Positions 1 to 64,000 of a DNA stretch of 64,000 nucleotides are shown here, one piece after another. The position numbers and the translations under genes were made by a program. This DNA is from Accumulibacter sp. (GTDB lineage: Bacteria > Pseudomonadota > Gammaproteobacteria > Burkholderiales > Rhodocyclaceae): NCBI RefSeq assembly GCF_031732815.1, contig NZ_JAVMKF010000268.1, positions 270 through 64,269 on the forward strand. The letters are read 5' to 3'. Every line of letters starts with the position of its first letter. Within the stretch, counting starts at the first letter, position 1. Below the pieces are notes generated by a model, which was not told the origin of the DNA, did not search any database, and saw nothing but the letters and a program-made list of their open reading frames with translations.

Positions 1-117
1 AACACCATCGGCGCGCAGTTTCCCGTCTGGGTGGTGCGCACAGTCCAACAGGGCCCGGAAACCGTACCCGATGACGCCTTCACCCTGCTGCTGCGCGGCG
101 ATGTGGACACGCCTTAA
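1..117 (+). CDS. 3' end of a phage tail-associated protein (partial)
   Basis: Frame 1 is open from base 1 (NTIGAQFPVWVVRTVQQGPETVPDDAFTLLLRGDVDTP) to TAA at 115-117. Confidence 0.6.
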   Translation, partial: NTIGAQFPVWVVRTVQQGPETVPDDAFTLLLRGDVDTP

Positions 118-152
118 CGGCATGGGTGGACACCCCTTGATGAGAAACCACG

Positions 153-1421
153 ATGACTGACTTGAGCGTCAAATACTTCAACAACGCCATGGCCGGCGCC
201 CCCCAGGTGTCCAACGCCTGGGGTGATCTGGTCAACATGCTCGATGCGGTGCTGATCCATGGCTTCAACCTTAAGGCGATCGATCGCCTGAGCTTTGCCG
301 AAGGCTTGGCCACCGCCACGATCACCACCGGCCACAGCTATCTCAAAGACCAGGTGGTGCTGATCGAGGGGGCCAACGAATCCGCTTACAACGGCCAGTT
401 TCGCGTGCTCGCGGTCACCGCCACCACCTTCAGTTATGCGGTCACGGGCACACCGGCATCACCTGCCACCACGGCCACCAGCCTGTCGGCCAAGGTGGCA
501 CCGCTGGGGTGGGAGATCGCATTCGCGACCACGCACAAGCGTGCCTACCGCAGTCGCCATGTGCAGTCACCAGGCAACCTGCTGCTGATCGACGACAGCC
601 TGAAAGGCGCTTCTTACGGCACCACCTGGGCCAAGTGGGCCAACGTCGGCATCGTTGAAGACATGGCGGACATCGGGACCATCGTCGGCGCCCAAGCCCC
701 GTTCGATCCGAGCAAACCGAACCAGAACTGGACACAGTGGGAAGCCAACCAGTGGGGCTGGCACAAGTGGTACCACGCCCAGCAAGGTGGTTACGAGAAC
801 TATGGCGACAGCGGTGGCGGCAACCGCAACTGGGTGCTGGTGGGCGACGATCGCCTTTTCTTCCTGTTCGTGACCAATGCGGCGGGGTACAACTGGTACG
901 GACGCAATTTCTATTGCTTCGGCGACCTCGAAAGTTTCAAACCGGGTGACCGCTACCACACCGTGCTGTGCGCGGATGACCGCTACTGGAGCATCAATAA
1001 CCAGTATTCAAGTTACCCCGGCCAGTACAACGGCTATGGGCTGACCCACTCGCTGGACGTCGGGGGCAAGGTCATCCTGCGCAACCACACGCAGGTCGGC
1101 AACTACGTGCGCTGGGGGGTGACATCGCTCAACACCAACAACGGTCAGCAGGTGTGCGGACGCGGCAATCTGCCGTTTCCCAATGGGGCTGACTACAGCC
1201 TGTGGCTGATGCCGACCTATGTGCGGCAGGAAGACGGACACCTGCGCGGGATGATGCCGGGCATGTACTGGATGCACCAGGATCGGCCCTATACCGACCA
1301 GACCATCGTCGAGAACGTCGTCGGCCAGTCCGGTCGACGCTTTCTGCTGGTACGCACCCAATACAGTTCCGAGGCCGAAGGCGCGCAGGTGGCGTTTGAC
1401 ATCACCGGGCCCTGGCGGTGA
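153..1421 (+). CDS. Phage tail-associated/structural protein, 422 aa
   Basis: Long ORF with GC-host codon usage, T/G/N/W/Y-rich, located in the tail module. Confidence 0.7.
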   Translation: MTDLSVKYFNNAMAGAPQVSNAWGDLVNMLDAVLIHGFNLKAIDRLSFAEGLATATITTGHSYLKDQVVLIEGANESAYNGQFRVLAVTATTFSYAVTGTPASPATTATSLSAKVAPLGWEIAFATTHKRAYRSRHVQSPGNLLLIDDSLKGASYGTTWAKWANVGIVEDMADIGTIVGAQAPFDPSKPNQNWTQWEANQWGWHKWYHAQQGGYENYGDSGGGNRNWVLVGDDRLFFLFVTNAAGYNWYGRNFYCFGDLESFKPGDRYHTVLCADDRYWSINNQYSSYPGQYNGYGLTHSLDVGGKVILRNHTQVGNYVRWGVTSLNTNNGQQVCGRGNLPFPNGADYSLWLMPTYVRQEDGHLRGMMPGMYWMHQDRPYTDQTIVENVVGQSGRRFLLVRTQYSSEAEGAQVAFDITGPWR

Positions 1422-1424
1422 ACC

Positions 1425-2528
1425 ATGAGCCTTCTGTTACTGCCGCGATTGGGCACGGGCAACACCGTGCCCTTCTTCAACAACTATGGCGTGTCCAAGG
1501 ATGGCAATCCCTGGGGTGATGGCGGTTCGGACACCTTCGATGGCACCTCGGGCGCCCAGGTCAGCAGTTCGACGGGCTGGGTGCGTATCGCGGGCAACAC
1601 CTACACCACCCCGGACGGCTCGATCGATATCACCAAGGCGCTGGGCTCGGATGCGGTCGACATCGGCGTCTACTCCGGCTGGGCCGTGGCGGGGATCTGG
1701 GTGTGCGAAATCGAACTGGGGCACGAACCGCTCACGCCGCTGAACTTCCGTTTCTGGTGCAACACCGGCTACGACGGCAGTAACGCGACCGGGATGGTCA
1801 CGCGGCCCTATGAGCTGGCCGGTGAAACCTACGAGCTCAAGACCGTCTGGAGCACCAACAGCTTCCAGGATTCGTGGCCAACGACGGGCGAGACGCAGCT
1901 GACAGTCACCATCGTGCCCTATCTGGCCGAGCACAACCTTCCGGGCGCCAACCCGTTTCAGTTCAGTCGTTCCGGCGATTCAGTCGACCACTTCGTCAAT
2001 GGCGTCTCGCGCGGCGCGACGATGTACATCCAGTGGGGCAAGGCCAGTGTTGCGGAGGTCCAGGACTGGATCATCGGTGATCTGGTGGCCAGCGAAGAGT
2101 TCACGAACCCGCCGCATGAACGCACCTTGCTGCTCAACACGGCACCGGGTGCGCGTTGTGCGGCGCTGCCCCATTGGCACAGCCCGAACTCGGTGCTGTG
2201 GGACCGCGTCGGTGGGTTTGATGCCTGCTGGCATGCCTTGCCCAAGTTTCGCCGCAACATCCACTTTGGTGGTGCCGGACTCATCACCGGTTCCGTCAAG
2301 GAGAAGGCCGCTCAAGCCAGCACGCCCAACCGAGCGCTGGTGCGTCGGGTTCAACTCTTCAGTGCTCAGACGAACCTGCTGGTGGCCGAGACCTGGAGTG
2401 CTGCTGACGGCAGCTACCGCTTTGATCACCTCGACCCTGATCAGCGCTTCACGGTCGTCGCGCACGACCACGAGCATCACTACCGGGCGGTGATCGCCGA
2501 TCGGCTGCAGCCGCAGGTGATCACATGA
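1425..2528 (+). CDS. Phage tail-associated protein with C-terminal transthyretin/carboxypeptidase-regulatory-like beta module, 367 aa
   Basis: 3 bp after the previous stop. C-terminus has VQLF...TWSAADGSYRFDHL...DRLQP. Confidence 0.6.
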   Translation: MSLLLLPRLGTGNTVPFFNNYGVSKDGNPWGDGGSDTFDGTSGAQVSSSTGWVRIAGNTYTTPDGSIDITKALGSDAVDIGVYSGWAVAGIWVCEIELGHEPLTPLNFRFWCNTGYDGSNATGMVTRPYELAGETYELKTVWSTNSFQDSWPTTGETQLTVTIVPYLAEHNLPGANPFQFSRSGDSVDHFVNGVSRGATMYIQWGKASVAEVQDWIIGDLVASEEFTNPPHERTLLLNTAPGARCAALPHWHSPNSVLWDRVGGFDACWHALPKFRRNIHFGGAGLITGSVKEKAAQASTPNRALVRRVQLFSAQTNLLVAETWSAADGSYRFDHLDPDQRFTVVAHDHEHHYRAVIADRLQPQVIT

Positions 2529-2920
2529 CGATCACTTTGAGTACCGAACACCACTTGGCGCGCATGGAAAGCACCCGGGCCTTCCTGGACCGGGGCACTC
2601 AAGCCGCACGGGTACGCATCTACGGCGGGGTACGACCGAGGGCGCCCTCCGACAACCCGAGCAGCGTGATGCTGGTCGAAGTTCGCCTCACCCGGCCCTG
2701 CGGCAGCGTGGTCGGTGGGCAGCTGGTGCTGACCGCCCAGGAAAACGCTTTGATCACAGCGTCGGGCCTGGCGACCTGGGCGCGGTTGGTCAATGGTGAG
2801 GACGTCACAGCGATGGACCTCGATTGTTCTGATCTTGCCGGCGACGGCGAGATCCGCTTTGAGCAGACCCAGCTCTACGCGGGCGGTTACGCCCAAATGG
2901 CCAACGCCGTTCTCGGCTGA
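2525..2920 (+). CDS. Phage tail-associated protein, 131 aa
   Basis: ATGA overlap with the upstream gene; prophage context. Confidence 0.65.
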   Translation: MTITLSTEHHLARMESTRAFLDRGTQAARVRIYGGVRPRAPSDNPSSVMLVEVRLTRPCGSVVGGQLVLTAQENALITASGLATWARLVNGEDVTAMDLDCSDLAGDGEIRFEQTQLYAGGYAQMANAVLG

Positions 2921-2987
2921 GCCAGATCCGGTCGCGACCTGCGACAGGGCACAAGTTTCATTTCCATTCCACTTTCAGGAGCCATTC

Positions 2988-3413
2988 ATGGCAAACAGCC
3001 TTTACGACAAGGGCCGGCAGCGCTTTCTCGAAGCACAACTGAACTGGCTCACCGACGACATCAAGGTGGTCATGGTCGACACCGGCATCTACACCTTTGC
3101 GTCGTCCCATGAGTTCTTCACCAGCATCCCGGTGGCAGCCCGCATCACCGCGCCCACCACGCTGACCAACAAGACCAGCACCAACGGTGCAGCCGATGCG
3201 CAGGATGTGACTTTCGCGGCGGTCAATGGCCCCTCGATCGAGGCCCTGGTGATTTACCGCGAGGTGCTGGGCACCGATGGCATCACGCCCGATGAGGCGG
3301 CTTCGCCCTTGATTGCCTACATCGACACGGCCACCGGCCTGCCGATCACGCCCAACGGTGGCGACATCATCGTCACCTGGGACAACGGCATCAACAAGAT
3401 CTTTCGCCTGTGA
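2988..3413 (+). CDS. Phage structural (tail-associated) protein, 141 aa
   Basis: SD CAGGAG before ATG 2988 (MANSLYDKG...). The ORF-track start at 2793 overlaps the previous gene. Confidence 0.65.
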   Translation: MANSLYDKGRQRFLEAQLNWLTDDIKVVMVDTGIYTFASSHEFFTSIPVAARITAPTTLTNKTSTNGAADAQDVTFAAVNGPSIEALVIYREVLGTDGITPDEAASPLIAYIDTATGLPITPNGGDIIVTWDNGINKIFRL

Positions 3414-3425
3414 AGGGTGCTGACC

Positions 3426-5825
3426 ATGACGACCCCAGTGCGCTTCTGGCGACTCTATTTCCGCAGCGTGAACACCTACAACTACGGACAGTTGATCTTC
3501 CGTACATTGAAGCCGCATGACGTCAACGGCAATCCGCTGATCAGCGGGGTGACCCTGTCGATCTCGGCGGGCCTGATGAACGGGACCTCCTTCCCCTTGG
3601 CCAACCTGATCGACACTGATACCGCCACGGCCACCTACTGCGGCGTGAACTACCCCGATTACCAGACGACCACGTCCTGGCGCTTCGTGCAGTTCACCTA
3701 CACCGACCCGGTGCTCTGGGACTACCTGATGGCCAACCTGTCTGAGACAGCGCTCAACAGCAATTCCGTGGTGCCGGCCAACTCGGTCGACTTCTGCATC
3801 GATTCCTCCCCGGACAACGTGACCTGGAACCGCCAGGCCATGGTCTACCGCCCGGTACTCGCGGCCAACGGCGACTACAAGTTCAGCGCCACCACCAAAT
3901 CGACCACCTATCCGATCCCGTCGCGCATCAACATCGGGGGCTCGGGGGGCATCTACGGCATCGTCTCGGAAGACGGCGTGGCCCAGGCCGACCGCCCGGT
4001 GCTGCTGTTCGAGCGCGATACCTTTTACAAGGTGGGCTACACCACGACCGACCAGAATGGCGGTTACGCCTTCAACGGCCTCAATGAGAACCGCGAGTTC
4101 CTGGTCATGTCCTATGACCCCAGCGGCCCACCGTACAAAAACGCCCTGGTCTGGGACCGTATCCAGCCCATCAACACCAAGGGCAACCTGGCGCCGCAGT
4201 CGTCTTTCTGGGCCCGGCGTTGCCGTGAGTCGTCGCTCGGCATGCTGGTGAGTTTCGCTGACTACCTCAACGGCGCGACTTACCGCTACTTCCGCTCCAA
4301 CATCCTCGGCCATGCAGAAAACATGCTGCAGACCACCGAGCAGTTCTGGGGTTTCGACTTCTACCCGGACACCCGTGTCGGCGGCGCGATTCGCTTCCTG
4401 AAGTCGGGCCGGCATCTTTCGCCGACCGCCAACACCAACGGCCTGTTCATCCGTGCAGGCCAAGGCGCCATCAATGGTCGCAATCAAGCCAGCCCCCCGG
4501 AAAACTACACGAACCTCACCTGGGAATACATCTTCAAGGCGCCGGCGCCGAGTGAAACCGCGTTGATCTTCATGTGGGGTGGTCGACGGGACTCGGACGA
4601 CCACGCGTACTACGGCTACGACGACTATTGGGGCTACTACGGTATGACTGCCGGGCCCACCCTGGAGGTGACCTCGGCGGTGATGAACGTGCGTCTGGCG
4701 CTGAGCACCCGCAACCTGTCGATCGTGCGTGCCACGGCGCCTGTCATTGCCGGCGAGATCTACCACGTCATGGTGACCTACGAGCAGGACGCCAGCGTGA
4801 AACTCTACGTCAATGGTGTGCTGGTGCAGACCACTGCCATCACGGGCGGTGGGCGCTTGTGGAGTTGGCTGCGCTCGAACAATCCGACCAACGAGAACTG
4901 GGACTACCTTGCCACCACCAACCAACCCAACGGCGCAGCCCGCCGCTTTGATGCGCTGGCCATTGGCGGTTACGGTACACCGCCCCATGGACACGGCTCC
5001 GGTTGGGGTGCGGTGCCGGCGGCGCATGGCGGTGGGTTCGGCTTGGCTGCGATGTACTACCGCACCTTCACGGATGCCGAGGTGGCGAGCTTCTACGACT
5101 CGTACCTCAACTGGGAGACGCATGTCGTCGCGCCCAAATTCGCGGGGTACATGGCCGAGGTTGAAGCGGACAACCCGGTCTATTACTTTCGGATGAACGA
5201 GCTGCAGAGCCAGCGTCCGATCAATGCGCTGGGTCAGCAGGATTACTTTGCCTGGTACGAGGGCAATCCGGTGTTCAACGCCCCCGGCTTCGTGACCGGA
5301 TCGAGCGCCATCACCACCAGCAATGGTTCGCTGCTGATCAACAACTTCAGCACGCTGGCCTCGACCTTCACGGTCGAATGTTTCGTGCGGCCGTCTTCGG
5401 TGACGGGTACCACCCGGATCTGGCTGCTGCGCATCTATAACGGCAACCCGCCGATGTACCTGTCCCTGGTCGCCGGCAATCTGCAGTTGTCGATCGTCGA
5501 TGTGACCGGCACGACCACGACGGTGTTTTTCGTCCATCCAAATCTGGTGGCCGGGTCGGCCTACCACTTGGCTGTCACCTACGACCCCTGGGTTGAAAAG
5601 AAGACCCGCCTGTACATCAACGGGGTGCAGGCCAACGAGCAGACCGCGACGGTGTTTCCCGACACCTACCGCACGGCTACGTGGCTCTGCATCGGCGCCA
5701 ACGCATCGGCCACCGCGCCGAGTATCTCGGAGCGTTTTCAGGGCCAGATCGGGGAGTTCGCCGCCTACAACTACGTGCTGCCTCCAGCGCGCGTGCAAGC
5801 GCACTTTGATGCACGCAACACCTGA
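3426..5825 (+). CDS. Putative receptor-binding/tail protein with two LamG/concanavalin-A-like domains
   Basis: LamG-like patterns YHVMVTY...KLYVNGVL and FTVECFVRP...YHLAVTYD...RLYINGVQ...FQGQIGEFAAYNYVL. ATG 3426 has SD AAGGG; alternative GTG at 3417. Confidence 0.75.
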   Translation: MTTPVRFWRLYFRSVNTYNYGQLIFRTLKPHDVNGNPLISGVTLSISAGLMNGTSFPLANLIDTDTATATYCGVNYPDYQTTTSWRFVQFTYTDPVLWDYLMANLSETALNSNSVVPANSVDFCIDSSPDNVTWNRQAMVYRPVLAANGDYKFSATTKSTTYPIPSRINIGGSGGIYGIVSEDGVAQADRPVLLFERDTFYKVGYTTTDQNGGYAFNGLNENREFLVMSYDPSGPPYKNALVWDRIQPINTKGNLAPQSSFWARRCRESSLGMLVSFADYLNGATYRYFRSNILGHAENMLQTTEQFWGFDFYPDTRVGGAIRFLKSGRHLSPTANTNGLFIRAGQGAINGRNQASPPENYTNLTWEYIFKAPAPSETALIFMWGGRRDSDDHAYYGYDDYWGYYGMTAGPTLEVTSAVMNVRLALSTRNLSIVRATAPVIAGEIYHVMVTYEQDASVKLYVNGVLVQTTAITGGGRLWSWLRSNNPTNENWDYLATTNQPNGAARRFDALAIGGYGTPPHGHGSGWGAVPAAHGGGFGLAAMYYRTFTDAEVASFYDSYLNWETHVVAPKFAGYMAEVEADNPVYYFRMNELQSQRPINALGQQDYFAWYEGNPVFNAPGFVTGSSAITTSNGSLLINNFSTLASTFTVECFVRPSSVTGTTRIWLLRIYNGNPPMYLSLVAGNLQLSIVDVTGTTTTVFFVHPNLVAGSAYHLAVTYDPWVEKKTRLYINGVQANEQTATVFPDTYRTATWLCIGANASATAPSISERFQGQIGEFAAYNYVLPPARVQAHFDARNT

Positions 5826-5873
5826 TGGGTGGGAAACATGAAGCACTAACCTGAGCCGCAAGAGGAGCAAGCC

Positions 5874-8711
5874 ATGGCGGGCGCATTACCGGTCGCCGGC
5901 GTTGGCCTGGGCGATCAACACAAGTTTGGATTTCCGCGCATCGAGAATGCCGCCTGGACGGTCGCCCCGCTGGGGTGGTCCTCCAGTCGGATCGCCCTGA
6001 CGCACTCGATCTATTACCCGGATCAGAACGGGGCAGCGGTTTGGTTTGCCTTTGACCAGACCTATGCGGCCCCCGCCGTGGCCAATGTCGCCTTTCATTT
6101 CAGTGGCGATACCCTGGCCGCTGGTGTGTCAGCCGGAGAAGGCGCGAAGTTTGGGGTGGCTGGCGTGGCCAATGCGGCACGCACCGTGGCCCCCCAAGGC
6201 ATCGACAGCGGGGTGGTGCCCCGTGCCGGGCGCGTCTGGCCATCGGTTGCCAACAGTGGGGCGAGTCGAGATTTCCCTTTCACGACTGCCTATGCCCCCC
6301 TGACGGGGCAGAACACCGCGTTCTACTTCGGTGGCACCATGGTCGTTACGGCGGCCACGGTCGGTGACAGCAGCCGTTTCGGCAGCATCGAACGGATCAA
6401 GAAACCACCACAGCTTTTTGCTGCGGGGTGGCAGTCGTCCAGGATGACTGGCAAGCCCCGCGTCGGTGCAACGGGCAGTATCGATTTCAACTTCGATCAG
6501 CCCTACGGTGTTCCGCCGGCAGCCAACACCGCATTCCATCTGGGCATCAAGCAGCCGTTGACGGCTTCCGTTGGGGACGCGTCCAAGTTCGGCTGGGCTG
6601 GGGTTCGCAACCTGGCTGCGACGGTGGCGCCCCGAGGGATTGCGCCACCCGAGCGCGTCGCACGACCCAAGGTGTTCGATGCGGACACCCAAGGGGCCAC
6701 GGTCGATTTCGCCTTCGTGCAGGCGTTCCTCAACCGGCCACCGGCACTCAACACGCCGTTTTACTTCGCCTGGGAGAGCCGGGCCTTTCCGGACGGCTGG
6801 CAGGACACCGCCTTCGGTGCGTCACGCGTCTGGCTGTTTCACAGCTTCGCCCACGGTCAAGGCTGGGATTCATCCCGGTTTGGCACCTCTCTGGTGGAGA
6901 ACTGGGCCGAGTTCGCGGCCACGCCGATGGGCATTGCACCGCCGGGGGCTGGGGTGCCGCACGTGGAGATTGCACCACGTTTCCCCTTTGCCTTGAGTGG
7001 GGTGCTTCCGACGCTGGCGTCGATGCACACGACGCTGCGCTATGTCTCCTTGACCGCTCGACCCACGGTGGCGCACCGCCGCGATCACTGGCGACTGGCC
7101 AGCCCATCGGAACGTGGCGTTCGGCACGATCAGCAAGACGCGCGCAAATCGCTGGCCGGCTGGCACAGCGATTGGCAAGTTGCTCGGCAGGCGCCCCAGG
7201 GCATCGAGCACCGACTACCGCAGCGTTTGCAGCCCAGTGCCTTGCGCTGGCTGCAGCTGCACCAGTCCGCGATGTCCCTGCCTTGGGAAAGTCCGCTCCG
7301 GCAGCAAGATGCCAGCCCCTTATGGCGCGACCTGATCTCACCCCATCAGGATGCCGAAGGGGCGGCTGTTGGGGTTCTGTGTCTGCAACAGGATGGTGAT
7401 CGTTCGGTGCGCGCGAGTCGACGGGGCATCTGGCAAGTGGCGGTGGCGCTCGCGCGAGGTCTGGCGAGCGATCACCAAAGTGCACAGCCCGAGCGATGGG
7501 GCTGGGGTGGTCGGTACCAGGATGCGCGCGTGCCACCGCCAGGGCTGTCGCGCCTCGCAACTCCTCCGGTCGTGCCACCCGAGGCGTGTTACTCGCGCAG
7601 TCCGCATCTGGTGTTCGCTTCACCCGTTGCCAGTGACGGGCTGTTGTTCTTCCAGTGCGACGGCTACTCGCCATTGCCGCCTCCCGTGGGCGGCACGGTG
7701 GTCGTTGCCATCCAGAGGGTCTATCTCGTGATCAATCACTGCACCTTGAAGCGCGTCTCGGACAACGTCAGCGTGCCGACCGTGTCCATGTCCTTGCGTC
7801 TGGATGCCGGCTCCTGGGTATGGGGCTTCGAGGCCACCTTGCCCGGGGCCGCGCAGGCGCTGGTCGAGCCCACCAACGCAGGCCCGGTCGAACTCTCCGC
7901 ATGGATCAATGGCACTGAATTCCGCGTCCTAGCAGAAAGCCTCAGCCGCGAGCGCACATTTGGCCAGACGATGCTGCGGGTCAGTGGCCGGGGGCGGCAG
8001 GCGGTGCTCGATGCGCCCTACGCGCCGACGATGAGCTTTACCAACATGGATGCGCGATCGCATCAGCAACTCTTTGATGACGTGCTGACCATGAACGGCA
8101 TCCCCTTGGGCTGGAGTATCGACTATGGGCTGGAAGCGTGGAATGTGCCTGCCGGTGTCTTTGCGCATCAGGGGACGTTCATCAGCGCGCTGGCCACCCT
8201 GGCGCGTGCCGGAGGGGCGTATCTGATTCCGCACGCAAGTAGCATGTCGTTTCAGGTTCGCCCCTTGTACCCATTGGCACCGTGGCACTGGGGTGAAATT
8301 ACCCCGGACTTTGTCCTGCCAGCGGCCGCGATGAGTCGTGAGTCGATCGCATGGAGAGACAAACCGGCCTACAACCGGGTCTTTGTCAGTGGTCAGGAGC
8401 AAGGTGTCATCGGCCAGGTGACACGTGCCGGCTCAGCGGGGGATTTGCTGGCGCCGATGGTCACCGACCCGCTGATCACGACAGCGGCTGCCGCACGCCA
8501 GCGGGGCCTGTCCATCCTGTCCGACACCGGACGGCAACTGGAGATCGGGTTGCGTCTGCCGGTATTGCCGACGACCGGGATCATCCGGCCTGGCGCCTAC
8601 ATCCAGTACGAGGACGAAGGCCAGACCCAACTGGGCCTGGTCCGCTCGACCAACGTCGAAGTGGGGCTGCCCGAGGTCTACCAGAGCCTGGGAGTCGAGT
8701 GCCATGCGTAA
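5874..8711 (+). CDS. Phage tail/baseplate-associated protein with N-terminal degenerate repeats, 945 aa
   Basis: SD GAGGAG. Four FxFxxxY..P..NxxF(H/Y)F repeats in the N-terminal third; the C-terminal half looks like a phage tail protein. Confidence 0.65.
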   Translation: MAGALPVAGVGLGDQHKFGFPRIENAAWTVAPLGWSSSRIALTHSIYYPDQNGAAVWFAFDQTYAAPAVANVAFHFSGDTLAAGVSAGEGAKFGVAGVANAARTVAPQGIDSGVVPRAGRVWPSVANSGASRDFPFTTAYAPLTGQNTAFYFGGTMVVTAATVGDSSRFGSIERIKKPPQLFAAGWQSSRMTGKPRVGATGSIDFNFDQPYGVPPAANTAFHLGIKQPLTASVGDASKFGWAGVRNLAATVAPRGIAPPERVARPKVFDADTQGATVDFAFVQAFLNRPPALNTPFYFAWESRAFPDGWQDTAFGASRVWLFHSFAHGQGWDSSRFGTSLVENWAEFAATPMGIAPPGAGVPHVEIAPRFPFALSGVLPTLASMHTTLRYVSLTARPTVAHRRDHWRLASPSERGVRHDQQDARKSLAGWHSDWQVARQAPQGIEHRLPQRLQPSALRWLQLHQSAMSLPWESPLRQQDASPLWRDLISPHQDAEGAAVGVLCLQQDGDRSVRASRRGIWQVAVALARGLASDHQSAQPERWGWGGRYQDARVPPPGLSRLATPPVVPPEACYSRSPHLVFASPVASDGLLFFQCDGYSPLPPPVGGTVVVAIQRVYLVINHCTLKRVSDNVSVPTVSMSLRLDAGSWVWGFEATLPGAAQALVEPTNAGPVELSAWINGTEFRVLAESLSRERTFGQTMLRVSGRGRQAVLDAPYAPTMSFTNMDARSHQQLFDDVLTMNGIPLGWSIDYGLEAWNVPAGVFAHQGTFISALATLARAGGAYLIPHASSMSFQVRPLYPLAPWHWGEITPDFVLPAAAMSRESIAWRDKPAYNRVFVSGQEQGVIGQVTRAGSAGDLLAPMVTDPLITTAAAARQRGLSILSDTGRQLEIGLRLPVLPTTGIIRPGAYIQYEDEGQTQLGLVRSTNVEVGLPEVYQSLGVECHA

Positions 8712-8931
8712 TCTGTTCAAGGAATTCCTGGCACTGATCCCCGATCCGGCCTTGCAGGTCGGGGCCGTTCAGTCCGTGTCTGCCAACGTCGCAACCGTGG
8801 TTTTGCCCGGTGGCGGCTTATTGAAAGCACGCGGGGGCAGTCCCGAACTGGTGGGCCGCAATGTCTTCGTGCGCGACGGGGTGATCGAAGGGCTGGCGCC
8901 CGATCTGCCCACCGAAATCATCGAAATCTGA
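8704..8931 (+). CDS. Small phage tail-associated protein, 75 aa
   Basis: Overlaps the upstream stop and precedes the hairpin terminator. Confidence 0.6.
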   Translation: MRNLFKEFLALIPDPALQVGAVQSVSANVATVVLPGGGLLKARGGSPELVGRNVFVRDGVIEGLAPDLPTEIIEI

Positions 8932-8965
8932 AATCCGCTTCACCCAACCCAAAACTTCATCCCTT

Positions 8966-9008
8966 GAAACCCGTTCCGGTGCTCACGCGCCGGGCGGGTT
9001 TCGTTTTT
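8966..9008 (+). terminator. Rho-independent terminator-like hairpin between tail and lysis genes
   Basis: GAAACCCGTTCCGGTG / CGCCGGGCGGGTTTC stem (about 15 bp, with GU pairs and one bulge) followed by GTTTTT. Confidence 0.6.
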
Positions 9009-9021
9009 ATGGAGACAGCCG

Positions 9022-9321
9022 ATGTCTGATCAAGAAAAACCTGCCCTCGTCGAGAACATGCTCCTCTTGCGCAAAGAGGACTTCGACGATTTGCTCGACC
9101 GCGCTGCCGAGCGCGGTGCGGAGCGGTGCCTGTCGCACCTCGGCCTCGAAAACGGCCACGCCGCGCGTGACATTCGAGAGTTGCGTGATCTGCTTGAAGC
9201 CTGGCGCGATGCCCGCCATACCGCTTGGCAGACGACCATCAAGGTCGTCACCACAGGCATCCTGGCCGCGCTTCTGGTTGGTGCTGCCATCAAGCTCAAG
9301 CTGATGGGAGGTCCCCAATGA
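9022..9321 (+). CDS. DUF6127-like phage membrane protein (lysis-cassette associated), 99 aa
   Basis: AERGAERCLSHLGL...DIRELRDLLEAWR pattern plus a single C-terminal TM segment; SD GGAG. Confidence 0.6.
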   Translation: MSDQEKPALVENMLLLRKEDFDDLLDRAAERGAERCLSHLGLENGHAARDIRELRDLLEAWRDARHTAWQTTIKVVTTGILAALLVGAAIKLKLMGGPQ

Positions 9322-9794
9322 TTGAGACCTTGCTTGGCGGCCTCCTTGGAGGGGCCTTCCGTCTAGCGCCCGAGATCCTGAAATGGCTGGACCGCCAGGG
9401 CGAACGGGGCCACGAACTGGCAATGCAGGACAAAGCACTGGAGTTCGAAAAGTTGCGCGGAGCCCAGCGCATGGCAGAGATTGGTGCTGCTTCCGATGCG
9501 GCCTGGAACGTGGGCGCTGTCGAGGCCTTGCGTGATGCTGTGGCAGCACAGGGCCAAAAATCGGGCGTCGGCTGGGCTGATGCCCTGTCGGTCAGCGTTC
9601 GGCCGGTGATCACCTACTGGTTCATGGCGCTGTATTGCGCTGCCAAGACGGCAGCGTTTGCGGCAGCCGTGACCGCTGGCGCTGGCTGGGGGACGGCCAT
9701 CTTGCATGCCTGGACGGAGGCCGACCAAGCGCTCTGGGCTGGGGTGTTGAACTTCTGGTTCCTGGGGCGTGTGTTCGACCGGGTGCGGCCGTGA
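9318..9794 (+). CDS. Putative holin-like membrane protein, 158 aa
   Basis: ATGA overlap at 9318 (MIETLLGGLLGG...); hydrophobic segments; immediately upstream of the lysozyme. Confidence 0.55.
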   Translation: MIETLLGGLLGGAFRLAPEILKWLDRQGERGHELAMQDKALEFEKLRGAQRMAEIGAASDAAWNVGAVEALRDAVAAQGQKSGVGWADALSVSVRPVITYWFMALYCAAKTAAFAAAVTAGAGWGTAILHAWTEADQALWAGVLNFWFLGRVFDRVRP

Positions 9795-10255
9795 TCGCGG
9801 TTCCACAAGCGGCCATTGATCTGGCCAAGCGCTTCGAGGGCTTTCACCGCGTGCCGAAGAACGATCCTGGCCGGGCGTATCCCTACGTCTGCCCGGCAGG
9901 CTACTGGACGATTGGCTACGGCCATCTCTGTGACCCGAAGCATGCACCCATCTCCGAAGAAGAGGGTGAAGCGTACCTGGCGCGCGATCTGATCGTCGCC
10001 TTAAAGGCCACCGTAAGGTGTTGCCCTGTCCTGGCCACGGAGCCCGAGTGGCGGCTCGCAGCGATCGTGGACTTCACCTTCAACCTGGGTGCCGGGCGGT
10101 TGCAGTCCTCGACTCTGCGGCGACGAATCAATCAACGGGATTGGACTGACGCAGCTGGTCAGTTGCGCCGTTGGGTCTATGGCGGCGGGAAAGTACTGCC
10201 GGGCCTTGTCACGCGGCGGGAGGTCGAGGCCGTTTTGCTTCTTCGCAACGCCTGA
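9791..10255 (+). CDS. Phage lysozyme/endolysin (GH24), 154 aa
   Basis: GTG 9791 overlaps the previous stop. FEG...YVCPAGYWTIGYGH catalytic region, DFTFNLG, and LRRWVYGGGKVLPGLVTRR. Confidence 0.9.
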   Translation: MIAVPQAAIDLAKRFEGFHRVPKNDPGRAYPYVCPAGYWTIGYGHLCDPKHAPISEEEGEAYLARDLIVALKATVRCCPVLATEPEWRLAAIVDFTFNLGAGRLQSSTLRRRINQRDWTDAAGQLRRWVYGGGKVLPGLVTRREVEAVLLLRNA

Positions 10256-10336
10256 ACACAAATCACTAGGAAGAGCTTGGCTTTATCGGCGAACAGCGCG
10301 TTCATGTCATCAACACCAACACGGAGCACATTACCA

Positions 10337-10627
10337 ATGAGCAACAAATTCAAGACCGCCATCATCGATGATGTCACCTCACGGAATATCGACGCCAGCA
10401 TGCAGGATGCCCTGCTCGATCTGTTCGAGTCGGCCATGAAGTCGGTGGCTACGACTCTGGTGCGTGAAGCCAAATTCGACACTTCGGACTTCGCCACCGC
10501 TAAGGCGCGCGGCTGTGAAGGGTTTACGTTGCTGGTGAGTCGCGCCCGCGTTGAGTCACGCGACGGTTGGATCGGGGCGTTTCAGCGTGATCACCAAAGC
10601 CTCGACGTGATCGGCCATCTGGAATAG
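10337..10627 (+). CDS. Conserved small phage protein, 96 aa (MSNKFKTAIIDDV...)
   Basis: SD CGGAG before ATG 10337; last plus-strand gene before the convergent defence island. Confidence 0.6.
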   Translation: MSNKFKTAIIDDVTSRNIDASMQDALLDLFESAMKSVATTLVREAKFDTSDFATAKARGCEGFTLLVSRARVESRDGWIGAFQRDHQSLDVIGHLE

Positions 10628-10631
10628 CTGG

Positions 10632-11570
10632 TCAGTCGTCCATTTTGGGAACGTCCCAATCCGCCAGACGCGCCTCGCCCGTTTGGTAAAACTGCTTCAC
10701 CAGCTTGACGTAGTCGAGAAAATCCTTGTTTTCTGTGGCGAGACGATTGACTGAGTCCCAATCGATTCCCGCTCTCTCTCGGGCTGGCAACAAAACTTCA
10801 CTTTCAGCTGGGTCTTCTTTGTCGAGTCGGATAACTCCGATCCCATGTGCAGCCGATAGCATCCGAAGCTCCTTCAAGGCTTCGTCATTGATCTGTTCTG
10901 CAACAAGATAGCCAACATCTGCCCATGAAGAGTTCGACACAGCCTGGAAGAAGCATTCCCGAACGTTCGAGCGGTTGAGAAGGAGCTTGACCTCAAACGA
11001 CCAAAGTTTTGTGCGTTTGTCGAAGTACTGGCTGGCGCAGTCACGTACTGCCTGATGCCAATCGGCCCCCAAGTCTTCCAGTCCGACCACATCCGGGTGC
11101 AACCAGTGGTTGGCCTTCGGTCCATTCTTGTTTGAAGACGTCTTCTCGTCGATTCGCTTTGAGTAGACCCGCCACCTGTCCCAAAGATAGGCGGATAGCT
11201 TTGGGTAGAGCGACAGTTCGTTAAGTGGCGCAGTATTGGCTTGCTGTGGAACAGTCCCGCCTGTACTTTCGGCTGCTGCAACCTCGGCAGAATCCGACTG
11301 CACTGAATAATAATATTTACGCGGGCGGCCCTCAGTTGTCTTTAGTTCCGGGTGTTTCTTTTGCAGTCGAGGACGCTGGGAGCCTATCTCAGCAACCAGT
11401 TGCTGAAGCAGGTCCGCATCCGTCTCCAGCGCCTGGCTGCTGGCTTTCTTTGCGTTGCACTCATCCGGAAAGGTCGCAACGAGCCACTCGGCAATCTGTC
11501 GTGCGGAGAATTTCTCTTCAGGGTGTGCGGTCAGGAAATCGACGACCGCCTTGCCAAGGTTAAGAGCCAT
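10632..11570 (-). CDS. COG2958/HrgA-like protein: N-terminal wHTH + PD-(D/E)XK restriction-endonuclease-like domain, 312 aa
   Basis: HPDVVG...WSFEVK nuclease motif; 18 bp downstream of brxL and co-directional with it. Confidence 0.7.
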   Translation of the reverse strand: MALNLGKAVVDFLTAHPEEKFSARQIAEWLVATFPDECNAKKASSQALETDADLLQQLVAEIGSQRPRLQKKHPELKTTEGRPRKYYYSVQSDSAEVAAAESTGGTVPQQANTAPLNELSLYPKLSAYLWDRWRVYSKRIDEKTSSNKNGPKANHWLHPDVVGLEDLGADWHQAVRDCASQYFDKRTKLWSFEVKLLLNRSNVRECFFQAVSNSSWADVGYLVAEQINDEALKELRMLSAAHGIGVIRLDKEDPAESEVLLPARERAGIDWDSVNRLATENKDFLDYVKLVKQFYQTGEARLADWDVPKMDD

Positions 11571-11588
11571 AGTTTTGTTCCTTTGGGG

Positions 11589-13637
11589 TCACTCGGCCAT
11601 GGCCTTCAACAACGCATCTCGGGCGTCGGAGTAGAACTGGATGTCGATCTTGGTCGCCATGTCGTCGGACAAGTCGACCAACTGGCGCCGACAAGCTACC
11701 GGCATCAGAAGCGACGTCGCGCCTTTCTCAACGGCGATCTCGGCAATCGTGACTGCGTTGTGGACGGGCTCGATCGAGCCCCCGAGGTTGATCTCTCCGA
11801 CGATGATCAAGCCACCACGCACGCTTCGCTTTAACAACGATGTGCATAGGGCCACCAAAGAGGCCACACCAAGCTTGGCACCAGACTTCGCTGCGTCAAA
11901 CGCTCGGAGCTGCACCGTGAACTCATGCTGCCGAGGATCTTTGTCGCCAACCAACTGCAATGACCTGGCGTACAGGTTCTGCTCGGCGAAGCCGATGCTC
12001 TCGCGGAACGCGGGAGGAATGGGCTTGTTGAGCACTTTCAAACCCGATCCGGGACCTTCATTGACCTCGATGCGGTAGAGCCCCGAGTTTTCTTCGCCGC
12101 CACCGGGGCTGATGGTCCAAACCTGACCTGGCTCTAGCGGGTCGCCGCCAATGCTGTTGTCGCTTTGCAGCTCAGGCGTCGAGACAAACTTTTCCACACC
12201 GTCGGCGCCCATGATGTAGCTGAAGTGAGTGTTCCGAAACTCTGCGGCCCCGACTCGCTTCTGTTGCTCTTTGACTCGCCGCCGAACCTCCATGGCGATG
12301 CGAACTGCCCATTCCAGGTCTTCGTCCGGAACCTGAGCATCCGAGCTCGGGTACAGCAGCTTGAGCAAGCCACTGACAGTCTTGTTGACCGCATTTGTAT
12401 CTCGGCCAGACAGTGCGCCGCCAAAAAAGACGCGGTTTTGCAGCTCGCTTACCCGGCTCTGGTTCCGAAGCTGGCTCCAGCACTCGGACAGGAAGTCGCT
12501 GACTAGGCCGAAATGGTTGGTGACCAAGTCCTTATTGATCTTGGGCACGTCCCAACCCGGCAGGAACGCGTGGATGCGGTCCATGAAAGCGGTGTCGTCG
12601 CGCATCTCTGGCGGCATGGGGCCAAACAAGTGCCCAACGCGCTGCTGGTGTTCCACATCGACGTCGAAGTTGCCGACCAAGACGATGCTGCCGTCCGCAC
12701 GGATGCTCTCCTTGCCACGGCTGAACTCGCCGGACTCCATGTAGCCCTTCATGATGTTCACGCCGTCCTTCTGATCGAAAGAGATGCCTGACACCTCGTC
12801 GAAGCAGACCACGTCGTACTGGCAAACCAAACCTCGGCGGCCTTTGGCCGTGTTCTCAACGAACATCTTGGCCACAGTGGCCTTGCCACCTGAAATCAGG
12901 TGGGCGTAGGGCGAAACCTGCTGGAACAGGTGGCTCTTGCCCGTGCCGCGCGGACCGAGCTCCACCAGGTTGTAGTTGCGCTCAACAAAGGGCACCATGC
13001 GCAGGAGCAGGGCGTTTCGCTGGCGGTCGCTCAGATCACCTGACTCAATGCCGATGGATCGGAGCAGAAAGCACTTCCATTCCTCGGTGGTGAACTCCTG
13101 GCGAGCCTTGGCCAAGGTATCCAATACATCGCGCTTCGATAACTGAATCTCCCGCAGCGACGTGATACCAAAGGGACGCCCCTTGGCCTCCTGGGCGATG
13201 GCGACATCAAACGTCACGCCCAACTCGGCATAAAAGCCTCCAGTCAACATACGTTCGTGTTGGTTGACCAGCTCGCTGCTGATCCGCACATCCGTCAGCC
13301 GAAGGCTTGGCAGGCTGGCAACGTACTCGCCCTTGTTGTCGACGCGCGCCGTCACCAGGTCGATGATCTTTACCTCGCCAGTTTCCAGTGCTTTGGCCTT
13401 AAACAGCTCTTCCTCGCCAGCTCTCACCGTGCGGGACTTGAGCTGACGCTGAACAATTTCGAGCCCTTCGTCGATCTCGTCTTGGTCCGTGCTGGCGCAA
13501 TAACGTCCAAGCATGAACTCGACGACGTAGGTGGGTACCGGAAACTGGCGACTGAAGGTGCGGACCAAGTCTTTCCGGACCAGATACCCGTCCAGTACCG
13601 AGGCGGCTTTTTTGTCTATCTGATCCAATTCAATCAT
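11589..13637 (-). CDS. brxL: BREX Lon-like AAA+ protein BrxL, 682 aa
   Basis: Walker A GPRGTGKS, Walker B VCFDEV, and a C-terminal Lon-like domain lacking the DGPSAG catalytic motif (SGAKLG instead). Follows pglZ. Confidence 0.93.
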   Translation of the reverse strand: MIELDQIDKKAASVLDGYLVRKDLVRTFSRQFPVPTYVVEFMLGRYCASTDQDEIDEGLEIVQRQLKSRTVRAGEEELFKAKALETGEVKIIDLVTARVDNKGEYVASLPSLRLTDVRISSELVNQHERMLTGGFYAELGVTFDVAIAQEAKGRPFGITSLREIQLSKRDVLDTLAKARQEFTTEEWKCFLLRSIGIESGDLSDRQRNALLLRMVPFVERNYNLVELGPRGTGKSHLFQQVSPYAHLISGGKATVAKMFVENTAKGRRGLVCQYDVVCFDEVSGISFDQKDGVNIMKGYMESGEFSRGKESIRADGSIVLVGNFDVDVEHQQRVGHLFGPMPPEMRDDTAFMDRIHAFLPGWDVPKINKDLVTNHFGLVSDFLSECWSQLRNQSRVSELQNRVFFGGALSGRDTNAVNKTVSGLLKLLYPSSDAQVPDEDLEWAVRIAMEVRRRVKEQQKRVGAAEFRNTHFSYIMGADGVEKFVSTPELQSDNSIGGDPLEPGQVWTISPGGGEENSGLYRIEVNEGPGSGLKVLNKPIPPAFRESIGFAEQNLYARSLQLVGDKDPRQHEFTVQLRAFDAAKSGAKLGVASLVALCTSLLKRSVRGGLIIVGEINLGGSIEPVHNAVTIAEIAVEKGATSLLMPVACRRQLVDLSDDMATKIDIQFYSDARDALLKAMAE

Positions 13638-13640
13638 TCA

Positions 13641-15983
13641 TCATCCTCCGCCGATCACGGTTTTGGCCTCGGCCACCATCTCACCTGACGGGGTGAGTAG
13701 GACCAAACATGCCGCGCGGCCTTGCAGTTCTTCGTTCTCAACAACCGCTGACGCTGTGCCGTTGTCTTTCAGCGGTTTCACACTAACAACTACGCTCGAA
13801 GCTGGGTCACCAGCCTGGGTGCGAATGTCGAGAGATAGATTGGCGTACTGGCCATCTACCGCTACCGTGCAACGCAAGCCCTTCCAAGCGATATCTGTTA
13901 CCTCAACCATCGGCTTGCCAGACGAGCTGCCGGTTCCGGTCACCACAAGTTCCAAGTTGAGGCATTCCTGAAGGCTCAAACCGCCATGGTTGTAGTCCAC
14001 GGATTTGCCGTAGCAACCCACACCGTCCGCCAAGGCGAACTGCTGGTTTGGGTTCCAAAACCAGGGGTACAAGCGCTCGTCTGTGGAAGCCCCAGGCTTG
14101 ATCGACGCGCAACGCCCCCATTTGTTATCGGTGAGGTCCTTGGACATTTGGATTGTGGGTAACTTGCCCGGCATGAGGAGCCAGCCGTGGTCAGTCACCA
14201 CCCTAACGCTGTTCCAGCCTGCAGCCAACAAGGCGGCGATGCGTTCTGCGATCTCTGCGAGAAGCGCGTCTATGTGCTTGGCAAGTTTCCAGCCCCGCGC
14301 ATGCCCCTCGCTGTCGATGTCTCCGAATTCGCACCATGCGTTGCCCTGGCCGTCGCCGTTTTCGGTACGGTCCAGCACTTTCCAGTGGTTGTCGTTCAGC
14401 AGCTTCTTCAGGTGGTAACCGCCCTTGAGAGACTGGCCCGTTGCGGCGACGCAAGGCTCAAAGTCGTCGCAGTCGTCGGTGCCGCTGATCTTGGTTCGTA
14501 CTGGCGAAGCAGCCGCCTTGCCGGTTGCGGTCACGCTGGGCAGGGCCGTCCAGCTCATGGCTTCCGCTACCTGGCAACCTCGTGTCTCCAGGACTGCCGC
14601 GAGACGGCGAGCCGCGTCAAAGCGCAGGCCATCCACGAACAGCACGCACTCGCCCTTGGAGGCGGCGAAGGCCTTGGCGCTGGCGATTGTTCCGCCTGGG
14701 TAGTTCGATCCATCGACCAGCTTTTGCAGGTAGCGCGCAGACTCCTCCAGCCAGGGTAGATAGATTGCTCGAATGGCCGCTGTCACGGCATCAACGTCGG
14801 CTGGCTTTTCGGTGCAGGCCAGCGCAGAAAGCACAGCATCGTCGGCCAGCCAGCCCTGCGCCGCGTACCCCGCCTGTAGGTCTGCAACCGAGCCGGCCGC
14901 CAACGCTGTCTTGCTCACTTCCGCAACCACTGCCAAGTGCTTGATGGCGAGGGACAGCGGTGACTCTCCGAGTTCAGCCCACACTAACTCGCGCCGAGGG
15001 GCATGCGTCTTCTCAAGTTCCAGAACTCGCTTCCGGGCGTCATGTGCGGGTAGATGGTTGAGAGCCAGCAGATCATGCTGGAGCGTCTTCTCCTGATCTT
15101 CGTTCCACTGTGGCCAGCCGCCTGCCGATTCGGCCGTGACGAATAGATCAAAAATCGGCGGTTTGCACTGGCGGATACGGCTCGGAATATTGGGGTAGCG
15201 TTTCGGTGCTTCGCTGTACCGTTCCCAGACCGAATGCCAGGGCCCCTCGTGTAACGCCAGCTTATTCGCTCCTGCCAAGACTCCGTCAGCCTGAGGGTTG
15301 AACGCCAGCTGTGACTTGCATACCTCTACAAACGCCCTCCATTCGTTGGCGCCACGCGTCGTCTGAAACGCGTCGCCTTGATCCAGCCACTGCAGCAGGT
15401 CGCGTACCGGATCGCCACCGGTCAGCAGGGTGTTGAAGTAGTCTTTGTCCAGCCGCTTGCCCTTCAACAGCTCGAGCTCTTCATCCAGCAGCCGGTACAG
15501 CGCCAGCTGCATGGCGTTCTTGGCGTCGTTGTCCTGGGCCACGTCCAGACCCATGCCGCCTTGGTCGGACTTCAGGAAGGCCATGATGGTCCAGTCCTTG
15601 GCGTTCGCCTGCGACCAGATCACGCCCCGGTACTGCAGCTCGGCCAAGGGCTTCAAGAGGTCCGGGCAGTCTTCGATCGCCCGCAGGTCCTGGCGGCTCA
15701 CGCCAGGCAGGTAAAACACCGGCACACGGTCGGCCGGCAAAGTCACTTCGGGTGCCTTGCCCGCAATTACGCAGCGCAGCCAGATGGCCGGCCCAATGCG
15801 GTTCTCGGGCGCGTAGTCGCCCAGCACCAGCAGTTCGGCCAACTCGCTTTGCAGGCGCGGGATCACTGCCTCCCACTGACGGTCTTTGTCGGGCCACAAG
15901 ATGCACGAGGGCGTAACTTGAACCTCGGGGTTGAAGATCGCCGAGTTACGCAGTGTCTTCACCAGATGCTCGATCACGCGCAT
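13641..15983 (-). CDS. pglZ: BREX alkaline-phosphatase-fold protein PglZ, 780 aa
   Basis: LFVDGLRFD, LPSVTATGK, VVTDHG and NHGGLSLQE PglZ motifs. Confidence 0.92.
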   Translation of the reverse strand: MRVIEHLVKTLRNSAIFNPEVQVTPSCILWPDKDRQWEAVIPRLQSELAELLVLGDYAPENRIGPAIWLRCVIAGKAPEVTLPADRVPVFYLPGVSRQDLRAIEDCPDLLKPLAELQYRGVIWSQANAKDWTIMAFLKSDQGGMGLDVAQDNDAKNAMQLALYRLLDEELELLKGKRLDKDYFNTLLTGGDPVRDLLQWLDQGDAFQTTRGANEWRAFVEVCKSQLAFNPQADGVLAGANKLALHEGPWHSVWERYSEAPKRYPNIPSRIRQCKPPIFDLFVTAESAGGWPQWNEDQEKTLQHDLLALNHLPAHDARKRVLELEKTHAPRRELVWAELGESPLSLAIKHLAVVAEVSKTALAAGSVADLQAGYAAQGWLADDAVLSALACTEKPADVDAVTAAIRAIYLPWLEESARYLQKLVDGSNYPGGTIASAKAFAASKGECVLFVDGLRFDAARRLAAVLETRGCQVAEAMSWTALPSVTATGKAAASPVRTKISGTDDCDDFEPCVAATGQSLKGGYHLKKLLNDNHWKVLDRTENGDGQGNAWCEFGDIDSEGHARGWKLAKHIDALLAEIAERIAALLAAGWNSVRVVTDHGWLLMPGKLPTIQMSKDLTDNKWGRCASIKPGASTDERLYPWFWNPNQQFALADGVGCYGKSVDYNHGGLSLQECLNLELVVTGTGSSSGKPMVEVTDIAWKGLRCTVAVDGQYANLSLDIRTQAGDPASSVVVSVKPLKDNGTASAVVENEELQGRAACLVLLTPSGEMVAEAKTVIGGG

Positions 15984-17806
15984 GGCTGGCCCTCCGTCAA
16001 GGCGAAGAGGCTCATCACCTGGTCAACCAGCGTGGCGGTCCGCGCATCGATCTGCGCCACGCTCCACGCCTCGGCCGTCGCCAATTCAGCGTTGAGCTTG
16101 AGCCCGTTCTTGTAGCCTACCTCACGGCCCTTGCTGTCGGTGCGGTCGCGCTTGTCTTTGAAGCTCTTGTTTCCCAGAGCACTGTTGAAGCCCGAGATCG
16201 TCAGGTTGCCCAGCTTGTGAACGTGGGTCTCTTGAATGGCCTTGGCCTTCTTTGCGTCGCCGTCGGCAATCATGGTCACCCAAGACGCGGGAATGTTGTC
16301 ACCCTGCGGGAAGATGTGCTCGATGGTCCACACGAAGAGCTTGCCTTCGTACTTCCAAAGATCGACCCAGGTCTCCTTGGTCATGCTCTGCTCGGCCAAG
16401 GCGCACAGGACAAACCGGGTGACCCCGGCGTTCTCCTCGTAGATGGCACCTTCCAGTTTGCTGCGGAAGGTTTCATCGCTGGCCGACACCGCCAGCAATT
16501 CGTCGCGGATGGTCTTCACCATAGCGTCACCCGACAGGTCTGCCACCTTGTCGATGGTGGCCATGAAAAGGCGAGTCAGGTCGCGTGTGGGCGGTGTGTC
16601 GGTGAGGTTGCGTCGAACGAAGAAGCAGACCAGCAGCCGCGCAATCTCTTCCAGTTGCGCTACATCGATGCCTAGCGCTTCACGCCGCACCAGCAAGTAC
16701 AGCATCAACAGGTATGACGGAGCGCCCTGAATGCGGTCTAAGTCCTTCAGCGGCTTGTCCAGCTGTGCCCAGGCCTCGTCCGTGTTCCGGGCCAGCATCA
16801 GTGCATACAGCTGACCAGCGGAACGAATGGCCTGCAGGTGGTTCTTGGCATCCTGGTTGATCAGCTTCTCATAGATCTGGATCAGGTTAGACCGTGTGGC
16901 CACCGGGCCCAGGGGGTCCTTCTTCTTGTCGTCGTCCTTGCGGAACGGCACGTTCAGCGGATCTTTGAACGCGTTGTAGTAATGCCGGAAGAAGCGCTCC
17001 TGGACGCTGTAGTCGTCGCCTAAATAGCCCAGCAGCTTGTTCCACACGTCGAAGTAGTGGTCCACCTTGCCAGGCTCGGTGGTCTCCAGCCGTGCAAGCA
17101 GCTTGTTCTTGATCAGGTCGATGGCCGTGAGTGGCATGCCCCGGTTGTTGAGCGATTCGAACAGCGTGTAGGCATCGGCGTGACTGGCCACCTCGATCTT
17201 CACCAGGCAGGCCTGGCTCACCTTGTCGAGGAAGGCCATGATCGAAGCCAGGCGGTCGCTCCCCGCATTCACCATCTCTTCGATGCGCGCCTGGAAATAC
17301 CGGAAAGCGCGGAAGATCTTCCGGTTGCCCGCGTAGGCCGGCGTGTCGAATGGGCTGATCACGCCAACGTCCGACAGAACGGCCTTGTAATCGTTTTGGT
17401 TGTTGTTCTGGATCTGTGGGATGATGCGCAATTGGTCGTCCCCCTTTTTCAGCACCAGCTTGCGCTTGAGGTTGATCAGCTCCACGCGCTGATCATCATC
17501 CAGGTCTTTCTCGTGCAGCTTCAGCGACTGGTACAACGCCGCGAACAGCAGCGATAGCGTCGTCAGCCGCTGTTGGCCATCCACCACCTCCAGCCGCTGC
17601 ACCGCCAGGGTGTCGGTGGTCTGGTTGATGCAGATGATCGAACCGAGGAAGTAGCCAGGGTCGTTCTCTTGCACGTCATCAAACAGGGATTCCCACTGGG
17701 CCTTGCTCCAGGTGTATTCACGCTGGTAGCGCGGGATCGCATAGACGACACCGGCTTCAATGTCGAAGAGCTGCGAGACCGGGTAGTTGTTGACCGACTT
17801 GATCAT
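15974..17806 (-). CDS. GmrSD-family (DUF262 + DUF1524/HNH) modification-dependent type IV restriction enzyme, BrxU-like position, 610 aa
   Basis: IPRYQREYTW, VVDGQQRLTT and FESLNNRG (DUF262); TIEHIFPQ...LGNLTI...NSALGNKSF (HNH). Confidence 0.88.
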   Translation of the reverse strand: MIKSVNNYPVSQLFDIEAGVVYAIPRYQREYTWSKAQWESLFDDVQENDPGYFLGSIICINQTTDTLAVQRLEVVDGQQRLTTLSLLFAALYQSLKLHEKDLDDDQRVELINLKRKLVLKKGDDQLRIIPQIQNNNQNDYKAVLSDVGVISPFDTPAYAGNRKIFRAFRYFQARIEEMVNAGSDRLASIMAFLDKVSQACLVKIEVASHADAYTLFESLNNRGMPLTAIDLIKNKLLARLETTEPGKVDHYFDVWNKLLGYLGDDYSVQERFFRHYYNAFKDPLNVPFRKDDDKKKDPLGPVATRSNLIQIYEKLINQDAKNHLQAIRSAGQLYALMLARNTDEAWAQLDKPLKDLDRIQGAPSYLLMLYLLVRREALGIDVAQLEEIARLLVCFFVRRNLTDTPPTRDLTRLFMATIDKVADLSGDAMVKTIRDELLAVSASDETFRSKLEGAIYEENAGVTRFVLCALAEQSMTKETWVDLWKYEGKLFVWTIEHIFPQGDNIPASWVTMIADGDAKKAKAIQETHVHKLGNLTISGFNSALGNKSFKDKRDRTDSKGREVGYKNGLKLNAELATAEAWSVAQIDARTATLVDQVMSLFALTEGQPCA

Positions 17807-18768
17807 AAGGACTCAATCACCTCAGCTGTTTGGCGGTAGTCGGCCAGGTAGCTGTCAAAAGAAAAATCCGGGTTCTTGATGGCTGAAATGAAGTCGTCCA
17901 TCCAACTGCCCGCCTTCTGCTGCAGGCCGTGCATGCTGGCCTCAGGTGCGATCACGCCTGCAGGTCGCGTTGCGTAGTCCGTCAGCACGTTCAACGCCGC
18001 ATAGCCGTGGGGCCCCATCTCCGTAAAGTAAGCCTTGGTCAGGCTTTGGGCTTGTTCGCGCAAGGCCAGAAGGTCGTCGACGCGCCTCTGCTTTTCAACC
18101 ACGTCCTTGGTCGCCTTGATGTCGAAGGCGCGGCACAGCAGGGGCAGCATCTCCTTTTCGGGCACGTGGTAGCGCTTGAGCTGGTGCAGCTTTTCGGTCA
18201 GCGCGGTTTCCAGCTTGCGGATGTCGCCGATGTTCTCAACGAAGCGGTCTACCCGGTCCATGCCGCGCCGGGTGTGGGCGTAGCTGAACTCGATGCTCTT
18301 GCTGCCAAAGATGATGCCGTTCAGACAGATCCAGCGGCAAAAGCCCAACTCAAAGCGCAGCAGCCGGGTGCGGTTGTAGCTGTTGCTGATGCGCAAGAAG
18401 GCCGTCCACTTGTCTTTCTCCCACGGAGAGAAGTCGGCGCTCTTGTGGATCAGGTCGATGTGGCAGAACGACCGGGTCTTGGGCATGGTGATGTTCAAGC
18501 ACTCCATGTCGCCGATCTGCGTGGTGTGGAACACCTTCTTCATCACCTCGGCCGCCATGTCGTAGGCGGCCTTGTTCGTCACCAGCTCGTAGTCGTCGGT
18601 CACCACCGCAAACGGGTTCTCCCGTTCCACGTCCACCACGGCAAAGTGGCGCTTGAGTTGCTGGAACTTGTCCAGGCCCTCCGCAGTCGGCATGAACAGG
18701 GGGCGCATCTCCACAGGGAAGAATGCCTCTGCAGGGTTTTTGGCCTTCCAGGATCGGGCTGTCGTCAT
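17803..18768 (-). CDS. DUF932-family protein, 321 aa
   Basis: LRISNSYN...FELGFCRWICLNG motif typical of DUF932; ATGA-coupled to the GmrSD gene. Confidence 0.75.
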   Translation of the reverse strand: MTTARSWKAKNPAEAFFPVEMRPLFMPTAEGLDKFQQLKRHFAVVDVERENPFAVVTDDYELVTNKAAYDMAAEVMKKVFHTTQIGDMECLNITMPKTRSFCHIDLIHKSADFSPWEKDKWTAFLRISNSYNRTRLLRFELGFCRWICLNGIIFGSKSIEFSYAHTRRGMDRVDRFVENIGDIRKLETALTEKLHQLKRYHVPEKEMLPLLCRAFDIKATKDVVEKQRRVDDLLALREQAQSLTKAYFTEMGPHGYAALNVLTDYATRPAGVIAPEASMHGLQQKAGSWMDDFISAIKNPDFSFDSYLADYRQTAEVIESL

Positions 18769-18772
18769 GGTC

Positions 18773-21700
18773 TTAGGCCTTTCCCAGCTTGGCGCGAGCG
18801 GCGCGCTTCTCGTTCAGCGTCAAATGGTGATCGTTGATGCGGTCGCCTACCTTGCCGCCATAGTGAAGGCCAAGCTCGTACCAGGGCGCAGACGGCACAT
18901 CACTGCCACGGTCCTTTTCCCAATGCAAGCTTTTCGGTTTGTCGCGTAACACGCCGGCGCCTTTTTTGCCGACGTCGGGAACCGAGAGGAAAGGGCGGAT
19001 GTTGAGGCGTACCCCGTCGTTCAGATCGGGGTTCCAGCCGATGGGCTGTTCTTCGATCGGCTTCCAGCGAACGAAGATGTCGTAGGGGGCCTCTCCAGCC
19101 AAGATCAGCTCCAGGCGTTTCTTCAGCGCCTCGGCGGCAGCCAGTTTCTCCTGGGCGCCGTCCACGCCGCTGTCAGCGTCACGCTTCTGGCGGCCGATCC
19201 AGTCACCCAGATAGGTGTAGATCAACGCTTCCAAAGCCTTGTAGTCGAGCTTGTGGCAGTTCACCAGGGCGGCGAAGCCATCGCGCAGCCCATCCCATAC
19301 GTGCCAGACGAAGGGCCGGTTGCCAAACAGCGCACAGTGTTGTGTGAAGAACTTGTCGCGCAGCCAAGTTTCCAGTGACTTGCCGGCATGATCAGCCGCG
19401 GTCAGCAGCTGTGCAAGGATGTCGTTGCTCCAATCTGATCCATATGCATCTGCCATCAGATTGAGAAGTCGATCGCCGGCCGATGCTTCCCGGCCCACTG
19501 GCGGGATACAGACAATGCCGTCCTTGTCCGCGTGACTCGCCAAGACCGTGATGCGCTCATCATTCGACTGGGCGTTTTCACCGTCAAACTCCAGCGGCCA
19601 GGCGTATCCAACTAAACGAGCCACTGCCACTTGAAGTGGCGCTGTGGAATATTTCAGGTCCCCATGAAAGAGCCACTGCGTAGGGTCATCGGAACTCCGA
19701 TTAGGCAATCCATTTGGATACTCTGATTCAAACTCTGATTGCCATCGATCCTTGTCAAAAGGGACATCGATTAATGGTCCACGAACTTTTAGAGACTGAC
19801 TAACTTTCCTTACTTCAATCGGGTACTCGGCAGAGCTGCAATATGCCCAGATAGCGCCAAGATCACTCTCGTCTTTTGGAAGGATGACAACGCTATTGTC
19901 GTCAAAGGCCCGTCCGGCATATAGGGATACGGGCAGGCTGCCCATGGCACTAACTTGGATGCCGCGCTTACCCCATACATCAAGGCCACGCAACCAAGCG
20001 CCTGTGCTCCCTCCGAGCTTTTCCTGCACATAGTCGACTAAAGCACCCGATCCCTGCTCCCAAAGCAAGACCTGTGAGCAGCCTCCATAGAGAACGGTTT
20101 TTTCAACTGTAGTCTGTTGCCGAATCCAATCACTACCAAATGCGGCAATTTCCCAAAATGATCTTCCAAATCGTGCATAGTCGCCGGTTTGAATTCCGTT
20201 GCTAAATGTGGCGTAGTCGCTAAGCAGATGGCCGGCATCCACATCATCCAAGCGAACCACATGGTCTGGGTTTTCTAGCAAACCCTGCTGTGCTATTTGA
20301 CGAAGTTCCTGTGATCGAAGTGCCCTTGCCTTACCTTCAGAATTGCTGACTTTGGTAACGTCGATGCCAGAGAACTCCGCTTGCTTGCTTGGAGCTTTCT
20401 TGGACAACGTGAAAAGCATGACCGTAACGACCTCTCCGGTAATCCCATCAAATGCTCCAGGGCCGAGCTTGGCTGCAAGATTCCATGCAAACGACTGAAT
20501 CAAATTTTTCCGCTGCCGGGTATATCGAGGCTGATAAAGCCAATTTTGTGGCATGACCAGCTGTGCAACTCCAGATCCTCCGTTTTGAGATAGCTCCAAG
20601 CACCTCTCTAGAAAGACATTGGCGAGATCATTCTTTCCTTCGTCGTAATGACGTTCGCAATAGTCCTTGAGCTTTTCCGACTGCTTGCCTCTTGAGAGAT
20701 ATGGAACATTGGTGATTACCAATTCGTATCGGCCATCAAGCAGGCGAGCGGCCTCAAGAAGACCTTGCGCGCTCAGGGCCAATTCCCAGCGATCGTCAAC
20801 TTCATTTGTCAGAGTGGGCGGACGTTCAGTGGCCAACGCCTTACGCAATAAGGCTGTCAATGTCTCGAAGCTGGACGTGGCCAGGTCATTCTTCAGGCTT
20901 CGCGCGGGGTCGAGGAGACTCCCTAGCAGCGGTGCGTCCGAGAAGCTGGCGTGCAATTGGCGCAACTCTTGGCGCACGTAATCGGCGTTGGGTGCCTCGT
21001 CGGGCACCAGCGCCTCCCAGTCCTGCGCTTTGGCCGCCACCTTGAGGCCACAGCACGCGATGTTGGGCGCTGGAATCTCCCGTACCCCGAGTGGCTTGCT
21101 CGATGCATCCGGATAACGCCATGCCTCCAACGCCACCGCGAACACCGCGATCTCCACGCATCGTGGGTCGATCTCTAGGCCGTGAATGTTCTCGGCCAGC
21201 ACGCGATTGACGGCCTCCTTGGCGCTCAGGCCCTCCGCCGTCATGCGCATCGGTACCAGCATCAGGAAAGCGGCCACCAGGAAGTGGCCCGAGCCGCAGC
21301 ACGGGTCGAGCAGCTTGAAGTCGGCCAGCGAGTCGGGCCAGCCCTCGAACTTGCCTGCGGCGGGCGTGCCGTCTTCCAGGGTGCGGAAGTAGTCGAGGTT
21401 CACCGGACATGGCTTGCCCGGGTGGCGGGTAGCCCACCAGGCGCCGAGCGAGTTGTGCAGCAGGAAGGACACCATGTACGGCTCGGTGAAGAGCTGGGTG
21501 ACGGCCGGCAACTCGTCGGCGCCGATCTTCACTTCCGACTTGTTGATACGCTCCTTGTTGTCGGCCTGCCAGAACTGGTAGACCCAGCCCAGGCTGTCGC
21601 TGGCTTTGAAGACGGTATCTGGCAGATCCTTGAGCAGCTGTTCCAGCTCGCTCTGGTGCTCGGGTGCGAAAGTCAGCTCGAACACCGGCGAGCCAGGCTT

Positions 21701-22147
21701 AAACACCTGCGGCAGCATGCGGGCGGCCAGCTTGCCGGCCAGCTCCCAGCCGCTCTTGGCGCCTTCGTCGGGGGCCAGCTCATCGCACTCTTCGATGGTG
21801 ACGGCAACGCCGTCGTACATCAGCAGGTTGTTGTCGGCCAGGAAGCGGGCGAACAGCATGCGGTGCCAGTGCTGGTAGGCCACTTCTTGCACCAGGTGCT
21901 GCACATCTTGCTTGCCGTAAGTCGGGTTGGTGCTCTTCGAATCGCGGGTATCACCAAGCTGCTTGCCGTGGGTGCGCAGGCGGTTGCGCAACGCTTTCTC
22001 GTCATCGCTCAGAAAAGCTTCGGGCTTGTCGTGACCAACGCCCAGTTGCTCCACCGCCGCTTGCGCGGCAGTTTCAGCGACCGTGCGGGCCGCTTTGACG
22101 GTTTTTTCCAGCGCGCTGCGCAGGTCTTTGTCGAGTGCTTGCATCAT
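18773..22147 (-). CDS. pglX: BREX N6-adenine DNA methyltransferase PglX, 1124 aa
   Basis: TQLFTEPYMV, motif I LLDPCCGSGHF, motif IV variant ITNVPY; directly follows brxC. Confidence 0.92.
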   Translation of the reverse strand: MMQALDKDLRSALEKTVKAARTVAETAAQAAVEQLGVGHDKPEAFLSDDEKALRNRLRTHGKQLGDTRDSKSTNPTYGKQDVQHLVQEVAYQHWHRMLFARFLADNNLLMYDGVAVTIEECDELAPDEGAKSGWELAGKLAARMLPQVFKPGSPVFELTFAPEHQSELEQLLKDLPDTVFKASDSLGWVYQFWQADNKERINKSEVKIGADELPAVTQLFTEPYMVSFLLHNSLGAWWATRHPGKPCPVNLDYFRTLEDGTPAAGKFEGWPDSLADFKLLDPCCGSGHFLVAAFLMLVPMRMTAEGLSAKEAVNRVLAENIHGLEIDPRCVEIAVFAVALEAWRYPDASSKPLGVREIPAPNIACCGLKVAAKAQDWEALVPDEAPNADYVRQELRQLHASFSDAPLLGSLLDPARSLKNDLATSSFETLTALLRKALATERPPTLTNEVDDRWELALSAQGLLEAARLLDGRYELVITNVPYLSRGKQSEKLKDYCERHYDEGKNDLANVFLERCLELSQNGGSGVAQLVMPQNWLYQPRYTRQRKNLIQSFAWNLAAKLGPGAFDGITGEVVTVMLFTLSKKAPSKQAEFSGIDVTKVSNSEGKARALRSQELRQIAQQGLLENPDHVVRLDDVDAGHLLSDYATFSNGIQTGDYARFGRSFWEIAAFGSDWIRQQTTVEKTVLYGGCSQVLLWEQGSGALVDYVQEKLGGSTGAWLRGLDVWGKRGIQVSAMGSLPVSLYAGRAFDDNSVVILPKDESDLGAIWAYCSSAEYPIEVRKVSQSLKVRGPLIDVPFDKDRWQSEFESEYPNGLPNRSSDDPTQWLFHGDLKYSTAPLQVAVARLVGYAWPLEFDGENAQSNDERITVLASHADKDGIVCIPPVGREASAGDRLLNLMADAYGSDWSNDILAQLLTAADHAGKSLETWLRDKFFTQHCALFGNRPFVWHVWDGLRDGFAALVNCHKLDYKALEALIYTYLGDWIGRQKRDADSGVDGAQEKLAAAEALKKRLELILAGEAPYDIFVRWKPIEEQPIGWNPDLNDGVRLNIRPFLSVPDVGKKGAGVLRDKPKSLHWEKDRGSDVPSAPWYELGLHYGGKVGDRINDHHLTLNEKRAARAKLGKA

Positions 22148-22160
22148 GGGGAGTCAGGCC

Positions 22161-25100
22161 TCAGTGAAGGATGACCGGGCCGTTTTTCAGGGCCAGCGCG
22201 ATGGTTTGCTTGGCGTCCAGCAGCCAGGCGTCGATGTCTTCGTTGGTTTTGATGGTGCGGCTGGGCAGCTTGACGAACTGCGCCTTTGGCTCCATCAACT
22301 CGGCGGCGGCCACCAACACAGCGTCAAAGCGCGAGTCGATGGCAGCCACGCGGTCGGCGAACGATGAAAGCGACAGCCGATCAACCGTGGCCAGCACTTC
22401 GTCGGTGTTGGCCACTTGCACCTTGGGTGCATCGGTGAGGGTGAGCTTTTGGGCTGCGAGCAGGCTGTTGCGTTGTTCGGGCTCTAGCTGCTGCCAGTTG
22501 GTGTCGGCGTCCAGACGCGCCATGCCGTTCTTGTGGCGGGTCTGGTAATCGGTTTGCAGGCGGTTCAGTTCGTCGCGCAGCAACTGGGTGAGGCTGGCCA
22601 CCAGCGGCGTGACGGGATCAGGCTCCTCCAACAACTGGCGCTGCTGCTCCAGGTGCGTGACCTGTGCCACCAAAACCTCGGCCCCCGACATCCCACTGGC
22701 CTGGGCCAGCAGACGCTTGAGGGTGTTCCAGGCCGGCAGGCGCTTGTCGATGCGCTCGGCCAGATCCGTCCAGGTGTCGATGGCGGCGCTGAGTTCGTCG
22801 CGCTGGTTGTAGAGAGCCAATAGCTGCTCGTTGCCGGCTGTGAGGCGGATTTCTTCCAGTGCCTTCGTTTCAGGGCGCACCGGCCGTGGGGCCTCGCCAC
22901 CGGCGCGGTTGGCCAGCTCTTGCGCGCTGACCAGGAACTGCGGCACGTAGGCCAGCTCTTCGCCTTGCTTGGCGGTGAGGCCGACCTTCTGCAGCACCTT
23001 ACGAATCTGGATGCGCTGCGCCGCCGAGACAGTGGCCGACTCGACCTTGAACATGGTCTTGCCGATGACCTTGCGTTCCAGGTCTTTCGGGTCGATGGTC
23101 TGACCCTTCTCGTCCTGGGCGCGGATCAGCCCGGCCACCAGGAGTACCTGCAAGCCACCGTCCACCGCGTCACCCGGCCAGCCGTAGGTGGCGCCCTCGA
23201 AGTTCTTGCGGATGTCGATGCCCTTCTTGCCGCCAGCAATGAAGGCCAGGATGGCTTTGCACACCGAGTTCTTGGCGGGCTCGCCGTCGTCGCCCACGCT
23301 CTTGAGGGCATCTGGCGCGCCGTTTTGGGCCTTTTTCAGAACGTTTTCCCAACCAGCATGGTCGGCAATGTGGAACTGCGGGTAGAGCCGCTGCAAAGCG
23401 TTGGTGGCGGCCTCCAGCGTCATGGCCTGCAGGTCGGTACCCAGGATCTCGTTGCCACCGCCTTGGAAGACGCGAGCGCCCGAGAAAGCCTCTTGCAGCA
23501 GTTCCCGGATCTTGCCCTCAGCGGTTTGCTTGGTGGTCTCCATCGCCGAGCGGGCTTCGGTGCCCTCGGCGGTGTTGGGAACGCCCCGCTTGTCCAGTGT
23601 GGCACTGGCCGCCTTGAAGTCGATCAGATAGTGCCGCAGGTCATCGGCCGAGCGCTTGGGGATGAACACGAACACGGTGGGCGACTGGTTGCCCGCCTGG
23701 CGAGCGTCGGCACGCACCGAGTTTTCGTCGATGCTCCAGCCGTCACGCACCCAGACGCAGACCTTCTCGGCAGCGTCGCCGGGTAGTTGGGCGTCGAACA
23801 CAGGGAAGATGTCGCGTGTGACCTTGGAGGTGCCTTGGGTCAGCGACAGCTTGCGCACCATTTCGCCGAAGCGGCGGCGGATGCGATCGTCGCGCTCTGC
23901 GTCCACGCGGTGGGCCTCGTTGGCCAGGCTGTTACGTTGGCTAAGGAACTCGTCGTTCCAAGCGGCGCTTTCTTCGGTCTGGATGCGGTACTCGTCACCC
24001 ACCTTCATCAGCAGCTCGCACTTGTCGAGCACGCTCGGGAGCTTGCTGCGCAGCGCGCTGGAGCCTTGGGTGAGGTCTTCCACCAGCAAGTCAGCTAGGG
24101 TGTCGACAGTGGCGCGAATGCCGATTTCGTGATTGCTGCTGGCCAGCTTGTTGATGAGAAACACCAGGCCGCAGGACCGTGCCATCAGACGCTGGTCATC
24201 GGTGCCTTTGGCCCAGACCATGGTCTTCTCATGCACCTTGCGCGGCAGGATGCGCGACTGAAGCAGCTTGTCTGCTGCGTCGAAGTACAGGTAGTCCGCT
24301 GGCACCACGCTGCCGACCGGAGCGTCCACATTGGTCTGGATGACCTTGTGGATCATGGAGAGTTGGTTGCGCAGCTGGCTGTCGGTGCCGGTCTGGTCCA
24401 GCACGCGCAGTGTGTTCTCCCAAAAGCGACGGCGCACCGGCAGGATCGGGTAGTCCTGCGGGAAGAATTGAATGTCATCACCTCGGTGGCCGATGGTGGT
24501 GCCGGCCAAGTGGCGAGAGATTTCGCCAAGGTTGGTTTGCATCACCTTTTCGACCGGTGCCTTGGCCTCAGGCTTCTTGGCCAGGATGACCTGACGGATC
24601 ACTGCATCGACGTCGGCGTCGGAGAGCTCAACGCGGACGGTGAAGCGGCCTTCGAGCTTTTTGAGGTTGGAGGTGCCGGTGACAGCCGTCTGGCCGGTGC
24701 CGATGAACAGCATCTTGGCGCCGATGTTTTTGCAGCAGGCCTCGACCACTTCCTGCACGTCAATGGAGCGTTGGCTGTCTTCACCGATGTACTGTTGCAC
24801 CTCGTCGAGCACCACCAGGGTGAGGGGGAACTTGCCGTCGCGTGTTAGCGCCTGGCGAATGGCTTTGAGCATGTCGCCGCTGGAGACGTCCTGCACATAG
24901 GGGTACAGGTTGTTCAGTGTCTCGACGCAGGACGCTGGCGACGTGAACAGGTTGGGCTTAGCTTTGACCAGGGCCTCGTGCAACCCCTCGGCCACGTAGA
25001 AGTTGTCGAGCTCCTCATACCAGTCGAAGCCGCTCTTCTCAACATGACCCCGCACGGCCTCAAAAATGCCTTCATGCTGGAGCCACATGACGAAGCGTGC

Positions 25101-25601
25101 CACTGGGTACTGCTCGGGCAGGCCAACTGACTTGAACAAAATACCCAGCAGGGCCATGCGGACAGACTTGTCGCGCGAGCTGGAGCCCAACGTGCCAGAC
25201 GCGGCGTGCAAGCCGCCGTGGCGCTTCGCCTGAATACTGAGTTCCTTGAGCTGGTCGCTCACGCCTTGTGGCAGGTTCGCGATACCCCGCGCGGTAGCGC
25301 CGTCATCAAACGCGCTGTCGACCCAGAGCGCTCGCAGCATCTTGACCAAGTGCGATTTACCCGAGCCGTAGAAGCCGCTGACCCATACCGCTGGCTGCTC
25401 GGCCTGCTCGATATTCTTCAGGTAGACGTCGAGGATGTGTTCCAGGCCCTTTTCGTACTGGCCATCGCAGACAAATGTTTCAAGCTCGTACCGCAGGACG
25501 GACAGTGCCTGGTTGGTTTTTTCGTCATTGACGCTGGCCACGCCCTCGTTGACCAGCTTGCGGGTCGACGGGTCCTTTTGGTAGATGTCGCGATTGAGCA
25601 T
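22161..25601 (-). CDS. brxC: BREX P-loop ATPase BrxC, 1146 aa
   Basis: WVSGFYGSGKSHL Walker A, VLDEVQQY Walker B, YPILP; located between brxB and pglX. Confidence 0.92.
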   Translation of the reverse strand: MLNRDIYQKDPSTRKLVNEGVASVNDEKTNQALSVLRYELETFVCDGQYEKGLEHILDVYLKNIEQAEQPAVWVSGFYGSGKSHLVKMLRALWVDSAFDDGATARGIANLPQGVSDQLKELSIQAKRHGGLHAASGTLGSSSRDKSVRMALLGILFKSVGLPEQYPVARFVMWLQHEGIFEAVRGHVEKSGFDWYEELDNFYVAEGLHEALVKAKPNLFTSPASCVETLNNLYPYVQDVSSGDMLKAIRQALTRDGKFPLTLVVLDEVQQYIGEDSQRSIDVQEVVEACCKNIGAKMLFIGTGQTAVTGTSNLKKLEGRFTVRVELSDADVDAVIRQVILAKKPEAKAPVEKVMQTNLGEISRHLAGTTIGHRGDDIQFFPQDYPILPVRRRFWENTLRVLDQTGTDSQLRNQLSMIHKVIQTNVDAPVGSVVPADYLYFDAADKLLQSRILPRKVHEKTMVWAKGTDDQRLMARSCGLVFLINKLASSNHEIGIRATVDTLADLLVEDLTQGSSALRSKLPSVLDKCELLMKVGDEYRIQTEESAAWNDEFLSQRNSLANEAHRVDAERDDRIRRRFGEMVRKLSLTQGTSKVTRDIFPVFDAQLPGDAAEKVCVWVRDGWSIDENSVRADARQAGNQSPTVFVFIPKRSADDLRHYLIDFKAASATLDKRGVPNTAEGTEARSAMETTKQTAEGKIRELLQEAFSGARVFQGGGNEILGTDLQAMTLEAATNALQRLYPQFHIADHAGWENVLKKAQNGAPDALKSVGDDGEPAKNSVCKAILAFIAGGKKGIDIRKNFEGATYGWPGDAVDGGLQVLLVAGLIRAQDEKGQTIDPKDLERKVIGKTMFKVESATVSAAQRIQIRKVLQKVGLTAKQGEELAYVPQFLVSAQELANRAGGEAPRPVRPETKALEEIRLTAGNEQLLALYNQRDELSAAIDTWTDLAERIDKRLPAWNTLKRLLAQASGMSGAEVLVAQVTHLEQQRQLLEEPDPVTPLVASLTQLLRDELNRLQTDYQTRHKNGMARLDADTNWQQLEPEQRNSLLAAQKLTLTDAPKVQVANTDEVLATVDRLSLSSFADRVAAIDSRFDAVLVAAAELMEPKAQFVKLPSRTIKTNEDIDAWLLDAKQTIALALKNGPVILH

Positions 25602-25615
25602 GAGCTTCCCCTTGT

Positions 25616-26167
25616 TCAGAATTCTTTGTCTGCGGTGATCGGTACGGCGAGGTAATTCCAGCCGTCGTATCCATCCAGCAAGCGGTAGTTGTTGTCTTCA
25701 TAGCTGCCGGGGAAAAACACCAGCAGGCGTCCCTTCACCTTGGGCGCGAGCTTGTCCACGACTTCCTTGACCTTCAGGAAGCCGAACAGAGAGCCGACGC
25801 CCTGCAGCGCCACGACAAATTCCTCGCTGACGCATCTGTCTTGCAGGAACGTCTCGAACTCGGCTTCGATGTAGCTGAGGTACTTGGGCAGCAGCGTGGA
25901 CAGCAGGTTGGGTTTTTGGAAGTAGCTCTTGGCGTACCGTTGGGACGCCAGCCAATTCGGGAACGAATCGGTCAAGTCGAACAACGCCCAGTCATGGCCT
26001 GCCGCACGGGTGGCGATCTCAAACTCGTCGACTTTGGCCCGCAGGCGCAGCTCTTCTGTCTCGTGATAAACGCAGAAAATGACGCGCTGGGCGGCGGCGG
26101 CGTCATCGCGCCATGGCACAGCCACGTACTTGCTGTAAGACTGGGTCAATCGCTTAATTCTGCTCAC
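25616..26167 (-). CDS. brxB: BREX protein BrxB (DUF1788), 183 aa
   Basis: LLVFFPGSYEDNNYRLLDGYDGWNYLAVPI pattern, size and position. Confidence 0.85.
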   Translation of the reverse strand: MSRIKRLTQSYSKYVAVPWRDDAAAAQRVIFCVYHETEELRLRAKVDEFEIATRAAGHDWALFDLTDSFPNWLASQRYAKSYFQKPNLLSTLLPKYLSYIEAEFETFLQDRCVSEEFVVALQGVGSLFGFLKVKEVVDKLAPKVKGRLLVFFPGSYEDNNYRLLDGYDGWNYLAVPITADKEF

Positions 26168-26954
26168 GGAGCCACTCCATTTCCTGCGCAGTGATCAAGT
26201 TCGGGAAAAGCACTTCGACCACCTGGCCGACGCGCTTGAGTGAGATCCAGCCCCGGCGTGATGCGTCCTCGGCCAACTCGATCGTCTTTTCAAATGAACA
26301 GTCGAGCATTCGAGTGAAGTCACTCTTGAGCAGCGACTCGCCGCGCAGACCGCTGACGTAGCCTAGAAGCAGCGCCAACGAGACCGTGCCTGGCGTCGCC
26401 ACAGCACGGGCCCGCACTTTGCGAACGCGGCCAGCCAGGTGACCCGCCTGAGTCCAGGACGAATTGATGTTCTGTGCGGTGGACTTGAGCGTGGCCTTGC
26501 TGAAGCGCCCCGGCTCTTGCGCATCGATGAACTCTTCCATCGCCTCACGGGTGACGGTGGCTCCTTCCTGGAAGCCCAAGACAAAGGGAGCCGTGGCCCG
26601 AAGCAGGGGGTCACGCGAGTAGGCGCAAAGCGCTGCCAATAACGGCTGTCCATCCACATCGCGTTGCCAGAAGAAACGCAGGGCACGGAACACCAACAAG
26701 CTGGGATCGAGCGCGTAGAGGTCAGCCAGGTGCCGGAAGGTCAGCGTCCGCGTTTTGCCCGAGCGCTTGCCCAGGCAATTGGCAGTCTGGATGGCCTCCA
26801 GGTAGTCGGCCCTGGCCGCGTCGGCTACGTCCTCAAAGGACAGCAGGGCGCGCAGTTCGGCCAGCATCATTGTTCGGGCGGTATGGACGCCGCCGCGCTC
26901 ATAACTGAACCCGAGTCGCTCCAGCTTTTTGTTGTGTTTGTTCTCTACGTTCAC
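26154..26954 (-). CDS. brxA: BREX protein BrxA-like (DUF1819-related), 266 aa
   Basis: First gene after the WYL regulator and overlaps brxB; assigned mainly by position. Confidence 0.7.
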   Translation of the reverse strand: MNVENKHNKKLERLGFSYERGGVHTARTMMLAELRALLSFEDVADAARADYLEAIQTANCLGKRSGKTRTLTFRHLADLYALDPSLLVFRALRFFWQRDVDGQPLLAALCAYSRDPLLRATAPFVLGFQEGATVTREAMEEFIDAQEPGRFSKATLKSTAQNINSSWTQAGHLAGRVRKVRARAVATPGTVSLALLLGYVSGLRGESLLKSDFTRMLDCSFEKTIELAEDASRRGWISLKRVGQVVEVLFPNLITAQEMEWLREQN

Positions 26955-26973
26955 GTTGGGACAGTCCTGTTAT

Positions 26974-27903
26974 TCAGTCGGCATCGGCTTCGATCCGTTG
27001 TTGATCAGGGGAGCGATAGCCCGGGGCCAAGACGGCATTACGCACACCGTAAATGGCGAGGTGGTCTTTCAACCAAAGCCGGTACTCAGGTCCGCGCAAG
27101 CTGTGATCTGGGGAACAGTCCACACTCCATTTGCGCAGGATGTATCCGGCTGTAGCGGCCCGAAGCTTCATTCGAAGCACACCGCCCTGCATGCTGTAGT
27201 CCATCTCGGTGATCTCTGGTCGGGGCTGATCCGGGTGCGGCACCAGCTCCAGCTCGACGATCCGGGTCCACTGAATGTCTTGGTCGCTCATCTCGTGGGG
27301 CGCCACAGGCTGGCCCTTGAGCACCGCTGGACGATTGATCCGGGTGATGACGAAATCCCGGAATTCCTGCGACTTTCGGTCGAAGGCGCGGACGTGCCAG
27401 CGCAGACCGTTGTCGATCAGCGCGAAGGGGACGATCTCTCGCTCGGTGCGCCCACTGGAGATGGAGTGGTACTCGATGCCGAGCGGACACTCCTGGTGAA
27501 TCGCCCGAGTCACGCTAGCCAGCACATCCAGATCAGGATGCGTGAGCCGTGACGGGCTCTCGCTGATCACCCATGCCTTTAGCCGCATCGGCTCCCCGTC
27601 GCCGAAACCTTGGGTCAGCCAAGACAGGACGCGCTCAGGCGGGAAGTCAAAGACCGGACGGAAGTCCGGGCCCAGGACGTACGACTTGCCCTTGGAGTCG
27701 TAGTCAATGTTGCCGGGCGCCATATCTTTGTAGAGCGCCAGATCCCGACTGGCCGCCGCTGACTGGATTCCGAACCGCGAAACCAGGTCTTGGCGACGGA
27801 TCTCCCCGATAAAGCGCACGCGCAACTCCACGAATGCGAGGCGGTCGCGCTGTGGCTGGGTTAGATCTGCAAGCTGTTCGTTCGACATCCTGTGGGTGCT
27901 CAT
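26974..27903 (-). CDS. brxR: WYL-domain transcriptional regulator BrxR (wHTH-WYL-WCX), 309 aa
   Basis: N-terminal HTH (RRQDLVSRFGIQSAAASRDL) and WYL motif REIVPFAL...RWHVRAFD...FRDFVITRI. Alternative ATG at 27888. Confidence 0.88.
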   Translation of the reverse strand: MSTHRMSNEQLADLTQPQRDRLAFVELRVRFIGEIRRQDLVSRFGIQSAAASRDLALYKDMAPGNIDYDSKGKSYVLGPDFRPVFDFPPERVLSWLTQGFGDGEPMRLKAWVISESPSRLTHPDLDVLASVTRAIHQECPLGIEYHSISSGRTEREIVPFALIDNGLRWHVRAFDRKSQEFRDFVITRINRPAVLKGQPVAPHEMSDQDIQWTRIVELELVPHPDQPRPEITEMDYSMQGGVLRMKLRAATAGYILRKWSVDCSPDHSLRGPEYRLWLKDHLAIYGVRNAVLAPGYRSPDQQRIEADAD

Positions 27904-27939
27904 TCGGGTTAGCGATGGCTGGTGAGGGCTGTTGCGGAA

Positions 27940-27969
27940 AGTATATCCTGTGCTCTAGAATGAGTCCAA
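27940..27969 (-). promoter_or_regulatory. Putative sigma70 promoter for brxR-BREX operon
   Basis: Minus strand TTGGAC-18 nt-TATACT in the AT-rich divergent intergenic region. Confidence 0.5.
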
Positions 27970-28056
27970 TAAACTATGATCGAATGGTGGTGTGTCGTAA
28001 AATGATAATCACAATCGTTCGGTAAGGCGCCATAGATCTAGGAAAGGGACCGGTAA

Positions 28057-28605
28057 ATGAACCAGCACTCAGACCCACTAGGCTTGTTTGTGAAGGCTGT
28101 GACCTTCGCTGCAGACAAGCACCGGAATCAGCGCCGCAAGGATGCCGATGCGTCGCCCTACATCAACCATCCAATTGCCTTGGCCAACGTGCTGGCGAAC
28201 GAAGGGGGCGTCAACGATGTGGTGGTTTTGTGCGCAGCGGTCCTGCACGACACGATCGAGGACACCGAGACCACACCCGAAGAGCTCATAGCGGTTTTCG
28301 GGCCGCAGGTCACCGCAACAGTGCTGGACGTGACCGACGACAAGTCTTTGGACAAGCATGTCCGCAAGCAGCGTCAGATTGAGCACGCACCGCACATCTC
28401 AAAAGAAGCCAAGCTCGTGAAGCTGGCCGACAAGATTTGCAACCTGCGGGACATCTTGGCGTCACCGCCGGCAGACTGGTCGCCCGAGCGCAAGCAAGGC
28501 TATTTCGACTGGGCAGCCAAAGTCGTGGCGGGTGTTCGCGGCGTCCATCCTGAACTCGAAGCCGTGTTTGACGGACTCTTGGCCCGCCATGCCGAACTCC
28601 GCTGA
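28057..28605 (+). CDS. Stand-alone HD-domain (p)ppGpp hydrolase-like protein (MESH1/small alarmone hydrolase), 182 aa
   Basis: HRNQRRK...PYINHP, VLHDTIED, VTDDKSL and VKLADKICNLRD SpoT/MESH1 motifs. Confidence 0.88.
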   Translation: MNQHSDPLGLFVKAVTFAADKHRNQRRKDADASPYINHPIALANVLANEGGVNDVVVLCAAVLHDTIEDTETTPEELIAVFGPQVTATVLDVTDDKSLDKHVRKQRQIEHAPHISKEAKLVKLADKICNLRDILASPPADWSPERKQGYFDWAAKVVAGVRGVHPELEAVFDGLLARHAELR

Positions 28606-28606
28606 A

Positions 28607-30463
28607 ATGCATCTCAAGCCGGAGGCGCTGGCGCGCTACGGCCTGCCGGACATCGCCTATCCGATCGAAAGCGCTGATCTGCAGGCCGCACTGACAGGGG
28701 GCGGGGAACTGCCGCTGGCCATGATGCTGCATGGCCTTCAGGAGGTTGCGCGCGACGGGGAAACTGACTGGAAGCACCTCGAGCCAGCAATGAGTCGCTT
28801 GTCCGAGTTGCTGGCGCCGGAAGACGAACGCGATGTGATCTCGGCCGCCGGCGACACCTGGTGGATCGAGATCGGGCCAGTCGACCTCAGCGGCAAGCTG
28901 GTTACCGTGCAGCGTGGTAACGACTTGATTGCCGCGATCACACCACGGGACGACGGCCGGCTAAGGGTCGCGGTATTCCGCCCGCTGGATGCCAAAAGTG
29001 CGGAGTACCTGACTGGTCTGGGCCAGGTGCCGCACCCGGAGCACGGGGTTTGCATGCGCGAGAACAACTGGGAGTACGCGCTCGACTGCTCTGCGGGAAA
29101 TGGCAACTACTATGCAGCCGACCGGGGCGAGGCCTACCTGTCCTACTGGGAGAAAGGCCTGGGCATCAGTTGGGACGGTACTGAAGTTCCCGAGTGGCGC
29201 ACGCAGTTGAGCCTCGTTGCCCGTCCGGCTGCGCAAGCGGTTGTCGATCTTGGCGTCCACCACTCCTTGTCCGGGGATGGCGATCTGGAGCCCGATGATG
29301 ATGCGAGCGATGAGGCCGATGACGACTCCACGCCACTGGGCTGGCGCAGCAAGCGTCAGCAGCGCCGAACAGTTCAGGGCCGATTTGCTGGCTGTCTCTT
29401 GGGTGGCGCCGTCGGAGACGCGCTTGGGGCACCAGTTGAGTTCATGAAGCGGACCGAGATCCTTCGCAAATTCGGTCCCAAGGGAATCACCCAGTACGCG
29501 CCAGCCTACGGCGGCCTCGGCATGATTACCGACGACACTCAAATGACCCTGTTTACAGCCGAGGGGCTGATACGGGCGTGGGTGCGCGGCTGCATGAAGG
29601 GCATCACCACCTATTCCGGAGTGACGGCTCATGCTTACCTGCGCTGGCTTCAGACCCAAGGCGAACGTCCGACGTGCGACATTGACTTCGGCACCGACGA
29701 AACTGGCTGGCTCTTTCAGCAACGGGAACTCCACAGCCGACGTGCCCCTGGCAACACCTGCCTCGCGGCGCTGCGGGCGATGAAGTCGCTCGGGGAACCC
29801 GCCCGAAACGACAGCAAAGGGTGCGGGGGCGTCATGCGGGTCGCACCCGTAGGGTTATTCGCTTGGCGCCTGCGCCAGCAGGACTCACCGCACGACGCTT
29901 TCCGCTTGGGCGCCGAGTTGGCAGCCCTGACGCACGGACATCCGACCGGTGCGCTGACAGGCGGTGTGCTGGCAGTTCTGATCCTTGCGCTAACCGACGG
30001 CGCCTCATTGCCCGAAGCGCTGGTCGTATCGAAAGCCATCCTCCGATCCGAGCCTGGACATGAGGAAACGCTGCGTGCGATCGAGTTGGCCGAGACGCTG
30101 GCTGCGAGTGGTCAACCTCATGAAGCGGCGATCTCACAGCTTGGTCAGGGGTGGATCGCCGAAGAGGCGCTGGCCATCTCAATCTACTGTGCGCTCGTGG
30201 CACGAAATTTCAAACACGGCGTCATCCTCGCCGTGAACCACGACGGTGACTCTGACTCGACAGGCTCAATCACCGGCAACTTGCTGGGCGCCATGCACGG
30301 CGTCCGAGCGATACCAGCCGAATGGCTGGAGCCTCTGGAGTTGCACGAAGTCATCACGTCCCTTGCGGAAGACCTGTACGCCTTCAAAGATTGGGACATA
30401 GGCGAATACAGCGAGAACGTAGAGATGAACCAGCGCATTTGGCAGAAATACCCCGGGTTCTAA
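28607..30463 (+). CDS. ADP-ribosylglycohydrolase (DraG/ARH fold) with about 250-aa N-terminal unknown domain, 618 aa
   Basis: GAVGDALG, TDDTQMT, NDSKGCGGVMR and GDSDSTGSITG. ATG 28607 lies 1 bp after the HD stop. Confidence 0.88.
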   Translation: MHLKPEALARYGLPDIAYPIESADLQAALTGGGELPLAMMLHGLQEVARDGETDWKHLEPAMSRLSELLAPEDERDVISAAGDTWWIEIGPVDLSGKLVTVQRGNDLIAAITPRDDGRLRVAVFRPLDAKSAEYLTGLGQVPHPEHGVCMRENNWEYALDCSAGNGNYYAADRGEAYLSYWEKGLGISWDGTEVPEWRTQLSLVARPAAQAVVDLGVHHSLSGDGDLEPDDDASDEADDDSTPLGWRSKRQQRRTVQGRFAGCLLGGAVGDALGAPVEFMKRTEILRKFGPKGITQYAPAYGGLGMITDDTQMTLFTAEGLIRAWVRGCMKGITTYSGVTAHAYLRWLQTQGERPTCDIDFGTDETGWLFQQRELHSRRAPGNTCLAALRAMKSLGEPARNDSKGCGGVMRVAPVGLFAWRLRQQDSPHDAFRLGAELAALTHGHPTGALTGGVLAVLILALTDGASLPEALVVSKAILRSEPGHEETLRAIELAETLAASGQPHEAAISQLGQGWIAEEALAISIYCALVARNFKHGVILAVNHDGDSDSTGSITGNLLGAMHGVRAIPAEWLEPLELHEVITSLAEDLYAFKDWDIGEYSENVEMNQRIWQKYPGF

Positions 30464-30512
30464 ATGAAAACGGTGGCCACTGGAAACAAACACCTCGCAT
30501 GGGAGTAATGAC

Positions 30513-31013
30513 ATGACCGCTCAGATTGCAGAACGACTGCACTACCAGGGAGAGGACGTTGCCATGTGCACGAACCCCCTCAGCGACTATTTCGCCATGG
30601 GGGGCACGAACCCGCGCTTCGAGTCCAACTGCACGGCCTTGTGGCGTGGCTACGTTGGTAGCTGGGAAATCGTGGATGACCGCCTGTACCTGGTGGGGCT
30701 GAGCGGAACGCTAGAGGGCGGAGCGGATGCAACTTTGGCAACCATCTTCCCGGACTTTCCCGATCGCGTGTTTGCCCACTGGTACTCCGGCACGATCCGC
30801 ATCCCCCAGGGCAAACAGCTCGAGTATGTCCACATGGGCTACGGCAGCACCTTCGAGCGGGACTTGTTCTTGGATATCGAGCGAGGTGTGATTGTGGCCA
30901 CCCGGGTTCGTCATAACGGTACCGCCGAGTCTGATAACGCTCCCGAAAGCTACGAGGTCGGCGCCATGACGGTGTTCCCTCGAAGTGGTAAGGGTGAGGG
31001 GGAGTCGGCGTGA
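30513..31013 (+). CDS. Hypothetical protein, 166 aa
   Basis: Natural amino-acid composition (CTALWRGYVGSWEI); coupled to the next gene by GTGA overlap. Confidence 0.65.
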   Translation: MTAQIAERLHYQGEDVAMCTNPLSDYFAMGGTNPRFESNCTALWRGYVGSWEIVDDRLYLVGLSGTLEGGADATLATIFPDFPDRVFAHWYSGTIRIPQGKQLEYVHMGYGSTFERDLFLDIERGVIVATRVRHNGTAESDNAPESYEVGAMTVFPRSGKGEGESA

Positions 31014-31657
31014 TCTATCTCTACTGGTACCTCGGCATCGGCGCGGTTGTCCTTGCCATCGTCTACGGCGCACATCACCTGACAAAGGAGAAAGAGTCTG
31101 ACTCCCTTCGTGAGCTGCTCGAAGCCGTCAACCCGGATCGCAAGAAGCTTTCCTACCGCATCCTCAACAACATCGTCGCCCCCGTCCTTGCGGCCATCCT
31201 CGTGGTCGCCGTCTGGCCAGTGGCGATCTACATGAAGGTCAAGGAGATGCTCCAGAAGAAGGAAAGCTACGTGTCCCCGGAGGAACGCGAATTTGCAGTC
31301 GAGCGCGAACACCTGCTGGAGCGACTGACGGCGCAGGAAATCGAGAGGCGTGAGGTTGTCACAGATCCGCTCAAGGCTGCACCTGATTTGCCCTTTGGCC
31401 ACCTTAATGCTGCGTGGCAGGAATTCCTCCAAGGCAAAGCCGATGGTGCCGAGCTGTGGTCGTTCTCGGCACAGTGGCAGACGACATGGGGACGCAAGGA
31501 ACTGCGGTGTGGATACGCGGTGGTCCAGGACGGAGCGCCGGGCGCCCACTTTCTGACGGTGTGGAAAGACATCCCGGAAGAGGCGGAAGGCGGTGGCAGT
31601 GCCAAAAAGGCGAGCGCTGGCGACATCCCAGGCTGGCTCAGGAAGCAGGCTGACTGA
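31010..31657 (+). CDS. Hypothetical membrane protein (two N-terminal TM helices), 215 aa
   Basis: Hydrophobic segments YWYLGIGAVVLAIVYG and IVAPVLAAILVVAVWPVAIY. Confidence 0.65.
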   Translation: MIYLYWYLGIGAVVLAIVYGAHHLTKEKESDSLRELLEAVNPDRKKLSYRILNNIVAPVLAAILVVAVWPVAIYMKVKEMLQKKESYVSPEEREFAVEREHLLERLTAQEIERREVVTDPLKAAPDLPFGHLNAAWQEFLQGKADGAELWSFSAQWQTTWGRKELRCGYAVVQDGAPGAHFLTVWKDIPEEAEGGGSAKKASAGDIPGWLRKQAD

Positions 31658-31690
31658 GAGTCAGGCGCGACGACTCATCAAGGAGATCCC

Positions 31691-32122
31691 ATGCAATACA
31701 AGAAAGGCGATCGCGTAAAGCATCCGAAGAAGCCGGATTGGGGCATTGGCCAGGTGCTTGCCGACAGTACCGGCGGAACGGTACGAATCTTCTTCACCCA
31801 TGCCGGCGAGAAAACGATGTCACTGGATTTCGTGCAGCCCGAGAAGCTGTCGGGCGATGTGGCGTCGAGTCCGATCCTGGACCAGTTGAATCTGACCGCG
31901 CAGCCCACCAAGGATGCGAAAGGGAAAGTTCTCTGCACGAATTGCGGCGCGCCGACGCAGTTTGGCGAAACAGCAAATCCAAAGCGGTATCAATTGGGTT
32001 GGTGCGAGCCCTGTTTTAAGCACAGTCAGCGAACGTTCAAAGACGAAACCACTGGGGAAACGCGCTACATAGACGAATTTCGAACGATCGACGGTATCAA
32101 GAGCCGCTATGGCCCGCACTGA
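31691..32122 (+). CDS. DUF3553-like SH3-barrel protein with Zn-ribbon, 143 aa
   Basis: GDRVKHPKKPDWGIGQV N-terminus; CTNC...CEPC; SD AAGGAG. Confidence 0.65.
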   Translation: MQYKKGDRVKHPKKPDWGIGQVLADSTGGTVRIFFTHAGEKTMSLDFVQPEKLSGDVASSPILDQLNLTAQPTKDAKGKVLCTNCGAPTQFGETANPKRYQLGWCEPCFKHSQRTFKDETTGETRYIDEFRTIDGIKSRYGPH

Positions 32123-32130
32123 GGAACAGC

Positions 32131-32889
32131 ATGTACGAAATTGAAATGCATGAGATGTCGGAAGCATTCTTCCCCTGCTGGAAGGCAGCCGGCATCCACT
32201 TGAGCAAACAGGCCGATGGCGGGATCCAGTCATGGCTCCGCGCACACCCCTATCCGCCGTTCCTGGAGCATCTGTCGTTCCGTCTGGGCAATCAGCTGTT
32301 CTTCGTGCGCGTCGAGGACGTCGATGGGAAAGTGCGGGGCCCCGGAAACCCGCAGGGGTTCATCACGGCTGCCAGGATGGCTAACGGTCGAGCCTGCATC
32401 CTGCCGATGAAGAAGAAGCTTTTCGGTGGCGCCTGGGTGGCAGACATGCCGGGATGGGGCTTGCTGGACCCGGATACCAGAAAGCCGATCGATCCCGTCG
32501 CTTTGGTCACGGACCAGAAGATCGAGATGACGCCATGGGAGGTTCACGACATGGCCGTGCAAGTGGTCCGCGACCATCTGGACAAGCAAGGCTTCGAGTT
32601 GATGTCCTGGCAGGGCAATCCGGAGGTGGATCCCTCAATCTGGTTCATCGGTCAGTCCAAACGGCCGGAGTGGGTGGTAGTGCGTTCCGCAATATTTCCG
32701 GCCAATAGCGCCGAGCGCCCGAGCAACTGGCAGGCGATTGCAGCCAGCTGCGCCAAGATGAGCGCGATTGGTCACTTTGCCTGTGTCGCATTAGCGAGCG
32801 TAGACGAGATCTTCGACCCCGGCGCGGAGAAACCTATGCCGTTGTGGCGTGGGCATGGAATGCATGTGCGTTTCACCGGGCTGGAGTAA
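32131..32889 (+). CDS. Hypothetical protein, 252 aa
   Basis: SD GAGG; 8 bp after the previous stop. Confidence 0.65.
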   Translation: MYEIEMHEMSEAFFPCWKAAGIHLSKQADGGIQSWLRAHPYPPFLEHLSFRLGNQLFFVRVEDVDGKVRGPGNPQGFITAARMANGRACILPMKKKLFGGAWVADMPGWGLLDPDTRKPIDPVALVTDQKIEMTPWEVHDMAVQVVRDHLDKQGFELMSWQGNPEVDPSIWFIGQSKRPEWVVVRSAIFPANSAERPSNWQAIAASCAKMSAIGHFACVALASVDEIFDPGAEKPMPLWRGHGMHVRFTGLE

Positions 32890-32892
32890 GGC

Positions 32893-33681
32893 ATGGGCCT
32901 CCGGATCGCGCTCGCTGTGCTGATAACTCTGTTCAGTGTGTATGCCGTCTGGATCGAGCCGAACTGGTTAGACGTCAGTACTCACGACATGCGATCGGAC
33001 CTCGCAGGGAAAGGCATCCGAGTCGTTCAACTCTCTGATTTGCACATTCAAGACTTCAGTCACCGTGAGGTGGAAGTTGCCAACCGAGTCAAATCCCTTA
33101 AGCCCGATTTGGTAATCCTTTCTGGCGATGTAATTGATAGGCTGGATCGGCTTCCGACTCTTCATTCCTTTCTTGCGGCTCTGGGCGATACGCCCACCGT
33201 TGCTGTTTTGGGTAATTGGGAATACTGGGCTGACGTTGATCTTCATGCGTTACGCGACGAGTACCGACACCACGGGATACGGCTTCTGGTGAATGAGGTG
33301 GCTTCTTATCGGGTTCGGCTGCGTACTCTTCACATCGTGGGCATGGATGATTTCACTGCTGGCCAACCAGACGGTGGACTCTTGAACGCACCCCTTAAGG
33401 GCGGCACAGCGGTGTTAGTGCAGCACTCGCCAGGCTATTTTGAAAAATTGCCGACCAATCTCCGTTCAGGAATATTCAACCTGTGCCTTTCCGGGCACAC
33501 CCATGGTGGTCAGATCACTCTTTTTGGGTTGCCCATATGGAGGCCCCCGGGCAGCGGTCCTTTTGCTTCGGGGTGGTATGAGACGACGGCCTGCAAACTC
33601 TACGTCTCGAAGGGACTCGGGACGTCACTTCTACCAGTCAGATTTGGGGCGCGTCCAGAGATCGCTGTGTTTGATCTTTGA
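32893..33681 (+). CDS. Calcineurin-like metallophosphoesterase (YkuE-like) with N-terminal TM/signal, 262 aa
   Basis: SDLH, GDVID, GNWE, HSP and GHTHGGQ motifs. Confidence 0.88.
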   Translation: MGLRIALAVLITLFSVYAVWIEPNWLDVSTHDMRSDLAGKGIRVVQLSDLHIQDFSHREVEVANRVKSLKPDLVILSGDVIDRLDRLPTLHSFLAALGDTPTVAVLGNWEYWADVDLHALRDEYRHHGIRLLVNEVASYRVRLRTLHIVGMDDFTAGQPDGGLLNAPLKGGTAVLVQHSPGYFEKLPTNLRSGIFNLCLSGHTHGGQITLFGLPIWRPPGSGPFASGWYETTACKLYVSKGLGTSLLPVRFGARPEIAVFDL

Positions 33682-33705
33682 TCTGCGATTAAGAAGGGAT
33701 TAAAT

Positions 33706-34683
33706 ATGACCATGGCCAATATCACCGTCGTCAAGGGCAACATCGTCAGGAAGACCGACTGCGACGGCGTCGTCAATTCGGCAAATCCGAACCTGCGAGC
33801 AGGTAGTGGAGTCTGTGGCGCAATTTACGCAGCAGCAGGGCCCCGTCTCGAACCCTACAGCTCGCAGTTCGCGCCTCTTCAAATAGGCGAAGCGTTGGCA
33901 ACACCTGCTTTTGATATGGATTGTCGCTACATCATCCACACCCGAGGCCCCAAGTATTACGAGGATGCCGACCCTCCCGGTAGCCTCGAGAAAGCCATGC
34001 GCAACACCATCGCTTTGGCTGATGAAAATGGCTTAACCCGATTAGCTGTTCCTGCGATTTCGATGGGTGTGTACGGCTACCCAGCGGAGGAGGCCATTCC
34101 AATCCTGGTGCGTGTTGCATCCCAAATGGCAGGGGTGCTTCAGAACCTACTGGAAATTCGTTTCGTGGTGGTGAGCGATGAACTCTTGCACCTGTTCCGT
34201 CGGTCGATTGAACAGCATGTCACATCCGCCGATGAATGCACCCCGCAGGCGCTCGTACCCCTGAGAGTTTCAAGAGTTAAGGAGTCAGAGGTTCGCGACA
34301 AGCTGGAGCAGTTTCATATTTTGACTTATGCCGAGGACGGATTCTCACCACTGGATATTCACGCACGACGACTCGGTATCGATCGCGAGCTTGTGAAGGC
34401 ATTTGTGAGTGAAGTCAACGATCGATCCGCAGTTGGCTCGCTTCATCCGAAGGCGCCCGTCAGTGCTGTGCCGCGTGAACTGGTCCGCGACCGGCAGGAC
34501 GTAGATGCGCTGGCTGCAAGCATTGGGGAGCTCCTGCGTGTCAATCGTGAAACGATCAAAGCCAGACGTTTGGCCTTCGATTTTCGTACGCCGTCGGTAC
34601 CTGAGTTCACAGTTGCTGCGTTGAATTCTGCGATGCGTGCGCAGGAGTCTGGCTTGGAAGAAATTCTGATATTGGAAATGTGA
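33706..34683 (+). CDS. Macrodomain protein (ADP-ribose binding/hydrolase) with unknown C-terminal domain, 325 aa
   Basis: VVNSANPNLRAGSGVCGAIYAAAG, IIHTRGP and PAISMGVYGYP. Confidence 0.88.
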   Translation: MTMANITVVKGNIVRKTDCDGVVNSANPNLRAGSGVCGAIYAAAGPRLEPYSSQFAPLQIGEALATPAFDMDCRYIIHTRGPKYYEDADPPGSLEKAMRNTIALADENGLTRLAVPAISMGVYGYPAEEAIPILVRVASQMAGVLQNLLEIRFVVVSDELLHLFRRSIEQHVTSADECTPQALVPLRVSRVKESEVRDKLEQFHILTYAEDGFSPLDIHARRLGIDRELVKAFVSEVNDRSAVGSLHPKAPVSAVPRELVRDRQDVDALAASIGELLRVNRETIKARRLAFDFRTPSVPEFTVAALNSAMRAQESGLEEILILEM

Positions 34684-34713
34684 TGTTTGGTATCAATTTG
34701 TGGGGAGTAACGG

Positions 34714-35496
34714 ATGGCAAAGCCTGTTGAAATCGGTTCCCGGAGCTTCCGGACCCAGAAAAGCGCTCTTGATCACTACAAGGAAATCCTGCATCGGTAT
34801 CGGGACGGGGAGCGTGTCGCCGACCCGAGCGATCACGCCGACCTCGTGTCGCTCATCGAGCGGTATGACCCGATTCTTGAAGATGTCGGTGAGCCGGCGA
34901 AGGGGTGCGGGCAGATCGGCCACTTCGAGCGGCGCTTGAATACCGGGACGGGCTGGAGCAACTCAGGCTTCTGGGTGGTGCGCCAAGATGGGACTGCCAC
35001 GGACTTTTCGTACATTTGGGCCGTCAAAGGCCTTGCGGGGGACCGGTCGAAGGACTTCTATGGTGCGTGCCGTGAGGCAGTCGCACTCGACCTGGTCCTA
35101 GCTAAGAAGGGTGCCTTTGCAGAGTATGGGGATGACCAAGGGCGGGTTGAGTGTGAACTGACCGGCGTGCTGGTCACCATCGATGACGCACACCTGGACC
35201 ACGCTTGGCCGTACTTTTCACACTTGGTGAGTGGCTTTCGGGCTGCCAGGGGCTGGTCCAGAGACATCCCGGATGGTGTCGTGTCGGCTCCGGCGGATGG
35301 CCAGACGACGGCCACGTTCATCGATACCTCGGTGGCCGATGCCTTCCGGGCGTACCACCACGACCAGGCAATCCTCCGGATACTTTCTCGGACAGCGAAC
35401 CTGCAGACCGCCAGCCAGGCTCGACGGCCACGAGTCGCGCGTCCCGTCCGTGTTCCGGATCGATACAACGTACCATTAGATCTCGGACGCAGATGA
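34714..35496 (+). CDS. DCL/DUF3223-like protein with possible HNH-like C-terminus, 260 aa
   Basis: IGSRSFRTQKSALDHYKEIL...FWVVRQDGTATDFSY; C-terminal CELTG...HLDH...RTANL. Confidence 0.6.
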   Translation: MAKPVEIGSRSFRTQKSALDHYKEILHRYRDGERVADPSDHADLVSLIERYDPILEDVGEPAKGCGQIGHFERRLNTGTGWSNSGFWVVRQDGTATDFSYIWAVKGLAGDRSKDFYGACREAVALDLVLAKKGAFAEYGDDQGRVECELTGVLVTIDDAHLDHAWPYFSHLVSGFRAARGWSRDIPDGVVSAPADGQTTATFIDTSVADAFRAYHHDQAILRILSRTANLQTASQARRPRVARPVRVPDRYNVPLDLGRR

Positions 35497-35541
35497 AGGG
35501 TCGGAGTTCTATCGCCCAAGAGGCTGAAATCGAGGTCGCAC

Positions 35542-36768
35542 ATGCATAAACCGTTTGGACAAATCCCCTGGCCCAACCCCGTTGCTGCATCCAACGTTGC
35601 TGACGCGGCGCGCCATGTTGAAAGCTCGCTGGATGACGACCCCGATCCCGATGTCCACCCTGGCTCCGATCGGTTCCCCCGGCCGGGATTAGATATCCCG
35701 AGCGCCGATGACTCTCAAGAGGTGGTTGATGAAGTCGACCCCGCGTCTCTACCGGTTAGTCAGGGACAAGACGAGGAAAGTCATGAAGGCGCTGCCGGCG
35801 GAGTCGTCGAGGGGGGCGTCGAGTACTTGGCCTTTTACAAGTCTTTCCGGGATGTCATGAGGGCTCCGGCGCGCAAACGGTGGGGCATTTTCTTCATCAA
35901 GAAGCGCTGTTTTGCTTTGGCCACCGACATGAGCTTCAGCACCGGGGAGTCATTCGCCGATTGCCTAGACGCCCTGGCGGCATTTCTGTACACGCACGAG
36001 CTGTATCACTACCGGTTCGATGCCCACTGCCTTCAGATGGAAGCAACCGGCGGGTTACCGGTGTACAGGCCATACCGTAGGCTGGTCGCGAAACGGCCGA
36101 TCAACGAATGGCATGAGGAGTCGATCGCCAATTTCTACGGCCTGAAAGCGGTTCAGCCGAGCCCCAGATTTCCCTACCCTCAGCCCGTATACGACTACTT
36201 GTGGGACCTGGTGGCTAACAGCCCGGGCGCATACGCCGGAGGCATAGACAAGCAGCAGAGGTCCCGAAAGGAACACATGGTTCAGCAGGCCAGCGCAGCG
36301 TTTGGGAACGCTGGTCCGACCGTTTGGCAGGATCTGGTCAAGTCGACCATTCGCACCGGAATGGGCCTCTCAAAGCCACGCGAATCCACACTGAGCTCCT
36401 ACTTGCACCTGGACAATTGCCCGGTTTACTGGATCGACTGGGTCAAAGGTGGAAAGAGTGTTTTGGTGCCATACGCGGCGTCCGTTGCTGAGATCAACAA
36501 CGATTTCATCAGGCGGTATCTAGCAGGGGTTCAGGACCACCACAGCGATCACAGCTACTACCGGATCGACAACGGGGAGAAGGTTAAGCTGCCAAATCCG
36601 CACCGCGCTGATCTGACCAATCGCGAGTTCCACAACATCATCGGCAAGGCCGGGATGACCAGCCCTCAGTTCTACAAAGAGAGGGATCGAACGTCTGTTT
36701 GGCGAAAAGGTGTCCCTCGCAGCCCGGTGCTGCCGCCGCGTTTTCCATCGAAGGGTGGAGCGAGTTAG
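35542..36768 (+). CDS. HExxH metallopeptidase-like domain fused to C-terminal HicA-like domain, 408 aa
   Basis: THELYH...EESIANFYG; C-terminal DHSYYR...VKLPNPHRADL...IIGKAGMT. Confidence 0.6.
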   Translation: MHKPFGQIPWPNPVAASNVADAARHVESSLDDDPDPDVHPGSDRFPRPGLDIPSADDSQEVVDEVDPASLPVSQGQDEESHEGAAGGVVEGGVEYLAFYKSFRDVMRAPARKRWGIFFIKKRCFALATDMSFSTGESFADCLDALAAFLYTHELYHYRFDAHCLQMEATGGLPVYRPYRRLVAKRPINEWHEESIANFYGLKAVQPSPRFPYPQPVYDYLWDLVANSPGAYAGGIDKQQRSRKEHMVQQASAAFGNAGPTVWQDLVKSTIRTGMGLSKPRESTLSSYLHLDNCPVYWIDWVKGGKSVLVPYAASVAEINNDFIRRYLAGVQDHHSDHSYYRIDNGEKVKLPNPHRADLTNREFHNIIGKAGMTSPQFYKERDRTSVWRKGVPRSPVLPPRFPSKGGAS

Positions 36769-36940
36769 AGGCGTTTGGGTCTAGATGAATGCATGTCGGG
36801 GCATGGTGGGAACAGCGCGGGGAACGGAATCCTTACTCCATGTCGCGCGGAATCCCTCCCGCCTTCGCCCTGTGGTGCAGGCCTGCGGGAGGACCGTCCG
36901 CTCCAGTGCTATACTCCACCACCACCATCAATTGGATCGA

Positions 36941-36968
36941 CGCCCAACCCTTCCCGGTTGGGCGTTTT
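36941..36968 (+). terminator. Hairpin with T-tract after the accessory cluster
   Basis: Perfect 9-bp stem CGCCCAACC/GGTTGGGCG, 6-nt loop, then TTTT. Confidence 0.55.
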
Positions 36969-37000
36969 CACGTTCGTTGTTTTCACGTCCAATTTCACGT
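36966..37000 (+). repeat. Three direct copies of TTTCACGT
   Basis: Copies start at 36966, 36981 and 36993. Confidence 0.7.
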
Positions 37001-37479
37001 CCCCACGCGCAACGCGCGGTTCGCGCGCATTCTGCCTGTCCCGGGAAGTGCTGAGAATGGGTGCCCGTGGTGACGGGCTCTGCCGGTCCCGGTTTCATTC
37101 GCCATGTTCAGCCGGCCAGCAGGATGGGCTCGCGGAATCAATTGGCTGCGTGCCATGAAATGAGCGAGTGGCAGACCCGGCGCGCCATTTCCAATGCAGT
37201 TCGGAGAGACAGTCTGCCTGCTCGATCAGGAAGTGGCGGTCGAGCTGCAACACCGTGATCTGTCGGGCCTTGCCGCCAAAGTGCGCGCGTTGCGCACCCG
37301 TCGGCAGGTGACGCAGCTTTCGCCGGTTGCCTGGTTGCCGCTTGTCGTCTGTCGAACAGGCATGCCAGGCGAGGAAGATTCACCGCCTGACGATGTAGGG
37401 CGACGCGCTCTGCTGCCGTCCGACTTTCAGAACCTCTTCCGTGCTACTTCGGCTTTCCGGGGGCAGGACATTGGGGGCG

Positions 37480-37508
37480 AAAAAAAACGGGCGCCTGAGC
37501 GCCCGTTT
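37480..37508 (-). terminator. Rho-independent terminator of porin gene
   Basis: AAACGGGCGC-CTGA-GCGCCCGTTT stem with an A8 tract on the plus strand (U-tract on minus), 19 bp past the porin stop. Confidence 0.85.
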
Positions 37509-37527
37509 CTCTGATTTGCCAATTGGC

Positions 37528-38628
37528 TCAGAAGGTGTGACGGATACCGGCGGTAAACGTGTGGTTCTTGCGGTCGACCGCGCCGATGGTGCCGGTCAGG
37601 CCAGCCGGAGCGGCGCCAACGGTGTCGTCGCCGTTCTTGGTGTAAACGTAACCGGTGTACAGCGTCGTGCGCTTCGACAGGCCGTGCGAGAAGGCCACAG
37701 CGGCAGCCTTGGACTTGCCGTTCAACTGGAGGCCCTTGTTGCCTTGGTCGAAGTCAAGTTCGGCGTAGCCCAGGTGAATGGCGCTCGACGACATGACCGG
37801 GATCACCGCGCCAACCGACCACGTGCTGTTGTCGTTGTTGGTGAAGGTGTTCTTGTCGTTCTGGTCCTGGTAGCTGGCCATCAGCTTGGCGAACTTGAGG
37901 TCGAGCGTGGCGCCGACATACCATTCGTTGATGTCCTTGCCGTTGGCAGCGACGACGTTCTGGCGTACTTGATAGACACCGTCGATGTTGAACATGCCGG
38001 CCGAGAAGTTGGCGCCGACGCCCCAACGACCGTTGTCGCTGGTGCTGACGAAGCGGTCGTTACCCGCGTTTTCGCCAAAGCCATAGATCGCCTTGCCGGT
38101 GAAGCCGCCCCAGTTCGGGGTGGTGTAGGTCACGGCGTTGTTCCAGCGTGCGTTGCTGTTCGGCGTGATCGTGTTGTTGCCGGCGGTCGAGGTGGTCAGG
38201 AACGATTGCGGAGCAAATGCGGCGCCGCCGAAGGCGTCGTTTCTCGCGGTGGCGTCATAGCCGGGAGCATACTGACGGCCGAGGGCGACCGTACCCAGCG
38301 CGTTGCTGGACAGACCGACGAACTGCTGGCGGGCCAGCGCGGTGCCGACGCCCGCGTTGCTGTCGATGCTCAGGCCGTATTCAAGCTGGAAGATGGCTTT
38401 CAGGCCGTTACCCAGCGCTTCTTCACCCTTGAAACCGAGACGCGAACCGCTCAGCAGGCCGGATTCGATGCCGCTGAACTTGTTGGTGCCACCGCCGACG
38501 ACATTGGCCTTGCCCCAGCTATAGACATAGCCCGCGTCGGCAATGCCATACATCGTGACATTGGTCTGAGCAAAAGCAGCGCCGGAAGCTACGCTGGCGA
38601 CTGCCAGTGCGATGAGTTTCTTTTGCAT
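37528..38628 (-). CDS. General outer-membrane porin (Gram-negative trimeric, Omp32/OmpC-like), 366 aa
   Basis: Signal peptide MQKKLIALAV...AFA, NVTMYG, SRLGFKGEEALGNGLKAIFQLE, terminal GIRHTF. Confidence 0.95.
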   Translation of the reverse strand: MQKKLIALAVASVASGAAFAQTNVTMYGIADAGYVYSWGKANVVGGGTNKFSGIESGLLSGSRLGFKGEEALGNGLKAIFQLEYGLSIDSNAGVGTALARQQFVGLSSNALGTVALGRQYAPGYDATARNDAFGGAAFAPQSFLTTSTAGNNTITPNSNARWNNAVTYTTPNWGGFTGKAIYGFGENAGNDRFVSTSDNGRWGVGANFSAGMFNIDGVYQVRQNVVAANGKDINEWYVGATLDLKFAKLMASYQDQNDKNTFTNNDNSTWSVGAVIPVMSSSAIHLGYAELDFDQGNKGLQLNGKSKAAAVAFSHGLSKRTTLYTGYVYTKNGDDTVGAAPAGLTGTIGAVDRKNHTFTAGIRHTF

Positions 38629-38810
38629 TGTGAATCTCCTCTAGGTTTGAGATCGATGAAGCCACCTGCCGCTCCACCAAACTGGACCTCTCGAAAAGAC
38701 GAGAAGTTGGGCGGATTCTGGCAAAGGCGCCAGATTGCAGCAAGTTCCCTGATCGCTTTCGCTGGTGGTGGCGCAGCGATTGTTGGTTTTCTGCAACAGG
38801 CCCGTCGAAC

Positions 38811-39599
38811 TCAGGCGAAGAGTTCCGCCAGGGCTTTGCCGGGCTCGTCGGCGCGCATGAAGGCCTCGCCGACGAGAAAGGCGTTGACCCCATGGCCGCG
38901 CAGCAAGCTGACGTCGGCGGCGGCAAGGATGCCGCTTTCGGCGACGACGATCCGCTCGGCCGGAACGTCGACCGAGAGCGCGAGCGTCGTCTGCAGGCTG
39001 ACCTCGAAGCTGCGCAGGTTGCGGTTGTTGATGCCGATCAGCGGTGTCGCCAGGGCGAGAGCGAGCTCGAGTTCGCTCCGGTCATGCACCTCAACGAGTA
39101 CCGACATGCCGTAGGCCTCGGCAATCTGCTCGAAATGGCGCATCGTCGGCAGGTCGAGTGCGGCGACGATGAGCAGAATGGCGTCGGCGCCCATCGCGCG
39201 CGCTTCGTGGACCTGATACTCGTCGATGAGAAAGTCCTTGCGCAGCACGGGCAGCGTGCAAGCGGCCCGGGCGAGCTGCAGCGCTGCTGGCGAACCCTGG
39301 AAGAACTGCCTGTCGGTGAGCACGGAGAGGCACGCGGCGCCGTGCTCCTGGTAGTCGGCAGCGATCGCCGCCGGTTGGAAATCGGCACGCAGGATTCCCT
39401 TCGACGGGCTGGCCCGCTTGATTTCGGCGATCACCGCCGGCTGGCCGGCGGCGATCCGTCGGCGCAAGGCGCCGGCGAAATCACGCGGCCGGTCCTGTGC
39501 TTGCGCCGCGGCACACACCTCGGCGAGGCTGATCGTGGCGACGCTGGCGGCCAGCTCGTCGCGTTTGACGGCAAGAATACGTTGCAGGATGTCGCTCAT
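38811..39599 (-). CDS. trpC: Indole-3-glycerol-phosphate synthase, 262 aa
   Basis: MSDIL...[41 protein letters not shown]. Confidence 0.96.
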
Positions 39600-39669
39600 G
39601 GGTGACTCGCGGCTCGGCGGCCGGCAGCCGCACGGGTGTGCTCGGGGTGGGTTGCCTGGTACGCCTGGT

Positions 39670-40695
39670 TCAGGCGGCGAAGCGTCGCGAGAAAGCGACG
39701 AACGCGTCGACCTTCGCCCGCGCGGCACCGCTGGCGATCGCTTCGAACGCCGCGTCTACGCCATCGGCCAGCGAAGGTGCCAGGCCGCCGACGTAGATGC
39801 TCGCTCCCGCGTTCAGGGCGACGATGTCGCGCGCAGCTCCGGCGCGGTTTTCCAGCGCAGCCAGCAGCATCGCTTTCGATTCTTCGACGGTCGCCGCGCG
39901 CAGCACGCGCGGGTCATGTACAGGCAGATTGAACTGCTCGGGATGAATCGAGTACTCGTCGACGCGCCCGTTCTTCAATTCGCCGACCAGCGTCTCACCA
40001 GAGATCGAGATCTCGTCGAGTCCTTCGCGGCCGAACAGGGTCAGCGCGTGCGTGCTGCCCAGTCGCTGCAGGACGCGCACCTGGATGCCGACGAGGTCGG
40101 GATGGAAGACGCCGAGCACCTGCCTGCCGGCGCCGGCCGGGTTGGTCAGCGGGCCGAGGATGTTGAACAGGGTGCGCACGCCGAGCTCGCGGCGGACCGG
40201 TGCTGCGTGCTTCATTGCGCTGTGGTGGTTCGGCGCGAACATGAAGCCGACGCCGACCTCGTCGACGCTTTGCGCGACTTGCTGCGGTGTCAGATTGATG
40301 TTGGCGCCGAGCGCTTCGAGGACGTCGGCGCTGCCCGATTGCGAGGAAACCGATCGCCCGCCGTGCTTGGCGACGCGTACTCCGGCGGCCGCGCCAACGA
40401 ACATCGCGGCGGTCGAAATATTGAAGGTCTGCGCGCCGTCGCCGCCGGTGCCGCAGGTATCGACGAGGTGCGTGCGGTCGCCGACCTCGACCTTGGTCGA
40501 CAGTTCGCGCATCACCTGAGCTGCGGCCGAAATCTCGCCTATCGTTTCTTTCTTGACGCGCAGCCCGACAATGATGGCGGCGATCATCAGCGGACTGACT
40601 TCGCCACCCATGATCTGGCGCATCAGCGCGACCATTTCGTCGTGGAAGATTTCGCGGTGTTCGATGACCCGCGTCAGCGCGTCCTGTGGTTTCAT
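39670..40695 (-). CDS. trpD: Anthranilate phosphoribosyltransferase, 341 aa
   Basis: [36 protein letters not shown]. Confidence 0.97.
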
Positions 40696-41264
40696 CTCTG
40701 GTGTTCCTCGAGAAAGTTGGCGAGCAACTGGTGACCGTTTTCGGTCAGGATCGACTCGGGATGGAACTGCACGCCCTCGACGGCCAGCGTCCGATGCCGC
40801 AAGCCCATGATCTCGCCATCGTCGGTCCAGGCGGTGATCTCCAGGCAGTCCGGCAAGGAAGAACGCTCGACGGCGAGCGAATGATAGCGCGTGCAGCGCA
40901 GCGGGTCAGGCTGCCCGCGAAACACTCCCTGCCCGGTGTGGTGTACTGGCGATACCTTGCCGTGCATCAGCCGACGGGCGTGTACGACGCGACCGCCGAA
41001 AGCCTCGCCGATCGCCTGGTGGCCGAGACAGACGCCGAGCAGCGGAAGCTTGCCGGCAAATTCCCGTATCGCCGCGAGCGAGATTCCTGCCTGGCCTGGC
41101 GAGCACGGACCCGGCGAAATGACCAGATACGCGGGATCGAGGCGGGCAATTCCGGCCAGGCTGATCGCATCGTTGCGAAATACCCTGACCTCTTGCCCGA
41201 GTGCGCCGAAGTACTGAACGAGGTTGTAGGTGAATGAGTCGTAGTTGTCGATCATCAGCAGCAT
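40692..41264 (-). CDS. trpG: Anthranilate synthase component II (glutamine amidotransferase), 190 aa
   Basis: [36 protein letters not shown]. Confidence 0.95.
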
Positions 41265-41881
41265 GGCGCGGCTATCCTCTTGTTGCATAGGGCTGCGCCT
41301 CCAGATGATCGGGCTCGCTACGCGCTCGGACACCCGCTCTTCTTCTGCTATCCCGGCGCAGATGGTCTGGAACTGTACGCACGAAAGCTGCTATTGTCTC
41401 CCATATCGGCCGCGACTCAAACCTGGATCAACGTTGCTCGGTCGCGCCGCGAGCCGCAAGCAGCGTTCGCTCGGCGTGCTCACGTGCGTCCAAGCCAGGC
41501 GAGGATCGGTGACTGGCGACTAAAGTTCAGGCGCTGTGCGCCGTTAGTGAATTGGGTGGAACAGAAGCGCTTTTAGCGACAATGGCTTGGGCGCGCGTCC
41601 CGGTGTTGATCCGGAAAAGGGAGGCCACGAACCCCAGGCCGATGCCCTTGATTGCCATGAGCGCGCGATGACCAATCACCACTCTCGGGCATTGCTCTGG
41701 CAAGGGCGTGCCGGCGTTTGACGCGCAAGTGGGTTGTGGACACGACCACGACTTTGCCGCATGAATGACAGGGGTTTCCTTCGCAAATGATCGTTGGGTA
41801 TCACAAGTCGAGCGGATGCAGACGCATTGACTCCTTTTTCGTGTCTGGTGAGATGAGCCTGTCGCAGATGGAGGCTGACCG

Positions 41882-52028
<10,147 letters not shown>

Positions 52029-52070
52029 GCGCGTCGATGAGCGCACTCCTCGTCCATTTTCGGTCGTGCC

Positions 52071-52856
52071 ATGCGTGAGCCGCGCAATCCGCTGGCGATC
52101 AGCTTTGCCGTCTGGCAGGCCATCTTCCTGCGCGAGGCGATCGATCGCCTGTTCGACATGCGCGCCGCCTGGTTCTGGTTGCTCATCGAGCCGGCCTTGC
52201 ACATCGCCTTCATCACCGTGGTCTACTCCGCCGTGCGCATGTATACGGTGGGCGGAATCGACGTTGCCCTATGGATCATCGTCGGCATGCTCGGCTTCTT
52301 CCTCTTTCGTCGTACTGCCATTCAGGTGATGTACGCGGTTGACTGCAATCGGCCGCTGTTTGCCTACCGACAGGTCAAGCCCTTCGATCCGGCGATCGTG
52401 CGCGCGGTTCTCGAAGCCTTCCTGATGGTGATCATCGCCAGCGCCATCCTCGCCGCCGCTGCCTTGCTCGGGCACGACAGCCTGCCGCGCGACCCCTTGC
52501 TGGTCGCCCTGGCGGTCGGCGGCCTGTGGCTTTTCGGTCTGGGCTACGGCCTCGTCGCGTCGGTGCTGATGGAACTGGTACCCGAGACCGAGCACATCCT
52601 GAAGCTCCTGATGATGCCGCTCTACCTGATCTCCGGCGTGATCATGCCGATGGCGTCGGTGCGCCAGCCCTATCGCGAGTTCCTGCTGATGAACCCGATC
52701 GTGCACGGTGTCGAGCTGGTCCGCCAGGGCTTCGTCCCTTACTACCATGTCGTTCCCGGAGTCGACATGGCCTACCTCTACGCCTGGGTCATCGTCAGCC
52801 TGCTCCTCGGTTTGCTGCTCTACCGCCGTTTCGCTTTGCAGTTGGTGATGAAATGA
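52071..52856 (+). CDS. kpsM: Capsule ABC transporter permease (KpsM/Wzm), 261 aa
   Basis: ABC-2 permease pattern (W..IEP, YLISG, MNP..H..EL.R) with multiple TM segments. Confidence 0.9.
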   Translation: MREPRNPLAISFAVWQAIFLREAIDRLFDMRAAWFWLLIEPALHIAFITVVYSAVRMYTVGGIDVALWIIVGMLGFFLFRRTAIQVMYAVDCNRPLFAYRQVKPFDPAIVRAVLEAFLMVIIASAILAAAALLGHDSLPRDPLLVALAVGGLWLFGLGYGLVASVLMELVPETEHILKLLMMPLYLISGVIMPMASVRQPYREFLLMNPIVHGVELVRQGFVPYYHVVPGVDMAYLYAWVIVSLLLGLLLYRRFALQLVMK

Positions 52857-53515
52857 TCGTCGTCAACGATATCCACAAGCGCTACAAGACCGAGCACGGC
52901 GTCGGCCGCTGGGTACTGCAGGGCGTCAGCCTGAACATTCCGCGCAAGCTCAACGTCGGGTTGATTGGCGCCAATGGGGCGGGAAAATCGACCCTGCTGC
53001 GCCTGATCGGCGGCGTCGATCACCCCTCGAAAGGATGGATAGAGCGTCGCTGCCGCGTCTCCTGGCCGATGGGTGAGGGCGGTCTCGAGGGCACGCTGAG
53101 CGGGCGGCAGAACGCCAAGTTCGTTTGCCGTGTGCACGGGCACCAGGCCGACCTGGCCGACCGACTGGCTTTCGTCGAGGACTTCTCCGAGTTGCGCGAA
53201 GCCTTCGACGAACCCGTCAGCACGTACTCGACCGGCATGCGCTCGCGCCTGCAGTTTGCCCTCTCGCTCGCCTTCGACTTCGACGTCTACATCTCCGACG
53301 AAGTGACCGCCGCCGGCGATGCCGCATTCCGCAAGAAAACGGCGACCGCATTCAAGGAGATGGCCGATCGCGCCGGGCTGATCATGGTGGCGCATGACGA
53401 AGGCACCTTGAAGGAGTTTTGCCAGTCGGGGATCTGGATTCATGCCGGCAAGGCTTATTGGTTCGATGCCATTGATGATGCCCTCAAGGCTTACAAGGAG
53501 GCGATCCCGCAATGA
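52853..53515 (+). CDS. kpsT: Capsule ABC transporter ATPase (KpsT/Wzt), 220 aa, no C-terminal CBM
   Basis: ATG 52853 overlaps the kpsM stop; GANGAGKST, YSTGMRSRL, YISDE. Confidence 0.92.
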   Translation: MIVVNDIHKRYKTEHGVGRWVLQGVSLNIPRKLNVGLIGANGAGKSTLLRLIGGVDHPSKGWIERRCRVSWPMGEGGLEGTLSGRQNAKFVCRVHGHQADLADRLAFVEDFSELREAFDEPVSTYSTGMRSRLQFALSLAFDFDVYISDEVTAAGDAAFRKKTATAFKEMADRAGLIMVAHDEGTLKEFCQSGIWIHAGKAYWFDAIDDALKAYKEAIPQ

Positions 53516-54684
53516 CGGAAAGCGCAGACACTCAGAGCACTCCCCCACCGACCCGACTGAACGGGCGTCTGGCGCGGGCTGGCAGCGGCTGGCTGTCGAT
53601 CCGCGTGTTTTCCCGGCTGATCCGCCTGAGCGCGCTGCTTGCCTTGCTGGGAACCGTCTACTGGGCGCTCGTCGCTTCCGACCGCTACGTGTCGGAAGCC
53701 AATGTGATCATTCGCAAGACCGATTCGCTGAATGCCCCGGCGCTCGATTTCTCGCTGCTGGTGTCTGGCGTTGCCGGAGTGAATCGGCCGGACCAGCTCC
53801 TTCTGCGCGAGTACCTGCTCTCGGTGGACATGCTCAAGGCGCTCGACGCCAAGCTCGACCTGCGTTCGCATTACAGCGACTCCGGCCGTGACATTGTCTC
53901 GCGCATGTGGTTCAAGGATGCCTCGATGGAGTGGTTTCACCGCCATTTCCTGGGCCGCCTCAGTGTGGATTATGACGACTTCGCCGGTGTCCTGCGTTTG
54001 CGCGTACAGGCCTACGACGCGCAGACCGCGCAGGCAATCTCCAGCATGCTCGTTCAGGAAGGCGAGCGCTATATGAATCAGCTTGGCCACGAGATGGCCG
54101 AAGCGCAGGTGAGCTTCCTGATCAAACAGGTCAACGCCGCCCAGATTCGCTTTCAGGAAGCCAGCCAGCGCCTGCTCAACTTCCAGAACGAGAAAGGCCT
54201 GCTCTCGCCGCAGGCGACGGCGGAAAGCATCAGCACGATCATTGCCGGACTGGAAACGCAGCGCGCCCAGATTCAGACGCAGTTGGGTTTCCTGCCCAAG
54301 ACGCTCGACCGTGATCACCCGAACATCGTCATGCTCAGGCAATCGCTGGCCGCTGTCGACCGCCAGATCCAACAGGAAAAGGCAAAACTCGCGACGCCCT
54401 CGGGCAAGACACTGAACGTTTCGGTCGAAGAGTTTCAACGCCTGCAGATGGAAGTCGGTTTCACGCAGGATCTCTACAAGTCGTCGCTCGTCGCGCTGGA
54501 AAAAGGGCGCATCGATGCCTCCCGGATGCTGGAGAAGGTCTCCGTCCTGCAGGCGCCGACGCTGCCTGAATACCCGATGGAGCCACGCCGGATCTACAAC
54601 ACGATCGTCACCCTGCTGGTCGCTGCCATGCTCGCCGGAATTCTCAAGCTGCTGGAGAGCATCGTCATGGACCACCTTGATTGA
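53512..54684 (+). CDS. kpsE: Capsule export inner-membrane co-polymerase (KpsE/WcbD), 390 aa
   Basis: Two TM segments, ASDRYVSEA, LREYLLSVDM, LDLRSHY, PTLPE..P.R. Confidence 0.88.
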   Translation: MTESADTQSTPPPTRLNGRLARAGSGWLSIRVFSRLIRLSALLALLGTVYWALVASDRYVSEANVIIRKTDSLNAPALDFSLLVSGVAGVNRPDQLLLREYLLSVDMLKALDAKLDLRSHYSDSGRDIVSRMWFKDASMEWFHRHFLGRLSVDYDDFAGVLRLRVQAYDAQTAQAISSMLVQEGERYMNQLGHEMAEAQVSFLIKQVNAAQIRFQEASQRLLNFQNEKGLLSPQATAESISTIIAGLETQRAQIQTQLGFLPKTLDRDHPNIVMLRQSLAAVDRQIQQEKAKLATPSGKTLNVSVEEFQRLQMEVGFTQDLYKSSLVALEKGRIDASRMLEKVSVLQAPTLPEYPMEPRRIYNTIVTLLVAAMLAGILKLLESIVMDHLD

Positions 54685-57600
54685 TGACCCCCTTGCCACA
54701 GGCGACGCGCGCCATGAACAGAGTTCAAGATTGCTCGATAGCGGTGACGGCAGAGACGCCAGACGCGGATCTGCAAGAGGAGAACCGGCTGCTCTTCAAT
54801 CAGCTGCACGTCGTGCAGGAGGAACTGGAACGACTGCACGAGGGTGGTGCTGGTCCCGGCGGGCAGGCGCTGGCCGGTCGGCTGACGATCGACTGGGTCG
54901 ACGACGGCTTGCCCGAGCTGATGGCCGAGAACTTGCGCTACCGCAGCCTTCTCGAAACGCAACAGGAAGTGCACCGGATCGAGGCGCAACACACGCTGGC
55001 CGGCAAACTGGGCGAGATCCTGATCGCGGGAACAACTTCGACAGCGGCACTGCTTGCCGTGCCAGGCAAACTGCACAAGGTCTGGCAGGCCGCGAAGGAA
55101 CAGACGCCGCCCGACGAGCTCGGCGGCAAGGGCTTCGAAAAGGTGCTGGCGGCGTATCGGCAAGGCGGCCTGGATGCGGTGGATGCCTTGCTCAGCAGCC
55201 TGCCGCTGTCCGCCGGCATGCAGGCCAACGCCTTCACCGCGCTGGCCCGCAGCCTGATGCATCAGGAGCCGGTCCGCTCGGCCGAACTCGCCCGGCGCGC
55301 CTACGCCAGCGAACCACGTCCGTTTCGCCTCAAATGGCTGGCCTTCAGGCTGCACGAGGCGGGCGAACTGCTGGAAGCCGCCGCCCTGCTCGAAGTCCTC
55401 CCAGCGAACCTGCATTTCAGCGATTCCGAGCTGCGACACGCCGAGCGTCTGCGCCGCGAGGCAGCGCGAGTCCGTCTGCAGCAGGCGAAGGAAAAGTGCG
55501 CGTTCTCCGAACGGCGCGCCGAAGTCGAGCGCCAGATCAGCAGCCTGAGCCAGGCACGCGACGAACAGGCGGCGCTCGCCGCGCAGCGCCTGGGCGAGAT
55601 CGAGAAGCTCACCCAGGAACACGCAGCTTTGCGCGCGCGCAGCCTGGAGCTGCAGAGCAAAGTGGCGGCGGTGAGCGAAGCGCGCGACGAACAAGCGACG
55701 CTTGCCTTGCTGCGCTTGCGCGAGATCGCGCAACTGCAACGCGCGCACAGCCAGCTCGAAGACGAACACTCGGTGCTGCAGACAGGAATGGCTGCGCTCG
55801 GTCAGGCACACGACGAGCAGTCGGCGCTCGCCGCGCAGCGCCTGGGCGAGATCGAGAAGCTCACCCAGGAACACGCAGCTTTGCGCGCGCGCAGCCTGGA
55901 GCTGCAGAGCAAAGTGGCGGCGGTGAGCGAAGCGCGCGACGAACAAGCGACGCTTGCCTTGCTGCGCTTGCGCGAGATCGCGCAACTGCAACGCGCGCAC
56001 AGCCAGCTCGAAGACGAACACTCGGTGCTGCAGACAGGAATGGCTGCGCTCGGTCAGGCACACGACGAGCAGTCGGCGCTCGCCGCGCAGCGCCTGGGCG
56101 AGATCGCAGGACTGCAGCAGGCGCTCAGCCGGATCGAACTCGAACAATCGGTCTTGCTCACGGGTCGCCGGGCGCTGCAGGCGGAAGTGCTTGCGCTGAG
56201 CGCAGCGCGTGACGAGCAGTCGGCGCTTGCCGCGGAAAGGCAGAGCAGGCTGGACACCCTGCAGTTCACTCGCGATCGGCTCGAAGACGAGCGCTCCGTC
56301 TTCTCGGCGCGCTGCCAGATGCTGCAGGACGATGTCGCCGCCCTGAAGCAGGCGAGAGACGAACGCGGCGCGTTGGCGGAACGGAGGAAAAGCGAGATCG
56401 AGGCGTTGCAGCAGGCGCGGGATGAACTCGAGCGCGAGCAATCGGCCTTGCGCGCGCATTGCCAGGCGTTGCAGGACGATGTCGCCGTCCTGACGCAGGC
56501 GAGGGACGAACGCGGCGCGCTGGCGGAACGGAGGAAAAGCGAGATCGAGGCGCTGCAGCAGGCGCGGGATGAACTCGAGCACGAGCAATCGGCCTTGCGC
56601 GCGCATTGCCAGGCGTTGCAGGACGATGTCGCCGTCCTGACGCAGGCGAGGGACGAACGCGGCGCGCTGGCGGAACGGAGGAAAAGCGAGATCGAGGCGC
56701 TGCAGCAGGCGCGGGATGAACTCGAGCACGAGCAGTCGGCCCTGCTGGGACGCTCTCAGATGCTGCAGGAAGAACTCGCAAGGCTGACGCAAGCGCGTGA
56801 TGAGCAGTCGGCGCTGGCCGCGCAGCGGCAGGATGATTTGGCGATCACGCAGGCGGCGCTTCGTCAGCTCGAAGAAGCGCAGTCGGCATGGTCGGAGCGT
56901 CATCAGGCGCTGCAGGAGGAAGTGGCCGCGCTGGTGCGTGCGCGCGATGAACGCAGCACGCTGGCCGCACAGCGCCAGGGCGAAATCGATACCCTGCAAC
57001 ATGCGCGCAGCCGACAGGAGCAGGAGATGTCGGCGCTGCTCACGCGCAGTCATGCGCTGCAAGCGGAAGTCGCGGCGCTCGCACGAGTGCGCGACGAGCA
57101 GACGATCCTCGCTGCGCAGCGGCAGGGGGAAGTGCTCCAACTGACCAGAACGCAGGCTTCGCTGGAAAGCGAGAACGCCGCCCTCGGCCTGAAACTGCGC
57201 GAGCTCGAGCAGCATCTTGAACAGTTGATGCGCGCGCGCGACGAACAGACCAGACTGGTCGCGCAACAGATTCAGGAGTTGGCGGCAGCGCTGGCCGCGA
57301 ACAGCGGCGCGGTAGACGAGGAGTTCAGGAAGCAGGCCGACGAACTGATCCGCCTGCGCAAGTACCTCGACGGTGCGTTCAGGAACGAAATCGCCAATTC
57401 GAGCAAGCAGACGCAGGCGCTCATCGGCTTGCAGAGCTACTACGCAACCGGCGAACTGCCGACGGTGAACAGCGAACGCCATAGCTGGCCGGTCAGCCCG
57501 GATTTCGGTCTCTATCTGGTCGAACTCGTGGCCCTCAACGACTATGACCTGATCATCGAGTTCGGTTCGGGGATCTCGACCGTCATCGTCGCCAAGGCGC

Positions 57601-58112
57601 TGGCCACGATGGCCGCGCGCGAAGACGGCCGGGCGCCGACGCACTTCATCTCGTTCGAGCATCTCGAACCGTACTACCGGCAGACCCGGGCGCATCTGCA
57701 GCAGGCGGGACTCGTCGAAAACGTGCAACTGGTGCTCGCACCGCTGCAGGATTGGCTGGCGCCGAACGGCAATACCTACGCCTATTATGACTGCCAGGCG
57801 GTGCTGGCGAATCTCGCGCAGCAGTACGCCGGTGGCGTCAGGCGAGTCCTGGCGATCATCGATGGTCCGCCCGCCGTGACCGGCAAGCATGCCCGCTATC
57901 CGGCGGGTCCGCTGCTCGTCCAGCATTGTGTCGGCGCGCGCATCGACCTGGTGCTCGACGACTACATCCGCGAAGACGAAAAGGAAATTGCCCAGCTCTG
58001 GCAAGGCGAGCTGCAGGCGGCCGGAATCGCCCATCGGATGAGCGAGCGTAAACTGGAAAAGGACGCCTGCCTGATTTCGGTCTACCCGGCCGAGAATGGG
58101 TCCGGCGAGTGA
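54681..58112 (+). CDS. Large coiled-coil protein: helical/TPR-like N-terminus, 560-aa heptad-repeat stalk, C-terminal class I SAM-methyltransferase-like domain, 1143 aa
   Basis: ENRLLFNQLHVVQEELE; twelve (A/V)(R/H)DE(Q/R) units; LIIEFGSGISTV, ISFEH and IIDGPP methyltransferase-like motifs. Confidence 0.75.
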   Translation: MMTPLPQATRAMNRVQDCSIAVTAETPDADLQEENRLLFNQLHVVQEELERLHEGGAGPGGQALAGRLTIDWVDDGLPELMAENLRYRSLLETQQEVHRIEAQHTLAGKLGEILIAGTTSTAALLAVPGKLHKVWQAAKEQTPPDELGGKGFEKVLAAYRQGGLDAVDALLSSLPLSAGMQANAFTALARSLMHQEPVRSAELARRAYASEPRPFRLKWLAFRLHEAGELLEAAALLEVLPANLHFSDSELRHAERLRREAARVRLQQAKEKCAFSERRAEVERQISSLSQARDEQAALAAQRLGEIEKLTQEHAALRARSLELQSKVAAVSEARDEQATLALLRLREIAQLQRAHSQLEDEHSVLQTGMAALGQAHDEQSALAAQRLGEIEKLTQEHAALRARSLELQSKVAAVSEARDEQATLALLRLREIAQLQRAHSQLEDEHSVLQTGMAALGQAHDEQSALAAQRLGEIAGLQQALSRIELEQSVLLTGRRALQAEVLALSAARDEQSALAAERQSRLDTLQFTRDRLEDERSVFSARCQMLQDDVAALKQARDERGALAERRKSEIEALQQARDELEREQSALRAHCQALQDDVAVLTQARDERGALAERRKSEIEALQQARDELEHEQSALRAHCQALQDDVAVLTQARDERGALAERRKSEIEALQQARDELEHEQSALLGRSQMLQEELARLTQARDEQSALAAQRQDDLAITQAALRQLEEAQSAWSERHQALQEEVAALVRARDERSTLAAQRQGEIDTLQHARSRQEQEMSALLTRSHALQAEVAALARVRDEQTILAAQRQGEVLQLTRTQASLESENAALGLKLRELEQHLEQLMRARDEQTRLVAQQIQELAAALAANSGAVDEEFRKQADELIRLRKYLDGAFRNEIANSSKQTQALIGLQSYYATGELPTVNSERHSWPVSPDFGLYLVELVALNDYDLIIEFGSGISTVIVAKALATMAAREDGRAPTHFISFEHLEPYYRQTRAHLQQAGLVENVQLVLAPLQDWLAPNGNTYAYYDCQAVLANLAQQYAGGVRRVLAIIDGPPAVTGKHARYPAGPLLVQHCVGARIDLVLDDYIREDEKEIAQLWQGELQAAGIAHRMSERKLEKDACLISVYPAENGSGE
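55571..56106 (+). repeat. Perfect 252-bp tandem repeat (about 2.1 copies, 84 aa unit)
   Basis: Unit starts at 55571, 55823 and 56075; the ORF track shows identical shadow ORFs offset by 252. Confidence 0.92.
56324..56741 (+). repeat. Near-perfect 147-bp tandem repeat (about 2.8 copies, 49 aa unit)
   Basis: GCAGGACGATGTCGCCG starts at 56324, 56471 and 56618. Confidence 0.9.
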
Positions 58113-58486
58113 AGGTTCTGAGCGTTCTCGGCACTCGCGCCGAGGCGACCATGCTGGCGCCTCTGGTCTACCCGGTGCACCTCAAACCGAATGTCCAGAC
58201 GACCGGGCGCCGGCTGCTTTCCGGCGGGCCCGAGGTCCACCTGGCTGCGCCGCTCGGCGACCAGCCTTTCGTCTTCCTGATGGAGCGTAGCGCGCTCCTC
58301 ATCACCGATACAGGCGGCGTCCAGGAGGAAGCTCCCGCATTGGGCAAGCCGATGCTGGTAATGTGCGACACGACCGAGCGGTCGCAGGCGGTGCACGCCG
58401 CTACGGTCAGGCTCGTCGGCACCGACTTGCGCATCCGCAACATCCTGCAATCCAGGCGGAAGCGCTCGGCGAGGAGGCTGGCGTGA
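58109..58486 (+). pseudogene. wecB: UDP-N-acetylglucosamine 2-epimerase remnant with large in-frame internal deletion
   Basis: MKVLSVLGTRAEATMLAPLV joined directly to YPVHLKPNV...TDTGGVQEEAPALGKP...DTTER; only 125 aa. Confidence 0.85.
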
Positions 58487-58619
58487 GCCGTCGGCGAGAG
58501 CGACGAAGTGCGGTTCCGGGCGCCCGGGTTCGCGTCGGGACCGCCCAACGGCGCGCTGCGCTCGGCGTCGCGGCGCCGTTCGCCGCTTGAGCAACGAAAT
58601 AGAAAGGGGAATGCACGCC

Positions 58620-61600
58620 ATGTCGCTGCAGCAATCGATCGTCCGTCAGGCGGCGAAAGAGTTTTCCCAAGGCAACTACCATCTGGCGCTCGATCTCTAC
58701 CGCCAACTGGCCAGCCGTCTGGGCGAGAAGTATTTTTCGGCCAACATCGCGCTCTGCGAGAAGCGTCTGAGCAGCCAGGGCCGCCGCGACTGTTCGCCGC
58801 TTCCCCTGCAAGCGATCAAGGTAGCTTGCGTGATGGACGAGTTCACCTTCCACAGCTACCAGCCCGAATGCAATCTGTTGGCGCTGACGCCGCAGGGGGC
58901 AATTGCCGAGCTGGCGGGCTTCGAGCCGGACCTCCTGTTTGTCGAGTCTGCCTGGCGCGGCAAGGACGAACTCTGGAACCGCAAGATCGGCGCGCTGAGC
59001 AGTGAGCTGCGCTCGGTGCTGCAGTGGTGCCGCCGCCGACAAGTCCCGACGCTGTTCTGGAACAAGGAAGATCCGATCCATTTCGAAACCTTTCTGACCA
59101 CGGCGCAGCAGTTCGATCACGTGTTCACCACCGATATCGACTGCATTGCCCGCTACAAGGCGGCGCTCGGCCATTCGCGTGTCTACCTCCTCCCCTTTGC
59201 CTGCCAGCCGAAGATGCACAATCCGCTCGAGCTCTATGCACGCAAGGATGCGTTCTGCTTCGCCGGGGCCTACTACGTTCGTTACCCCGAACGGACGCGC
59301 GACCTCGAAACCTATGTCGCCGAGTTCCCGCAGTTCAAACCGCTCGAGATCTTCGACCGCAACTTCGGCAAGGACGACGCCAACTACCAGTTTCCGCCCA
59401 AGTATCAACCGTATATCGTCGGTACGCTGCCCTTCAGCGAGATCGACAAGGCGTATAAGGGCTATCGCTACGCGATCAACCTGAACTCGATCAAGCAGTC
59501 GCAAACGATGTTCGCGCGCCGGGTGTACGAGCTGCTCGGCTCGAACACGATCACCGTAAGCAACTTCTCACGCGGCGTTCGGCTGCTCTTCGGCGACCTG
59601 GTCATCGCCAGCGACAGCGGCAAGGAGATCGTCAACCGCCTGCAAAACCTGTCTGGCGACGAGGGCGAGAAGCTCCGCCTGGCCGGCTTGCGCAAGGTGA
59701 TGCTGGAACATACGTATCAGCACCGACTGGCCTACGCGGCGTGCAAGGCGCTCGGCTGGCGCGGCAGCCACGCCTTGCCGTCGATGGTCGTTGCGGCACG
59801 CGTCAGCTCGGCGGACGATTGCCGCTGGCTGATCGACAACTTTCGAAGGCAGACCCACACCGGCAAGCGGCTGGTCGTCGCGCTCGCGCCGAACGTCCAG
59901 ATGACCGGCCTGACGCCCGAGGAACTCGCGGCAGGCCGCATTCTCACGCCGCAGCAGGCGGCGCAGGCGCGCCTGGGCGACTTGGTCGCGGCCGACGAAT
60001 GGCTGGCGGCGATGGCGGTTGACGACTACTACGGGCCGAACTATCTGCTCGACCTGGCGTGCGCGACGCGCTACAGCGACGCTCGGGTGATCGGCAAGGC
60101 GGCACACCATGCTCTTGTAGAGGGCAATATTCGCCTGCTCGAGGCCGACACCGCATATCGGCCAACCGTTCGCCTGGTGCGCCGATCGTGCGCGGTGCAC
60201 GCGGATACGCTGCCGCGCGAAGCTTTCCTGTTGCGCTGGCTCGAGCCGCCGGAAGGCGAAGCGTGGTGCCCGCCGGGTCTGGCGATCGACCCCTTCAACT
60301 ACTGCCGGAACGGCCGCCAGGCGAGCGATCCAAGCGAGCTCGGACGGCGCGTCGACGATCTGCCGCTCGACACCGGAGTGAGCATCGACGAACTCGTGCT
60401 CGCCGCGGAAAACATTCCGCCGGCGAGTTTCGATGAAAGCAATCTGGCGAAGTGGAGCGCCAGTCGCTTGCGCGAGCTGCACAGCAGCGTCAAGCACCCT
60501 CAGATCAGCTTCCAGGCGGAAGCGGCCGGCCTCACGGTGTGCTCGTCGCTGCCTGACGGCAAGCACGAGTATCTCTACGCACGCGAGGATTTGCCCCTCA
60601 GCGCACTGCCGGTCGGTCGGACCTTGGAAACCCACCTCGCAGCCAGTCCTGGCCTCGACCTCCAGTATGTCTTCGTCTTTCTCGACGCGCGGAAACAGAA
60701 GATCAGTCATCTCATTTACGTCAGCAATCGCAACTACTCGGCGCAGATTCCGCCGGAAACCGCGTTCGTCCGTTTCGGCTGGCGTATCTCGGGCAGTGGA
60801 ACGACGACCCTCAGGTACCTGCTGTGGGGGCATCTGAAGCTGGAACCGGCGCGACTGCTGGGGCGCAGCGACACCCTGCTGCTCACCAACCATTACCCGA
60901 GTTACGACGATCTCTACCGCAACGCCTTTGTCCATAGCCGCGTGAGCGCATATCGCAAGCGCGGAGTGATTGTGGATGTGTTCCGCCTGCGTCGCGATGT
61001 GCCTACCTGCTACCACGAGTTCGAAAACGTGGATGTGGTCACCGGTGGGCAGCTTGCATTGCGCAAACTGCTTGAGGGCGGACGCTACAAGAGAGTCATG
61101 GTGCACTTCCTGTCCGAAGAAATGTGGGAGGTGCTTGAGCACTATCAGGAGCTCGAACTTACTGTCTGGGTCCACGGGGCAGAAATCCAACCGTGGCATC
61201 GGCGTGAGTACAACTATCGGGACGAGCAGGAACGTGCAAAGGCGATGCGGGAAAGCAAGCTGCGCACGGCTTTCTGGCATCGCGTTCTCAACCCGATGCC
61301 CCAGAATCTGAAGCTTGTCTTTGTTTCCCGGTACTTTGCTGAAGAAGTATTCGAAGACCTGGGCTTCCGCTTGCCCGATGACCGGTACACAGTCATCCAC
61401 AATCCTATCGATACCGAGCTCTTTTCGTATCAGACAAAACCCGCCGAGCAGCGCAAGCGTGTCCTTTCAGTCAGACCGTACGCCTCCCGCCAGTATGCCA
61501 ACGATCTGAGCGTGGCCGCGCTTCTGAAGCTTTCCGAATCTCGATGTTTCAGTGACATGGAGTTTCGGATGATCGGGGACGGAAAGCTCTTTGAAGAGAC

Positions 61601-63524
61601 GCTTCAGCCTTTACGGAAGTTCCCAAATGTCCAGGTCGAAAAGCGCTTCCTGACGCACGCGGAAATAGCCGCCCTGCACAAGGAGTACGGTGTGTTCCTT
61701 GTGCCAACGAGATGGGATTCGCACGGCGTGTCTCGCGACGAAGCAATGGCCTCCGGTCTGGTGCCCGTCACTACCTCTGTTGCGGCAATTCCGGAGTTCG
61801 TCGATGAAACCAGCGGGATCGTCGTTCCTCCAGAAGACGCCGTCGAGTTGGCCAGTGCCATGGAGAAATTGTATGAGTCCCCAGAGTTGTTCAAACGGCT
61901 GTCGAAAGGCGCGGCAGAACGAGTAATCGCAGGCCGTGCGTCACGGCTCGTGACCGATCAGGAAATCCGGTTCTTACAACGCGCTATCGAAGCAAGAGCA
62001 AGCAATCGACCGGTATCTTTTCTTTCGTTCGATGTTGAGGCGCTGCCAGGGCGCGCTGAGGAAGACCCCTTGGGGCGCTTGGTTTGGGGGCGGTTCGACG
62101 GCAAAGAGTTTGGCATTCGCCGAATCAGTCAAATTCTGAAAAAGTACGGGATCAAGGGAAATTTCCTGGTCGACTTCTCCGCGTGCCTTCTATACGGCGA
62201 CAAAGCGGTCCGCGAGGTTATTGACTTCCTGATCTCTGAGCAGCACGAAGTGCATGTTCACCTGCATTCCGAATGGGTTATCCGAAAATGGGGTCTGTCG
62301 GACAAGAACTGGTCGGATGGGCCAGTGGGAATGGACCTCGTTGATGACCGACTGAGCGACTCCTTGCTGCGATTTGCCGCATTCAAGTACCGCCAATTTG
62401 TCGGACGGTCTCCAGTCCTCTTCCGTGCGGGTGCCTACAAATTCAATTCGGAGACCCTGGCTGCAGCAAAAGCGACAGGTTTCAAGGCATGCAGCAACTT
62501 CAACAGTGCCCGGCACGCGGCTGCCTGGAAAAGTGAAGATCAGGCAGTCGTCAACAATGAGCCATTTCAGTGGGCAAACGGGCTGATCGAAATACCGGTT
62601 GATCTCTCTCCGGAACCATTGAGCCACGACTGGGCGGTCTATAAGGGTAGCTTTGAACGTGTGCTGTCCAGAAAGAAGCTGCAAACCTTCAACTTGACGA
62701 TGCATTCATGGTCGTTGCTGACGCGGGACGCGAATGGACACTTCGTCGGATTTTCTGCTGAGCATGATGAACGCTTGCACAGAATGTGCGAGCACCTGAA
62801 GGCCAATAGCAGGCCGATGGGGTATGAGGAATTCCTGTCCGCGCACAGCGACATCAGGTTGGCGAACGACAATCGCTGCATACTGGCGCCGGGTGGAAGC
62901 GGTGAGGCGATCGTCCATTGCAGCGTTTGCAGTGCGAGCTATGGAAAGCCGCTGAGCAGTGATGTTTGTCCAAGCTGCGAATCTCGTGCTCGTCATCGTC
63001 AGATTCTCGACGTGCTAACGAAGATAGGCAACCCCTTCGACGGCCGCGATGTGTTGGCGTGTCACGCCAATCCCGTGGAGAAGCAAGCCATTCTTGGAAA
63101 GGCCAATACCGTCTTGAACTTTGATGTCCGCCCTCTGGGTTATGCCGACATACAGATGGATATTCAGGCGATGGATAAGGTCGAGGACAGCAGTTTCGAT
63201 GCATTCGTAGCGATCCACGTGCTGAATCATGTGGAAGACGATGCCAAGGCGATCCACGAGATTCACCGGGTATTGAAACCAGGTGGCCTCGCATTGGTTA
63301 CCATTCCATGTCGGGAAGGCGCCTCGACAGAGCGATGCGAAAACATCACGGAGCACTACGGCAAAGAAGCCTTGACTCAGTTTGGCGTTGGAACTTACCG
63401 GCGCTACGGTTTGGACGATGCAACTCGATTGTTCGCGAAGTCCTTTGTCGTTTCGAAATACAGAGGGTATGACGAAATCAGCAATACCCACGAATACGTC
63501 TTCCTACTGTCGAAGACCGAATGA
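58620..63524 (+). CDS. Multi-domain capsule glycosyltransferase (CgeB/DUF3880-like GT, GT4-like, deacetylase-like, Zn-finger + methyltransferase)
   Basis: FWNKEDP/FTTD/LPFA, AINLNS..FARRVYE; GVSRDEAMASG; LSFDVE..HVHLH..FRAGAY; CxxC..CxxC; HVLNHV..IHRVLKPGG. ATG 58620 has SD AAGGGG; alternative starts at 58587 and 58611. Confidence 0.85.
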   Translation: MSLQQSIVRQAAKEFSQGNYHLALDLYRQLASRLGEKYFSANIALCEKRLSSQGRRDCSPLPLQAIKVACVMDEFTFHSYQPECNLLALTPQGAIAELAGFEPDLLFVESAWRGKDELWNRKIGALSSELRSVLQWCRRRQVPTLFWNKEDPIHFETFLTTAQQFDHVFTTDIDCIARYKAALGHSRVYLLPFACQPKMHNPLELYARKDAFCFAGAYYVRYPERTRDLETYVAEFPQFKPLEIFDRNFGKDDANYQFPPKYQPYIVGTLPFSEIDKAYKGYRYAINLNSIKQSQTMFARRVYELLGSNTITVSNFSRGVRLLFGDLVIASDSGKEIVNRLQNLSGDEGEKLRLAGLRKVMLEHTYQHRLAYAACKALGWRGSHALPSMVVAARVSSADDCRWLIDNFRRQTHTGKRLVVALAPNVQMTGLTPEELAAGRILTPQQAAQARLGDLVAADEWLAAMAVDDYYGPNYLLDLACATRYSDARVIGKAAHHALVEGNIRLLEADTAYRPTVRLVRRSCAVHADTLPREAFLLRWLEPPEGEAWCPPGLAIDPFNYCRNGRQASDPSELGRRVDDLPLDTGVSIDELVLAAENIPPASFDESNLAKWSASRLRELHSSVKHPQISFQAEAAGLTVCSSLPDGKHEYLYAREDLPLSALPVGRTLETHLAASPGLDLQYVFVFLDARKQKISHLIYVSNRNYSAQIPPETAFVRFGWRISGSGTTTLRYLLWGHLKLEPARLLGRSDTLLLTNHYPSYDDLYRNAFVHSRVSAYRKRGVIVDVFRLRRDVPTCYHEFENVDVVTGGQLALRKLLEGGRYKRVMVHFLSEEMWEVLEHYQELELTVWVHGAEIQPWHRREYNYRDEQERAKAMRESKLRTAFWHRVLNPMPQNLKLVFVSRYFAEEVFEDLGFRLPDDRYTVIHNPIDTELFSYQTKPAEQRKRVLSVRPYASRQYANDLSVAALLKLSESRCFSDMEFRMIGDGKLFEETLQPLRKFPNVQVEKRFLTHAEIAALHKEYGVFLVPTRWDSHGVSRDEAMASGLVPVTTSVAAIPEFVDETSGIVVPPEDAVELASAMEKLYESPELFKRLSKGAAERVIAGRASRLVTDQEIRFLQRAIEARASNRPVSFLSFDVEALPGRAEEDPLGRLVWGRFDGKEFGIRRISQILKKYGIKGNFLVDFSACLLYGDKAVREVIDFLISEQHEVHVHLHSEWVIRKWGLSDKNWSDGPVGMDLVDDRLSDSLLRFAAFKYRQFVGRSPVLFRAGAYKFNSETLAAAKATGFKACSNFNSARHAAAWKSEDQAVVNNEPFQWANGLIEIPVDLSPEPLSHDWAVYKGSFERVLSRKKLQTFNLTMHSWSLLTRDANGHFVGFSAEHDERLHRMCEHLKANSRPMGYEEFLSAHSDIRLANDNRCILAPGGSGEAIVHCSVCSASYGKPLSSDVCPSCESRARHRQILDVLTKIGNPFDGRDVLACHANPVEKQAILGKANTVLNFDVRPLGYADIQMDIQAMDKVEDSSFDAFVAIHVLNHVEDDAKAIHEIHRVLKPGGLALVTIPCREGASTERCENITEHYGKEALTQFGVGTYRRYGLDDATRLFAKSFVVSKYRGYDEISNTHEYVFLLSKTE

Positions 63525-63584
63525 TCGTCGTCAGTCGCCGAGCATCGAAAGAACAGAAACCTTGCCAGGACGATGGAGCCCCTG

Positions 63585-64000
63585 ATGTCCAGCTGTGAAC
63601 TGGTGGCGCAAGCAAGGTCAAGCTACAACGAGCAGAGCGCCATCGGCCGCGCGCGAGAACGAGCGAGTACCGTCGACAAGTTGGTAGGCTCGCACGGTCA
63701 AAGCGTTATCGGGGCCGGCTGCGGTCACGGCTTCTGTAAGGTTTTGGCAGCAGAGTACGATTGCCAGCTCGTCAGCACCGAGGTTTTGGCTTATCCTGAG
63801 TGGGAAAGGACGAAACATGCGAGAGTGACCTCGACTCAGCCTCTCACTACCCCGCGCCGCGGGAACAGATCGACAGGACTTTGTTCAAGTGTCACCGAAC
63901 ACTACAGCCAGGTTGCCTCAGTTGCATTTGGCGCAGGGGCCTCTGGCGCTATGGTCTCAACGATAACTTGGCGCTGTTTTCGCGCTTGTTCACGGTCATG
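63585..64000 (+). pseudogene. Degenerate, apparently frameshifted class I SAM methyltransferase (runs off window)
   Basis: ATG 63585 frame gives GQSVIGAGCGHG..LAAEYDCQLV; a shifted frame gives TLFKCHRTLQPG (resembles the L..HRVLKPG motif). Confidence 0.5.

Follow-up and report, generated by a model that had tools for sequence, protein, structure and literature searches.

The window analyzed here, the whole 64,000-nucleotide stretch of Accumulibacter sp. DNA, carries ten open reading frames (g1–g10) at 28057–36768, all confirmed on the + strand by an ORF check (Table 1). Their junctions are tight: g1 and g2 share 17 bp, g3 and g4 share 4 bp, and the remaining gaps measure 3–49 bp. As originally predicted from the sequence, the ten co-directional genes include four families that Pfam and NCBIfam searches matched, namely a Mesh1/SpoT-type HD hydrolase (g1), a 624-aa ADP-ribosylglycohydrolase (ARH, g2), a YaeI-like metallophosphoesterase (MPE, g7), and a macrodomain protein (g8). 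The rest of the array consists of DUF3553 (g5) and DUF3223/HamC (g9) proteins and of g3, g4, g6, and g10, for which nothing was found in Pfam, NCBIfam, or PHROG. The segment is 99.3–100% identical to six metagenome or MAG copies up to exactly 36924, where contigs assembled from a DNA run likewise break; porin, trpC, trpD, and trpG genes lie to the right.

Table 1. Features of the array and its surroundings (positions in the window).
Feature	Coordinates	Strand	Description
Type 1 BREX operon with nested DUF932-GmrSD	10632..26954	-	Pfam matches; downstream of prophage tail/lysozyme genes (1-10255)
brxR	26974..27903	-	WYL-domain regulator heading BREX operon, divergent from array; Pfam WYL 2.9e-12
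Divergent intergenic region	27904..28056		brxR-proximal ~60 bp conserved; sigma-70-like promoter for brxR
g1	28057..28605	+	Single-domain HD_4 hydrolase, Mesh1/small-alarmone-hydrolase-like; HD_4 2.5e-16
g2	28589..30463	+	Two-domain ADP-ribosylglycohydrolase; ADP_ribosyl_GH 3.8e-78
g3	30513..31013	+	166 aa, no family match; translationally coupled to g4
g4	31010..31657	+	215 aa; two N-terminal hydrophobic stretches, unmatched C-domain
g5	31691..32122	+	DUF3553 N-domain (6.5e-12); Cys-rich, zinc-ribbon-like C-terminus
g6	32131..32889	+	252 aa, conserved, no family match; independent cassette
g7	32893..33681	+	YaeI-like metallophosphoesterase; Metallophos 5e-10, NF008460 YaeI 4.9e-29
g8	33706..34683	+	MacroD-type macrodomain, residues 1-175, Macro 1.2e-30; 150-aa unmatched C-terminal extension
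g9	34714..35496	+	DUF3223/PADLOC HamC-type, 1.8e-82
g10	35542..36768	+	ImmA/IrrE-like HExxH peptidase and HicA-like C-terminal domain; independent cassette
Right end of shared mobile segment	36924..36925		Identity to copies stops at 36924

The array was also said to stand back-to-back with BREX, and it does: a type 1 BREX gene set lies in one operon that starts with the divergent brxR, 153 bp from g1. The gene order is BrxR (WYL), a 266-aa ORF without a match where brxA would stand, BrxB, a 1146-aa ORF where brxC would stand (unmatched but for a faint BrxC-PglY_N signal), PglX, DUF932, GmrSD, PglZ, and BrxL; domain matches cover BrxB, a PglX-type methylase, BrxL, and, weakly, PglZ. A gene identical to brxR has precomputed WHD_BrxR, WYL, and BrxR_CTD domains. 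A candidate brxR promoter (TGGACT-17-TATACT) was located at 27968–27940 on the minus strand; the surrounding block hardly varies over five loci, while the side facing the + strand genes does. No clear palindrome and no operator facing the array were found in 27904–28056. Homologues of brxR (76–96%) border array modules in L011, L012/L094, L091, L092, L235–237, the congener G005, and 9 of 13 viral loci. Two studies concern BrxR as regulator of adjacent defence systems; as here, it heads type 1 BREX and has homologues beside diverse defence systems (Picton et al., 2022, PMC9122601; Luyten et al., 2022, PMC9122589). At the present locus the divergent side is taken by the recurrent shuffled array, which BrxR may control, as its adjacency suggests.

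Like Mesh1 and the small alarmone hydrolases (SAHs), g1 is a single-domain HD_4 protein (182 aa) with an intact HD...ED motif (LHDTIEDT), and the TIGR00691 SpoT/RelA hydrolase region matches its positions 1–122. Unlike them, g1 is translationally coupled to an ARH, and its substrate may be a phosphorylated ADP-ribose (ADPr) derivative, not (p)ppGpp or (p)ppApp. Gene calls and homologue alignment set the g2 start at ATG 28589, not GTG 28532. The ARH domain covers approximately residues 265–600, and its DDT and DxDS(T) motifs do not vary among aligned homologues. The AF2 model of g2 (pLDDT 85) gave its best PDB fold matches with Tri1 (6dre), MJ1187, DraG, and ARH3, and the NCBIfam Tri1 model matched at 1.4e-19. 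Tri1, the top structural match, and DraG thus share with g2 the ARH fold and the intact metal-binding Asp motifs; the locus differs in that identity is only ~20%, no Tre1, DraT, or T6SS gene is adjacent, and g2 has an extra N-domain of ~260 aa. A Tre1-Tri1 effector-immunity pair was rejected, as no ART or T6SS family occurs in the window and the similarity is one of fold only. The N-domain (about 230–260 aa) is strongly conserved and has no Pfam match or PDB sequence match; in the model it shows a helix (61–75), five strands (84–129), and a second helix (135–144), which resembles the published description of the TY-chaperone. Of 19 genomes from the genus, 2 carry the long ARH, which is an accessory gene.

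Searches with g3 gave no family match. The g3–g4 pair was seen again at 91/88% in L235–237 and at 53/29% in L120, and the hydrophobic stretches of g4 look like membrane helices. The g6 protein has 1317 homologues, with relatives that stand alone beside a WYL regulator, Gabija, and a DUF6079 system (L102) or in a MerR-vWA island (L098). Its AF2 model (pLDDT 76) has an alpha-beta-beta-beta-alpha-beta topology in the C-terminal half. Foldseek returned nothing significant for this model (best E ≥ 0.04), and the weak matches were enriched for REase-fold proteins (SwaI, Hjc, tRNA endonuclease, and DdmD); a resemblance of the C-terminal half to PD-(D/E)xK nucleases, and hence an REase fold, is only weakly suggested by the model.

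An N-terminal hydrophobic segment of g7 looks like a membrane anchor. Its positive-inside pattern may put the catalytic domain beyond the cytoplasm and out of reach of the ADPr inside, which would speak against the eraser mechanism proposed below. Models of O-acetyl-ADP-ribose deacetylases match g8, the best NCBIfam models being of MacroD/YmdB type; macrodomain relatives at 55–61% identity are fused to ARH domains. The C-terminal extension of g8 had no Pfam match, and no relative of the protein was found in IMG/VR. The g9 protein matches the PADLOC HamC profile along its full length, as in type II Hachiman (HamA-HamB-HamC), and PDB 2k0m at 3e-6. That system was rejected, since only HamC matches in PADLOC and no HamA (DUF1837) or HamB helicase occurs among the neighbours. 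Relatives of g9 lie straight after ARH in L011, accompany a 169-aa gene without ARH in L245–247, and persist only as a remnant in L235; here DUF3223 behaves as a cassette of its own within defence islands. Fifteen g10 homologues share the invariant motifs HELYHY...E and W.EE..AN.Y and the C-terminal pattern H.S.H..IDNG..K.PN.H..EF.NI.GKAG. No PDB or Pfam match was obtained for g10, and its relatives occur in 43 metagenome loci, nearly always without other cluster genes.

Among the window proteins that were scanned, no ART, RelA_SpoT synthetase, or cyclase family matched, in line with the original prediction, and SIR2 was absent from every scanned window ORF. Genome-wide, the RelA_SpoT synthetase domain (PF04607) occurs twice, in 810- and 742-aa frames that are taken to be RelA and SpoT. 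With PF04607 in these two long proteins only, the genome has no small alarmone synthetase, and a toxSAS antitoxin was rejected for g1 because neither locus nor genome holds a cognate synthetase. A single DarT match was obtained in the genome, on a different contig (C288), with a DarG-like gene of its own (360 aa) behind it. DarTG, in which DarT is encoded next to a macrodomain antitoxin, was rejected for g8: no DarT adjoins it, and it is of MacroD type, not DarG type.

The complete ten-gene set recurs solely as near-identical copies (at least 99% conserved across some 40 metagenome blocks) and in G005. The latter has an extra gene X, an HD gene at 89% and the other genes at 99%, and a different system on the left: its prophage tail region is 96% alike, but another defence system occupies the BREX position. 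At 10–20% divergence the set breaks into HD-ARH, g3-g4, MPE-Macro, and lone g6, g9, and g10. These modules are swapped, lost, or solitary beside R-M, McrBC, Gabija, or further islands with BrxR/WYL, and many of them lie on predicted prophages. In a relative at ~90% identity (L092), the order is BrxR-X-HD-ARH-three unrelated genes-MPE-Macro-DUF3223, with g3–g6 replaced. L235–237 read BrxR-g3-g4-MPE-Macro-g9 remnant, and L235, again at ~90%, has neither HD-ARH nor g5–g6; g5 is missing from L092 as well. Shorter arms comprise BrxR-X-HD-ARH (L091), BrxR-ARH-169-aa-UDG-like (L094/L156), and BrxR-ARH-DUF3223 (L011). Some BrxR-divergent arms have no ARH at all (L235, L244–247), and of 13 viral contigs anchored on BrxR, 9 have one or more cassette families in the divergent arm, in varying combinations. 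Sequenced phage genomes gave no match to the cluster.

Certain adjacencies nevertheless recur. That of g7 and g8 holds in L092 and L235–237; an HD gene adjoins ARH also in L016, L091, L092, L093, and G005, and lies near short-form ARHs in L065 and L082; WYL/BrxR-ARH adjacency is kept in L011, L012/L094, L091, L092, G005, L156/157, and L240/242/251. Among ARH relatives we found fusions to McrC, to a phosphatase (ARH-dual-specificity-phosphatase, P0098), and to Macro. Genes of the HD, HAD, Metallophos, and 5'-nucleotidase families are seen repeatedly downstream of ARH relatives, and NrtR-Nudix and WYL regulators beside the short-form ones; these tallies come from crude gene calls, and phosphatases or regulators appear in a minority of ARH loci only. 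Many ARH relatives occupy ordinary metabolic neighbourhoods.

Much of this was anticipated. Iyer, Burroughs, Anantharaman, and Aravind predicted "ARG-centric" systems, proposed to reverse viral ADP-ribosylation, in which an ARH occurs with no ART, alongside a WYL/Nudix regulator, phosphatases of HD or calcineurin-like type, and Macro/REase genes that vary (Iyer et al., 2022, Viruses 14:1977, section 3.8; PMC9503650). We found no experimental test of this prediction in the literature. The present locus likewise has an ARH to which no ART or sirtuin is coupled, an adjacent WYL one-component regulator, coupled phosphatases (an alarmone-type HD and a calcineurin-like phosphoesterase), a variable accessory Macro, and possibly an REase-fold gene (g6). 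Modules are gained and lost between close relatives in both. The locus differs in that its WYL regulator is BrxR, common to the BREX operon (PMC9503650 does not mention BREX), its ARH bears the conserved N-domain of unassigned fold class, and it lacks an R-P phosphatase and the peptide-binding chaperones vWA and SseB, which had no match in the array. No ARPP is recognizable either, there being no ARPP profile to search with. The description "ARG-centric" may fit one cassette only, because ARH is not obligatory in BrxR-divergent arms, some of which hold other cassettes.

The candidate system was thus not new. The idea of orphan erasers stands insofar as four eraser-type hydrolases occur with no cognate writer in the cluster or window; its claims of novelty and of a single ten-gene system are not supported. 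The locus is a further example of the predicted ARG-centric kind inside a shuffled array, not a ten-gene machine. The explanation we consider probable is a mosaic cargo array divergent from BrxR, with an ARG-centric core, separable cassettes, and a putative eraser mechanism. The ten genes would form the variable arm opposite a BrxR-type WYL regulator, in a defence island beside prophage tail/lysis genes, built of one- or two-gene cassettes ([HD-ARH], [g3-g4], [g5], [g6], [MPE-Macro], [DUF3223/HamC], and [HExxH-HicA-like]) that recombination would move between islands. WYL, HD coupled to the two-domain ARH, the calcineurin-like phosphoesterase, and the macrodomain would make up the ARG-centric enzymatic core, and the other cassettes would be defence-island genes in their own right and not parts of a common machine. 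BrxR would hold expression low until infection; ARH would strip ADP-ribose set on host (or defence) macromolecules by an invader ADP-ribosyltransferase, the macrodomain would deal with other ADP-ribose linkages or O-acetyl/phospho-ADPr, and HD and MPE would break down the released phosphorylated nucleotide products or alarmones. The substrates and the direction of benefit in this scheme are inferred.

That all ten products cooperate and are co-inherited as one integrated system, as originally supposed, is extremely unlikely. A common transcript is suggested by the tight spacing and shared orientation, all ten genes are conserved in the metagenome blocks and in G005, and contigs from a metatranscriptome-labelled run, of low coverage and possibly DNA, cross gene junctions. 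However, the identical copies represent one recent element, and composition already differs by ~10% divergence, as L092 and L235 illustrate. At greater divergence ARH, g6, g8, g10, and BrxR are each found without most of the others: almost none of 80 genome loci with ARH relatives has any of the other nine genes, and g6 and g10 are nearly always alone. The original prediction was to fall if the genes did not co-occur elsewhere, and largely they do not. The opposite view, that a recombination hotspot assembled by chance unrelated cassettes with no common function, the enzymes serving housekeeping nucleotide/ADPr detoxification and the ADP-ribose theme being coincidental, is very unlikely. Although each cassette is able to occur alone and many ARH relatives sit among metabolic genes, it is difficult to reconcile with the recurrent HD-ARH and MPE-Macro adjacency, the ARH-Macro, ARH-phosphatase, and ARH-McrC fusions, and a published survey that independently links ARH with WYL/Nudix regulators and defence genes (PMC9503650).

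Other readings concern whom the erasers serve. Protection against T6SS effectors is an established role of orphan Tri1 homologues and of SAH enzymes, and the array could hold orphan immunity genes: a Tri1-like ARH against T6SS ART effectors, an HD acting as SAH against Tas1-type (p)ppApp synthetase effectors, and small immunity proteins against other polymorphic toxins. Both the fold match to Tri1 of the Tre1-Tri1 pair and the NCBIfam score agree with this, as do the small unrelated co-directional genes without cognate toxins. We nonetheless regard it as unlikely: the neighbours are almost always anti-phage or restriction systems (BREX, DUF6079-type, McrBC, type I R-M, Gabija, and GmrSD) and prophage ends, not T6SS/polymorphic-toxin loci; ARH-McrC fusions indicate DNA-restriction contexts; and g3–g6 fall outside all immunity-protein families in Pfam, as we reason from the lack of Pfam family matches. 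Phage-borne orphan antitoxin-like (DarG-like) enzymes that counter DarTG1 offer a further precedent for an eraser without a cognate writer in phage-bacterium conflict (PMC11825919). By analogy with these enzymes of T4-like phages, a prophage might neutralize host abortive infection that uses ADP-ribosylation, alarmones, or NAD-derived signals (DarTG, CmdTAC, toxSAS, and Thoeris). The array adjoins prophage tail/lysis genes, relatives occur terminally on predicted viral contigs, and the host genome has DarTG elsewhere. Those precedents are counter-defence on lytic phages, whereas the present genes are among lysogen defence cargo, in a moron/defence position divergently paired with the repressor of BREX-type host defences, an arrangement typical of lysogen-protecting cargo. 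Many relatives also sit in chromosomal islands whose examined flanks are free of phage genes, and g8 and the cluster are without relatives in IMG/VR and sequenced phage genomes, respectively; we give this reading little credence.

The long ARH and its travelling eraser cassettes might, in a proposal we hold to be quite unlikely, form a BrxR-controlled anti-anti-restriction layer that keeps BREX, DUF6079-type systems, McrBC, type I R-M, and GmrSD working. Either the ADP-ribose that phage ARTs attach to BREX or restriction proteins would be stripped, or phage DNA would be freed of sugar adducts, ADP-ribosyl or other, and so become restrictable. If true, this would explain why ARH lies beside, or is fused with, restriction components and why the BrxR promoter region is shared with it.

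The array consists of ten ORFs on the + strand (28057–36768) that overlap or are separated by gaps of at most 49 bp. Pfam, NCBIfam and PHROG searches returned no match for g3, g4, g6 or g10. PADLOC recognized only g9 (HamC) in the array, plus a marginal PDC-S10 match for g7, and PHROGs gave generic hydrolase families and nothing further. To the left, on the minus strand, brxR heads a type 1 BREX operon that has a DUF932–GmrSD pair nested inside it; phage tail and lysozyme genes follow further left, and a porin gene and then trpC/D/G lie to the right. The original prediction described a ten-gene cluster that includes eraser enzymes without a recognized writer, and this was borne out, as no ADP-ribosyltransferase (ART), alarmone-synthetase or cyclase family was matched in the window. 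Genome-wide, only two RelA_SpoT synthetase domains were found, each in a long protein, and the single DarT of the genome is on a different contig, accompanied by its own DarG. On that contig (C288; locus L238), the DarT gene (3–305) is cut at the contig end, and after it come a DarG-like macrodomain gene of 360 aa (306–1388) and a type III Res-like helicase gene; L238 is a separate canonical DarTG locus.

Genes of the array with recognized domains, and gene orders at related loci that carry the long ADP-ribosylglycohydrolase (ARH)
Feature	Position	Strand	Content
g1	28057–28605	+	182-aa HD_4; matches SpoT/RelA hydrolase domain; LHDTIEDT motif retained
g2	28589–30463	+	624 aa; true start 28589; ARH domain at residues ~265–600 (3.8e-78); N-domain unmatched
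g5	31691–32122	+	DUF3553
g7	32893–33681	+	YaeI-like metallophosphoesterase (MPE); hydrophobic N-terminus
g8	33706–34683	+	MacroD-type macrodomain plus 150-aa extension
g9	34714–35496	+	DUF3223; PADLOC HamC profile 1.8e-82
L092 (ARH 90%)			BrxR, gene X (562 aa), HD, ARH, three unrelated genes, MPE, Macro, DUF3223
L091 (ARH 94%)			BrxR, gene X, HD, ARH, then IS elements
L094 (ARH 82%)			BrxR, ARH, 169-aa gene, UDG-like, HipBA
L011			BrxR, ARH, DUF3223
L096			McrBC, ARH; at prophage end
L097			ARH adjoining type I R-M system

The AF2 model of g2 had a pLDDT of 85. Tri1, MJ1187, DraG and ARH3 are the nearest folds to the modelled ARH domain, and the metal-site motifs DDT and DxDS(T) are invariant. 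The N-domain is very conserved (the stretch MRENNWEYALD, for example, is invariant); it had no sequence relative in Pfam or the PDB, and Foldseek with the full-length model matched ARH domains only. Compared by description alone, the modelled core of this N-domain (helix, five-strand meander, helix) resembles the TY-chaperones. Relatives of the g8 macrodomain (55–61% identity) are fused to ARH domains of a different subfamily from g2 (26% identity), and these fusions support a functional link between ARH and Macro at the family level. The C-terminal extension of g8 had no Pfam or PADLOC match. For g6 (model pLDDT 76), the C-terminal half has the topology alpha-beta-beta-beta-alpha-beta; Foldseek against the PDB and BFVD gave nothing significant, and the sub-threshold matches were enriched for PD-(D/E)xK nucleases. 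For g10 (35542–36768), all 15 homologues compared, with identities as low as 46%, keep the motifs HELYHY...E and W.EE..AN.Y unchanged. Judged from these residues, the HExxH domain looks ImmA/IrrE-like, and the C-terminal pattern, invariant in the same 15 homologues, would fit a HicA-like domain. At locus L235, an HTH_3-Peptidase_M78 protein occupies the position equivalent to g10. Searches of g10, g3 and g5 against the PDB by phmmer or profiles returned nothing useful.

Exact copies of g6 were found in about 40 assembly blocks, all of which carry BREX and the identical set of ten genes. These near-identical copies represent one recent element and are uninformative on selection for the gene set; searches were therefore anchored on five different genes. 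The long ARH proved to be a widespread family (60–98% identity, several phyla), present in 2 of 19 genomes of the genus, and the other nine genes were almost absent from 80 genome loci with ARH (tblastn, 10-kb flanks). Two of its relatives (P0101 and P0098, 66–70% identity) are fused to McrBC regulatory-subunit (McrC) or dual-specificity phosphatase domains. The genes that replace array members at L092 and L094 had no match in Pfam or PADLOC. At L094, the second gene downstream of ARH (12457–13218, 253 aa) shows UDG-superfamily-like motifs by eye (GITPGP ... HPSG), had no Pfam match, and is followed by the HipBA pair. The second genome, congener G005, has a prophage tail region in common with the window (96% identity), a different defence system at the BREX position with a 76% identical brxR, and an array with the extra gene X, an HD gene at 89% identity and then 99% identity from ARH to g9. 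These mixed identities show directly that recombination has produced a mosaic within a single prophage cargo region.

Among 1317 g6 homologues were examples alone next to a WYL regulator with Gabija and a DUF6079-type system, or inside a MerR-vWA island, and a g8 relative at 60% identity lay in an unrelated context. At 43 metagenome loci with g10, the other array genes were nearly always missing; one of these loci places g10 directly after brxL. Loci L235–237, found with g8, carry BrxR, g3, g4, MPE, Macro, a g9 remnant and other genes, without HD-ARH or g5-g6. With BrxR as the anchor, 9 of 13 loci on viral contigs had at least one cassette family (ARH, the 169-aa gene, DUF3223 or gene X) in the divergent arm, in varying combinations and in some arms without ARH. 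The g10 locus L120 (48% GC) is a different co-directional array and a distant second case of g3-g4 (53%/29% identity) travelling with a macrodomain. The stable units are HD-ARH, g3-g4 and MPE-Macro, with g5, g6, g9 and g10 as singletons, and the survey across the five anchors contradicts the view that all ten genes form one co-inherited system.

The order at L120 (886–13010) is g3-like, g4-like, DUF3857-transglutaminase, Macro, DUF3293, several unknowns, g10-like and NERD-UvrD helicase. The co-occurrence of g3-g4 with Macro even there prompted us to consider g3 as a cryptic ART and g8 as its antitoxin; no ART motif was seen, and the idea was not adopted. Gene X (498 aa), which lies between brxR and HD-ARH at L091 (7952–9448), L092 (1355–3043) and L110 of G005 (17792–19285), is 91–95% identical among these loci and absent from the window. 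It had no Pfam, PADLOC or PDB match and could serve the HD-ARH module as a sensor or effector. In viral contigs, the gene seen most often in the arm divergent from BrxR is a 169-aa Cys-rich, zinc-ribbon-like one (L092, 5492–6001), also absent from the window. Its homologues (L094, L156, L157, L240, L242, L244–247 and L251) occur with or without ARH and often with DUF3223.

The eraser-arsenal idea had been put forward as new; it was already published by Iyer et al. (2022; PMC9503650, section 3.8), who searched for ADPr-deconjugating enzymes without a coupled writer. The ARG-centric systems described there as widespread combine ARH with a one-component repressor of the WYL or Nudix type and with a coupled phosphatase, which may be of the R-P, HAD, calcineurin-like or alarmone-type HD class. 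They also include predicted chaperones and a variable set of Macro/NADAR, REase and ARPP genes, and are proposed to undo ADP-ribosylation by viral ARTs. Our crude neighbour tallies across about 65 ARH loci (NrtR-Nudix 3, WYL 3, HD 3, HAD 3, Metallophos 4, plus helicases and nucleases) recover the same families. That paper does not mention BREX, whereas the array here adjoins it; BrxR, according to another report (PMC9122601), accompanies diverse defence systems. The array is a further member of this predicted kind, neither a single system nor a new idea. We found no experimental follow-up of the ARG-centric prediction in the literature, nor a demonstration of host-encoded erasers of phage-inflicted ADP-ribosylation, which are predicted; the value of the array is that of a natural, experimentally tractable example.

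The analysis establishes which domains are present, that the catalytic motifs are intact and the genes tightly coupled, and that the array adjoins BrxR, is shuffled in modules and lies in a prophage/defence-island context. We infer that BrxR would repress the divergent arm, that ARH would strip ADP-ribose put on by invader ARTs, and that the macrodomain would cover other ADP-ribose linkages; the phosphorylated products released would be processed by HD and MPE, and the remaining cassettes would act independently. The g7 protein may face the periplasm. No BrxR operator palindrome was found in the intergenic region, including its array side. That the genes instead form an orphan-immunity array against other bacteria is unlikely. 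A counter-defence arsenal of the prophage seems improbable, and we give equally little credence to a purely coincidental hotspot. One integrated ten-gene system, at odds with the synteny data, is very improbable indeed.

The element also shows that a defined cassette pool lands recurrently on the side of BrxR facing away from the defence operon. This bears on what BrxR-type regulators control and on defence-island annotation, HamC being the sole cassette here that PADLOC recognized beyond the marginal g7 match. Besides its compactness and its abundance in activated sludge, the element comes in natural variants (with or without gene X, HD-ARH or g3-g6), a ready series for telling the cassette roles apart. 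An RNA-labelled run gave low, BREX-like coverage of the array, weak evidence of low-level expression as its source could be DNA. In an activated-sludge run (X10), one DNA contig links 28551 to 35924, skipping 7.4 kb; with an anchor of only 21 nt, this junction is probably spurious, and it could be a deletion variant without g2-g9.

The 99.3–100% DNA identity to the assembly copies stops sharply at 36924, which, going by the alignment, marks the right end of the mobile segment. No tRNA was found at the boundary, and the 8.7-kb cluster had no megablast match among sequenced phages. A search for an empty site in congeners by the right flank gave relatives too divergent to reveal one (about 64–79% identity), and the flank is partly a multicopy repeat. 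Right of the element, a stretch of about 126 bp (37210–37337) matches 10 or more copies scattered through congener G006 (75% identity) and is probably a REP/MITE-type repeat. In metagenome copies, a gene for a 743-aa protein with a Druantia DruA-like domain and Tn5-type transposase domains (Tnp_DNA_bind, DDE, Dimer_Tnp_Tn5; L001, 14277–16508) sits just past the right boundary.

Follow-up and report, generated by a model that had tools for sequence, protein, structure and literature searches.

P0001, a HExxH-module protein with a HicA-like C-terminal domain encoded by a single-gene cassette in an Accumulibacter defence island

The P0001 gene and its genomic setting

The window analyzed here is a stretch of 64,000 nucleotides from Accumulibacter sp. 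(contig NZ_JAVMKF010000268.1). On its minus strand, at ~11.6-27.9 kb, lies a BREX type 1 operon composed of BrxL, PglZ, PglX, BrxC, BrxB, BrxA, and a WYL regulator, with GmrSD and DUF932 genes embedded in it. The plus-strand genes after BREX encode an ADP-ribosylglycohydrolase, a DUF3553 protein, a metallophosphoesterase, a macro-domain protein, and a DUF3223/HamC2-like protein, the last of which is the upstream neighbor of the gene under study. This gene, ~7.6 kb from the BREX operon, is an ORF with an ATG start at 35542..36768 on the plus strand, exactly where the original prediction had placed it, and it encodes a protein of 408 aa, hereafter P0001. A GAGG ribosome-binding site is located 6 nt 5' of the ATG, and no sigma-70 consensus promoter was found in the leader. 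The features of the locus, with the evidence for each, are listed below.

35471..35541, plus strand: conserved cassette leader, with the GAGG ribosome-binding site at 35532-35535 (blastn homology start and sequence reading)
35542..36768, plus strand: whole ORF of the HExxH-module/HicA-like fusion protein P0001 (115 homologue clusters, AlphaFold2 model)
35578..35628, plus strand: N-terminal helix, aa 13-29 (model pLDDT above 90; moderate conservation in alignment A1)
35629..35796, plus strand: acidic, mostly disordered linker, aa 30-85 (low pLDDT and D/E-rich composition)
35797..36456, plus strand: zincin-like HExxH module, aa 86-305 (invariant columns; weak M78/ImmA profile match)
35995..36009, plus strand: HELYH, aa 152-156, with putative zinc ligands H152 and H156 and putative catalytic E153 (conservation)
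36115..36132, plus strand: EESIAN, aa 192-197, with E192 or E193 as putative third zinc ligand, at the start of helix 191-204 (conservation; aligned to the M78 E..AN)
36469..36690, plus strand: HicA-like domain, aa 310-383, alpha-beta-beta-beta-alpha plus one extra helix (hhalign, PDB sequence, fold, and Pfam matches)
36550-36552, plus strand: H337 of the HicA-like domain (aligned to the HicA invariant His)
36691..36765, plus strand: conserved C-terminal tail, aa 384-408, with T384, W387, P392, and R393 (each in 173-177 of 174-178 relatives)
36769..36970, plus strand: 3' UTR common to the closest relatives (36769-36935), then a terminator hairpin and T-run (~36938-36970) (alignments)

Blastn found nucleotide homology to seven loci (L001-L006 and L008), and this homology was confined to positions 35471-36970. 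It started within the 3'-terminal part of the upstream gene, which is unrelated, at 35471 for L001 and at 35515 for L004, and ended at 36924-36970 for L002, L003, L005, and L006. Because the homology is limited to this segment, the P0001 gene is an autonomous single-gene cassette of ~1.5 kb that moves alone; it was horizontally acquired. No conserved neighbor gene was found across 16 loci of relatives. Membership in an operon, whether with the DUF3223/HamC2-like gene upstream or with the ADP-ribose "eraser" genes, was rejected, since none of these is conserved beside the homologues and the homology starts 70 nt before the ATG. The absence of a nearby hicB, as originally noted, was borne out: no HicB family was detected among the flanking genes or small ORFs, and the small ORFs from the P0001 gene to the porin gene matched no Pfam family. 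The 3' UTR is not a repeat, and a structured RNA or RNA antitoxin there was not supported (fold z -1.6, only 2 compensatory pairs); its Rfam match to RF02278 (23.6 bits, E 0.073) was far below threshold.

The P0001 gene lies in a defence (anti-phage) island, and the cassette usually adjoins restriction or BREX genes. Neighbors of the relatives included type I restriction with RadC, a SNF2/NOV_C helicase accompanied by WYL and DUF3987, an integrase, Phd/PIN genes alongside a type III restriction system, and a methylase/HNH element. When 120 neighbor ORFs from 15 loci were scanned with PADLOC, type I methyltransferases were detected in up to 4; restriction and specificity subunits of type I systems were also found, as were DrmD/BrxH-like helicases. 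The P0001 gene is single-copy in its genome, and its family is rare and patchy, occurring in 2 of the 151 genomes examined from the taxonomic family and in 1 of 401 from the phylum. Tblastn against plasmid and phage collections recovered no homologue.

Conservation and domain structure of P0001

P0001 matched no family in the Pfam, NCBIfam, PADLOC, and PHROG libraries, and phmmer against PDB sequences returned nothing. A word-indexed search retrieved 115 clusters of full-length relatives of ~400 aa, all labeled "hypothetical," with Hydrogenophaga and Ectothiorhodospira as the named isolates. Profile search of 1.84 billion representatives yielded 1,624 proteins at E <= 1e-3 and 103 at E <= 1e-30; many of the 1,624 have only the N-terminal module in common. 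Conservation was then counted in 257 retrieved relatives aligned to the profile, with denominators that vary by column. H152 and E153 (both 241/241), H156 (240/240), E192 (242/242), and A196 (243/243) were invariant, and D160 (238/240), E193 (241/242), N197 (239/243), and Y231 (238/239) nearly so; in the C-terminal part, H337 and H354 were each conserved in 180 of 181 relatives. The IDNG, PNPH, and T..W....PR motifs were as conserved as these catalytic-type residues. The original prediction had pointed to HELYH and a downstream EESIANFY, which are indeed present at aa 152-156 and aa 192-199. The HELYH, EESIAN, and HicA-like motifs are not a product of chance, and the catalytic-type residues in both halves of P0001 are, by these counts, under strong selection.

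The full-length AlphaFold2 model had a pLDDT of 85.6 and a pTM of 0.90, and this pTM suggests that P0001 packs into a single body and is not a beads-on-a-string chain. The N terminus had been described as acidic and disordered, and the composition and the model agree with this: 19 D/E versus 2 K/R were counted in aa 28-95, and pLDDT was 44-64 over aa 31-60 and below 50 over aa 33-46. Despite the disordered linker after it, helix 13-29 was modeled with pLDDT above 90. This helix, tethered by the acidic linker, is possibly an intramolecular ligand, plug, or cleavable pro-segment, and strand 59-64 is a second candidate for a plug or cleavable pro-segment.

The C-terminal stretch that the original prediction had read as HicA-like, DHSYYRIDNGEKVKLPNPHRADLTNREFHNIIGKAGMTSPQF, corresponds to aa 336-377. 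The profile comparison with PF07927 that had been proposed as a check was performed with hhalign, using 41 diverse C-terminal domains from relatives of P0001 (profile A3) as the query and 21 genuine PF07927 proteins from genomes of the same class as the source as the reference set. The two profiles matched over 47 columns with 90% probability, an E of 1.7e-6, and a score of 35.6, whereas 150 column-shuffled controls reached at most 15.7 (mean, 8.6; sd, 1.7) and the reversed profile reached 12.3. The alignment pairs D336-H337 of P0001 with S-H of HicA, and H337 falls on the sole invariant column (His) of the HicA alignment, so the catalytic-type His is retained as claimed. When A3 was compared with 177,635 distinct PDB sequences, the top match, in register although at an E of only 0.2, was 1WHZ, a Thermus thermophilus hypothetical protein that we take to be the HicA-family reference structure. 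Below the Pfam threshold, HicA_toxin PF07927 was matched by 10 of the 41 C-terminal domains (best E, 0.0011), and each other Pfam family was matched by at most one of them. P0001 itself did not match PF07927 at E <= 1 (gathering score, 27 bits).

The fold of this domain was examined in an AlphaFold2 model of aa 311-408 alone (pLDDT 92.5), which has the alpha-beta-beta-beta-alpha order; the models place helices at 315-326 and 360-369 and strands at 330-332, 339-341, and 347-349. Foldseek of this model against 350,542 PDB chains ranked 1WHZ first (probability 0.97, TMt 0.71, rmsd 2.2 A, 73 columns), with the TM normalized to the target; apart from it, the only low-rmsd matches with more than 30 aligned columns were HicA of E. 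coli (6HPB; TM 0.61 for chain C and 0.54 for chain A) and the toxin of S. pneumoniae (5YRZ_B), and none of these matches was formally significant (best E, 0.14). The original prediction had staked its HicA assignment on a HicA dsRBD-like fold, and the modeled domain has that fold. Like the HicA toxins (PF07927; 1WHZ, 6HPB, and 5YRZ), it combines the alpha-beta-beta-beta-alpha fold with a His that follows a small residue at the start of strand 1 (DH in P0001, SH in HicA) and with P-x-H and AG(M/L)t..ef motifs. HicA toxins, however, are free proteins with a HicB partner, whereas the domain of P0001 is fused and has no HicB; it also scores below the Pfam gathering score, carries the family-specific IDNG and PNPH motifs, and adds an extra helix and a conserved tail of ~25 aa (T..W....PR) that are not in canonical HicA. 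In the domain-only model, the tail was predicted with pLDDT of ~97 up to aa 400, without regular secondary structure. Profile and model comparisons thus provide good support for aa 310-383 as a divergent HicA-fold subfamily, a distant relative rather than a Pfam-level member because P0001 lacks a PF07927 match. Because of the conserved extra tail, its activity may differ from that of canonical HicA.

The N-terminal module, aa ~86-305, consists of two short strands (LAFYKS and WGIFF), the long HELYH helix, and the helix headed by EESIAN, followed by SPGAYA and CPVYW; helices dominate aa 120-272 in the AlphaFold model. HExxH followed by a Glu at a helix start ~35 residues on is the gluzincin pattern. 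Hhalign against 12 PF06114 (ImmA/IrrE, M78) proteins gave a weak match (28% probability, E 6e-4, score 28.7 versus a shuffle maximum of 19.1), in which HExxH and E..AN were aligned in register. When 29 diverse N-modules were compared with Pfam, neither PF06114 nor any other peptidase family appeared at E <= 10, and hmmsearch with the module profile against PDB sequences found nothing. Foldseek of the full-length model found no PDB match with an E below 0.7 and no neighbor in the viral BFVD. Also, no HTH domain of a cognate Xre-type repressor was found in P0001 or its neighbors. The original prediction had likened the module to ImmA/IrrE-type peptidases; the invariant HELYH/EESIAN motifs are in line with this, whereas the 28% M78 match and the lack of a Pfam or PDB fold match leave the family assignment tentative. 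The label "metallopeptidase" is accordingly best read as motif based, backed by extreme conservation and a weak M78 link. The module is a very widespread family without existing annotation and bears a fully conserved protease-type site.

The same N-module was found in many representatives of ~370 aa with another C terminus, GL.FKpW....WSVRv....RAHL......G.W....iG.H..mGHG. Hhalign matched this alternative C terminus to the HigB-like toxins PF05015 (74%, E 2.7e-5), and the cross-controls were negative, both for the HicA-like domain against HigB or ParE and for the HigB-like domain against HicA or ParE. ParE/RelE (PF05016) was rejected as its identity, given that only PF05015 was matched. The profile of the HigB-like C terminus found nothing among PDB sequences. 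A maximum-likelihood tree built from the N-module grouped the HigB-type proteins in one supported clade (99/87) nested among HicA-type lineages, which implies a single effector replacement from HicA to HigB-like. A further architecture occurs in a 664-aa relative from another genus of the source family, in which a long N-terminal extension precedes the HExxH module and a more canonical HicA, the latter matching PF07927 at E 0.0015 over the whole profile. One regulatory-looking module on alternative mRNA-interferase folds is the pattern expected if the C-terminal domain is a toxin and the N-module its controller.

A search for split two-gene versions, in which a hicA-like gene would come after an N-module gene, found none. 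P0193 sits on a 1.2-kb contig and is uninformative in this respect. P0211 had been considered as a free HicA-only protein and was rejected as a 5'-truncated remnant, as its frame runs on upstream through the CP.Y motif. Such a remnant, with only the HicA-like part, persists on 9 metagenome contigs; if it is expressed, the free HicA-like domain would not be lethal, which would be awkward for a strongly toxic domain.

Relation to described systems

The original prediction had regarded this architecture as undescribed, which is probably too strong. Among 14 genetic contexts of HicA, Gerdes 2024 (PMC10865869) lists a Class 13, "fused HicBA," of monocistronic proteins of 340-440 aa with an alpha-helical N-terminal region taken as a large HicB and a C-terminal HicA (exemplar WP_067334119.1), and proposes that these proteins act like the fused defence toxin CapRel-SJ46. 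With its 408 aa, a region dominated by helices at aa 120-272, a C-terminal HicA fold, and a single-gene cassette, P0001 fits the description of this class, and its architecture is probably already catalogued there. In contrast, the words peptidase, protease, HExxH, and zinc have zero occurrences in PMC10865869, and the HigB-like sister architecture is not reported there. Likewise, no peptidase is mentioned in the Gerdes 2025 survey of multidomain RelE/ParE toxins (PMC11980606), and a full-text literature search for HicA with zincin found no description of such a fusion. Beyond the descriptions found, the "long HicB" is a distinct, very widespread, and unannotated module with a fully conserved protease-type site, this module appears also to govern a HigB-like effector, and the gene is a one-gene cassette moving in defence islands.

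A known counterpart of the N-module would be ImmA/IrrE (COG2856, PF06114), which resembles it in having an HExxH followed by an E..AN motif some 25-40 residues on, in the genomic association of a zinc protease with mRNA-interferase toxins, and in a signal-activated regulatory protease as the working model. The two differ in that ImmA/IrrE has an Xre/HTH substrate partner, which P0001 lacks, in that the putative protease module of P0001 is fused straight to the toxin-like domain, and in size (~220 aa versus ~120-160 aa in ImmA/IrrE). Makarova 2009 (PMC2701414) documented a linkage of COG2856 zinc proteases, usually Xre-fused, with RelE and PIN toxins, for which a three-component system was proposed; the P0001 family, by comparison, would be a direct fusion lacking the Xre part. 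The likeness to CapRel-SJ46 would be one of working only, namely, one polypeptide in which a domain autoinhibits a translation-targeting toxin domain and senses infection; the folds and chemistry are unrelated. Compared with CapRel-SJ46, the P0001 regulator has a protease-type metal site, which would permit irreversible activation by cleavage.

Possible mode of action and significance

The computed features of P0001, i.e., two domains, invariant catalytic-type residues, a single-gene cassette, defence-island settings, and a HigB-like swap, were considered together. With confidence that is about evenly balanced, we read P0001 as a self-contained, single-chain module of a cis-regulated RNase toxin and its regulator, serving most likely in phage defence or abortive infection. 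The toxic effector would be the HicA-type domain at the C terminus, which would inhibit translation by cleaving RNA with the use of His337. The N-terminal part, i.e., helix 13-29, the acidic tether, and the ~220-aa HExxH/EE/Y module with its putative zinc site, would keep the effector inactive in cis and would thus be both a built-in antitoxin and a sensor. Acting on the HExxH module, a trigger (presumably some phage product or a signal linked to infection) would free the RNase, either through a conformational change or through zinc-dependent cleavage of a tether within P0001. The single-protein sensor-effector originally put forward fits the autonomous single-gene cassette, the defence islands, and the HicA to HigB-like swap; its weaker part is the peptidase identity of the HExxH module. 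Against the RNase-toxin reading stand the missing PF07927 match of P0001, the lack of a PDB or BFVD fold neighbor for the N-module, and the absence of both a homologue in phage and plasmid collections and a PADLOC model. A bolder version, which seems to us rather doubtful, holds that the HExxH/EE/Y module (~220 aa) is an unrecognized zinc-protease family gating RNase toxins that can be interchanged, namely, HicA-like and HigB-like domains and at least one further C-terminal type. Upon sensing infection, the module would cleave the tether at the acidic N-terminal linker or at the one that precedes the toxin, and the release would be irreversible. The family would then be a single-chain abortive-infection system gated by a protease.

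Other explanations assign the two parts differently. It is rather unlikely that the metallopeptidase itself is the effector and that the HicA-like or HigB-like domain directs it to mRNA or the translating ribosome, where it would cleave a translation component. Lit protease, which cleaves EF-Tu during phage exclusion, provides the analogy. The HExxH Glu, both His residues, E192/E193, and Y231 are 99-100% conserved in ~240 relatives of all C-terminal types, which favors real catalysis over a scaffold; both C-terminal types are folds that bind RNA or the ribosome, and such a protein would need no separate antitoxin. However, the retention of His337 in all but one of the 181 relatives, as well as the invariant Arg/His and the C-terminal GHG kept by the HigB-like clade, suggests an RNase site in use, and no similarity to Lit or any characterized effector protease was detectable. 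This also bears on the suggestion, which we judge very unlikely, that the C terminus is a non-nuclease, dsRBD-like RNA-binding fold and the protein either a peptidase guided or regulated by RNA or a regulator that has nothing to do with toxin systems: the near-invariant His falls on the His that is invariant in genuine HicA proteins, HicA toxins and not other dsRBD proteins are its nearest neighbors in structure, and the HigB-like toxin fold swapped in by the sister clade points to a toxin role, even though P0001 is below every Pfam threshold for PF07927 and the family-specific tail and the IDNG and PNPH motifs are atypical of HicA.

An ordinary fused toxin-antitoxin addiction module that stabilizes the island, with no role in phage defence and with the HExxH module as a structural antitoxin domain holding a metal for folding, is also unlikely. 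The gene is monocistronic, toxin genes and integrases lie nearby, and Class 13 of Gerdes treats the N-terminal part simply as a long HicB, all of which would agree with it. Yet post-segregational killing through differential decay is not available to a single stable polypeptide without processing, a site with a purely structural role would not usually keep its catalytic Glu completely conserved, and the settings are defence rich.

The reading of P0001 as a cis-regulated RNase toxin bears on more than this locus. Toxin-antitoxin modules fused into one protein are emerging as a class of phage sensors, of which CapRel is the sole well-studied case, and the P0001 family would add another logic, that of a regulator with a fully conserved protease-type metal site on swappable RNase toxins. 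It would also join two observations that are without mechanistic explanation, namely, the linkage of COG2856 proteases with RelE and PIN toxins (Makarova 2009) and the fusion of HicA to a long "HicB" (Gerdes 2024). The N-module comprises ~1,600 sequence clusters at 50% identity with no Pfam, NCBIfam, or PADLOC model, and defining it would improve the annotation of defence islands. Furthermore, the P0001 family would provide a compact one-gene system for studying how a toxin is restrained and released in cis.

Genes flanking the target gene

The target gene (window 35542-36768, plus strand) is preceded by a gene for a DUF3223 protein and by a co-directional run of ADP-ribose and nucleotide-hydrolase genes, and a very large ORF lies further downstream:
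28532-34683, +, ADP-ribose and nucleotide-hydrolase gene run
34714-35496, +, DUF3223 protein (260 aa), directly upstream of the target gene
41882-49477, +, polyketide-synthase-like ORF (2,531 aa)

The DUF3223 protein matched the PADLOC model HamC2|HamC with an E value of 1.8e-82. Because no HamA- or HamB-like gene adjoins it, this protein is classified as an orphan Hachiman-type accessory component. Linkage of the DUF3223/HamC2-like gene to the target gene was not found in other genomes. Family assignments within the upstream run comprised an ADP-ribosylglycohydrolase fusion (643 aa), a DUF3553 protein, a YaeI-like metallophosphoesterase and a macro-domain protein (325 aa), and three further ORFs gave no match in family searches. 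Upstream of the target homologue of Hydrogenophaga defluvii, an ADP-ribosylglycohydrolase was also located (L004, 5399-6253; 32% identity by tblastn). The polyketide-synthase-like ORF starts approximately 5 kb downstream of the island, past porin and trpC/D/G-like genes, all of these labels being putative and judged from the translated sequences alone.

BREX type 1 operon and the 664-aa variant

A complete BREX type 1 operon occupies window 10632-27903 on the minus strand, with two genes inserted between PglZ and PglX:
11589-13637, -, BrxL
13641-15983, -, PglZ
15974-17806, -, GmrSD type IV restriction gene (insert)
17803-18768, -, DUF932 gene (insert)
18773-22147, -, PglX
22161-25601, -, BrxC
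25616-26167, -, BrxB
26154-26954, -, likely BrxA
26974-27903, -, WYL/BrxR-type regulator

The last of these is 92.7% identical to a WYL protein in G116, a genome of another genus of the same family. The G116 protein heads a long operon, built of large genes on the minus strand, that encloses a 664-aa relative of the target protein (G116:C1:1513700-1540500; L115, L122, L123). This long variant consists of a large N-terminal extension, the HExxH module and HicA. By tblastn, the operon genes other than WYL showed no similarity to the window's BREX-1 proteins.

The 3′ UTR of the target gene

Downstream of the target gene lies its 3′ UTR region:
36769-36970, +, 3′ UTR region

Approximately 165 nt of this single-copy element are conserved with loci L002, L003, L005 and L006, not with L001 or L004, and the terminator hairpin that follows differs in each locus. 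It weakly resembled Rfam RF02278, 'Betaproteobacteria toxic small RNA' (23.6 bits versus a gathering score of 50; E value, 0.073). Folding was unexceptional (z of -1.6), and a long-range pairing GGTGGTGGGA/ACTCCACCACC is possible within the region.

C-terminal domains of the target family

The same HExxH module is joined to a HigB-like (RelE-superfamily) C-terminal domain in a sister clade comprising P0184, P0195, P0199 and approximately 30 other proteins; in this domain RAHL is invariant, and GHG also occurs at the C terminus. A third type of C-terminus, W.VH..DPD.WPS.PH.HD...KL...DG, has no family assignment and occurs in P0244 and P0254. A 5′-truncated remnant of the target family on a JGI metagenome contig (L117, 3671-4270) has lost everything but the HicA-like domain and the CP.Y motif. 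This remnant is flanked by a GMC oxidoreductase gene on one side and by VapBC and HipA modules on the other, and its 89-aa product is identical on nine contigs.

Follow-up and report, generated by a model that had tools for sequence, protein, structure and literature searches.

A heptad-repeat coiled-coil methyltransferase in a Kps-type capsule locus of Candidatus Accumulibacter: a candidate chain terminator and ruler

The window analyzed here, a 64,000-nucleotide stretch of a genome of the activated-sludge bacterium Candidatus Accumulibacter, contains a capsule locus in which a single gene encodes an N-terminal docking-type module, a very long coiled coil, and a C-terminal methyltransferase fold, a layout that bears out the first-pass annotation. 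Ruler-class architecture is thus present: an extended coil stands between a docking module and an enzyme, in a locus for an ABC-transporter-dependent glycan. We lean towards the reading that the protein acts in the cytoplasm to terminate and measure the chains of a Kps-exported capsule of the rkp/wcb type, a role which is supported by analogy with WbdD, not by homology. We found no paper in the literature on this stalk-methyltransferase family, or on any stalked methyltransferase in rkp/wcb or Kps loci.

Table 1. The coiled-coil methyltransferase gene, its parts, and its neighbors (window positions; aa, residues of the encoded protein)
Feature	Position	Strand	Content or evidence
Upstream operon	41882..53515	+	type I PKS, BioF/AONS-like enzyme, KpsD (OPX), KpsM, KpsT
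kpsE (PCP-3)	53512..54684	+	NCBIfam TIGR01010 BexC/CtrB/KpsE, E 2e-83; stop overlaps start of coiled-coil gene
Coiled-coil methyltransferase gene	54684..58112	+	1142 aa from ATG 54684
Conserved N-terminal helix, motif EENxLLxxQLHxVQEELE, aa 26-54	54756..54842	+	alignment; AF2 helix
N-terminal all-helical TPR-like module, aa ~76-262	54906..55466	+	AF2 pLDDT 86.5; weak TPR fold matches
Continuous heptad coiled coil, ~620 aa	55464..57320	+	heptad-phase profile, Fourier signal
Twelve repeat units, 4 x 42 aa + 8 x 49 aa (560 aa)	55554..57233	+	motif [AV][RH]DE[QR]
Exact 252-bp tandem duplication (84 aa, 12 heptads)	55570..56106	+	TRF, exact runs
147-bp (49 aa) tandem array, 2.9 copies	56323..56745	+	exact core 56435-56734
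Predicted class I (COMT-like) methyltransferase fold, aa 936-1134	57486..58082	+	AF2, Foldseek, invariant columns
wecB remnant (UDP-GlcNAc 2-epimerase)	58109..58486	+	covers only model positions ~211-305 of 347
1645-aa multidomain GT	58587..63524	+	CgeB-like GT, GT4, deacetylase-like region, C-terminal Methyltransf_11

Judged by its gene content, the locus is of the rkp/wcb type. In it, kpsD directly follows a PKS (41882-49477; KS-AT-DH-MT-ER-KR-ACP) and a BioF-family enzyme (49474-50805), and a type I PKS and an AONS-like enzyme at the head of a KpsD/M/T/E set are what it shares with rkp-1 of Sinorhizobium and wcb of Burkholderia, where the PKS is RkpA/WcbR and the oxoamine synthase family is represented by RkpG/WcbT (PMC3908369). 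With KpsD/M/T/E upstream and GTs downstream, the setting is the ABC-exported capsule that the first-pass annotation had named. Canonical KpsC and KpsS (Pfam Capsule_synth) were not found in a search of the whole genome, a 95.9% complete MAG, in which the sole Capsule_synth match was partial (23-24 bits, in a 499-aa ORF on contig C320). KpsT is 220 aa long and has no extra domain, hence no carbohydrate-binding module able to read a cap. The locus also encodes five other methyltransferase domains (the PKS cMT, the C-terminus of the GT, and three downstream genes) and several deacetylase-like genes.

The ORF (54681-58112, +) is open throughout and counts 1143 aa from a TTG at 54681, the mechanical ORF start, but the ATG at 54684 is the likelier start, because it forms a TGATG overlap with the kpsE stop and is also the start in the near-identical record P0002; by sequence, this overlap couples the translation of the gene to that of kpsE. 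RNA-run contigs (metatranscriptome) span the gene at 99% identity or more. Between the gene and the 1645-aa GT lies the wecB remnant (111-125 aa), the same 111-aa form of which is found in loci L077 and L080; wecB is full-length at the corresponding position in other genera, and its decay suggests that the locus was remodelled in the past.

The heptad register of the stalk is uninterrupted from aa ~262 to ~880, with L, I, V, M, or F occupying 62% of one heptad position and a Fourier signal of 8.2 at 3.5 residues, versus values below 0.7 for other periods; with a rise of 0.1485 nm per residue, ~620 aa come to ~92 nm. The motif that marks the repeat units recurs at aa 292, 334, 376, 418, and 460 (a spacing of 42, four times) and continues from aa 509 to 852 (a spacing of 49, eight times), just as the first-pass annotation had divided the stalk. 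The two duplications which it had described as recent and exact are equally real: i) 55570-55854 is identical to 55822-56106, and TRF reports 252 bp x 2.2 copies at 99% match; ii) 56435-56587 is identical to 56582-56734, and TRF reports 147 bp x 2.9 copies at 97% match. Both the window clade and the Caballeronia clade build their stalks with units of 35, 42, and 49 aa.

We propose that the N-terminal module is the polymerase-proximal docking end of the protein. In the conserved helix that precedes it, L37 and Q40 are invariant, and N34, L41, V44, Q45, L48, and E49 nearly so (alignment A2, in which residue 1 is M2 of the ORF); a genome-wide scan for a second copy of the helix motif, as a possible partner helix, found none, and the motif is single copy. 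The module itself matches TPR_19 in 5 of 21 relatives, and Foldseek returned TPR-like partial matches but nothing at E <= 1e-3. P127-K138 was considered as a membrane anchor and dropped, since the hydrophobic moment of the module revealed no convincing amphipathic helix.

Gene fusions among the relatives indicate which end is which. Four relatives, P0272 and P0274-P0276, have the N-module joined to polymerase modules of the GT4, GT2, or TagF-like kind. In P0272 and P0274 it immediately precedes these modules; P0275 reads pyruvyltransferase, N-module, GT4; and P0276 reads methyltransferase, ~290-aa helical spacer, N-module, GT4, GT4. These architectures imply that the polymerase belongs at the N-module end and the modifying enzyme at the opposite one, as in WbdD, WbbB, and ORF6-O7 (PMC11231755). 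In P0263 and P0264 (Burkholderia/Paraburkholderia), an FkbM methyltransferase takes the place of the COMT-like domain on this N-module and stalk. A GT4 encoded ~4 kb past the end of the window (contig C268, 68188-69582) is 50.5% identical to the module-fused GT4 of P0276, and its orthologs occur in loci L003, L006, L007, and L019, all of which encode N-module proteins. The first-pass annotation had called the GT next to the coiled-coil gene the polymerizing one; that neighbor, on the other side of the gene from kpsE as stated, is indeed a multidomain GT, but the GT4 linked by fusion is this separate, more distant gene.

The order PKS-AONS-KpsD-M-T-E-[coiled-coil gene]-WecB-GT is kept in Alcaligenes, Paraburkholderia, Methylobacillus, and Nitrincola, and the C-domain gene shares an operon with the KpsMTE genes in Beta- and Gammaproteobacteria, Chlorobi, and cyanobacteria. 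Within the flanks fetched for 76 relatives, KpsT was present in 38 loci, a GT in 29, and a PKS in only 7. In another Accumulibacter species the protein counts only 444 aa, its stalk being short and its N-module missing; for the homologous locus in genome G022, megablast against the window was empty, and tblastn revealed a diverged locus whose copy of the gene encodes a short stalk.

The EFGSG-containing C-terminal domain, methyltransferase-like at first pass, is predicted to adopt a class I fold. The AF2 model (pLDDT 88, pTM 0.80) has the canonical strand order, and of the 400 PDB matches found by Foldseek at E <= 1e-3 those at the top are COMT-type, the best being cation-dependent O-methyltransferases of the COMT/CCoAOMT type (E 6e-10 to 1e-8; target-normalized TM-score of COMT-type matches 0.55-0.70). 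The assignment rests on AF2 and Foldseek because searches of the PDB by sequence (phmmer with the whole protein, hmmsearch with the C-domain profile) gave COMT and generic methyltransferase matches at E > 0.2 only. The key residues are placed as E-x-G-x-G after beta1 (motif I, E960/G962/G964), E/D-H after beta2 (E993-H994), D after beta4 (D1061), and DD after beta5 (D1093, D1094), and across 32 sequences of 33-66% identity all of them are either invariant or exchanged only between E and D. By topology, without superposition, the acidic residues after beta4 and beta5 would correspond to the metal ligands of COMT, and we infer that the domain uses SAM; invariance of the SAM loop and metal site across 32 such diverse sequences argues for catalysis. 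The residue three after D1061 is a proline (D-G-P-P), at the position where, we presume, the catalytic Lys144 of COMT would fall. Filing the domain as Pfam Methyltransf_24 was considered and rejected: it scores 22-23 bits (22.1-23.4) against a cut-off of 26.3, only 10 of the 32 relatives match at E < 0.01, and hhalign of its profile with the Methyltransf_24 protein encoded in the locus itself aligned 28 columns, confined to motif I. The C-domain family comprises ~3950 clusters at 50% identity, and includes stand-alone proteins without a stalk such as P0131 (282 aa).

In the terminator and ruler that we favor, whose docking partner, oligomeric state, capping of chain ends, and measuring role we infer, i) the TPR-like N-module would dock the protein at the membrane-associated polymerase complex, the best candidate partner being the GT4 encoded beyond the window; ii) a parallel coiled coil of ~620 residues would hold a cation- and SAM-dependent O-methyltransferase ~85-92 nm away; iii) only chains that reach the distal active site would be methylated at the non-reducing end, and methylation would stop elongation and so set the modal chain length; and iv) unequal recombination among the 35-, 42-, and 49-residue cassettes would lengthen or shorten the stalk with the register kept, as it would be because the cassettes are whole heptads, generating natural length alleles. 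At 0.4-0.5 nm per sugar, a distance of 85-92 nm would accommodate roughly 180-230 residues, which is capsule-sized rather than O-antigen-sized. Several observations speak against a ruler: the C-domain falls below the Pfam threshold and has proline at the COMT lysine position; heptad quantization is strong in the window clade only; the 444-aa Accumulibacter version lacks the N-module and most of the stalk length; the decayed wecB points to a remodelled locus; and KpsT has no cap-reading module.

Given the five other methyltransferase domains in the locus, methylation is not unique to the stalk protein and could be internal to the chain. The protein might accordingly be a scaffolded decorating enzyme that O-methylates internal residues, with a coil that oligomerizes or organizes the complex and does not set chain length. 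The abundance of modifying enzymes (deacetylase-like as well as methyltransferase), a KpsT unable to read a cap, and the existence of stalkless C-domain proteins such as P0131 all fit such a decorating role, but a strict-heptad stalk of 620 residues that varies by whole cassettes only far exceeds the needs of oligomerization, and the fused relatives put enzyme and polymerase at opposite ends of a spacer, an arrangement ill-suited to modifying residues during addition; we regard it as unlikely, though a serious contender. A good deal less probable is that the C-domain methylates a PKS/AONS-derived amino-lipid primer, or is an inactive binding domain: several genera have the gene in one operon with the PKS-AONS pair, and the domain is only distantly related to characterized methyltransferases, but at most loci the gene is accompanied by KpsMTE, WecB, or a GT and so few of the fetched flanks contain a PKS, the PKS already carries a methyltransferase domain of its own, and invariant SAM-loop and metal-site residues are hard to square with inactivity.

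Stalk length varies among close relatives: at 92-99% DNA identity, stalks of 700, 616, 560, and 511 aa were seen, and any two of these lengths differ by a multiple of 7. Within this one species group, the landmark-to-landmark distance thus ranges from about 76 to 104 nm. The first-pass annotation had called for a comparison of repeat number between strains, and the alleles do differ by whole repeat units; one strain with 98.7% DNA identity is without exactly one 252-bp unit. Reads were represented by Logan contigs, which are broken at repeats and gave no informative joints, but depth separates one copy from two: relative to its flanks, the k-mer depth of the 252-bp repeat unitig is 2.2x in X1 and X2 and 0.9-1.0x in X5, the latter in agreement with the single 252-bp copy of independent assembly L077. 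That the array is an artefact of short-read MAG assembly and the true gene has fewer units, a natural concern with a 328-contig MAG and with contigs that break at repeats, is very improbable in the face of these depths and of independent assemblies encoding 943, 992, and 1058 aa, none of which breaks the reading frame or the heptad register. Repeat-number differences were seen between strains only, and slippage, the mechanism first suggested, does not suit the repeats, which are long recombination-type duplications unlike slippage-prone microsatellites.

Among close pairs of unequal stalk length, all 36 within the window clade differ by a multiple of 7, compared with 6 of 20 outside it; taken together, 75% of close pairs do so, most of them supplied by the window clade, and for distant pairs the figure is ~20% against a chance expectation of 14%. 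Universal heptad quantization across the family was therefore rejected, being strong in the window clade only. Stalk-length differences showed no enrichment for an 11-residue period.

More tentatively, and as a joint proposition that we hold somewhat less probable than not, the family could be the first dedicated ruler and terminator for Kps capsules, the N-module a general docking adaptor, and chain length naturally tuned by cassettes. So read, the adaptor would be reused with interchangeable end-capping enzymes (COMT-like methyltransferase, FkbM methyltransferase, pyruvyltransferase); the capsules would be of the PKS-lipid (rkp/wcb) type, apparently without KpsC and KpsS; and gain or loss of whole 5-, 6-, or 7-heptad cassettes would tune capsule chain length. 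The stalk-methyltransferase family bears on the question of how ABC-transporter (Kps-type) capsules come by their chain length, and capping and measuring would, if true, be a control step new to the Kps-type export pathway. The family is large and has cultivable hosts (Alcaligenes, Paraburkholderia, Caballeronia, Herbaspirillum, and Comamonas), and the natural whole-cassette alleles are material for relating capsule length to stalk length. Capsule length influences interactions with phage, predators, and the immune system; in Accumulibacter, we speculate, it may affect the floc or granule matrix in wastewater treatment.

With the group 2 capsules of E. coli and Neisseria, for which we know of no terminator, the locus shares KpsM, KpsT, KpsE, and the OPX protein KpsD, but here a dedicated stalked enzyme is part of the operon and the poly-Kdo linker enzymes are apparently missing; nor, to our knowledge, has a coiled-coil terminator been described for rkp/wcb loci. 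With COMT and CCoAOMT (Methyltransf_3, Methyltransf_24) the C-domain shares fold and topology, a Gly-rich SAM loop, the acidic residue after beta2, and three acidic metal-site residues; it differs in its low identity (13-19%), an extra beta-hairpin (aa 1022-1036), an invariant DGPP...ARYPA loop, and the lack of the catalytic-base lysine.

Coiled-coil terminators have been established for O antigens only (PMC11231755). In WbdD, the structure of which has been solved (PMC3482155), a methyltransferase sits at the far end of a coiled coil that is believed to fix the length of the chain by its own (PMC11231755, PMC3482155). The parallel with WbdD (E. coli O9a/O8, Klebsiella O3/O5) drawn at first pass holds as an analogy of architecture, in that both have a methyltransferase distal on a coil, a polymerase-recruiting other end, and an ABC-transporter pathway, but it does not extend to homology, as no WbdD-named chain appeared among PDB matches of the whole protein or C-domain profile, or to domain order, which is reversed: dock-coil-methyltransferase here, methyltransferase/kinase-coil-membrane helix in WbdD. 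No strongly amphipathic terminal helix was found here; the methyltransferase family is COMT/Methyltransf_24-like; and export is of the capsule type (KpsMTED), with an ATPase that lacks a CBM. The stalk here is, we presume, several times longer than that of WbdD.

In layout the protein is also like Klebsiella pneumoniae O12 WbbB, O7 ORF6, and O4 ORF7, each of which combines a terminator enzyme with a coiled coil (Kelly et al. 2024, PMC11231755); a TPR-like helical bundle adjoins the coil of ORF7-O4, and in O7 and O12 the coil joins the terminator to GT modules within one polypeptide (PMC11231755). The C-domain is unrelated to the GT137, GT99, or O7 methyltransferase-kinase of these rulers, and our stalk protein and GTs are separate polypeptides serving a capsule, not an O antigen, but the single-polypeptide layout of O7 and O12 resembles that of relatives P0275 and P0276.

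The reading frame of the gene under study is uninterrupted (coordinates of features are collected in the table), and its start is likely the ATG at 54684, which overlaps the kpsE stop codon as TGATG and is equivalent to the start of a near-identical public protein, P0002. Between an N-terminal helical, TPR-like part (the N-module) and a C-terminal domain with a methyltransferase fold (the C-domain) lies a long heptad stalk. The motif [AV][RH]DE[QR] recurs at residues 292, 334, 376, 418, and 460, and thereafter at a 49-residue spacing up to residue 852, giving four units of 42 and eight of 49 residues (560 residues), precisely the number, sizes, and span claimed in the first-pass annotation; the exact 252 and 147 bp duplications it reported are also present, as runs of 285 identical positions at offset 252 and 153 at offset 147, and Tandem Repeats Finder gives 2.2 copies of the 252-bp unit (99% match) and 2.9 of the 147-bp unit (97%). 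When the units are printed seven residues per row, hydrophobic residues hold the same two columns from about residue 262 to 880; L, I, V, M, or F make up 62% of one heptad position, and the Fourier term of the stalk is 8.2 at 3.5 residues versus less than 0.7 at 3.0, 3.6, 3.67, and 4.0. A rise of 0.1485 nm per residue puts the length of the whole coil at about 92 nm and that of the 12 units at about 83 nm.

The C-terminal 268 residues were aligned with 31 relatives (33-66% identity). The resulting AlphaFold2 model (mean pLDDT 88, pTM 0.80) has the topology of a seven-stranded class I methyltransferase with an inserted beta-hairpin, bearing out the methyltransferase-like domain first proposed around EFGSG, and a Foldseek search of the PDB returned 400 matches at E <= 1e-3, the best of which are all cation-dependent catechol/CCoA-type O-methyltransferases (E 6e-10 to 1e-8, TM-score 0.55-0.70 on target). 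The conserved residues fall at the places that enzymes of this type require: E960-F-G962-S-G964 after beta1 is invariant, as are D1061 after beta4 and D1093-D1094 after beta5, and beta2 is followed by E993 (E or D in the family) with H994; D1061, D1093, and D1094 would be the COMT metal-ligand positions, as matched by topology and without structural superposition. Sequence comparison by itself gives weak evidence for a methyltransferase: the Pfam Methyltransf_24 score of 22-23 bits falls under the 26.3 cut-off; PDB sequence searches with the protein or C-domain gave no match better than E > 0.2; and hhalign against the true Methyltransf_24 protein of the same contig aligned motif I alone. We therefore regard the C-domain as a distinct family with a predicted COMT-like fold, outside Methyltransf_24.

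An alignment of residues 1-299 with 20 relatives gave a model of an all-helical domain (pLDDT 86.5) in which a conserved isolated helix (EENxLLxxQLHxVQEELE) precedes a TPR-like bundle; PDB matches are weak TPR ones only, and Pfam TPR_19 touches this part in 5 of 21 relatives. The N-module consensus, LGxxLIxGxxSP...PPxxLGGKxF...ANAxTALAR...PRPFRxKWLAFRL, is without a Pfam family. A search with the N-module alone (residues 25-285) revealed fusions in other bacteria. Specifically, i) in Burkholderia and Paraburkholderia (P0263, P0264) an FkbM-type methyltransferase follows this N-module and ~240 to 500 residues of stalk; ii) Novosphingobium P0276 (1675 aa) carries a methyltransferase (28-172), a helical segment of ~290 residues, the N-module (507-660), and two GT4 domains (694-1071 and 1268-1642); iii) P0275 has a pyruvyltransferase (17-337), the N-module (471-665), and GT4, in that order; and iv) in P0274 and P0272, GT4, or GT2 with TagF-like modules, comes immediately after the N-module. 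The N-module is a mobile domain: its fusion partners are polymerases of the GT4, GT2, or TagF-like kind, and the enzyme paired with it is a pyruvyltransferase or a methyltransferase. It lies at the polymerase end in every case, with the chain-modifying enzyme across the spacer from it, an arrangement shared with WbdD, WbbB, and ORF6-O7, which are proven rulers of O antigens. A separate gene ~4 kb past the window end (C268:68188-69582) encodes a GT4 50.5% identical to the fused GT4 of P0276, and orthologues of it are present in four loci with N-module proteins (L003, L006, L007, and L019); since the N-module is fused to GT4 in P0276 and accompanied by a separate GT4 here, a Rosetta-stone argument suggests that it binds the polymerase.

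We took stalk length as the distance between the conserved landmarks RLKWLAFRLHE and GLQSYYATGELP. Family-wide it ranges from ~230 to 700 residues, the window being longest; metagenomic relatives with 96-97% identical C-domains measure 616, 560, and 511 residues, and all four lengths are equal modulo 7. A locus from a bioreactor sludge metagenome (L077) shares 98.7% identity with the window across 12 kb, with one indel of exactly 252 bp. This copy difference is real, because repeat-unitig depth indicates two copies in sequencing run X1 (41.7 versus 18.6 in the flanks) and one in run X5 (102 versus 113 and 98), ruling out assembly collapse as its source. The Caballeronia clade has a 35-residue cassette, and its stalks of 325, 374, 409, and 514 residues are again equal modulo 7. 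Close pairs with unequal stalks differ by a multiple of 7 in 42 of 56 cases, 36 of them inside the window clade; the 6 of 20 outside that clade, together with a frequency near 20% in distant pairs (14% expected by chance), rule out a universal heptad rule. The first-pass annotation had envisaged length variation by repeat slippage. Comparison of repeat number across strains upholds the variation, as cassette alleles that include the single 252-bp indel of L077. Slippage is too narrow a term for it: the repeats are duplications of 147-252 bp, whose number would change by unequal recombination. The variation seen is between strains only.

The gene is seventh in a co-directional operon, a capsule locus of the rkp/wcb type (described in PMC3908369), and lies, as first proposed, between kpsE and the GT, a wecB remnant intervening. 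Searching 76 loci that encode a C-domain relative with the window proteins (tblastn), we found the full order PKS-AONS-KpsD-M-T-E-[gene]-WecB-GT in three species of Alcaligenes, Paraburkholderia lycopersici, Methylobacillus, and Nitrincola; inside the fetched flanks, where many loci end at contig edges, the counts are 38 of 76 loci for KpsT, 32 for WecB, and 29 for the GT. Canonical KpsC and KpsS were not found in the ~96%-complete source MAG (4.44 Mb, 328 contigs, 95.9%), although its KpsDMTE set is complete and has a PKS and an oxoamine synthase at its head; its sole Capsule_synth match is partial (23-24 bits), in a 499-aa ORF on contig C320 beside a nucleotidyltransferase and an epimerase.

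The wecB remnant covers model positions ~211-305 of 347 and recurs in L077 (8131-8466) and L080 (13018-13353), relatives at 92-99% DNA identity; other genera have full-length wecB at the equivalent position, and the source genome carries two full-length Epimerase_2 genes at other sites (C23, C320). The C-terminal Zn-ribbon and Methyltransf_11 part of the GT is not matched in the orthologues from Alcaligenes and Paraburkholderia, lies in a stretch of lower GC (0.55 versus 0.65), and resembles a separate downstream gene. The contig runs 22.7 kb past the window, with three further methyltransferase genes, genes for a GT4 and a GT2 synthase, and deacetylase-like genes; two runs of N interrupt genes in this region.

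Features of the gene, its operon, and the downstream contig (window positions, or contig positions where prefixed C268; subtracting 269 from a contig position gives the window position)
Feature	Position	Place	Remarks
Type I PKS		operon gene 1	KS-AT-DH-MT-ER-KR-ACP
BioF/oxoamine-synthase-like enzyme		operon gene 2	
KpsD (OPX)		operon gene 3	
KpsM		operon gene 4	
KpsT		operon gene 5	220 aa, ABC domain only
KpsE		operon gene 6	directly before stalk-methyltransferase gene
Stalk-methyltransferase reading frame	54681-58112 (+)	operon gene 7	
Twelve stalk units	55554-57233		
Identity at offset 252	55570-55854 = 55822-56106		
Identity at offset 147	56435-56587 = 56582-56734		
wecB remnant	58109-58486	follows stalk-methyltransferase gene	111-125 aa
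Multidomain GT		after wecB remnant	1645 aa
GT C-terminal part	62600-63524		aa ~1450-1645
Gene resembling GT C-terminal part	C268:66641-68146	downstream	
Methyltransf_23-type MT	within C268:64283-76340	downstream	
Stand-alone Methyltransf_24	within C268:64283-76340	downstream	59.8 bits
Deacetylase-like + Zn-ribbon + Methyltransf_11 protein	within C268:64283-76340	downstream	paralogue of giant GT's C-terminal third
GT4	within C268:64283-76340	downstream	
Two deacetylase-like genes	within C268:64283-76340	downstream	
CgeB-like + GT2 membrane synthase	within C268:64283-76340	downstream	
Sulfatase-family protein	within C268:64283-76340	downstream	

The window sequence was found in activated-sludge and bioreactor runs, consistent with its origin in Accumulibacter. 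Only 4 of 37 Accumulibacter species have the C-domain gene, and the window C-domain is 66% identical to Caballeronia/Paraburkholderia proteins versus 50-52% to Accumulibacter loci L009 and L010; since its nearest proteins are not those of other Accumulibacter loci, horizontal acquisition of the locus is suggested. In one of the four species (G022, locus L090), the protein is a short-stalk version of 444 aa that lacks the N-module, and its locus reads KpsMTE...MT-WecB-GT. Bioreactor metatranscriptome contigs (RNA runs X7 and X18) cover 54400-58700, with the gene and its neighbours, at no less than 99% identity; the operon therefore appears to be transcribed in situ, although carry-over of DNA is possible.

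Coiled-coil terminators are an established kind for O antigens. We lean, with some reserve, toward the stalked protein being a terminator and ruler that resembles WbdD by analogy and not by descent: the N-module would dock the protein, presumably as an oligomer, at the polymerase; the stalk would hold the putatively SAM-using O-methyltransferase ~85-92 nm away; and the chain end would be methylated, and so capped, only once a chain had grown to that length. The main rival, in which the protein is a decorating enzyme on a scaffold and methylates the chain internally, seems to us rather unlikely; it is nonetheless credible because the locus holds five other methyltransferase domains and KpsT is without a cap-reading module.

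Chain-length control of Kps-type capsules has been described as unresolved (PMC12220298), and our literature search found no paper on the stalked-methyltransferase family. Beside the known coiled-coil terminators, the system is particular in its locus, apparently a PKS-lipid one without KpsC and KpsS; in a common N-module with swappable end enzymes; in its heptad-cassette length alleles; in its new methyltransferase family; and in a domain order reversed relative to that of WbdD.
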